A DNA stretch of 60,292 nt from positions 48,688,237 through 48,748,528 of the forward strand of contig NC_068994.1 in the NCBI RefSeq assembly GCF_001194135.2, in the 5' to 3' direction. Position 1 is the stretch's first letter; every line of letters begins with the position of its first letter. The notes under the pieces were generated by a model. The model did no database searches. It worked only from the letters and a program-made list of their open reading frames with translations, and was not told where the DNA came from. The translations under genes were made by a program, and so were the position numbers. Source of the stretch: Octopus bimaculoides. Its lineage: Eukaryota. This document shows positions 1 to 60,292 of the stretch, one piece after another.

Positions 1-188
1 CATCATCATCATCATCATCATCATAAAAGCACCCATGGCAATGCCATGTAAAAAGTGGTTGGCGTTAGGAACGGCATCCAGCTGTAGAAACTCTGCCAGA
101 TCAGATTGGAGCCTGGTGCAGCCATCTGGTTCGCCAGTCCTCAGTCAAATCGTCCAACCCATGCTAGCATGGAAAGCGGACGTTAAAC

Positions 189-219
<31 letters not shown>

Positions 220-329
220 TTCTTTTTAATTAAAAATCTGACATATACATGTTCATGTTTAAATAGATTTGTCTCTAAAGTGAGAAAGATATTCTGTGTG
301 GTGGAAATGTCAGCTGGCTAAATGAGATC

Positions 330-780
330 AACAACAGCAACAACAAGAAACAAAACAATAACTAAAACAACACAAAAAAAAAGCAAACAGTAGTACTGAC
401 AATGACAACACTAGCAGCAACAACAAAACAAATCAATAACAACAATAACGACGACAAGAATAACAACAACAAAAACAGCATCTACAGTATTTATGGGAAG
501 GACGATGACAACAGCAACGACAATGGTGACAACTACAACAAAAAATGCTTTCAGTCAGAACAACAGCAAAATCAATAAATAACTGCAGCAACAACAGCTT
601 TAAAAGCAACCAGTGACATCATCATCATCATCATCTTCTTCTTCTTCTTCTTTGTCTTCTTTTTTGTCTGTCTTCTTCTTCTTCTTTGTTTTCTTCTTTG
701 TCTGTCTTCTTCTTCTTCTTCATCTTCTTCTTTGTCTTCTTTTTCTTCTTTGTCTTCTTCTTCTTCTTCTTCCATGTTGG
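330..780. repeat. (AAC)n then (CAT)n/(TCT)n degenerate microsatellites
   Basis: Direct reading; source of ORFs 572..946, 613..852 and 686..892. Confidence 0.9.
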
Positions 781-1019
781 CACGAGTCAAATGGTTCAGC
801 AGAATCCAACGAACCGGGGAGAACCGTGTTGGGCTCCAATGCTTTGTTATAACATGGTTTCTATGACTGGATGTCCTTCTTTCTGCCAATAACTTTACTG
901 AGCACTGGTTACCTATATTTTTTTTTTTCACTTTACATGGTACCAATGCTATTGGAGGTTACCATCCAATATTTGCTTTCATATATATAAAAACAATTTA
1001 TCCCTGCTTAAAAATGGAC

Positions 1020-1257
1020 GTTCTTATTTCTTTATTGCCCACAAGGGGCTAAACACAGAGGGGACAAACAAGGACAGACAAAGGGATTAAGTCAATTACA
1101 TCGACCCCAGTGCGTAACTGGTACTTAATTTATTGACCCCTAAAGGATGAAAGGCAAAGTCAACCTTGCCGGAATTTGAACTCAGAACGTAACGGCAGAC
1201 AAAATACCGCTAAGCATTTCACCCAACATGCTAATGTTTCTGCCAGCTCGCTACCTT
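1020..1257 (-). mobile_element. tRNA-derived SINE family A, CpG-decayed copy (others at ~11410, 13425, 20400, 21975, 32160, 36010, 36915, 37435)
   Basis: Recurrent core tcgaccccagtgcgtaactggtacttaattt...gaaaggatgaaaggcaaagtc...ggaatttgaactcagaacg; head on minus with B-box-like gagttcaaatt. Resembles described octopus SINEs; family name not assigned. Confidence 0.85.
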
Positions 1258-1537
1258 TCAGAACATGGATGCTCTGTTAGAGAAAACTATACTGTGGCAG
1301 TTAGCATGAGAGAAATTCTCATATTGGCTTTTGGTGCAGAATGCATACATGTTTATATTACTAGTGGGGAGATAAATCCCAGCCAGGGCCACCAGATCAT
1401 GTGATTTCAACCTTCCTTGGTCTTGTTGATGATGGACACTTGACCACTGGAGATAGTGGCAGTTCATCTCTCTGCCAGTGATATTTAGTATAACAATGCC
1501 AGGCACTGGTGTTGCGATTAACCAGTGAGTCTGTCTT

Positions 1538-1730
1538 GAAGAAAACGGGTTTCTTCTCAAACAGATTTTTAACGTAGATGAAACTGGATTGTATTGGAAA
1601 AAATTGCCAGACCGTTCATTCCAAGGAGAAGAAAACTATTCCAGGTTACAAGGTCTCAAAAGAATGTGTCTTATTGCAAACCGCATTCATATTTAAAGTG
1701 TCCATGATGTACAGTAAACTCCACCAAATT
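1538..1730 (+). mobile_element. pogo/Tigger DDE transposase relic (frameshifted); element probably spans ~1260-1990
   Basis: Frame from 1538 reads EENGFLLKQIFNVDETGLYWKKLPDRSF, then a frameshift to SKEKKTIPGYKVSKE, matching the Tigger-type QIFNVDETxxYWKxMP..F..KEEK..PGFKASK motif. Confidence 0.85.
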
Positions 1731-2035
1731 GTTTTCGTAAATTCAGATTACTTTTTTTTACTGTACTGTATTAAAAAATAAAAAAGTATTTGTTTGTAAA
1801 CTTAAAATAGGTTTTTATTAACCATGTATTATTGAAAATGCATTCATAAATAAAGTTCAGAACTGGGAATGGTTATTATCGGTTTAGCCTAGAGACAGGA
1901 AAATTTCGGCCAAGCCTAGGCTAGAGACAAGTTAATTCGACTTGAGCTGTATCTCCTGGAACCCATTAACAACATAGGCTGAGGTGTGTGTGTTTACCAA
2001 ATATGCAAATAAAAATCCAAGACTTACATTCATGG

Positions 2036-2086
<51 letters not shown>

Positions 2087-2869
2087 NNNNNNNNNNNNNN
2101 NNNNNNNNNNNNNNNNNNNNNNNNNNNNNNNNNNNNNNNNNNNNNNNNNNNNNNNNNNNNNNNNNNNNNNNNNNNNNNNNNNNNNNNNNNNNNNNNNNNN
2201 NNNNNNNNNNNNNNNNNNNNNNNNNNNNNNNNNNNNNNNNNNNNNNNNNNNNNNNNNNNNNNNNNNNNNNNNNNNNNNNNNNNNNNNNNNNNNNNNNNNN
2301 NNNNNNNNNNNNNNNNNNNNNNNNNNNNNNNNNNNNNNNNNNNNNNNNNNNNNNNNNNNNNNNNNNNNNNNNNNNNNNNNNNNNNNNNNNNNNNNNNNNN
2401 NNNNNNNNNNNNNNNNNNNNNNNNNNNNNNNNNNNNNNNNNNNNNNNNNNNNNNNNNNNNNNNNNNNNNNNNNNNNNNNNNNNNNNNNNNNNNNNNNNNN
2501 NNNNNNNNNNNNNNNNNNNNNNNNNNNNNNNNNNNNNNNNNNNNNNNNNNNNNNNNNNNNNNNNNNNNNNNNNNNNNNNNNNNNNNNNNNNNNNNNNNNN
2601 NNNNNNNNNNNNNNNNNNNNNNNNNNNNNNNNNNNNNNNNNNNNNNNNNNNNNNNNNNNNNNNNNNNNNNNNNNNNNNNNNNNNNNNNNNNNNNNNNNNN
2701 NNNNNNNNNNNNNNNNNNNNNNNNNNNNNNNNNNNNNNNNNNNNNNNNNNNNNNNNNNNNNNNNNNNNNNNNNNNNNNNNNNNNNNNNNNNNNNNNNNNN
2801 NNNNNNNNNNNNNNNNNNNNNNNNNNNNNNNNNNNNNNNNNNNNNNNNNNNNNNNNNNNNNNNNNNNNN
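2087..2869. other. Assembly gap (N); further gaps at 7573-8003, 27054-27526, 35070-35653, 45125-45134, 48429-48854 and 59813-59822
   Basis: Runs of N, mostly abutting (AT)n tracts; none falls inside the ALLC-like coding span 9361-21507. Confidence 1.
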
Positions 2870-3154
2870 GGTAGGGTAGAGGGAGAGATGTAGATTATTC
2901 ATCAGGACAAGATTTGTGGGTGGGGTGGGGGTGGGGTTGGAGGAGATGAAACAGTCCACCAAACTGTTTATAGTCGTTATTTTATCTTCATTTCATGTTT
3001 TATAGACTTTGGTCTTCATTTATGAGTTTCCTTTATTGGATTTGAATTTAGGTTTAACGTATATTGGGAGTGGGGGGACGGGGTAGAGGTTAGATTTGGG
3101 GGGTAAAGGTGAAGGATATTACACATATTAGAAATACAAGGGTTGGAAGGAGAG

Positions 3155-3520
3155 AATGAGAGTAGTAGTAGTAGTAGTAGCAGCAGCAGCAGCACTAGTA
3201 GTAGTGGCGGTAGTAGTCATGGTGGTGGTGGTGGTGGTAGTTGTAGTAGTAGTAATAGTAGCAGTAGTGTTTGTTGTTGTTGTTGTAGTAGAAGTAGTGG
3301 TGGTGGCAGTAGTAGTCGTGGTGGTGGTGGTGGATGGTGTTGGCTGTAGTAGTAGTAGTAGTAGTAGTAATATTAGCAGTAGTATTTGTTGTTATTCTAG
3401 TAGTAGATATAGTGGTAGTGGTGGTAGTAGTCATGGTGGTGGTGGCAGTGGTTATAGTAGTAGTATTTGTTGTAGTAGTAGTAGTAGTAGTAGTAGTAGT
3501 TTAACACCACCACCACCACC
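3155..3520. repeat. (AGT/GGT/AGC)n compound microsatellite
   Basis: Direct reading; yields poly-S/V/T pseudo-ORFs. Confidence 0.9.
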
Positions 3521-3619
3521 CCCAGGTCAGTTCTTATCAAGCTGACCTATAATTGAAAGACTGTCCCAACATTTTTTAAGCCAGTATTTCTAAGCTGTAC
3601 ATAATCCAAAGTGTTCTTT

Positions 3620-3945
3620 TTCACTTCTTCTTTTGGGTGTCCTCCCTTCTCAACCCAACCCTCCCAATCTCCTCCTCCATGTTTTCCTCAGTCTACCTCG
3701 CTTTTGTGGTCCATTTACCTCAAACTCAAGCACCCTCCTCAACACATGCCCATACCACCACACTCTATTCGTCCTTGACAGTCATTCCACCAATTCCTTC
3801 AACCCCAGCATCCCCATCATGTCCTCAGTTCTCCTCTTATCAAACAGTTTCACTCCACACATTTCTCTCACCACTGCTCTCTCTGTCCTTCTCAAAATTG
3901 CCATCTCTCTCTCCCTCAGACACCATGTCTCACTTCTGCCTTCTT
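3620..3945 (-). mobile_element. RTE-clade LINE 3' ORF fragment
   Basis: ETWCLREREMAILRRTERAVVREMCGVKLFDKRRTEDMMGMLGL is the typical post-RT C-terminal region of RTE LINEs; degraded. Confidence 0.8.
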
Positions 3946-4472
3946 GAGTTAGTTTTCCACCACATTTCTTAAAAATCATGGTAGAGGCCTTGGTCTTGGG
4001 ACCACTCATGTCTAGAAACTCAGGTTGGGGGTAAGCAAGGGCATGCCCCCTGTAGAAAATTCAGCTCTGAGAAAGTCTCATTATAGAGCTGTTATTTCTT
4101 ACAAATCAAATGAATGATAAAACATGACCATTTTCTCAAATTCAGAATTGTGAAAGCATGGAATAAACCAGCTGTGTCAGTTTTTGAATTTACAGGCACG
4201 GAATCCTTTGAAAATACCATTTTTCTTGAAATTCCCCAACATTATTCTTACCTTTTATTTATTTCAGTTATTTGACTGTGGCCATGCTGGGCACTGCTTG
4301 AAAGGTTTTAATTGAACAAATCAACGCCCATGACTTGTCTTTTTTAAGCCTGTCACTCATTCTATCGGTCTCTTTTGCTGAACCATCAAGTTACAGGGAT
4401 GTAAATATACCAACACCGGTTGTCAAGTGGTGGTGGGAGACAAAGACAGACACACAAACATAGATATATATA

Positions 4473-4520
<48 letters not shown>

Positions 4521-6359
4521 ATGGGCTTCTTTCAGTTTCTGACTACCAAATCAACAAGGCTTTGGTTGGCCTAAGGCTATAGCAGAAGACACTTGCCCAA
4601 GGTGCCACACAGTAAGATTGAACCTGGAGCCACATGGTTGGGAAGCAAGCTTCTTACCACACAGCCATGCTTACACCCTTTCTTCTTTAGAGCTCTTTTA
4701 CTGTTCATTTACTCTATTCCCCTATGTACCCTGCATGCAGTTTTGGGTTTTATTTCTGTCTTTCTATACCAGACTTATTGCTGCTTTTTGTCTCCTCTGT
4801 TATTCTTTTCCAACAAGTTGTAGTGCACCTGAGCACTGTATACAATAAGCTCTTTATTGTCATTATGACTTTTTTTTTTATTGACATATGGCTAAGAAGT
4901 TCAAACACAGAAAACAGAAACAGATAGCTAGGCTGACATAGATAAGTGGCTATATTGATCCATAATGTTATTTCAAATGGCTGCAGACAGCACAGCTGTG
5001 TTCAGATTCTTTACAGTATAAAATATAACATTTTATAAACTTTATGCACAGGGGAATCCGGATAAAGCTATGCCTATCTCCAGTTGAAACATTTGCAAGT
5101 TGTAGGTAGCAAATAAATAAAATGAAGCTACTACACCCCATCATCAAATTCAGTGGGTATTTTTTTATGTGGGTATGTGCATGTGTGCCTGAATCTGTGT
5201 GTGTGTGTGTGTGCATGCACATATGCAAGCATGGCGGTGTGATTAAGAAGCTTGCTTCCCAACCATGTAGTTTCAGGTTCAGTCCCACTGCCCAGCACCT
5301 TGGACAAGTGTCTTCTATATTCCAGGTTAACCAAAGAGTGAAAGAAGCCCATATGTGTATAAACAATGCATGTGTGTGTGTATGTACAATTATATTGACA
5401 TGATGATGGCTGTAAATGAGCATCACCATAGAAACAATGTTGTTCATTTTTAGTGTCTTCTATGGTAAAGCATTTCTGGCCCTGAGAAATATTACCTTGC
5501 TTGGAAACAACTAAGAATTGGCAACAGGAAGGGCACCCAGCCATAGAAAATTTGTCTCTACAAATTCCGCCTGACCCAGGGACATTAAATGATGAAACGT
5601 GTGTGTGAATGAGTAGTATAAGATGTAGACTCAGAGAATCATGTGGCTATCACAGAAACTTCCTCTTAAATATGCATAATTTCTTCAATACCATCATTAA
5701 TACATAACGAAGGTTGCAAAACAGCTGTAATCCTATAGAAGTCACATGGTTAAATAACTATGTATTCATCTCCCATTATCTGCTGTCTTTATGTTTATAT
5801 ATATATATGAGTTTGGAGGGATAATATTATCCAGGCAGATACTGTATTGGCTCTCAGTTAAGGGCTTCTATTTGTTGCTAGTCACTCTGTGAATCCTTCC
5901 AATGGGTAATTCTATATACGCTTCGCTGGACAGTAAAAATTGTCAGGAGTATATTACCAAAATATATATAACCTCACACTAAAGAGGTTTGTGCGTTATG
6001 ATTTGTATTTAAAGTCCATGAAAATGGCACATGCATGATTTGAACAGTAAACACCAAAAGTGAACAACTGAGATCTGAAATCGCGGTCTTAATCTAGGGG
6101 ACATAACTCCATAATTATATATATTCAACAATCGTTCCTTAATATTGGGTTAAATGGTAGTTATACTAAAAACATTATCCTGTTATCTCCCTTTCTGTTA
6201 CTAAGCATAAAACTACTTCGTACACCAGCCTCAAACTTCTTTGAAATCCTTAGAATAGGGATCGAGATATCATATACACATAAATACAAACTATTTTTTT
6301 TTTTTTTTTTTTTTTTTTTACAATTCCTAATAATATAATAGGATTTTTTAAACATCAAA

Positions 6360-6435
6360 TGGTTGAGGGTTCCATCGAAGAGAAATCGGAATTAAAAGGG
6401 TTCCATAGGAGTAAGAAAATGGTTGAGAACCACTG
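6360..6435 (-). mobile_element. hAT (Charlie-like) terminal sequence
   Basis: 6421-6435 reverse complement is CAGTGGTTCTCAACC, a classical hAT end; a related degenerate end cagtaattctcaaa starts at 28216. Confidence 0.55.
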
Positions 6436-7283
6436 GTCTACATAATCAGGGATCTCCTGAGGGCCAAACAACGACAACAACAATTTCAAACACAAGACAG
6501 AACAAAAACAAAATCTTTAAAATAAAACAAGATACACTTTTCAGCATCCAATAAGCTTTGTTAAATAACAAGATGGCAGAATTTCTTTTATTTATGTTTA
6601 TATTTTCGTAAAAAAAGAAACATTTAATTTTTACAATATTTTTAATATAAATTATTCTTTCTTTAAATTAAAATAAATTAAATTGAGTTACTTTTATTGA
6701 AGTCCTTGACATTTTGTATAAATTGTATTGGTTGTGGAGTTTCAACATAAATTAAAGTACCTTCAAGTAAAAATTTATTTATATCACTTTTTATATTTTG
6801 CAGTTGGTGAGTTAACTTCATTATTGGTTTCTTAAAAACAAACACCGATTCACTGTAATTTGGATGGCAATTGTGTAACTTCATATGGAACAAATATTAC
6901 AAGGGACTGTTTGAAATGAATCAGTTTTCTCACTGATGTTAATATTCTTTCCCTCTGTGTGTGTGTGTGTGTGTGTGTATGTGAATATATAGGTGTGCAT
7001 GTGTGTATATATATATATATATATTACTTGTGCTGGTGGCACATTAGAAGATCATTCGTAATCCTATTTAATATTTTTGCCATCTTGTGCACATGAGCAG
7101 CAGTATAGAGTGAAGTGTGGCATGATGAGTTGAGTATAACATGAAGTATAGAATACAATGTAGAGTGGAGTTAGTGTGGTAAGAAATGAAATATATGTAG
7201 CATTGCGTGTAGCATGAATCGTGGAGTATAGACATGACATGTTGCCAACTGATGTCAATAAATTGAACTTGCATCAAGCATGA

Positions 7284-7316
<33 letters not shown>

Positions 7317-7342
7317 GAAAATGAAAAAAAAGGCAGAATGCT

Positions 7343-7410
7343 AAACTGGAAGCATATTTTAATAAAGATTTCTAAACCGGAAGCATATTTTAATAAAGAT
7401 TTCTAACCGG
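7343..7410 (+). repeat. 31-bp tandem duplication
   Basis: aaac(t/c)ggaagcatattttaataaagatttct x2 plus a partial third start. Confidence 0.9.
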
Positions 7411-9360
7411 TTTTCAACAGGAAGTTGAAAAAGAGTTCATAACTCCAACTAAAAACATTTGTCTCCCCTTACACACACTTCCTGTTTTGACACCAAATTT
7501 CCTGCTTAACACAAACTTTTAACCCTTTTTTTAAACCTAACAAAACTCTCAACTCTCATGCATCCTTATTTTNNNNNNNNNNNNNNNNNNNNNNNNNNNN
7601 NNNNNNNNNNNNNNNNNNNNNNNNNNNNNNNNNNNNNNNNNNNNNNNNNNNNNNNNNNNNNNNNNNNNNNNNNNNNNNNNNNNNNNNNNNNNNNNNNNNN
7701 NNNNNNNNNNNNNNNNNNNNNNNNNNNNNNNNNNNNNNNNNNNNNNNNNNNNNNNNNNNNNNNNNNNNNNNNNNNNNNNNNNNNNNNNNNNNNNNNNNNN
7801 NNNNNNNNNNNNNNNNNNNNNNNNNNNNNNNNNNNNNNNNNNNNNNNNNNNNNNNNNNNNNNNNNNNNNNNNNNNNNNNNNNNNNNNNNNNNNNNNNNNN
7901 NNNNNNNNNNNNNNNNNNNNNNNNNNNNNNNNNNNNNNNNNNNNNNNNNNNNNNNNNNNNNNNNNNNNNNNNNNNNNNNNNNNNNNNNNNNNNNNNNNNN
8001 NNNATATATATATATATATATAGCATAGAGTGTAATGATGACTTGGTATTGATTCCTGAGAGTTAAGCGAACTGAAGCAGTATAAAATAAAGTGATTAAT
8101 CCAGAAACAGAAGAGAAAATCCATGGCATGTCTGAATTCAGAACACATGGACAATTAGTCTCATGATTCAACCATCTTGTCTAAACGATTGTATGCAAAT
8201 ACAATGATGGCGACCCTGCATGGCTAACAAATATTTCTTCAATTTGTGCGTTCAAGTCCTTTTGTGTATCTAAAAACATACATCGTTCTTGTGAGAAATG
8301 CTTGGGGATTAGGTTAAAACAACCAAATTAATCAGAAATCACATAATCAGAAACTAGACTTTTTGAATTGCCATTCTCCTTGCATTCTGTTATAAAATCT
8401 AGGGTGGCAGTGTCCTGTGCCTGCCTCTTTAGAGATAAAGGGGTAAAGATTCCCTCTGGTCACGAATGACCATGGGATTGCACCTAGAAAGTTCACAAGT
8501 CCAAGCAAGGTTGTTTATGGAAGACCACCAGTCGTCCATGCATACCAGCCTCCCCTCTCCACACCACTGGTTATCCAAGGGAAAGGCAAAGGTTGATACA
8601 GCTTGGTACCAGTGATGTCACTGCTCATTTCTACAGCTGAGTGAACTGGAGCAACATGAAATAAAGTGTCTTGCTCAAGAATACAACACAGCCTGGTCTG
8701 GGAATCAAACTCACAACCTTATGATTGTAAGCCCAATCCTCTAACCACCGAGTCATGCTTCTTCACATTATTTAAGTGTATATACTTTATAAAAACTCTG
8801 TTGCATACATGAGGATTATATTAAATAAAAAACTGAGATCACTGTGTGTAAACGTATTCCTTGTTGTGGAAATTGTTTTATGCTACATCACACAGCTTAT
8901 GAAATATTCCATGGTGTCTATATAAACATACTCAGTAGAGCTATGGAGCTTGTTTTTACCTCGTTGATTTTACAATGCACTACACAGCATAGGAAATAAT
9001 CCAGTATGTGTACATAAGCATATGCTGTTTTACTATGAAATGAATTTGGTTGTAAAAACCCAATTTAACAAAGGGAGTTGAGGGGTTTAAGCCCTTCAAT
9101 AAATATATATCATTCACTGATGAAGGATTTCCACAGTGACTGACTATAAAAATTAAATTTCGGTATCAGATGGTAAGCAGCAAGGATGAAGTTGTCTGTA
9201 GTATCATGGAATTATGGGTCTTGCACCATAATAATTTAAGCAAAAATAAAATATATAAAAAAAAGTTTTTAAAAAATAACAAAAAATTTGCAAAGGTAGG
9301 AGGGATGAAAATGGAAGAGAAAGCAGAGAAAATTAGGAGGAAGACAAGAGAGAACTGTTT

Positions 9361-9662
9361 TTAAAGACGGCACAAGTGTTGTGTTGACTTGTGACCCCAG
9401 ATGTGGACATGTTCTAGCAATGAATCCATGGAGGATTCCAGGCGATGCTCCACTGGGGACGGCGATGGGAGCAACAAAGTCAGACGAAGACGGATATGAG
9501 ATCTGACAATATGGGAAGCAATTTGAATGGTATGCGTTGAGCAAGGGAGGAGACCTGTTGATGAGACCAAGACGAACCATGGGACCTGATCACTGCACTT
9601 TGTTGTTTCGCTCTTGAACGATTTCTCTACCATTTTCTCTTGTTCTGCTGACATAGAACAAG
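9361..9662 (-). CDS. ALLC: ALLC-like terminal coding exon 11 (A-CSMSAEQEK...WFVLVSSTGLLPCSTH...HIRLRLTLLLP...HVHIWGHKSTQHLCRL*)
   Basis: Acceptor ttgcttttctcttgcag, phase 1, TAA at 9363-9361; matches ORF-track 9361..9654; homologous to the WKPLLPVTKLSPNQSH and THARLTIVP regions. Confidence 0.88.
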
Positions 9663-12600
9663 CTGCAAGAGAAAAGCAAATCTAAAACATTATCTCCAAA
9701 CAAGAAATGTGCATAATTACATATATATGTATATATGAGGTGAAGTCAGAAATTATCCGCACTTTCACAATAACATATCTTTGCCTTCGTGCGGGTGACA
9801 CATAAAAGCACCTACTACACTCTCTGAGTGGTTGGCGTTAGGAAGGGCATCCAGCTGTAGAAACTCTGCCAAATCAGATTGGAGCCTGGTGTAGCCTTTG
9901 GGCTCCACCAGTCCTCAGTCAAATCGTCCAACCCATGCTAGCATGGAAAGTGGACGTTAAACGATGATGATGATGATGATGATGATATTGCCTTCTGCAC
10001 AGGCGTGCTTATAGTTGGTACTACTGTGGTCATGTGATCAAAGTTTGAGCCTGATCACACCATTTTTCTTTCTGGCTTTACAGTGTAAGCAGAGGCCACT
10101 CCACTAGCAATTTGCACCAAAGAACAAAGAGCAGTGATCCGAGAGACAGTAATGGTGAACAGGTTCACCATTACCATCTCTCGAGCTTGCTGAATCTTCT
10201 CATCAGTGGTGGACGTTAACAGGCGTCCTGCTCCCTCTTCGTGCGTCACGCTTGTCCAGTCACTTATAAACTTCTTGATCCACTCATACACATGGTAATG
10301 CACTGTTCTGCCCACTCCAGCTTCCACCTTCTCAATACACACATAAATAGATACACACATGCAAAACACACACAGATGCACACAAACACACACTACATAC
10401 GATGCTAACAAACATAATGAAGAACATCATTGTGCAATGAAGGAAAACTCTTACCATCAATTGTAAGGAATGCAAGGAATTTGCCATGAAACTTCCCTGT
10501 TTTCAGTTCAACCTGAAATGGAAATAAAGACTTGGTTAAAACTTAATATTTATCTTTTACTTGTTTCAGTCATTAGACTGCGTCCATGCTGGGAGGCATT
10601 TTAGTCAAGCGAATTTGAGTCCAAGTACTAATTTTTCTCTGTTTTTAAAGCCTGGTACTTATTCTATAACTCTCCCTTGCCAATTTTCTAACTTACAGGG
10701 ATGTAAACACACCAACACCAGTTGTGAAGCAGCAGTGGGGGACGAACACACACAACAAGCTCGTTCAGTTTTTATTTACTAAATCCACTTACAAGGCTTT
10801 AGTCGGCCTGAGACTATAGTAGAAGACACCTGCCCAAGGTGCCACTCAGTGGGACTGGACCAAGAATCATGTGGCTGGGAAGCAAGCTTCTTACCACACA
10901 GCCACACCTGCACCTATATATACATACACACACACACACATGACAGGCGTCTTTCAGTTTCCAGCCATCAAATCCACTCACAAGACTTGTTGATCCAAGG
11001 CTATAGTAGAAAACACTTGCCCAAGGTGACACACAGTGAGACTTGAACTTGGAACCATGTGGATTGGGAATCAAACTTCTTACAACACAGCCTCACCCAC
11101 CTGGGCGCTGTTGTGGTGTGGTGAGCATGATACAGAGAGGGTGCTATAGCCACTGACCAGCTGTAGAGGCTTTGTTTATTTTCAAAAGAATACTAGGATA
11201 GGCTACACTGAATACAGTCCAAACACACACATGCACACACACACACACACATGTGCACAAGCCTTCCTATATGCTCATGCATACATATACAATCAAACAA
11301 AATTAAATACAGAGTTTCTTTGCTTACTTTTGATATATTACCTGGGCAGGCCAACCTGTATATGGCCCAAACCTCTTGCCAATTTCCTGGAAAAAAAAAA
11401 CAACAGCAATAATTATAATCTTTTCTACAATAGGCACAAGGCCTGACATTTGGGGGAGGGGGCTAGTTGATTATATTGACCCCCCCCCCCAGTGTTTCAC
11501 TGGTACTTTATTTATCAACCCCGAAAGGATGAAAGGTAAAGTTGACCTCAGCAGAATTTGAACTCTGAACGTACTGGAGGACAAACACAGACACAAAGAC
11601 ACTCACATATACAAGAAAAAAGTGACTGAGGGAAAAGATCAGGTTCAGAGTTTAGAATTTAGAGAAAAATGTGAAAATAATAATAGATCAAAGTGAAGAA
11701 AAAAAGAAAAAAAGCATATGTTTAACTTTGAAGTGAATCAGTGAATTCAATGTTGAAAACATGAGTTTAAGCAGAAACCTTCAGATGCTCACAAATGCAA
11801 TGCAAAAAAATCCCATATATCAAAACAAAATTAACATACCTGCCTTGAAGATGTTCTGAGATTCACAAATTGGTAACTGGTCATTCTAGAATATAGAAGA
11901 GTAAAATATAAAAGAGTTATTGTAATCAGATTTCGTACTGAAACACAAAAAAATCATACATACAGACACATGTGCACACACTCACACACACACATATGCA
12001 TGCATAATTGTGCATGCAACTGACAAATTGTGCTAGCACCTAAATATTGCCTAACCTTTTAGTGTTTAAACCAGCCATATCCGGCCCAAATATTCTACAT
12101 GTTTTATATTCAAACTGGCCATATCTAGCCTCTCACACCTAACCTACAGTGACATTCTAAAAATAAAAACAATCATATCACTGAAACCTCAAAGCTATAA
12201 CATAATGCATGATTAATTCAAAACAATTTGAGTGAAAAAGTATTACATTTAACAGAGTAATCTGAACACTAAAAGGCTAAAGATACAAGGAAGTTATGGT
12301 TATAATGCCTTTCTCTTTGGCATCCACAAGAAGCATATTTAAAACTTGGTTAAATAAAACAGGATAAAACGTATTTGTAAAGAATGTCAGCTTACCTCCC
12401 TTGAAAACCTCTGGTTAGTGCTCAATTGACTGTCAGTGGCAGAGGGCAAGTGGATGGTTAGAGCCAGTTGTTTCATTGTAGGACAACTTGCAGCCAGGCA
12501 CATACTGCCATTCATTAGAGATAGTAAGTCAAGTAGCTGTAAGTTGATGGAGAAGTAGGTTAAGGACAGAGTGCAATTAATGATGGAAGATTCTAGAAAG

Positions 12601-14290
12601 GAGATGAGAGAGACAAGCAGAATGACAAAACAAAACGGAACGTAGAAGTATAAAATAGTACTCTTTTACTTGTTTCAGTCATTTGACTGTGGCCATGCTG
12701 GAGCACCACCTTTAGTTGAGAAAATCGACCCCAGGACTTATTCTTTGTAAGCCTAGTACTTACAAATATATATTTTTTAATTTATATATTTTCCTAACAT
12801 TCAATTCTGATTGTTTTCTGTGAAAATTTTGCATATGCTATGTAAGCAGCCCATTTCTTTGTGCACATTCAGTGTAAATGACCCATTTCTTAGTACATAT
12901 TCAGTGCAGGTGACCTATATTCTTATGCATATTCAGTGCAAGTGACCTACGTATCTGTAGTTGTTTGGTTGCTCCAACTGAAGTTGTAGAATAGCTTCAA
13001 CTTGACTTCAAATTAGAATCCCTTTGGGAACAACTTGACCACAAAGACTGTGCCTAGTTTGGCAAGTTTGGCACAGCAAACCTGAATCCCATTTATAATA
13101 TAGTTCCAAGTTGAAAATGCTGTTTCACTGGAGACAACAATATATTTCTACATATTCTATGCAGATAACCCATATTCAGTGCAAGCTATTTATAGCTGGG
13201 TGCATATTCTGCACAAACACCCCATACTTGTAGCAAGCAGCCTATAATTGTTTGTACATATATATGTCATATTTGGAGACGGCAATTTGTTTTTTACCAA
13301 TAAACACATGCACTATTTATTTGATCTTCTCTACTTTTATTATTATCATTATTTCTTTTTTTTAAACGTAGAATGTAAAGACAGACAAAATTCTGTTAAG
13401 CATTTCTCCCGACATTGCTAACGTTTCTTATTTCTTTACTGCCCACAGGGGGCTACACACAGAGAGGACAGACAAATGGATTAAGTCGATTACATCGACC
13501 CCAGTGTGTAACTGGTACTTAATTTATCGACCCCGGAAGGATGAAAGGCAAAGTCGACCTCGGCGGAATTTGAACTCAGAACATAACGGCAGATGAAATA
13601 CCGCTAAGCATTTCGCCCGGTGTGCTAATGTTTCTGCTAGCTTGCCGCCTTTATTATTATCATTATTATTAGTGGATGGAGAGAGAGAGAGAGAAAGAGA
13701 GAGTGAGAGAGACACACACACACACATAGGCAGACAGACAGACAAAGAGAGAGGGGGTAGAGAGAGAGAGAGTAGCAGGGTAAAAGAAAGAGGAAGAGGG
13801 AAATTTCAGAAACCTGAGGAAAAAAGTTGGGAATAGAGAAAGGGTAAGAAAATTGAGAGAGAGAGAGATAAAAACTGTACTAAGTACATGAAGTATGAAC
13901 CAAAAGCAAACTGTTCTCACCTGATCACATAACACATGAGATAAATCAGGCCAAGGTTCACCATAAATGCGAAGACGTGCTATACCACAACCTGACAGAG
14001 AAGAAGGATATTCATTAAAAAGAAAAATATAGAATTATGGTGTAGTTCACAACACACACACACACACATTTTGTCACTGACCCAACAGGATTTTAGGCTG
14101 CCCAACCAATATGTTTACAAGTTTTATTGATATTTAGTGTATAAACAATATCCATGCATGCAGGATATTGGTTCAGTTCTACAATGTGGTTGGTACCGTC
14201 TGAAAGTGTCTTCCACTATAGTCCTAAGCCAACCAAAGCCTTGTGAGTGGATGTTGTGGACAGAAACTGAAAGAAGTCCACTTCATTTAT

Positions 14291-14321
<31 letters not shown>

Positions 14322-16471
14322 ACACACAAACGTGTATTATGTATATGTGTGTGTGTGTCAATCCTTGTCTTAAAAGCACATACTGTTAACAAACACCATA
14401 GCCATTATATTGCAAGTAATGACAAGTATCTAGGCTTGTATATCGCTCAGTTCTCAATACTCAGTTGCAGGCAGGTCACTTCACACAGCTAATGGCCTTT
14501 AGATGAAATACGAATTAAACACAAAAAACACTTTTTTTTTTGATTTCCCATGAAAACCTTAAATTTTCATGTTGACCGAATAAAAACCTTGACAGGTAAA
14601 CCTTGTCTATGTAAAGTCAACATTTGAGGCTGAGGCTAAATGTAAACTAATGAAACACAACATACCAGAAAACACATTAAGGCGTACATGTGTCCACGGC
14701 TTTTTGTGGGAGATTGCAAAGAAATTGTGACAACAGGCAAGGTAACCTGGTTCTAATGGGCTTGATGGTACTAATTCTTCCCATTTCTGGAAAATAAACA
14801 GAACAAGGAATGAAGGATAATGGAAGTGGTGGTAGTAGTAGTAGTGGTGTGGTAATTATTGTAGTAATGATGATGATGATGACGACGATAGTGGCAATAG
14901 CAGCAGTGGTGGTGATGGTGATGATGGAAGTGCAAGAGTCGTACAAGGAGAGGCTGAAAATTCCTGGCTTTGGGTAAAAGAAAATACAGGAGGATCAGTT
15001 AATTATGATCTTATTCAACATAGTCCCTGCCACTCAGATTCACACACTTATTGCAGTGGTCCTTCAGTATTTCTAAGCCCTGAAAAAGAACTTGGAAAGT
15101 TGGGCCTCCAGCCAAGCTTTTCGCGATACCCTTAAAGCCAAGAACTTTTCAGCACCCCTTGTATAGTATTGGCAGTAACGGTATTAGAAGGGATCACAAC
15201 ACTGTTGGGTCAGCTCTGATCAAGCAGACATACAATTAAAGGCAATCCAGCCATGAACATCCCATCTTTCATTCAGACAAACTATATTGAAAAATACATT
15301 ATTCAATGTCTCCCTTCTTGTTTGTTTTTTTTTTTTTAAAGACAACAGGATCTGAACTGAGGTAGATTTGGCTGCTATTGTTCATAGCAAACAAGAGTTA
15401 AATGACCACCTAGAGGCTTGTTTGTTGGTTAATCAGTGATGATGAGGAGGAAGAGGAGAATACAAGTGATGGAGATGCTGCTCGATTGGGAAACATTACA
15501 GGAATTACAGCAGTGATAATGACAGCAATAGTGGTTACAAGAGAAATGGTGGTGTGGTGTGGTGTGGTGTGGTGGGTGTTGATGATGGAGGTAAAAAGTT
15601 GTAAATAAATTAAGAAAAAAAAAGAAAAAGAAAGAACATTATTTACATTAGACGGATATCTGTCAAATGTAAATAATGTAAATAATTCCTCATCTCTTAA
15701 ATATAGAACTGTAAAAAGAGAGAAAAAATATAACAAAAAATATACCGTATTTGGTGAGATCTGACCAGATTCCAGAGCAGCCCCTTCAAAAGAGATTCGA
15801 CGGGCATGGTTTGCAATGAAATAGGATGTGTCTACTTCAACACCATGCAATATTCCAGGAACACCTAATAATAATAATAAAAAAAAACAAGAGAAAACAA
15901 ATAATATTTGTAGAGCATCTGGACACCAGAATGGTGTGGTTTAGAAATGTTTAAAAAACTTTTATCAAGAAGGCAGCGAGAGAGAGAGAGAGTGAGAAAA
16001 ATGGAAAAGATAAAGAAAAGCAGTATGAGAAGTGATGAAGAGAAAGGCAGAGAAGAGGTGACAAAATGATGGAGTCGGGGAGGGGAGGGGAAGAAAAGAA
16101 AGGGATGATGTAAGATGGAAGAGAAAGATGAAGAAAAGTGAAAATGAAGAAGGGATTAGGAGAGGCAAGAAAGAGAAATGGAGAGATGGGCTTAGAGGAC
16201 AGGAGATAATAACCATGAAATATTGTTCATAGATGATATCAGACAATGCAGGAGAGAAAAGCAACATGAGTAAATCACACTCACTCTAGACATAAAAAAA
16301 AAAAAAAATTACTACCACTAACCTAACTGTACAATGCACCAATTTGGCTCTCCGATATCAAATGCTTGCCAACCATCCATGGGTTGCTGGTCGAGATTCC
16401 TAATTCTGCTTTCCTTCCACTGAGGTTTTGCAGTCTGAGACAAAATATAGTTAATGTTATTATTAGAAACA

Positions 16472-16518
<47 letters not shown>

Positions 16519-17317
16519 AGGCATTGAAGTGGCAAAATTGTTTGAATTGACAAAACTTTTCCTGCAAGTTTCATCAAATACCATTCATAACTTTTGAATT
16601 ATTTTGCACACAGACGGACAGATGGACAAACCCACGCCGATGAAAACATAACCTCCTTCCTTGGTGGAGGTAATGATGACTATCATTATTATTATTATTA
16701 TTATTATTAAGATGGCATGCTGATAGAACTGTTAGAGCATTGAACATAATACTTAGTGGTATTTCTGGCTCTTTATGTTCTGAGTTCAGACTCTGCCAGG
16801 GGTGAATTTGCCTTTCATCTTTTCCTTCTATTTTTTTCCTAATATGACCTTCTTTTTTTGAATAAGCAATTTTAAAATTTGGTAAAAGAAAAAAAAAAAA
16901 AACCAAAAAAAAAAAACCCTCTACTCCACATTTACAGACAGTAGTGCCATTTTCCTATCTATTACCAAAGAGTCTATTACAAGAAAACTAGTTATTTCTC
17001 ACTGCAAGAACACATAAATTACAGGATAACAGGTGTTACCTTTAAGAGATTTCCCACGCTGTTAGCAATTTCACTGGTTGCATATTGGATTTTCCCACCA
17101 ATCTGAAACAGAAGCAAATAAAATAACTATTAAGATCTTCAACTTAAAATTATATGAGATGTTACAAGTGTTGTTATGTAGTTAAGAAGCTTGCTTCCTA
17201 AGCATGTGGTTTCAGGTTCAATCCGACTGTGTAACAGCTTGGGTAAATATTTTCTAATATGACCCTAGGTCAACCAAAGCCTTGAGTGAATTTGGTAGAT
17301 GGAATCTGAAAGAAGCC

Positions 17318-17372
<55 letters not shown>

Positions 17373-20300
17373 CACACATATATATATACACACATATATA
17401 TATATATGTGTATGTATATATATATATTCACACACATACACACTGGTACCACGTTAAAAGCACCCAGTACATCCTATGGAGTGGTTGGTATTAGGAAGGA
17501 CATCCAGCCATAGAAACCATGCCAAAACAGACAATGGACCCTGGTGTGGCCCTTGACCTCACTAGCTCCAGTCATGCCAGCATCCATCTAATCCATGCCA
17601 GCACAGAAAACAGATGTTAAATGATAATGGAAACTTGAAGGGGAGGAGTTAATTCACTAAATCAACACTAATAATTAACTTGTGCTTTATTTCAAAAGGA
17701 TGAAAAGGGAAAATGATAAAATGACCTCTGCAGAATTTGAACTCAGAATGTAAGAGTCAGAACAGGGCATTTTTCTCTGCCCCTCTATTGGTTCCCCCAA
17801 TCCATCGAGGTCAACTTTGCCTTTCATCCTTAAGAGGTGGACAAAAAGTACCAGTCAAATACGACGTAAATTTTATTGACTAACCCCCTCCCCATCAAAT
17901 CTGTAGCCTTTTTACTTCTGTTAGAAACGATTATTATTATCATAATGGCCCTTGTGGCCAATAAAGAAAGAATTATTATTTTGCTTAGTGTACGATAGGA
18001 GCAATTCAGTAAATTGTCTCCCTTGAAAAAACACGGGGGAGAGAAAAGACTATCTTCGCGTACCCTCGCCACGAGTGAACCGAGAAACTATAAAAAAGAA
18101 AAAAAAATCGGGCGCAGCGCACACATACACTAGTGATTCATCAATATCAATTATCAGGCAATTAACACACTAATTAACATGACAGAATATAATGTAAGCA
18201 GTTGACAAGTAAATTACTGAAGGGAAATTTAACCACACTAAAGACAAAAACGAAAAAAAAAAAGGTGCAAGGGAAATAACCGGGTTGTTACCAAAATATA
18301 GACCATGCCGTCAGCACCAAATCCACTCTGACCTAGCAATGTCCTTCATTTTTTAAATGGTGAAATGTAACTTGGGCAAGATTTGGCTGCTATTCCTAGA
18401 AATTCGGGGGAGGACATAGAGGTTCTCTTTTCGGCCCATGAATTGATTTATTTAATATCAGATAGCAATTCCCACTCAGATTGATGATGTCTTTCCTCAA
18501 CCTGCTGCAGATAACTGGGGAGTAATACAATTGACTTTAATATTCAAAGTGCTGCCCCGGCATGGCCATAGTGCTATGGCTATAAAGAATAGCAGAATCC
18601 TTAATAGTCACCATCATCATCATTTTAACATCTACTTTTCCATTCTTGCCTGGGTCAGACAAGAGTATGTCAGGCAGAGTTTTCTATAGCCGATTGTTTT
18701 TCTTATCACTAACCCCTGACTGTTTCTCAATTAAATGTGGTAATAATGTCTCACTCTATCAATCCGCAAACAGTCCAGCCATGCTTACATGGAGAACTGG
18801 GAAAAGAAAAAAAAAACAATAAAAGAAGCCTTTTGATTACAAAAGTTGTGCAATATGTCAAGACATGTCAAGAAGCCCAATCATGCTTTCATAGTTGGCA
18901 GCAAGCAGTAAATAAACATAAAAATATAAAACTACAAAAAAAGTAGCAAACAAAAACAAAAAAAAAACATGAGCTGTCAACACTCAAAGAGACTTACGTT
19001 GATGATGTTGTTACACCTCGAGGTCACTTTTGTTTTGAGCAGATGTTATGATCAAAGATATTCCACCTATGACCATTCTGTTGTATTTTCAGGAATGTTT
19101 GTCAACTCTATAGACACAGGCGTGGCTGTGTGGTAAGAAGTTTAATTTCCAACTACATGGTTCTGGATTCAGTCCCAGTGTGGCACCTTGAGCAAGTGTC
19201 TTCTACTATAGCCTTGGGCCAACCAAAGCCTTGAGTGGATTTGGTAGACAGAAACTGATAGAAGCCCATCATACATACACACACATTATACCACATGGTT
19301 ACTACTCTAAGTATTTTCCAATATGCAAAACAAATTTTTCAGATCAAAATCTACAGCCCCAAATGGTAGATCAACTTATACACCAAGACACTGAAGGAGC
19401 AAAAATTTCATGTGAAATGTAGCAAGATTTGGAAAGATATGTTTACACTATATACTACATCGACTTGTATGATGGAAAATACAGTACTACAGCCATTATA
19501 TAACAACCCTTGGGCAAGGCATAGCTTACTACTGGCCTCAGCCTAATTGTTTCTGAGAGCAGATTAAAGGTTGACTTCATAGCATCAAGTTGTCAAAAAA
19601 AAAAAAAAAGAAAAAAAATGTCATAATGGGGTTTCACATGTTACACTTGTTTTTATTTTTTTATTTTTGTTTTTCATTTAGTGGTTTAATCAGAGGTGGA
19701 AAAGTATATAACCTTAAGACAGAGTTAATGAATCTAGTGAAGAAAATGAAGGGAAAAAAAACTAATTAATAGGGACCTGGTCTGAACCTTTTCAACAGAA
19801 CAAATTCTGCTAAAGACACTCAAGAGCCTGGTGGTGGTGTTAAAACTAAATGACACACACACACACACACACACACACTTATTTACTGATGGGAAAAAAA
19901 GGAAACAAAATAAAATGGGTTTGGTAGGTTTTAGAAAATACCATATTTAATTCCCATTTTAAGGAGTTTCAGTTGTCACAACAGGCTGAACAGAGTGAAT
20001 GACTATATTAAAGCAGCTTTTAGTAAGCAACAGTTGGTACTATCTTCAAAACAATATCACTCCTACACAATCCAGACAAGCATTTAACAAAGACAGATAC
20101 TTGCAAATGCACACAGACACGCACAATATAAAACAGCTGCAACATTAATGCAAACACTAAAGTCTTTAGTCTATGCCTGGCTGCCACTATTTTGCAATGA
20201 ATCACAATGGATTGATCACAGTCTGTGTTTGCCAGCCTGCTCTGTTGACTCCCAACACATGCACACATCATGCATACATGCCAGGGATTTATGTAATCGA

Positions 20301-21494
20301 CCTCTCAGCGATGAAATACAGAGACAACCCCTAGCACGATTTGAACTCAGAGTGCAGGAAAGAGGGAGGGAACTAAATACTGCAAGGCATTTTATGCAAC
20401 AGCCAACCATTTCTTATTTCTTTATTGCCCACAAGGGGCTAAACATAAAGGGGACAAACAAGGACAGCCAAAGGGATTAAGTCGATTACATCGATCGCAG
20501 TATGCCACTGGTACTTAATTTATCGACCCCGAAAGGATGAAAGGCAAAGTCGACCTTGGCGGAATTTGAACTCAAAACGTAACGGCAGACGAAATATCGC
20601 TAAGTATTTCGCCTGGTGTGCTAACGTTTCTGCCACTCAACTGCCAATAAAAGAACAGTCTTTAATCAATACAAAAAGTAGATTGAATAACAATACAGAA
20701 ACGGACATTGCATGCTCTGATTGACACATTGTACTCTTACTTGGTGAACAACTCAGCATGCCAGAGTGTGAGAGTAAAAACACAGTATCAGCAGAGTCTA
20801 GCGTATAGGATATCCATGTCATAAGAACCAATATACTGTTAATCCCAATCTGCTAATCTACTGATAGTGTCTACACCACGAGTTCTGCTCAGTTTAAATG
20901 GTTCTAACCATAAATATTCCTCAACACTAATAAAGATTTCTAACAAAGGCAAAAGACCACACATATCAACCTCAGTACTTGACTGGTATTTAGAGAGGAT
21001 GGTATTTGCTGATACCCTCAAGATGAAAGGCAAAGTGGACCTTGGTGGGATTTGAACTCAGAATGTGAAGAGTTAGAATGAAGCACAATGCATTTTGTCC
21101 AGCTCTCTAATGGCTCTGTCAACTACCTCCTTCAGTAATGGTAATGGTGATAATGGTTTCAAATTTTGGTACAAGGCCAGCAATTCTAAGAGAGGGGGTA
21201 GATTGACTACATTGACCCCTTATACACAATGAAACCACCAAACTACAGAGCAAACTGTCTACAAGAAGAATATTCTTCCACCAGCCTTGGACGACCTGAA
21301 AAGTATAAGGGACATCACTCTTCTGCCTCCAACTAAACCATAACATTTTTTTTTAATTTAAGGAAAAAAAGAAAAACAAATGAAATAAGCACCTTCTCAG
21401 AAGAAAGTTCTGGAAATGAAAGGAAATCAGGGCTACAGCCATTCTGTTCTTCTGTCAAATGCCTGGTGCTGACTTTTCTCACCTCAGCCTCCAT
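9361..21494 (-). CDS. ALLC: Allantoicase-like gene, spliced CDS of 11 coding exons (join complement 21494-21483, 17102-17040, 16434-16323, 15864-15746, 14786-14666, 13991-13921, 12536-12396, 11885-11840, 11386-11328, 10512-10455, 9662-9361), 367 aa, divergent and probably non-catalytic
   Basis: Exon lengths 12+63+112+119+121+71+141+46+59+58+302=1104 nt. All introns are GT..AG, phases match, and there is no internal stop. Translation: MEAEIGGKIQYATSEIANSVGNLLKTAKPQWKESRIRNLDQQPMDGWQAFDIGEPNWCIVQLGVPGILHGVEVDTSYFIANHARRISFEGAALESGQISPNTKWEELVPSSPLEPGYLACCHNFFAISHKKPWTHVRLNVFSGCGIARLRIYGEPWPDLSHVLCDQLLDLLSLMNGSMCLAASCPTMKQLALTIHLPSATDSQLSTNQRFSRENDQLPICESQNIFKAGNWQEVWAIYRLACPGNISKVELKTGKFHGKFLAFLTIDACSMSAEQEKMVEKSFKSETTKCSDQVPWFVLVSSTGLLPCSTHTIQIASHIVRSHIRLRLTLLLPSPSPVEHRLESSMDSLLEHVHIWGHKSTQHLCRL. 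It is colinear with recalled allantoicase motifs ([63 protein letters not shown]). Orthologue versus paralogue status is not determined. Confidence 0.9.
9735..10330. mobile_element. Rearranged mariner relic in the last ALLC-like intron, with a nested SINE
   Basis: TIR-like gaggtgaagtcagaaattatccgcact at ~9738; plus-strand N-terminal piece (PLAICTKEQ.., ~10100-10140); inverted piece on minus VYEWIKKF...SVTHEEGAGRLLTSTTDEKIQQAREMVM. Confidence 0.75.
9789..9987 (+). mobile_element. 5'-truncated retroposon with (GAT)n tail (family C) and 8-bp target-site duplication
   Basis: ttgccttc at 9781-9788 and 9988-9995 flanks the insert; same family at ~25-218, 28300-28950 and 33915-34275. Confidence 0.85.
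10455..10512 (-). CDS. ALLC: ALLC-like exon 10 (VELKTGKFHGKFLAFLTID-A)
   Basis: Acceptor ctttatttccatttcag, donor ATG|gtaaga, 58 nt, phase 0-1; aligns ungapped to [20 protein letters not shown]. Confidence 0.9.
11328..11386 (-). CDS. ALLC: ALLC-like exon 9 (G-NWQEVWAIYRLACPGNISK)
   Basis: Acceptor gttttttttttccag, donor AAA|gtaagc, 59 nt, phase 1-0; WAIYRLACPG matches [10 protein letters not shown]. Confidence 0.9.
11840..11885 (-). CDS. ALLC: ALLC-like exon 8 (NDQLPICESQNIFKA-G)
   Basis: Acceptor tcttctatattctag, donor CAG|gtatgt, 46 nt, phase 0-1; bridges exons 7 and 9 in frame. Confidence 0.8.
12055..12276. mobile_element. piggyBac-like MITE (12-bp TIR ccttttagtgtt, degenerate TTAA flanks)
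   Basis: Left ctaa-ccttttagtgttt, right gaacactaaaagg-ctaa; lies in the intron between exons 7 and 8. Confidence 0.55.
12396..12536 (-). CDS. ALLC: ALLC-like exon 7 (LLDLLSLMNGSMCLAAS...NQRFSRE), start of repeat 2
   Basis: Acceptor ctccatcaacttacag, donor GAG|gtaagc, 141 nt, phase 0-0; DLLSLMNGSMCL matches a DLVAIAFGGVCV-type segment. Confidence 0.88.
12830..13260 (+). repeat. Degenerate ~32-bp minisatellite in intron 6, split by a ~190-bp spacer
   Basis: Unit approx. catattcagtgcaagtgacctatattcttatg repeated ~4x (12830-12950) and again ~13150-13260. Confidence 0.6.
13921..13991 (-). CDS. ALLC: ALLC-like exon 6 (G-CGIARLRIYGEPWPDLSHVLCDQ)
   Basis: Acceptor ccttcttctctgtcag, donor CAG|gtgaga, 71 nt, phase 1-0; GIARLRIYG motif. 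Confidence 0.95.
14666..14786 (-). CDS. ALLC: ALLC-like exon 5 (KWEELVP...HNFF...WTHVRLNVFS-G)
   Basis: Acceptor ctgtttattttccag, donor CTG|gtatgt, 121 nt, phase 0-1; HNFF and WTHVRLN are allantoicase hallmarks. Confidence 0.95.
14944..15161 (+). mobile_element. Mariner-type MITE, ~28-bp imperfect TIRs, TA target duplication
   Basis: ta-caaggagaggctgaaaattcctggcttt ... aaagccaagaacttttcagcaccccttg-ta. Confidence 0.8.
15746..15864 (-). CDS. ALLC: ALLC-like exon 4 (G-VPGILHGVEVDTSYFIANHARRISFEGAALESGQISPNT)
   Basis: Acceptor ttattattattag, donor ACG|gtatat, 119 nt, phase 1-0; homologous to GVIRGFDVDxSYFTGxYAPRVSI. The donor position is less certain than the acceptor. Confidence 0.88.
16323..16434 (-). 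CDS. ALLC: ALLC-like exon 3 (TAKPQW...PMDGWQAFDIGEPNWCIVQL-G)
   Basis: Acceptor atattttgtctcag, donor TAG|gttagt, 112 nt, phase 0-1; contains MDGW and NWCIVQLG. Confidence 0.92.
16545..16672 (+). mobile_element. Helentron/DINE-1-like 3' end (cagacggacagatggaca microsatellite + acctcc..ggaggt stem)
   Basis: Motif aaaacataacctccttccttggtggaggtaa preceded by a GACA/GACG repeat; assignment from recalled element architecture only. Confidence 0.35.
17040..17102 (-). CDS. ALLC: ALLC-like exon 2 (IGGKIQYATSEIANSVGNLLK)
   Basis: Acceptor tttgcttctgtttcag, donor AAG|gtaaca, 63 nt, phase 0-0; aligns to [21 protein letters not shown]-type segment. Confidence 0.9.
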
Positions 21495-21507
21495 CTTTCA
21501 GCTACAT
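21483..21507 (-). CDS. ALLC: ALLC-like coding exon 1 (25 nt; 13 nt UTR + ATG GAG GCT GAG = MEAE; CDS part 21494-21483)
   Basis: Acceptor ttttcctttattttacag, donor GAG|gtgaga, ATG in aagATGG context, phase 0 matches exon 2. Too short for homology support; a small extra exon between it and exon 2 cannot be excluded. Confidence 0.55.
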
Positions 21508-21616
21508 CTGTAAAATAAAGGAAAACTGTTTTTTAGATTTAGAAATAATAGATTTCTAAATCTCTCAGAGAGATTTATGCAGTGGTGATACAACGAAGTA
21601 GTTGTATGCTGTCAAC

Positions 21617-21890
21617 TTAATGTGACAGTCCCCTGAAGGGAATAATACTACTGTTGGTTAGACCGAGGAAGCTGCACCACTTCTTGTCGGCCTTGACACA
21701 TTTCCTGTGTCCTTATGTTTACAAGGGGGAGACAAGAACCTCCACCCAGCTAAGCCTGCACCCAGAGGCATGTTTCTGAGTCTTTGCTCATCATCAGTCT
21801 GGAGTAAACATAAGGACACAGGAAATGTGGTGCAGCTTCCTAGGTCTAACCAACAGTAGTATTATTCCCTTCAGGGGACTGTCACATTAA
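21617..21890. mobile_element. 274-bp fold-back element with ~87-bp inverted arms, TTAA at both ends
   Basis: Right arm 21804-21890 is the reverse complement of 21617-21722 apart from one mismatch and a ~19-nt insertion in the left arm. Confidence 0.9.
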
Positions 21891-37257: not shown

Positions 37258-38129
37258 TATATACATATATACGATGGGCTTCTTTAAGTTTCCATCTACC
37301 AAATCCACTCAAGGCTTTGGTCGGCTCGAGGCTATAGTAGAAGACACTTGCCCAAGGTGCCAACGCAGTGGGACTGAACCTGGAACCATGTGGATGGTAA
37401 GCAAGCTACTAACCACACAGCCACTCCTGCTACATTGATCCCAGTACTTCACTGGTATTTATTTTATCGACCCCCAAAAGAACGAATGGCAAAGGTTGAT
37501 CCCAGCAGCAATTGAGCACAGAACATGAAGTTGGAAGAAATGTCACTAAGTATTTTCCCCAGTATGCTAACAATTCTGCCAGCTCACTGCCTTAATAATA
37601 ATAACAATTCTTGCAAATAAATAAAAATCATTTTTTATTTAAATTGGCAAAAGGAGTTGCCTCTAATGGAAAAGCGAATATTAAAAGAAAAAAGTAGTGA
37701 TTTACTGCAGTTCGCATTTCTTTACAGTAGATACGCAAGTTTTTTAAAAAATGATAATTCTTCGGTTACTTTTCGAACTTTAAGCAAAATTCTCCAATAT
37801 TTGCACATTTTACGATGTTTTTGCAAATAAGCTATAAAGATAAAATTAGTAAAAACTATTTCCCTGTGCTGTGTAAAAATGGTTTTCATCCATCCTGAAA
37901 AAGTGCAAAAAAAAAGCTCAAGATAATTTCGTGGACCGTAAATGTCAGAAGTCACTAAGCCGCACTGCACAAAACTTTGATTTTTTTTCTTTTTTGCCGC
38001 AATAGACCATCACGAGTTTCTCAGGATTATTTTTCCTTTGCAATTTAATTATTTATGATCGTTACTGAGTATTACTATCAGACACTCAACTTTGATAACT
38101 TTGTAATAATATTTTGCTCCATCCTGCAA

Positions 38130-38272
38130 TACCAGCGTAAAGTAGGGGATTGCTCTAAAAGCAATAACAATAAGAACGGAATAAGCGGAGCAAGAGCACA
38201 CACGAAGGCGGAAAGTGTTGCTGAGGAGGGCACAGATGCGTGACGGAAGATTTCTGGACACTGGAGGTGAGT
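38130..38272. promoter_or_regulatory. Candidate (bidirectional) promoter / first-exon region
   Basis: Lies at the start of the CpG-retaining zone. Contains ETS-like CGGAA cores, TGACG (38241-38245), a consensus plus-strand donor GAG|GTGAGT (38266/38267) and a minus-strand donor CTG|GTATTG (38133/38132). Confidence 0.45.
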
Positions 38273-40989
38273 TAGAATAAGAACAGTAATAAACGAGCGA
38301 AGAACGAATGTATAGTGCGTGGGTTTATTTAGCAATTAAAAAAAAACCATTCCGAAATACAATGATAATGATTTCTTAAATAAGTAACGAAGATTTCTAA
38401 GGTCATGACCACAAAGTTTAAAGGAGGAGGTAAAGTCGATCAAATCCATCCGAGTACCTGACGTTAACGGGACTTGAACTCTCAGAAATGTTAACAAACA
38501 CATGGCTATGAAGAAGTTCTGAAATAAAGTTTTGAAGATTTAATGACGAATACGAATCACATAGGCTTCGATTCCTCATGCATTTATCAGTAGTGGCGGG
38601 AATATACTGTTTAGAGAAGAACACATGTAAACTTAAGCCTTTTTTCCTCCCTACCCAATAAACCTTAATACTTTCTTCGATTCCTCCCAAGTTCTCAAGG
38701 ACAGTGAGTGGCAAACGGGGGTGATCCAGGTTCAATACTGTGCAGTATTTAAGTACTTCTCAAGTACTAATCCTGCTAAGTTATGGGGTTAGAAATCAAA
38801 TACTTAAGTACCATGCAGGCACTAGTGTCGATTTAATCGATTAGTAACCCTTCTTCTCTACAAATCAATAGCGTGTTATGCATTTATGGCCGCGCGTTGA
38901 GATAACGCCACGTAGACTGCTAACTACTCCCTAGTTTCCGTCAAATTTCTCACTTCAACTTCCGAAATTTGTACGCACACGTCGATAGAAAGTTTTCGTA
39001 TTTTTCTCTTTCTAAAATTTCTAATCAATAAATATTACAAAGACCTATAAATTTTCAACATTTAAACACTCCCCCAGTTTGCTGGTTAAGTTCCAAAAAT
39101 ATTTCGGAATTTGCAAACTACAAGTATATGACTTCTTTTAATTTGCTGAATCCAGCGATTGCATTCTGACTATACTGATTGATCTATTTGTCGACTTCGG
39201 AAAGATAAAAATCCCTTCTAATGAGATTTGAACTCAAAACCACAGAGAAGGTAACCAAAAACCACGAAATCCGACGATTTACCATTTATTATCATTATTA
39301 TGTACAGAATTTAGTAAGCCGAAGAAGGAGCCTTTACATGGTCGATAAAAACGACTGAAATAGCAGCCAAATCTCTAATAAAACACCTATCAGTCTTTAA
39401 AAAGAAGAAATAGAGGATTTACTCCTTACGAGTGAAATTCTTTTTAATTATATAATCTGCTTGACCAGGGCCGAACTAGGATTAAATAACTACAGATGCT
39501 AGGACGATATTTAATAAAAATCAGTTGTCTGCTACATACTTAAGGTCTTGTGTCAAAGGGCAACAGGAATTTTAACCTTTCGGGCAGATTTCTCTGATGA
39601 AGAGACCTGACCAGTATACTAGAATCCAGCTCATCCAATGGTTTCATGAATTAATTTAAATTAGCAAACATCAAATGACTCGTTAGGCCTACCCCCAACC
39701 CCTCGCGAAAAACGCAAAAGCATACAGTTCACATTATGAGTAAAATGATTTAATATATAATTTAATTTAATATATAATTTAATTTAATATATATGTATGT
39801 AATCTCATAATATATCGACTAAATATTGTTTTAAAAAACAATAAATCGCAATTGATACATATTTCCCTTTTATTAATCTGTATTTTAAAGATAACCTTTT
39901 TTTTTTTTTACTTTCGACGGCAAATATTTTATAGCATTAACAAAAAACTGGTTAAAAAAAATAAGCAGCAGCTTTCAGTATCTGTTGGTTTTAAATGTTT
40001 AAAAAAATACAGGAGAATGTTAAAATCTTGGATAGCTGAGTATAGTTTCAAAATGATAAAAATAGAAAGAAACACGTGAAATACCTATATACGGAATCCA
40101 TTTCGTCTCCCATAGAAAATGAAACTAAAACGGTGCATCGATATTGCAGCATATTAAGTCGCCAATAACTTTTCTTCCGACAGAATACATTTACTCATCC
40201 TACTATAACGAGTCGAGATAAATAATTTCTCGAATTTTAAGATATTTTAAGTCATATTTTTGTATCTCTACTTAGACGGATGCATTATTTTTTTCTCTTT
40301 TAATTATAACGTAATTGTCTCCAAATATTAACAGAAAGCAGGTTTTAGTTACGTCCCTTTAAGTTTTGTATACGAATCCCTCAGATTTCAATTTCACTTT
40401 TTTTTTTTTTTTTTACTTCTTGGGTCTATAAAATAACTATCGACATTTGTGACCATCTACATTGTTAAAAATCCTCAGAAATTAAACAAATACCGATTGA
40501 CCTGCAATATATGTTTCGTTTTTTTTTATATTCTGGGTTCAAAACCCGCCGAGGTGAAGAATACCTTTCATACCCTCGCAATGCCCTCATACACACAGTA
40601 AATTTCAGGCCTAGTGTCTTAAGTTAGAAACAATCATTCAGTATTACTAGTATACCCGCGTCGTTAAAAATGACAACTTTATTAGTTATAGAGTATACCC
40701 GTTCAAAACGACTGGTGAATTTCTTATCGAAAATCTTCACACTTTATTTAATACTAAAATAGTACACTTCAATTTTATCTAAAACGCTATGAATGTGATA
40801 ATGCATGCCGCCGCCGAAAACGATGGGCTTCAACGGTAGATAAGTACAAAAGAGAGTTGTGCCGTCAAAAATGACAATTTTTCTTTTACATTTAACATAT
40901 TCAGCGAAACTGAATCTTGAAGAGCGCAGTAATTTAAGCCTAAACTCACTAATTTTCATCCAAACATCGATGCCTCAACTAGTATTTAT

Positions 40990-41040
40990 CAAACATATTT
41001 GACATTAAATAATCCGATTATTTAATGTGAAATATGTTTG
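40990..41040. repeat. 51-bp AT-rich palindrome (25-bp arms, 24/25 paired, 1-nt centre)
   Basis: caaacatatttgacattaaataatc-c-gattatttaatgtgaaatatgtttg; the only mismatch is G41001/G41029. Confidence 0.95.
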
Positions 41041-41370
41041 GCACTGGATGGGCGCCTCACAATTGACAGCCAGGTCGCCCTGGCGTGGAAACAGCAGAGT
41101 CGGTTAATCACAATTGTGAAGGCAATCTTCATAGGTTAGCCAACGTCGGGTGGCGCCTTCGGTATTCCAGCTACACGGAGCTGGTCAAGTTGCGTGCGGC
41201 TCGGTCGGCAGCAGAGACGAAATGAATGGGTGGCGGTCAAGCCTAGCGGCTGCTGATGGCGCCGCCTGCGCATAAGGGGCTTCCCGCAGGCCTTCCGGAA
41301 AGCTCTAATCCCTACGCATGTGTGAATGAAAATCTCAAAATAGTGACTGGAACCAGGTGTCACTACAAAA
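41041..41370. other. GC/CpG-rich multi-hairpin block of unknown nature (regulatory element or structured RNA)
   Basis: 39/60 GC at 41221-41280 in an AT-rich background; at least four hairpins plus a 12-bp palindrome; YY1-, NRF1- and ETS-like motifs; not one of the recurring repeat families in this window. Confidence 0.4.
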
Positions 41371-41949
41371 CTTTTAGACACCTCATAGTAAATGGTACTG
41401 AAACAGAGGCGACGAAAGGACTTTGATAAACCTCGCTAATTGATTAACTGACTGAACGATTAATCAAACAATTAGTTAATTGGTAAGCCAATTGACTAAT
41501 AATAACAAAGGAAGCGAAATAGAACCAGTGCGCGTGTTTTTTATGGGCATAATGATCCTCCCGAGAGGATCTATTTCAATGCACAAGTTCACATCTAGAC
41601 TCTTTAATGTGTGTATGCGTATGTGTGTGTGTGTGTGTGTGTGTGTGGTAGAAAAAAGATATTAGCGGATGCTGCAATTATCTTATCGATTAACTGGTAA
41701 ACTTAATTTCACCGAAACTAATAATGTTTAATATCCGATATGTTTTTAGACCAACACTGAATTAAATAAATAACTAAATAAATAAATAGATTTTCGTGTC
41801 AGCTATATAAATCGGAAAATGTCAAGCAATACATAACATGGCGCTCCCTTATAATAGGTTAAGATAAGTCGCTAGCGCCAAACTATTTCCTGTTTAACGG
41901 TTGAAAAAATTTCAACACAGTATCATTTAACGGAATTTGTTAGCTATGA

Positions 41950-42360
41950 TTGTTGCTGAATGCCACAACGATGACAAATGCTTGAGAACTCCTTCCAAAC
42001 AAGCCTTTATGTAGTCGCTTGATATTCTAAAAATAGCAGCAAAATCTCCCTCAAATCAAACACTGTCTTTGTAAAAGACGTTAGATAATACCGCTGAGTC
42101 TCCAGTACATAAGGAAACGACAGGATGATCACGGCCGGAATGCATTTGATAATAGATCTACTTGATAAGAACAGACCTGTCGAACGCTCCTCAACGCGGT
42201 GGCTCGACTTCTAGAAATAGCAGCGAAATATTCCTTAAATCACACCCCGCTGCCTGAGATAAGGAAAAGGGCATATTGGACAATATAGTCTTAAGTACGC
42301 CTAAAAATAAGGGATGGTCACGACTGGAAAGCTTTTGATCGTAGGTTTGCTTCATCAAAC
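41950..42360. repeat. Cluster of ~3 copies of interspersed repeat family D (aaatagcagccaaatctccctcaaatcacacc / ggatggtcatgactggaatgcctttgat)
   Basis: Same motifs recur at ~15210-15420, 23250-23720, 31370-31570, 34600-34800, 47870-48000, 55080-55250 and 57280-57420. Confidence 0.7.
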
Positions 42361-43494
42361 CTTACATGCTTCTAAACACATTGTGTGTGTGTGTGTGTGT
42401 CCCTTCTTTTGCGGGAGATTTATCTGGTATTCCTAACAAGGAGTGCATCCACGAAAAGGCATTGTGAAAGCGGCAGAAATAGATACGCCGGAATACGTTT
42501 ATGAAACTTCTAGTTTCGACCTTCAACTTCTTGAATTCAAAGGTTACTGGAGTCGCCTTTGTGCCTTTCACACTTCCAGTATTGATAACGTACGTGGTAC
42601 AAGTTATATAGGGTGAAAGAGAGTCGATTCAAAAGACTGCAAACAGATCTTTCTCATGCATTCACGGTCTTGTGTTTAACGTTAGAACTCAATATTGCAA
42701 TACTTGAATAATTTGTAGTTTAGAATCTTTGATTAAACGTTCGTGCTTCAATCATGAAACATATTGGAATCACTGAAAGACATCACTATACTTTCGCACA
42801 CTCCTACATCTCCACATCCGCTACACTACTATTCTACAATATACAGCACGCCTCACTGCACTGCATCCCTACATCATGCCGTAGTTCACAAATCTACCAA
42901 CGACGAATGAATGTAAGGGTCTGTATGCAATCGTCCTACCTTCTAGAAACAGCAGTCACATCTCGGCACAAATCATATCATGTCGTCTTTAACAAAATGT
43001 AAAAAAAAAAGGATGTATTGGATAATTCAGTTGTAAACAGTCTTAGATTAACAAACTGGAAATATTTTGATCACAGTTTTCCTCCAATAAGGTTTGACCT
43101 GGTGCTAAACAGCACAGCATCTGTGTAATTGTTCGATCTGCTTGAGAAAGCAACCAAATTACCCTCAGATATCACTCTACAGTACTTAGCTATATGATGC
43201 AATTTAGCTGGGTGCTGGTAGAGCACAATGATGGTACATGATAGCAAAATAATCGCACTATGTACAACCAAGCATGGTTTACCCGGCAGTTCTATATGGG
43301 CCAGCTAAAATTAACGTGGTCTTTTCAGGATTATTAGAAGCCAAGTTTTTAAGTTCATCTAAAGAGGTGTGTATCTTTGGTGACTATAATAAAATATATA
43401 AGTTTTGTTATTTATAGATACTGCAGAGTATTGTAATATATGCAGTTTTTTTCAGAAGCAGGGCTGATAATTCGAACGTGAAGTGTGTAGGAGG

Positions 43495-43692
43495 GATCAG
43501 GCGTCGAGTTGGCAGAATCGTTAGCATGCCAGGCAAAATGCTTGGCATTTCGTCTCTCTTTACGTTCTGAGTTCAAATGCCGCTGAGGTCGACTTTACTT
43601 TTTTTCCTTTCGGGGAGCACTAGGGGTCGATATAATCGACTTGCGCCTCGACTCCGAAATTGCTGGCCTTGTGCCAAAATTTGAAACCAATA
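43495..43692 (+). mobile_element. Family A SINE, plus orientation (others at ~46150-46340, 58830-58950, 59200-59385, 59530-59670)
   Basis: ggcgtcgagttggcagaatcgttagcatgccaggcaaaatgc...gagttcaaatgccgctgaggtcgactt. Confidence 0.8.
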
Positions 43693-46600
43693 TTTAGCAG
43701 AAGCAACAGAGTGACTCAAGGGCCAAGAGTTTCGAGCGTTAGTACTTATCAAACTAGCAGCTACAGATTGAGGAGTTGTGAATTTTGTGTTAGTAAACGA
43801 TATAATCTTTAACACGAATCAATGTTTCCCCACAGTGTTCTCGTTTGTCTTTGAATACACTTAAGCGACAGCTGTTCGTCACACGAATAAACGAAGTAGC
43901 GGTCAGTTAATAAAAAAAATAAAATAGACTTAATATATTTTTCATCTCAGATTCTCAGAAGAAGCTGAACTCACTCAGTCTTCCTCATGACTCAAAACCC
44001 ATTGATTATTTACTATCGTTTTTCCCAATTCACGTGTTCAATAAAATAATGGTGTTGGCGAATTGTCTCGCAGAATGTACACAAATGAGAAAGGAGGGCT
44101 AATGATAGTCAGTGAACAGCGGTCATGCTGCCCTTATCTCTCCATGAAGGGTTTTAAGTCGAACAAATCGATTCTAGTGCTTTTATTTTTTAATCTGGTA
44201 CTTGTTTTATCGGTTCCTTTTTTCAAAGCGCTAAGTTGCGGGGGGGGGGGGCGTAAACAAAGCAACACCATTGTCAGTCAGTGTGTGCGAGGGGCGAACA
44301 AACACACACACACGACGGCTTCTTTCAGTTTCCGTTTACCAAATTCACTCATAAGGCATTGATCAGCCTAGGTTATTGTAGAAGACACTTGCCGAATGTA
44401 CACTGCAGTGGAACTGATCCTGAAACCACGTTGTTGCAAAGTGCCACACAGCTATGCTTACGCCGAAATCACCCAGCCATGCCCTAATGAAAAAATATTT
44501 TGAACCATTTTTACCATAAATATTATAATGATCATATAATATAATATAATATAATATAATATATAGTCTAGTAATTCATTTTATATGGTGATACGTAAAG
44601 AGAATTTAAGGAACCTGTATTTCAAATTTTCTCTGGACGTCACTGTAATCAGGATGGTCTTTGAATTTTTTTTTTTTACTTATCGCAACATAATCCGTTA
44701 TGTATCTAGTTAAAATAAATATAATCTGGTTTACCATAAATCTAATACGGTTCCGTTGTATATGAACCACTACTTTAATATGTCAATCAATAAATAAACA
44801 AATAAAAAGTTATTCTCTGAAATCAGTTTTTTACTGTATTAATTAACTGTAACAAGTAGGAAATATATTCTAATTCGAGATATACTGTGTGTAGCAGAAA
44901 TACCTCCCAAGGGTGCAGAGACGTGATTGTGGTAAAAAAAAAAGTTTACTTGCTAACCATATGACTCTAGGTTCAGTTCCACTGCGTGGCACTTTGGGCA
45001 AGTGCCTTCTGCTATAACCTCGGGCCGACTAAAGCTTTGTGAGTAGATTTGGTAGACAGAAACTGAAAGAAGCCTGTCGTATATATATATATATTCTTTT
45101 ACTTGTTTCACTCATTTTAACTGCNNNNNNNNNNTATAAGTGTGTGTGTGTGTGTGTGACCACCGCTCGACGTCCCAGCAATATAACGGTTCGACAAAAG
45201 TAACAGGCTTTAAAAAAGATAAGCAGTGGGATCGATTCGTTCGATCAAAAAATCTCACAATAATTATTACTAATTATAAAATACTGAAAACAAGCCGACG
45301 TGTCACTGTCTGTTAGCATAAACTTACGAAAAATCGTTTACATTACATTAGCAGTTATACGGAGAGGTCACATTATCTCATTATAACTCCTTTCCTTGCA
45401 TATAACGCATACACGATAATGTCTTCCATTATTTAATGACAGTGTTATCTTTAAGAAATATATTTTTTAATTATCTAAATGAAAATTATCCTAGAAAGGT
45501 GAAAGGAATATTAAACTTTCACCCGCCTATCAGCTTTTCGCAATGAGTAAATGACAATAAGATTATAGCGGTGGTGCAGTTCTGGTGGCCGATAACGGTA
45601 ACACAAAACATCGTATTTAATGGCAATTCTCTTGACCAAAATATAAACACCTATATAGTTGATCTGAAAGAAGATAAAAATTAAACGCGGTTCTTATATA
45701 ACATAGTTTATATGTGATAAATTTATGGTTTCCTACTTTATTCCAGCATACTACCACGACATCGTATTTACATACACAAAAGCCATAATTCTTTTCCTTG
45801 CAAAAACCTCTTTAAATTATCTTTCAATAAATCTATGTTGAAACATTAAATCTGTCTTTCCCCTACAAAATATATATGTAAAATGGGGGCGCAGCTTATG
45901 CGAGAGTGCATCTTATACGCTGGCAAATCGGCATTTATTGATAATACACAAATGTAAAAACTGTTTTATTTAATTATATTTTAAGGTTATAATGGAGTCA
46001 AATCCTTCCGTGGTCAATTATGTTTTTCATCCTTTCGGAGTCGATAAAATAAAGAATCAGTCAAGTAGATTCTTGACTGATATCGACGATATGGACTAAC
46101 TCTTTACTACAAAATTACAGCATTGTGCCAAAGTTTGAAACTATTTTAAAAAAAGGTATTGGTTTAGTTAGCAGAATTGCTAGAGCGTCGAACAAAATGC
46201 TTTGCAGTATTTCTTCCGTTTTTGGGAGAGGGTTTACAGTCTGGTTTCAGTTACCGCCAAGGTCAACTTTGCCTTTCATCCTTGAGGGATCGATGAAATG
46301 AAGAACCAGTCAAGTACTGGATAAATGTAATCGACTAATCCCTCACCTAAAAATAAATGTTCCAGCATGACTGCAGCCGCATTGCTAAAACGAGTAAAAA
46401 GAAAAAAAATTGTTCGCGTTGTTCCAAAATTAGAAACAATTTCAAAGTGACAAATATTTCTCTTCTAAAAATCTGTATTCATTTCATCATCTAATATAAT
46501 AATGAGCGTAGTGTTTTTATATATTTGTCCAAAATCACGCAGTAAGAGTAAATGGTGAAGGGAGAGGAAAGAAAATAGTAATTCAGTGAAGGAGAAGTAG

Positions 46601-46982
46601 TGAGAGAAAGTAATAGCAACTAGAGAGAGGAAATGGTAAAGAGAACGTCGTGTATCTTCTACTGTAATAATCTACTATAATACTCTTGTGTATTTCTCCG
46701 ACACAACATCTGAATGAGAAAGGAAGGGGTGGTCCACCGATAGAAGTGGGAGAGTGAAAAGTCAACGGCGAAACAAAAATTCAAAAAAGCGCTTCAACTG
46801 TGTGTGAGTATATGTGTGTGCGTGTAAAATATATTTATATATTTGAGTGTATATGTGTTTGTGTATGTTTATTTAGAAAGATACATAGAAAACAGAATTA
46901 AAGACACGCGCTTCTACACATACATACATATACACGGTTTTCTATACTTTGTCACAGCCTGCTTCCGCCCTTTTTAAGTGTA

Positions 46983-47047
<65 letters not shown>

Positions 47048-47211
47048 ACACACTTAAAAAGAAAGGAAGCGGGCTGTGACAGAAAACCGCGTTCGCTACA
47101 TACAGACTGTGCTACTCATACATGTAAATGTACACACACACACAGAAAGTTGAAGCACTGATTTTCTTCACCTTTTCGTACCCCCCCCCCTTTTTTTTTA
47201 CATATATAAAT

Positions 47212-47254
47212 TCTACTATTAGCCGTCATTTTTGACGGCACGTGGTCAGCTAGT
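47212..47254 (+). mobile_element. Helitron-like 3' terminus (hairpin + CTAG|T)
   Basis: gccgtca-tttt-tgacggc (47222-47239), 10-nt spacer, CTAG at 47250-47253 followed by T; a related degenerate end lies on minus at ~40647-40676. Confidence 0.5.
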
Positions 47255-47336
47255 TTTATATAAATAGTAAAAAAATTCCCGAAAGCTAAATCATAATTAT
47301 TGTCTATGCCATATTTCCTGATATTCAAGTCCAGAG

Positions 47337-47682
47337 TTACCCGTCATATGACGGGTTTACCAACGAACCGGTACTCCGTTGGCCACGACGATGAGTGTTC
47401 CGGTTGATCCTATCAACGGAACAGCCTGCTCGTGAAACTTGCACCCAGGTGGCTGAGTACTCCACTGATACGCGTACCTTTAACGTATTTCTCAGGGAGA
47501 TAGATTCAGCGCGACGCAGAATCTGACAAGGCTGGCCCTTTGAATTACAGGTACAACTCATTTTTGCCAGCTGAGCGGACTTGAGAAACGTGAAATAAAA
47601 CAAGGACACAACACACCGCCGGAAATCGAACTCGTGACCTTACGATCGCGAGCCAAATACGCTAACCACTAAGCCACGCACC
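47337..47682 (-). mobile_element. tRNA-headed SINE (third family); related copies at ~8450-8765 and ~51320-51600
   Basis: Minus-strand head ggtgcgtggcttagtggttagcg...gagttcgatttcc (A and B boxes) runs into a non-tRNA body. Confidence 0.75.
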
Positions 47683-48947
47683 TTTCCCTATAGTTTGTTC
47701 ACTCTGGGAAGCATTAAAAGAGGTTTTGCTGTTCGTGTTATGAGACTGCAATACACGAATCACGATTTAGCAATAAGCTAAAGACTGACCTCATATTTTA
47801 TATTTTGCATGACGCAGGCTGATCTCTTTGAGCATTTTATTTTAAACAGAGCCTTTTAAGCCGTCAAATACGATACACTAATGCAATTAGTTCAAAGGAC
47901 ACGATGTCTCGATAAAAATACGGTATGATCCTGGCTGGAACACGTTTGATCACAGGTCTGTTGAATCAGGGCTGATTTAGGTCTGAATAACAACCTCTAC
48001 ATTGTATTAAAACAAGGATTGTCAACTGGGGGTATCTATACCGCTTGCTGTTATGGGAGCCAAAAGTCCGAAGGCGTCAAAGGTTGGGAGAATGGGTCAC
48101 GATGTTTCAATACGTTTTTCTATAAATAGATATGACGACATTCTCATGATTTGTTTTCTTTTCTACATCTCCATGTGGCTTGTATGGTAAGAGGTTTGTT
48201 TCCCATAACATGATTTCAGTTTCAGTTCCATTTTATGGCACTAAAGCCTCGGGCCTGCTAAAAAAAAAACCTGTGAGTGGATTTGGTAGACGGAAACTGA
48301 AAGAAGCTCGTCGTATGTGTGTGTGGATATATATACGAGCGTCATACTAATACATCCTTTTGTTATTTACACCACCTGTCCTCGTCTGTTGTTGTTTTTT
48401 CGTACATTCTCCCATATATATAATATATNNNNNNNNNNNNNNNNNNNNNNNNNNNNNNNNNNNNNNNNNNNNNNNNNNNNNNNNNNNNNNNNNNNNNNNN
48501 NNNNNNNNNNNNNNNNNNNNNNNNNNNNNNNNNNNNNNNNNNNNNNNNNNNNNNNNNNNNNNNNNNNNNNNNNNNNNNNNNNNNNNNNNNNNNNNNNNNN
48601 NNNNNNNNNNNNNNNNNNNNNNNNNNNNNNNNNNNNNNNNNNNNNNNNNNNNNNNNNNNNNNNNNNNNNNNNNNNNNNNNNNNNNNNNNNNNNNNNNNNN
48701 NNNNNNNNNNNNNNNNNNNNNNNNNNNNNNNNNNNNNNNNNNNNNNNNNNNNNNNNNNNNNNNNNNNNNNNNNNNNNNNNNNNNNNNNNNNNNNNNNNNN
48801 NNNNNNNNNNNNNNNNNNNNNNNNNNNNNNNNNNNNNNNNNNNNNNNNNNNNNNGTCTGCGAGTGTGTGTGTGATAACAGAACGTGTGTGTACGTATGTA
48901 TATGTGTGTGTGTGTGTGTGTGTGCATGGTTTGGTGGTTTATCTGTT

Positions 48948-48983
<36 letters not shown>

Positions 48984-49164
48984 ACGTAGTGGAAGAAATT
49001 AGTAGCAGGACTGGTTAGTGGACGCTGTAGACAGTGTAGGTAGAAGGTCAACAGGTGGTTATTTGGGTGTGTGTGTGTTCGTGTTTGTGTGGGGTTGTCG
49101 GTGTTAGGTATGTGTACGTGTGTGTGTGTATTTTGTATGTGCGCGTGTGTGTATGTGTATGTTT

Positions 49165-49960
49165 TAGGGTGCATAAAATATTTGAGGACAGATTTATGTT
49201 TATAAAAAACATATATAATAACAATAATTTTATCAAAAAATACTATGAGGATAAAAATAAACCTTCTTTTCTATAAAGTTATTCAATAAAGCCACCTTCA
49301 ACTTCAACAACCGCTTCTATATGAGATCTAAATCATCTTCATGCTCGAACCAAGTGGTCTTGGTTCATTTTGGACATTACTCTGACTATGGCAGCTTTCA
49401 AAGAATCTTTGGTGTTATGAGCGTGTTCATTGATCTCTCTCTCTCTCAAAATAGTCCAATGGATTGAGATCTGGGGAATTAGAAGGCCAAATGTTAGGAG
49501 TTATGTAATCATGAAAATTTTCACCCATCCATTCCTGTGTTGCTAGAGCCATGTGTGATAGTGCAGAGTCTTCCTGAAACACATATGGCCTTCAATTGCA
49601 TACACTGTCTATCCAGAGCTTAATTATTTCCAGGACCTCAATGTAGGCAGTAGAGTTAACTCTAAGGCCTTGTGGAAAGAAGAAAGGAGGTATCACATGT
49701 CCTTCATTGCTGACAACCCCTAAAACCATGACAGGTTCAGGAAATTTTGTATGGATAACACTTGGAACTTCAGAAAGGTCTGCACATAACCATCTGTTAT
49801 TTCTTCTGTTAACTTTTTGATCTTCGTCGAAGTTGTTCTCGTTTGAGAAAAATCAAATCAAATCTTCTGCTGCTGTATTTTTCAGTTTGTTTAAGAGCCT
49901 TTTAGATCTGATGTAGTGATTTTCTTTTGCATTTTCTGACAAATTGACCTTTCCTCATCA
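49165..49960 (-). mobile_element. maT-family (DD37D) Tc1/mariner transposase relic
   Basis: Minus frame reads RPYVFQEDSALSHMALATQEWMGENFHDYITPNIWPSNSPDLNPLDYF, with exactly 37 residues between the second and third Asp; upstream ...KFPEPVMVLGVVSNEGHVIPPFFFPQGLRVN...; stops and frameshifts elsewhere. Confidence 0.85.
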
Positions 49961-50219
49961 TATATGATTGGTTTGTTTACATTTCTGTAACATAGCGTTC
50001 CGAATCAAGAAACTGGCAGAATAAATACCAGACTTAAAAAAATAAATGCTGGGGCCGATTTGTTCGACTATTTCTTTCAAAGCGGTGCCCCAGCATGGCC
50101 AAAATTGAATGAGCGAAACGAACAAAAGACATGTAAAATAAAACTAAACTATTCACTTCTCTTCAAATGATGTTGGCATCTTGTTATCATCATCTGTTAG
50201 TCTGCTACAGATGATGATG

Positions 50220-50251
<32 letters not shown>

Positions 50252-50569
50252 AACACACCAGTGAAGTGGGTATAGGGATATTTTGGGGTAATGGTTTTGT
50301 GGGTCAATAATAATAATAATAATAATAATAACGATAATAATAATAATAATAATAATAATAGTAATAATGATTTCTTTTATTTGCCACCAGGGCGAAAGAT
50401 AAGGGACACGATACAAAGACAGGGGTTAAGAATCCCTGCTGTAGACGTTTCATCTGCCTTTTGTTTCCATTGTACTGATTTACCAGAACAGCAGCAAAAG
50501 CCGAAGTAATTGGAACGCTGCGGCTGAACAGGTAGGTACACCGATGCAGGTGATAGCAAAGGCACACAC

Positions 50570-50957
50570 AGCAATGGCGTCAACAGCAGCAGCAGCTGTA
50601 GTGGCGGCGGCGACGGTGGTGGTGGTGGTGGTGGTGGTCGTGGCGATGATGGTGGAGATGGTGGCAGCAGTAGGATTAGTAGTAGAAACAGCGTAACGGT
50701 AGTTGTAGCAGCAGTTGCAGTAGTAGTAGTGATGGTAATAGCAGCAGCAGCAGTAGTAGTAATAGCAACAACAACACTAGTAGTAGTAGTAGTAGTAGTA
50801 GTAACTGTAACAGTACAGAAGTAACATTGGCAGTAGCAGTAATAGCAGTACTTGCACAGCAGCAGTAACACCCAAGATCATCGGCAGCAGCAGTAGTAGT
50901 ATTCGCAACAGCAGCGGCAGCAGTTATAGCAGCTCTCAACAACTGCATCAGCAGCAA

Positions 50958-51009
<52 letters not shown>

Positions 51010-51320
51010 TGCAACAGTAAAGAAGCAGCATCAGCAGTAGTTGTAATAGCAGTACTGGCACAGCAGCAGCAGCAGTAGTAGTAGTAGTAGTAGTAATAGC
51101 AGTACTGGCACAACAGTAGTAGTAGTAATAGTAGTAGTAGTAAGTAGCAGCAGCAGTACTGGCACAACAGTAGTAAGAGTAGTAGTAGCAGCAGCTAGCA
51201 GCTCTTCACAACTGCATCAGCAGCAGTAGTAGTAGTAGTAGTAGTAGTATGGAGTAATGACAGCAGCAGCAGCGGTAGCAATCTCAACAGCAGCAGCTCT
51301 CAGCAACAGCAGCAGCAGTT
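50570..51320. repeat. (AGT/AGC)n compound array with higher-order repeat gtaatagcagtact(g/t)gcac
   Basis: The higher-order motif recurs 3-4 times; aactgcatcagcagca recurs twice. Confidence 0.85.
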
Positions 51321-52139
51321 ATTACCAAACCTTGCCACCAGTCTCACATCTCATCCACACCGAGATGGTGTGATACAGATTCTCTTGGTTTGATCCATTT
51401 ACTGACGCGTTGGAGAGGATATCTTTGGAGAACGTCCTCGTTGCTTGGCCGTAGGTCAGGTTTGATCCTGTGGACGTATATTCAAAGACATTCCACCACC
51501 CCCTATTTTTTGTTTGCTTGTTCGGGCATGGTATATCTAGGATTGCATTATTCCTTGACCACGAGTCCGCTGCCCTAACCACTGGGCCATTGCGCCTCCT
51601 GGTGATACTAAATACACTACTCAACAAAATAATAATAATAATAATAATAAATAAATAAATAAATGATTGTCACGGCCGGCACCCTTTCTCCTAATATATT
51701 TGCTCAAGCAGGACTGACTTGAGGACAGTTAAATATCAACGAGACAGATCCTTAAACATTAGAGAGAGGAAGTTGAATCACAAGACTATTGTGTAGATTG
51801 GTAGATAAACTGGTTTAGAAAGAGGACAGATGAATAATAAGATCGCACCAACAACCACACACTTGAGATTTTCTGGAACTGGAAAGTTCTGTTTCCGCTG
51901 TGCTTTATTTTATTTTATTCTATTTCATTTTCAACAGAAAAAAACTTTCTGATTCACTATTGAAAAGGTTGCAAGAAGCAACGGAAATTTTTGGAAAATA
52001 AAAATAAGAAATAAGTGGAAATTTTATCGGTGAGTGTGTTAAATTGTAAGGCACAAAAAGAAAATGGCTCTCTCTCCAGACGCAACAGTGTAGGCTTTGA
52101 GTTCAAACCTAAACTTAAGCAAGATGTCCACCAAACACA

Positions 52140-53200
52140 GTATCGCTGCTATAAATTTATGTATTGTGTATATAGTGAGTGCATAATGACAGTGTCACCA
52201 ATTGTAGTCACCATAGAAACCTATTTATACAGTGTCATTGCTTTCTTTTATACAGTGTCACTGTTTATAGTATTACTGTCACAAACTAGATATATATATA
52301 GACAATTTCAGACTATATAGTAACACTGTACTATAACCAATTATACAGTGCCACTGCTGTCGTTTATATAGTGCCATTCTACCATTTATAGTATAGTCAC
52401 TGTTTATAAAGTGCTACGTTTACCATTTATATAGAGTCACTATCATTACTTTAATGTTACTACCATCAGTTATATATGGTGTCTGTAACCAGCTTCTTTT
52501 GTGTAAATGGTGGCATAGCGTAGATTGCCAGCGCCGAGGAAAAGGCATACATTGCGCTTCCTAACCGTTAATACAACTATTTTTTTCTTTTCGAAATTGG
52601 TCGCCTAGGGCAACAGTCCCTGTGACTCCACTTGCACCACGTCACCAACTGTAATCGCAATCAATTATATAGTGTCAATTGCCACCATTTATATAGCGAC
52701 GGTCACCAATTATAGTGTCATTGATACCTGTACGGTGTTCAATGCCACCAACAGTCATATAGTGTCACCTACTACCAATTATATAGAGACAGTTTCTAAT
52801 TATTTAGTGCTGCTGTCACCATAACGTCTTGTCATCAATTATACAGTGATGATGTATGATTAATGACTGTACCGTGGTACAGTCACTAATTATACAGCAG
52901 CGACACTAATTCAAGTACAGAGTTATGCAATCACGAATTAAGTCAGCCACTATTTTTATAGCCCTCATTGCTACTAGCAAGAAAGAATCTCGCTATCAAC
53001 GAATTATATAGTAACGATATCGGTAATTATAATGTCAGCTACCACTTATATAGCCCTCGTTGCCAACAGTTATAGATAAAGAACTTTTCTGTTAACTAAT
53101 TATATAGTGACTATCACTAATTATTCAACGAGTTTCCAATTAAGCAGTGATACTGTTACAATTATACAGTAAAAACGTCGCTAATTATGAAGTGTCACAG
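52140..53200 (+). repeat. Old degenerate ~24-bp minisatellite (ttatatagtgtcactgttaccaa-like) interrupted by a unique island at ~52490-52650
   Basis: Core ttata(t/c)agtg(t/c)ca recurs throughout the interval. Confidence 0.75.
52600..52614. promoter_or_regulatory. RFX X-box-like motif GTCGCC-TAG-GGCAAC
   Basis: Fits GTYRCY-N(0-3)-RGYAAC; sits in a ~150-bp unique CpG-containing island with ACGTCA nearby. Confidence 0.4.
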
Positions 53201-53584
53201 ATGGACCGCGCTCTCCCTCCCGCTCACTCTTTCTTCCAGCGCATTGAGCACATAAGCGAAACACGAAGCATCAGTTACAATACCATGTTTAAAATAAGAA
53301 TTATCATTATCATTATTTTTAACATTAGCACAAGATTACAACCCTGTAGTATGCCACACGTACAAACTTTGCCGCACCAGTGACGGAGCCTCGAACTGAA
53401 AAGGATCTTGACCTTTTCAAGGTCCTAGACCTACAAGCGATTCCCCAATGTGTCCCCACACCATCTTCGCAAGACTGACAGGATTATTTTCTTTACCTAG
53501 TCCTCTAAGGTGCCAATAATTTGGATTTTCAATATGGATAACCAGAAACAAAACAGGTGGAAAAAATCCCATAAAGTTTTTGTT

Positions 53585-55332
53585 CTACTGGAAACACAAA
53601 GCCTCAAATTTGGGGGAAGGGATTAAGTCGATTACATCGACCCTAGTGTGTAACTGGTACTTATTTTAATGACCCTGAAAGGATGAAAGGCTAAGTCGAT
53701 CTCAGCGTGCTAACGATTCTGCCAGCTCGCCGCCTTAATAATAATGATGATAAAGATGATGATAAAGATGATAATAATGATGATGATAATAATAATGGTG
53801 ATGATAATGATGAGGATAATGATGATGATGATGATAATGATGATGATAATGATGGTAATAATGATGATAATGATGATGATGATGATAATGATGATGATGA
53901 TGATGATGATAATGATGATGATGATGATAATGATGATGATAATGATAATGATGATGATGATGATGATAATGATGATGATAATGATGATAATGATGATGAT
54001 GATGATGATGATGATAATGATGATGATGATGATAATGATGATGATAATGATGATGATGAGGATAATGATGATGATAATGATGATGATGATGATAATGATG
54101 ATGATAATGATGATGATAATGAGGATAATGATGATGATAATGATGATGATAATGAGGATAATGATGATGATAATGATGATAATGAGGATAATGATGATGA
54201 TAATGATGATGATAATGAGGATAATGATGATGATAATGATGGTAATAATGAGGATAATGATGATGATAATGATGGTAATAATGATGATAAAGATGATGAT
54301 AATGATGATGATAATGATGATGATAATGATGGACTCTACCATCGAAGACGGCGTATGAGCGTTCAGTTTTTGCCGAACGACCTGCACAAATGATTTGTTT
54401 ATAGTGATCAAATGTACGTGGCTCACTCCTGCCATCAAATCGAGGTTGTCTGAACAGGTGCACGGTGTACCACGCGCCAGGTGTGGAAGTAATCACAGAG
54501 CAACGTGAGATGAATAACAATCATAATCCTTTCTACTATAGGCACAAGGTCTGAAATTTGGGGGAGGAGATTAGTCGATTACATCGACCCCCAATACTCA
54601 ACTGGTACTTATTTTATCGACCCCGGAAGGATGAAAGGCAAAGTCAACTTCGGTGGAATTTGAACTCGGAACGTTAAAAACGGACGAAATGCTGTTAAGC
54701 ATTTTGCCCTCCGTGCTAACCATTCTGCCAGCTCGCCGCTTAAAATAGTAATAATCCTTTCTACAGTTGGTACAAGGCCTGAAATTTGGGAAGGGGGTCA
54801 GTCGATCACATCGACTGACCCCCAGCACTTGACTGGTACTTAATTTATCGACCCTGAAAGGTTGAAAGTCAAAGTCGACCTGAGTGAAATTTGAACTCAG
54901 AACGTAAAGACGGACGAAATACCACTAAGCATTTTCCTCGGCGTGCTAACGATTCTGTCAGCTCGCTGCTTTAGATAATAATAATAATAATAATAATAAT
55001 TCAGAGTCCTGGGTGCCATTACTCCAGCCTTGGCTTCCATATTCCCATGACCTGTGGTTACCCCATGGTTAAGAATACCCTGCTTAAGGTTGTTCCTTGA
55101 TCTGCTAGAAATGGCAGCCAAATCTCTTCGAAACCACTCTACTGCAAATCCCCAAACACACGCAAATAAAGAAAAAGGGATGCAGGCATCAGATAGTATT
55201 GTTTAGTATGCCTTTGATATGTAGAATGGTCTTTTACACGGGTGAGGGCTAGATGAGCATAAAAGATTCAACAACGCACCAACAACTTCACAGTCCTAGA
55301 AGGATGAGACTTGGACTCACAATACAGAGAGT

Positions 55333-55400
<68 letters not shown>

Positions 55401-56628
55401 GAGATAGAGAGAGAGAGAGAGAAAGTAAATTCTGCAAAACATTTAATTTTGCTCTGCCCCACTTTTTTTTTTCTGCAGTTATCCCACGAATATAACAATA
55501 GGCATCAGCAGCTGTAGCAGCAGCAGCAGCAGTTGTAACCGTGATGGTGTTTTCTAAGGCACAAGGTGAAAGGGTCAGCAGCATAGTCGATTGTATCGAC
55601 CTCCAATACTCTAGTGGTAATTATTTTATTGATCCAGAAGAGATTATAAGCAAAGTCGAGCTATCGCTATAAACGCGATTTCTTAATTATTAGGATTAAG
55701 GTCTTCTTCTACTCTGTGGTGCGCAGCATCACTGCCGCCACAGCCACTGCAACTACCATCACCATCGCCATGACCTTCTGGTGCCTCAAATTTGACTTGC
55801 CGTCAATCAAATATATCTCCATATATGATTTAGTATTTATTTAATCGGTCCCAGAGAGATAAAGGCCAAATAATAATTTAGATAAAACTTCATCCCAGAT
55901 ATAACTCAAAAACTACAGGTACCTGCAAATCCTGCAATTTATCCCGAGGAGGTTTTCAAATATTATTTTCTAATTTAGGCACAAGGCTAGCGTTTTTGAG
56001 GGATTTAATCAACTCCAATTATTAACTGGTGTTTATTTTATCAACCCAGAAAGGATGAAAGTGAAAGCTGACCTCCGCACGATTTGAAATCAGAACGTAA
56101 AAGAGCCAGAAGAAATACTGCAAGACATTTTGTCCGAAATTCCATCGATTCTGCCAGCTCACCACCCTCAGGTTCTGAAATATTCCTTTCTACTATAGGC
56201 ACAAGGCCTGAAATTCTGGTGGATGAGTTTAGTCGATTACATCGGTCCCAGTGCTCAACTGGTACTTACTTCATCGACCCCGAAAGGATGAAAGGCAAAG
56301 TCGGCCTTGGCGGAATTTGAACTCAGAAAGTAAAGAACGAAATGTCGCTAAGCATTATGCCCGGCGTGCTAATGATTCTGCCAGCTCGCCGCCTTCAGGT
56401 TCTTAAATATTGATTTCCCATTTTAGTACAAGGCCAGCAATTTCGTGGGGTGGCGGTAAGCCGGTTACATCGACCCCAGTGCTCAACTGGTACTTCTTTT
56501 ATCGACTCCGAAAGGTCGAAAGGCTAAATCGATCTCGGCGGAATTTGAACGCAGAACACAACGACGAACGAAATAAAGCTAAACATTTTGTCCAGTGTGC
56601 TAAAGATTCTGCTAGCTCACCGCCTTCA
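53585..56628 (-). mobile_element. Stack of at least 6 co-oriented family A SINEs (approx. 53585-53737, 54525-54742, 54755-54972, 55960-56170, 56180-56397, 56415-56628)
   Basis: Each repeats cacaaggcctgaaattt...tcgattacatcgacccc...ctggtact...ctgccagctcgccgcc with CpGs retained. Confidence 0.85.
53740..54330. repeat. ~590-bp (GAT/AAT)n trinucleotide array
   Basis: Direct reading; gives four overlapping low-complexity ORFs (D/N, M/I, I, H/Y). Confidence 0.95.
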
Positions 56629-58003
56629 GCTTCATAAATATTAAAATCAATGAATGCTAGATAACAATTTTATTTGCTTTGGGAGGTGTCGTTCAAACCT
56701 GTCTAACGCAAACCACTGGCAATGGATTGCCTACTCTTCTAACTGCAACAAGAAACGATAACAACAATTGTTTTTTTTTAATTTGCCACAAGGACGACAG
56801 AAGAGGGGACATTTCAAGGACAAATTAAAAAAAATGTGGGGGGCTTATGCAGAACTGGGTATGAAGAAAGAAGCATGAGAAAGCATTATCATTAAAGATT
56901 TCTGATAAAAGCATGCAATGCTTAAAATGTCTGTTGATTTATTTTATCAAGCCTTGAGGGATAAAAGGCAAAGACGACCTTGAATGCGTAACTTAATACT
57001 GGGAGGTATTTTGTTTGATTAATGATTAACGATGTCTTTTTATGACTAAACACATATATTGTATGTTTCCAAGGAAAACTGGCAGTGAGATATTCGTACC
57101 TTTCCCAAAGACACTGAAAGTGAAATGGCTTCACAAAGGAGTTGGAACAACTTTTAAATGACAAGAAACCGAAACCTTTCCCACCACCAACAATATTTTC
57201 GCCGAAAACATCGTATTATTCTTTTATGCACGCGTTTGTGTAGGGGCGCCTTATGAAGTTGCTCGAGAGTTTCTGAAAATAGTAGTCAAGAACCACATCA
57301 GAGCAGATCCCACTGTCTTAAATGATACATTTGATAATAGTATAGCCTCTGGTCATTGTTGGAACGATTTTTGACCACAGATCTGCTCGATCAGAGCTGA
57401 CTCGGAGCCAAACTATAATTTAGTATACAGGCTGATGACCAGCTTGCACACGACAAGAACAATTTTACATTCCGTGAACACACACACACACACACACGCA
57501 CACGCACACACGACGGTGGTGTTTCAAATTATTGACAGCAAGCAATAGCGTGCGTGCAACTATCTACAATACTGGGCTGAAGTTAGCTGAGAAACTAAGA
57601 AATTACTCTGACTAATCTATTGATTTCAAGTCACTGTACTGCAATGTCTATAATGCCAATTGCGAATTGGTACAAGTGGTCCTGGCATATATTATACACT
57701 TTTATAAAGTCATTGACTGATTACCTAGGGCTACAGACGTAGAAGAGTTTTCTCAAAATAGTAATACTTAATGTCTCATAAAGTGTTGCAACATCGTATT
57801 ATTCTTTTACTTGTTTCAGTCATTTGACTGCGGCCATGCTGGAGTACCGCTTCTAGTCGAGCAAATCGACCCCAGGACTTATTTTTCGTAAGCCTAGTAC
57901 TTATTCTATCGATGTCTTTTGCCGAAGCGCTATGTTACGGGGACGTAAACACACCTGCATCGGTTGTTAAGCGATGTTGGGGGACAATCACACATACACA
58001 CAC

Positions 58004-58052
<49 letters not shown>

Positions 58053-59388
58053 ATGTATATATACGACGGGCTACTTTCAGTTTCCGTCTACCAAATCCAT
58101 TCACAAGGCTTTGGTCGGCACGAGGCTATAGTAGAAGACACTTGCCCAAGGTGTCACGCAGTGGGACTGAACCCGAAACCATGTGGTGGGTGTAAGCAAG
58201 CTACTTACCACACAGCCACTCCTACGCCTCCACACAGTCACTCATTTATTTGTTTTTTTTATTTTTTCAACCTTTACTGGTTTCAGTCATTGGATAGCAG
58301 CCAGTTTTTGGCGTATCCCTAACCACCAGGTGTGCGTATTCTTTACCTTCGCCGAGATACGCAAGTGTTTCTCTTTATTGTTAAGGGTTGTGTGTTGGCT
58401 AGTTGTTTATCATGGTTCTTTATTATAGTTTCCAGTCGGTTTTTATTGTTAGATAACACTTTCTTACATATGCTATCGAACGAAATATCTTTCATCTTTT
58501 CTGTAAGGATTGCTACAATAACTTTCATCATTCCTGAATCGATAAAATGAAATATCAGTCAAGTACTGAGGTAGGTTTAACACTTTCATAGTGCTTCATA
58601 AATGAATATGGGGTTATGTATAATACAAAGAAGAACTTGCGATATTTACGTGCAGCTACAATTCTGTGACTCCGCGTTTATATTCCTTCAAATTTTGCTA
58701 AGCTTTTCATCTATTCGGAGGTCGATAAAATAAGCACCAGCGATATCCGTGGGTTGATTTATTTGGCTATACAGTCTTTACTCACAAATTGCACAACGGT
58801 TAGAACAGAAATAACCATTCTATCTAATTTTGAAGATATCGACTCTAGAACTTTACTGGTACTTATGTTACTGGCCCTGAAAGGTTTAAATGCAGAGTCG
58901 ACCTCGGCGAAAGAGACGGAGGAAAGGTTGCTAAGTGTTCGGCGCAGCAACGATTCTTGATTTTTTTTATTGGCCACTAGAGGCCAACATAGAGGGGCCA
59001 ACACAATTTGATTTTGGGGTCAGATACAAACAAATGGTATAGCATTAAGGTGATATTAAAAATTCAATACAAAATATAAATACGAATGATAAATACAACA
59101 AAAGATAAAACAGATGGAGTGATGGTTAAGCTCCTGAACCCACGAGCCCCAATCCATAACTGATACTGGTGGTAGACCTTAATTCCCGACACCAAATAAT
59201 TCTTTCCACTATATGCACAAGACATGAAATTTTATGGGGTATGGCCAGTCGATTACGTCGACCCAGTGCTTAAACTGGTATCTATTTTATCACCCCTAAA
59301 AAGATGAAAAACTAAGTCGATCTCGGCAGCTGAATTTGAACTCAGAACGTAAAGAGATGAAGACATACCACTAAGCATTTGTCGGCAG

Positions 59389-59467
59389 AGGTAAAGAATT
59401 CGCACACCACCCGATTTCGGCGTAAACCCTAACCACCAAAAACGGGTGGTGTGCGTATTCTTTACCT
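59389..59467. repeat. 79-bp inverted repeat (24-25-bp arms, 1 mismatch) next to a truncated SINE
   Basis: ggtaaagaattcgcacaccacccg ... cgggtggtgtgcgtattctttacc; partial homologue at 58305-58353. Confidence 0.85.
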
Positions 59468-59841
59468 TCGCCCATTCTGTCATACGTGTTCGCCGCCCTT
59501 AACCCACGAAAACATTTAAAGATTTTAATTTTTGACACAAGGCCAGCAAAGTCTTTGACGAGAGAGGGAGTCAATCACATAGACCCAATGCTTGACTGGT
59601 AGTTATTTTATCGATTTCGAAAGGATGAAAGATAGAGTCGACTTCGGCGACATTTGAATTCTGAACTCCCAAGAAATAAAAAAATTAAAAAAATTCAAAG
59701 ACAATGATAATAGTTTTCTAGCGTATGCTCATACGAGTAGATCCCAGAATTTCACTGGAACTATTCAAAAAGAAAAAAAAAAAAAAAAAATCCACCTCAT
59801 TGGAAGGCAGAANNNNNNNNNNCAGAAACAGTAAAACGCCA

Positions 59842-59876
<35 letters not shown>

Positions 59877-60292
59877 AAGCAATGCGATAGTTACAAACCT
59901 TCTGAGTTCAAATCCTTTCAAGATCAACTAAATCCAACACCCGTCAGAGTTTTCGTTCTTGTGCCAATGTTCAAATCCATTGTATTAGTTCTCTTTCCTT
60001 TTTTTTCCCCAATATGTTTTCATTAATAATTGTGGATCGATATATTGGTGTATACCCAAGCTTTTGGTGCAATGTCTTTTTCCATAGATTGGAATTTTAT
60101 GTACAGCCGATCATTTAAAAGCTGGTTTTAGTGTTATTCATAGACACCAAGGATATACGGAATAAGACGCAACAGGAATTATAAGTAGTGTTGTTGAGGT
60201 GGGTTAAATTTTGATTTTCATTTCAGAGGGACGCGATAAACAAAATTAGATACGTTTTGTGAAGTATGAAATCCAACGCTTCTCTTTGTAAC

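What the first reader, a model, noticed from the sequence alone, without database searches (positions are those of the whole stretch)
9361..21494. Intact 11-exon allantoicase homologue whose signature motifs are eroded in both repeats: candidate pseudo-enzyme
Seen: a stop-free 367-aa spliced frame with 10 canonical introns, which argues against a decaying pseudogene. Seen versus recalled family consensus, repeat 1: ATDD(W/F)FA->ATSEIAN, MDGWETRR->MDGWQAFD (16380-16357), FxGN->FIAN, FPDGG->FSGCG. Repeat 2: DGWETARR->DSQLSTNQR, DTxxFxGNFP->KTGKFHGKFL, PDGGVSRLR->PSPSPVEHRLESSMDSLLEHVH. Established: allantoicase is two tandem galactose-binding-like jelly-roll repeats (Pfam PF03561), and these acidic/Arg motifs form the conserved inter-domain cleft. 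Inference: the beta-strand scaffold (WCIVQLG, WTHVRLN, IARLRIYG, WAIYRLA) is maintained while catalysis is lost, implying a repurposed binding or scaffold protein in an ammonotelic animal.
Basis: partly seen in the sequence, partly recalled or inferred. Interest (0 to 1): 0.85.

Follow-up and report, generated by a model that had tools for sequence, protein, structure and literature searches.

The report
Octopus allantoicase gene turned probable pseudo-enzyme
This is the intact, already annotated "allantoicase" gene of Octopus bimaculoides, and octopuses, argonauts and cuttlefish keep it under purifying selection even though it has lost about half of the residues every working allantoicase shares, so it probably no longer degrades allantoate.

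Summary
On the minus strand, 21494-9361, lies an 11-exon gene with 10 GT-AG introns and an open frame. The product is identical to XP_014790089.1 "allantoicase [Octopus bimaculoides]".

It is a true orthologue of animal allantoicase. Eight of its 10 introns sit at the same alignment column and phase as in Mytilus, and it groups with mollusc sequences in a tree.

It keeps only 33 of 64 columns that are at least 95% conserved in 173 canonical allantoicases; those keep 53-64. It scores 182.6 bits against the TIGR02961 equivalog model, whose cut-off is 277.9.

O. sinensis, Argonauta hians, Sepia esculenta (transcripts) and a second decapodiform share the erosion, so it predates the coleoid split. 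dN/dS is 0.15-0.22, against 0.06 for a bivalve control. That rules out a pseudogene but shows relaxed constraint. The former signature positions are now among the least conserved. New coleoid-invariant residues have appeared, and a peroxisome-targeting-like C-terminus (-CRL, -ARL, -PKL) survives.

Best reading: a selectively maintained, probably peroxisomal, non-allantoicase protein, most likely a pseudo-enzyme. Loss of catalysis is inferred, not shown. Interest is moderate.

The parts
9361..21494 (-). Whole gene, ATG to stop. It is 11 exons, 10 GT-AG introns, and encodes 397 aa identical to XP_014790089.1 'allantoicase [Octopus bimaculoides]'.
21393..21494 (-). Exon 1 (102 nt), aa 1-34: the start codon and the N-terminal lead-in '...PDFLSFPELSSEK'.
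17040..17102 (-). Exon 2 (63 nt), aa 35-55. It contains ATSEIAN (17081-17061) in place of the canonical ATDDxFA.
16323..16434 (-). Exon 3 (112 nt). It contains MDGWQAFD (16380-16357) in place of MDGWETRR; the glutamate and all three arginines are lost.
15746..15864 (-). Exon 4 (119 nt). It contains VDTSYFIAN, with FIAN (15820-15809) replacing FTGN. It corresponds to two Mytilus exons (96+89 nt), so 66 nt and one intron have been lost here.
14666..14786 (-). Exon 5 (121 nt). It holds the retained scaffold strands, including WTHVRLN (14696-14676).
13921..13991 (-). Exon 6 (71 nt). It contains (S)GCGIARLRIYG; the canonical PDGG turn is now SGCG, and its Asp is Gly in all five coleoids.
12396..12536 (-). 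Exon 7 (141 nt), the start of repeat 2. It contains the coleoid-invariant SCPxM (12488-12474) in place of SDxHF, and DSQLSTNQR (12434-12408) in place of DGWETARR.
11840..11885 (-). Exon 8 (46 nt), NDQLPICESQNIFKA. Without it the exon 7/9 junction is out of frame.
11328..11386 (-). Exon 9 (59 nt), the scaffold strand GNWQEVWAIYRLACPGNISK.
10455..10512 (-). Exon 10 (58 nt), VELKTGKFHGKFLAFLTID. KTGKFHGKFL (10503-10474) replaces DTNHFKGNFP.
9364..9662 (-). Exon 11 (299 nt). It contains the coleoid-invariant TGLLPC (9558-9541), a roughly 13-aa insertion, and MDSLLEHVHIWG (9429-9394) in place of PDGGISRLRLWG. The C-terminal CRL (9372-9364) fits the PTS1 pattern [SAC][KRH][LM]. The TAA stop is at 9363-9361.

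Best explanation
This is the single orthologue of animal allantoicase (ALLC) in Octopus bimaculoides.

Shown:
- The gene is intact.
- It descends vertically from the canonical enzyme gene, with shared intron positions and a mollusc-nested position in the tree.
- It still encodes two PF03561 repeats.
- It has evolved under purifying selection in both octopods and decapodiforms.

Also shown: before the octopod/decapodiform split it lost a large block of near-universal allantoicase residues. These include the Glu/Arg residues of both DGWETRR motifs, the Asp of the first PDGG turn and the whole second PDGG..R.R motif, plus parts of the DTxxFxGN motifs. Those positions now drift freely. A new set of coleoid-invariant residues has become fixed, and the C-terminus still looks like a peroxisomal targeting signal.

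Inferred: the protein no longer hydrolyses allantoate. It is most likely imported into peroxisomes through its C-terminal tripeptide and is kept for a non-catalytic role that depends on the double jelly-roll scaffold, such as ligand binding, oligomer formation or acting as a partner subunit. In short, it is a pseudo-enzyme derived from allantoicase.
For: Gene integrity and identity.

Family membership at domain level: Pfam PF03561 scores 100.9 bits for repeat 1 and 38.8 bits for repeat 2, against a cut-off of 27.

Fold: with the canonical-rich alignment AF2 gives pLDDT 84.4 and pTM 0.84. The best PDB matches are yeast allantoicase 1o59 and 1sg3, with target-normalised TM-scores of 0.70-0.73.

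Orthology: 8 of 10 introns are at the same alignment column and phase as in Mytilus trossulus. In a neighbour-joining tree the five coleoid sequences form one clade inside the bivalve cluster, on a long stem. Their distance to Nematostella is 1.33-1.55, against 0.61 for Mytilus.

Erosion:
- The coleoids retain 32-37 of 64 near-universal columns, canonical sequences 53-64, and the bat 'probable inactive allantoicase' 56.
- 19 columns are lost in all five coleoids.
- TIGR02961 equivalog scores are octopus 182.6, Argonauta 167.3 and Sepia 208.8, against a cut-off of 277.9. Mytilus scores 457.3 and Myotis 413.1.

Selection:
- Nei-Gojobori dN/dS is 0.224 for O. bimaculoides vs O. sinensis (14 nonsynonymous and 17 synonymous changes; binomial p = 7e-5 against neutrality), 0.21 for Octopus vs Argonauta and 0.149 for Sepia vs the second decapodiform. 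Both repeats are constrained.
- The CDS is 97.4% identical between the two Octopus species, against roughly 85-89% in alignable intron segments (approximate).

Former signature sites are now unconstrained: identity at the 19 lost columns is 6/18 (Octopus vs Argonauta) and 7/18 (Sepia vs the other decapodiform), against 51% and 68% elsewhere. Only 1 of the 19 is invariant among the five.

New constraint: 23 residues are invariant in the coleoids but occur in under 10% of canonical sequences.

C-termini are CRL, CRL, ARL, PKL and PKL. Of 121 mostly metazoan canonical proteins, 83 end in [SAC][KRH][LM]. Zebrafish Allc is described as a peroxisomal PTS1 protein (PMC8919083).

Expression: the Sepia esculenta orthologue occurs as an intron-less ORF on contigs from at least 8 RNA-seq runs.
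Against: - There is no enzymatic, localisation or interaction data.
- As far as I know the catalytic residues of allantoicase have not been defined experimentally, so calling the active site lost rests only on conservation.
- dN/dS is 2.5-3.5 times higher than in a canonical bivalve pair at similar dS (0.06). Constraint is therefore weak, and deep dS values are saturated.
- No full-length transcript of the Octopus gene itself was found in the collection (one search lists genome records only).
- The confident structure model depends on canonical homologues. A coleoid-only alignment gave pLDDT 44.7.
- CRL and PKL are only pattern matches to PTS1.
- I did not test whether coleoids keep or lack the other ureide-pathway genes.
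Confidence: 0.6

Rival explanations
1. It is still a working allantoicase, or still acts on ureidoglycolate. Its active site has been remodelled and the 'universal' residues are dispensable.
For: Purifying selection is present and a PTS1-like tail is retained in the compartment where the pathway runs in fish. Repeat 1 still keeps DGW, VDT, H165/R167 and ARLR. One otherwise canonical transcript of unknown species (P0093) lacks the Glu of both DGWET motifs yet keeps 58 of 64 columns.
Against: 31 of 64 near-universal columns are lost, and 19 of them are lost in all five coleoids. Those positions now vary freely instead of settling on a new consensus. The protein fails the TIGR02961 equivalog cut-off by about 95 bits. 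Repeat 2 matches only the central part of the Pfam profile, at 38.8 bits.
Confidence: 0.13
2. It is a neofunctionalised enzyme. The scaffold is reused for a different substrate or chemistry, carried out by the new coleoid-specific residues.
For: 23 residues invariant in coleoids are rare in canonical sequences. They include two new cysteines (C214 in SCPxM and C338 in TGLLPC) that replace canonical Asp and His. Selection acts on both repeats.
Against: No recognisable catalytic motif of any other family was found; Pfam and NCBIfam report only allantoicase. Overall constraint is weak for an enzyme. The new invariant residues could equally serve binding or folding.
Confidence: 0.17
3. It is a decaying or recently dead pseudogene, or a transcribed relic.
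For: The sequence has diverged strongly from canonical allantoicases (about 31-35% identity, while Mytilus is 55-60% identical to fish and cnidarian enzymes). No exact full-length Octopus transcript was found in the collection.
Against: The 397-aa frame and all 20 splice sites are intact. The same 11-exon structure is open in O. sinensis and in Argonauta hians, whose dS from Octopus is about 1.5. dN/dS is 0.15-0.22, and neutrality is rejected even for the closest pair. Sepia expresses a full-length ORF.
Confidence: 0.03
4. It is a gene-model artefact: exons of a degenerate relic stitched together by eye or by a gene predictor.
For: My first 10-exon draft was out of frame at the exon 7/9 junction. 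Alternative isoforms are annotated in O. vulgaris and O. sinensis (333, 376 and 394 aa).
Against: The missing 46-nt exon was found by homology and restores the frame with canonical splice sites. Exon lengths are identical in O. sinensis and, apart from exons 7 and 11, in Argonauta. The intron positions match Mytilus. The colinear Sepia mRNA contigs validate the exon order and junctions at protein level.
Confidence: 0.02

Closest known systems
Canonical allantoicase / allantoate amidinohydrolase (EC 3.5.3.4; yeast Dal2 PDB 1SG3/1O59; zebrafish Allc; bivalve allantoicases; NCBIfam TIGR02961)
   Same: It has the two tandem PF03561 repeats. The modelled double jelly-roll best matches 1o59/1sg3. 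It has the same length class (about 390-400 aa). Its intron positions are shared with the Mytilus gene. It has a PTS1-like C-terminus like most metazoan members.
   Different: It keeps only 33 of 64 near-universal columns. Both DGWET(R)R motifs, the FTGN/FKGN motifs and both PDGG turns are altered. It scores 182.6 bits against the 277.9-bit equivalog cut-off. It is about 31-35% identical to other animal allantoicases, which are 55-60% identical to one another across phyla.
Amniote ALLC ('probable inactive allantoicase' of placentals and reptiles)
   Same: This is also an allantoicase gene retained after the enzymatic role is thought to be gone. [quoted passage not shown]
   Different: The mammalian protein is barely eroded. 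Myotis keeps 56 of 64 columns and scores 413 bits on TIGR02961, so its inactivity is not visible in the sequence. The coleoid protein has lost about half of the columns. The two cases arose independently.
Coleoid orthologues: O. sinensis XP_029645498.1, O. vulgaris CAI9732908.1, Argonauta hians GAB1604260.1, and Sepia esculenta and one further decapodiform transcript (Logan contigs)
   Same: They share the eroded motifs, the exon structure (octopods) and the coleoid-specific invariant residues. They are 97%, 55-57%, 40-42% and 39-40% identical to the window protein.
   Different: The decapodiform proteins are slightly less eroded: DGWET, FPGGG and STD are still present and 35-37 of 64 columns are kept. 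They end in PKL rather than CRL or ARL. Argonauta carries an acidic/Gly-rich insertion where the second DGWET motif used to be.

Membership tests
Allantoicase-repeat protein family (Pfam PF03561), homology level | Two tandem PF03561 repeats, each above the gathering score of 27 bits | tested here: met
   Repeat 1 (aa 1-192) scores 100.9 bits over profile positions 1-154. Repeat 2 (aa 193-397) scores 38.8 bits but covers only profile positions 50-139.
Allantoicase-repeat protein family (Pfam PF03561), homology level | Double jelly-roll fold as in yeast allantoicase (1SG3/1O59) | tested here: inconclusive
   With a 72-sequence alignment AF2 gives pLDDT 84.4, and the best PDB matches are 1o59/1sg3 with target-normalised TM-scores of 0.70-0.73. 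With coleoid sequences only, pLDDT is 44.7, although the beta-strands fall at the same positions. The confident fold is therefore borrowed from canonical homologues.
Allantoicase-repeat protein family (Pfam PF03561), homology level | Vertical descent from the animal ALLC gene (orthology) | tested here: met
   8 of 10 introns are at the same alignment column and phase as in Mytilus trossulus; the other two have the same phase and lie in the badly aligned region. The coleoid clade nests among molluscs in the NJ tree. No canonical cephalopod paralogue appeared among the top 120 relatives of the Mytilus enzyme. That search was not exhaustive.
Functional allantoicase, EC 3.5.3.4 (NCBIfam TIGR02961 equivalog) | Score at or above the curated equivalog cut-off of 277.9 bits | tested here: not met
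   The window protein scores 182.6 bits, Argonauta 167.3 and Sepia 208.8. The controls pass: Mytilus 457.3 and Myotis 413.1.
Functional allantoicase, EC 3.5.3.4 (NCBIfam TIGR02961 equivalog) | Near-universal signature residues (DxxFA, GKxMDGWETRRxR, DTxxFTGN, PDGG..R in repeat 1; GWET.R, DTxxFxGN.P, PDGG..R.R in repeat 2) | tested here: not met
   33 of 64 columns conserved at 95% or more are retained, against 53-64 in 173 canonical sequences. 19 columns are lost in all five coleoids.
Functional allantoicase, EC 3.5.3.4 (NCBIfam TIGR02961 equivalog) | Hydrolysis of allantoate to ureidoglycolate and urea | not testable with these tools
   This needs a recombinant-protein assay. No paper on cephalopod allantoicase was found.
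Functional allantoicase, EC 3.5.3.4 (NCBIfam TIGR02961 equivalog) | Peroxisomal targeting by a C-terminal PTS1 (metazoan members) | tested here: inconclusive
   The C-terminal CRL fits [SAC][KRH][LM], as do 83 of 121 canonical animal proteins (SKL in 71). Argonauta ends in ARL, and the decapodiforms end in PKL, which is non-canonical. This is a pattern match only; import was not tested.
Processed or unitary pseudogene | Frame disruption or lost splice sites | tested here: not met
   There is no stop or frameshift and all 10 introns are GT-AG. The same holds in O. sinensis and Argonauta.
Processed or unitary pseudogene | Neutral evolution (dN/dS about 1) | tested here: not met
   dN/dS is 0.15-0.22 in three independent comparisons. 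Neutrality is rejected at p = 7e-5 for the closest pair.
Pseudo-enzyme (catalytically dead homologue under selection) | Loss of residues required for catalysis together with evidence of selective maintenance | tested here: inconclusive
   Selective maintenance is shown, and massive loss of family-invariant residues is shown. Which residues are catalytic is not established, and activity was not measured.

The most novel reading that the evidence does not exclude
Before octopods and decapodiforms diverged, coleoid cephalopods converted the peroxisomal purine-catabolic enzyme allantoicase into a non-catalytic protein, and every sampled lineage has kept it since. The old substrate-site residues are free to drift. 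A new invariant set, including SCPxM, GK, TGLLPC and two new cysteines replacing canonical Asp and His, defines a new binding surface on the double jelly-roll. This would be a lineage-defining pseudo-enzyme with an unknown peroxisomal partner or ligand.
Probability: 0.4. Interest if true: 0.6.

Novelty: new variant of a known kind. Interest (0 to 1): 0.5.

Why it matters
Three consequences follow if the reading is right.

1. Databases name this protein "allantoicase" or "allantoate amidinohydrolase" in every sequenced coleoid. Metabolic reconstructions of cephalopod nitrogen and purine metabolism that rely on that name would then be wrong.

2. It gives a second, independent and much clearer case, after amniote ALLC, of an allantoicase gene outliving its presumed enzymatic role. 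Here the loss is visible in the sequence and shared across coleoids. That makes it a good system for asking what a double jelly-roll allantoicase scaffold does when it is not an enzyme.

3. The coleoid-specific invariant residues give concrete mutagenesis targets.

The finding does not open a new category. Pseudo-enzymes derived from metabolic enzymes are common.

Tried and rejected
- A first 10-exon draft built from the visible homologous segments could not be joined in frame between 'RFSRE' and 'GNWQEVW' with canonical sites, which looked like a frameshift. tblastn with the O. sinensis protein then revealed a 46-nt exon at 11885-11840 that restores the frame.
I therefore could not look for O. 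bimaculoides transcripts. The cluster listing shows only genome records for the Octopus proteins.
- Literature searches found nothing relevant on allantoicase with cephalopod, octopus or pseudoenzyme, on urate oxidase with O. bimaculoides, or on ammonotely with uricase. The yeast structure paper (PMID 15020593) is not held, so I could not verify the proposed substrate pocket.
- Model coordinates are not exposed, so I could not map lost versus kept residues in 3D.
- AF2 on a coleoid-only alignment was uninformative (pLDDT 44.7).
- The species behind P0353 (SRR27666077) and P0093 (SRR6473829) could not be identified.
- The rest of the window gave no tRNA and no Rfam family. Seven of the longer, non-repetitive open frames outside the gene's exons gave no significant Pfam hit.
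Full report
**What is in the window.** The region 9361-21494 holds a minus-strand gene in AT-rich, repeat-laden sequence. I enumerated GT/AG sites around each homologous open segment. I then anchored the model with tblastn of the closest annotated relative. The result is 11 exons: 21494-21393, 17102-17040, 16434-16323, 15864-15746, 14786-14666, 13991-13921, 12536-12396, 11885-11840, 11386-11328, 10512-10455 and 9662-9364, with a TAA stop at 9363-9361. All ten introns are GT...AG, the CDS is 1191 nt and the product is 397 aa. No assembly gap lies inside the gene. An exact-sequence look-up shows the product is XP_014790089.1 / A0A0L8FGC5, "allantoicase [Octopus bimaculoides]". The window is therefore O. 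bimaculoides, and the gene already carries an automatic enzyme name.

**The motif erosion is real and far beyond chance.** All quoted motifs are at the stated places. I aligned the protein with 173 full-length canonical allantoicases from bacteria, oomycetes and many animal phyla. In that alignment, 64 columns are at least 95% conserved. Canonical sequences keep 53-64 of them (median 64). The octopus protein keeps 33.
- The losses include D and FA of ATDDxFA, GK, and the E and three R of MDGWETRRxR.
- They also include T and G of FTGN, P, D and G of the first PDGG, and G, W, E and R of the second DGWETxR.
- In repeat 2 they include D, N and P of DTxxFxGNxP and almost all of the second PDGG..R.R.
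- The columns kept in all five coleoids are mostly Gly, Trp, Leu and Phe.
- Pfam still recognises both repeats, at 100.9 and 38.8 bits against a cut-off of 27.
- The protein fails NCBI's isofunctional allantoicase model TIGR02961, scoring 182.6 bits against a cut-off of 277.9. Mytilus (457.3) and even a bat "probable inactive allantoicase" (413.1) pass.

**It is the orthologue of the enzyme gene, not a retrocopy or stray paralogue.** I re-derived exon maps from genome records for O. sinensis and Argonauta hians. Both show the same 11 exons, with identical lengths except for exons 7 and 11 in Argonauta. Eight of the ten octopus introns sit at the same alignment column and phase as in the Mytilus trossulus gene. 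The other two share phase and lie in the badly aligned eroded stretch. Mytilus has one extra intron, inside a segment that octopus has deleted. A search with the Mytilus enzyme returned canonical copies from bivalves, a brachiopod, a nemertean, an annelid, echinoderms, amphioxus, crustaceans, a priapulid, a cnidarian and many vertebrates at 55-70% identity. No cephalopod was among the best 120. So there is no sign of a second, canonical copy in the annotated Octopus proteomes, although that search was not exhaustive.

**The erosion is old and shared.** An exhaustive HMMER search of cluster representatives found one further close relative, P0192 (403 aa, E = 2e-84). It occurs as an uninterrupted ORF on 1.3-1.8 kb contigs from at least eight RNA-seq runs. 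Three of those runs are named in Sepia esculenta transcriptome papers (PMC10141105, PMC10571815, PMC9538352). A second decapodiform transcript, P0353, is 69% identical to it; its species is not identified. All five coleoid proteins are eroded, keeping 32-37 of 64 columns, and 19 columns are lost in every one. They form one clade nested among bivalves on a long stem. Their distance to Nematostella is 1.33-1.55, against 0.61 for Mytilus. The change therefore predates the octopod/decapodiform split. From general knowledge that split is of the order of a quarter of a billion years old; I did not date it here.

**It is not a pseudogene, but constraint is relaxed.** Nei-Gojobori estimates give dN/dS = 0.224 for O. 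bimaculoides vs O. sinensis (17 synonymous and 14 nonsynonymous changes; p = 7e-5 against neutral expectation). They give 0.21 for Octopus vs Argonauta (dS about 1.5, saturating) and 0.149 for the two decapodiforms (dS 1.31). Both repeats give similar values. A control pair of canonical mytilid allantoicase transcripts at comparable dS (1.29) gives 0.06. The coleoid gene is therefore maintained, but it evolves about 2.5-3.5 times faster at replacement sites. Alignable intron segments between the two Octopus species are roughly 85-89% identical, against 97.4% for the CDS (approximate).

**What selection now preserves.** At the 19 formerly universal columns lost in all coleoids, identity within coleoids is below background. 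It is 6/18 against 51% elsewhere for Octopus vs Argonauta, and 7/18 against 68% elsewhere for the decapodiform pair. Only one of the 19 is invariant among the five: the PDGG Asp, now Gly. This pattern fits abandonment of the old site rather than retuning. Conversely, 23 residues are invariant in coleoids yet present in under 10% of canonical sequences. Examples are C214-P215-x-M217 (canonical D-A-x-F), G284-K285 (canonical N-H), F293, and G334, L336 and C338 (canonical K, R, H). Something new is being conserved, mainly in repeat 2. The C-terminal tripeptide is CRL in both Octopus species, ARL in Argonauta and PKL in both decapodiforms. Of 121 canonical, mostly animal proteins, 83 end in [SAC][KRH][LM], usually SKL. 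Zebrafish Allc is described as a peroxisomal PTS1 protein (PMC8919083). Retention of an x-[KR]-L end on an otherwise variable tail suggests that peroxisomal import is still selected. This is inference from a pattern match.

**Structure.** With a 72-sequence alignment AF2 gives a confident two-domain beta model (pLDDT 84.4, pTM 0.84). Confidence is low at 230-248, where the second DGWET motif used to be, and it dips over residues 361-380, the stretch that holds the exon-11 insertion. The best PDB matches are the two yeast allantoicase entries (target-normalised TM-scores 0.70-0.73). Behind them come galactose-binding-like and discoidin tandem domains of neuropilins, coagulation factors and F-lectins, at much lower TM-scores. 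With only the five coleoid sequences the model is unreliable (pLDDT 44.7), although strands are predicted at the same positions. "Scaffold retained" is thus supported by the conservation pattern and secondary structure, but the confident 3D model is borrowed from canonical relatives.

**Interpretation.** The best-supported reading (confidence about 0.6) is a selectively maintained, probably peroxisomal, allantoicase-derived protein that no longer performs the allantoicase reaction, most likely a pseudo-enzyme. The rivals are a still-active allantoicase with a remodelled site (about 0.13), a neofunctionalised enzyme (about 0.17), a decaying pseudogene (about 0.03) and a model artefact (about 0.02). 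The main weakness is that catalytic residues of allantoicase are, to my knowledge, not experimentally defined, so loss of catalysis is inferred from conservation alone.

**Comparison with what is known.** At homology level the protein is a member of the PF03561 allantoicase family and the orthologue of animal ALLC. At function level it fails the two sequence-based criteria for the enzyme that could be tested. The closest precedent is amniote ALLC. PMC10120013 notes that Allc "with possibly a different function" was retained in reptiles and placentals after loss of the neighbouring pathway genes. That protein is hardly eroded (56 of 64 columns), so the coleoid case is independent and much more explicit in sequence. 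I found no paper on cephalopod allantoicase.

**Verdict.** This is a new variant of a known kind: a clade-wide eroded allantoicase that is currently misnamed as the enzyme. Interest is moderate at 0.5. It is a clean, testable pseudo-enzyme case with a clear annotation consequence, but it is not a new category.

Noticed in passing
window 2087-2869, 7573-8003, 27054-27526, 35070-35653, 45125-45134, 48429-48854, 59813-59822: There are seven runs of N (assembly gaps), several flanked by (AT)n or (TA)n microsatellites. They produce spurious long 'ORFs' and 'inverted repeats' in mechanical scans. None lies inside the gene.
   Followed up: yes
window 1021-1285, 11490-11585, 13415-13680, 17669-17764, 20411-20675, 21004-21133, 22059-22207, 35983-36247, 53574-53739, 54522-55000, 56016-56654, 59586-59681: An interspersed repeat family of about 230 nt looks like a SINE. 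It has at least 14 copies at 60-89% identity and a conserved core 'GGAATTTGAACTCAGAAC'. Five copies sit in introns of the allantoicase-like gene, and one site (56147-56642) is a 2.2-copy tandem of the 228-nt unit. ARAGORN and Rfam recognise nothing here.
   Followed up: partly
window 4255-4642, 10612-10879, 22720-22870, 25968-26127, 28985-29444, 30949-31237, 57799-58191: A second interspersed repeat family (about 200-390 nt, 60-89% identity), usually adjacent to (TA)n or (TG)n tracts. One copy lies in intron 9.
   Followed up: no
window 9786-9986 and 28454-28654: A 201-nt inverted pair that is 95% complementary. One arm lies in intron 10 of the gene and the other 18 kb away on the far side of the gene. 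It is probably two young copies of one mobile element in opposite orientation.
   Followed up: no
window 10058-10426 (-), 49595-49852 (-), 3785-4060 (-): These are open segments that by eye resemble transposase or reverse-transcriptase fragments, for example '...THEEGAGRLLTSTTDEKIQQAREMV' in intron 10. None gave a significant Pfam hit, so the resemblance is unconfirmed.
   Followed up: partly
window 53738-54331; also 3161-3500, 50958-51158: There are long imperfect trinucleotide-based arrays, including (ATAATGATGATG)n of about 52 copies and (AGT)n of 113 copies. They create long low-complexity 'ORFs' on both strands.
   Followed up: no
window exons 5-6 (14786-14666, 13991-13921); P0002, P0350, P0352: Annotated alternative isoforms exist in sister species. 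O. vulgaris X2 (333 aa) joins exon 4 directly to exon 7; this in-frame loss of 192 nt (64 aa) would remove the last strands of repeat 1. O. sinensis X2 is 376 aa and another O. vulgaris form is 394 aa. Whether these forms are really expressed was not checked.
   Followed up: partly
L012 (Logan SRR6473829), protein P0093: This is an otherwise canonical allantoicase transcript of unknown species, 60% identical to Mytilus and keeping 58 of 64 conserved columns. It has lost the Glu of both DGWET motifs (MDGWATRR, DGWLTAR) and has FTGD/FKGD in place of FTGN/FKGN. It may be an early stage of the same kind of erosion in another lineage.
   Followed up: partly
L002 16085-16274 (Argonauta hians exon 7): Argonauta carries a 16-residue Asp/Gly/Asn-rich insertion (DDDDDGDGGNGGNGGGG) exactly where the second DGWET motif used to be. 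This fits with that loop being free of its former constraint.
   Followed up: partly
L001 (O. sinensis locus) versus the window: The same 11-exon gene spans 27.7 kb in O. sinensis but 12.1 kb in O. bimaculoides. Intron size has changed more than two-fold between congeners whose CDSs are 97.4% identical.
   Followed up: no
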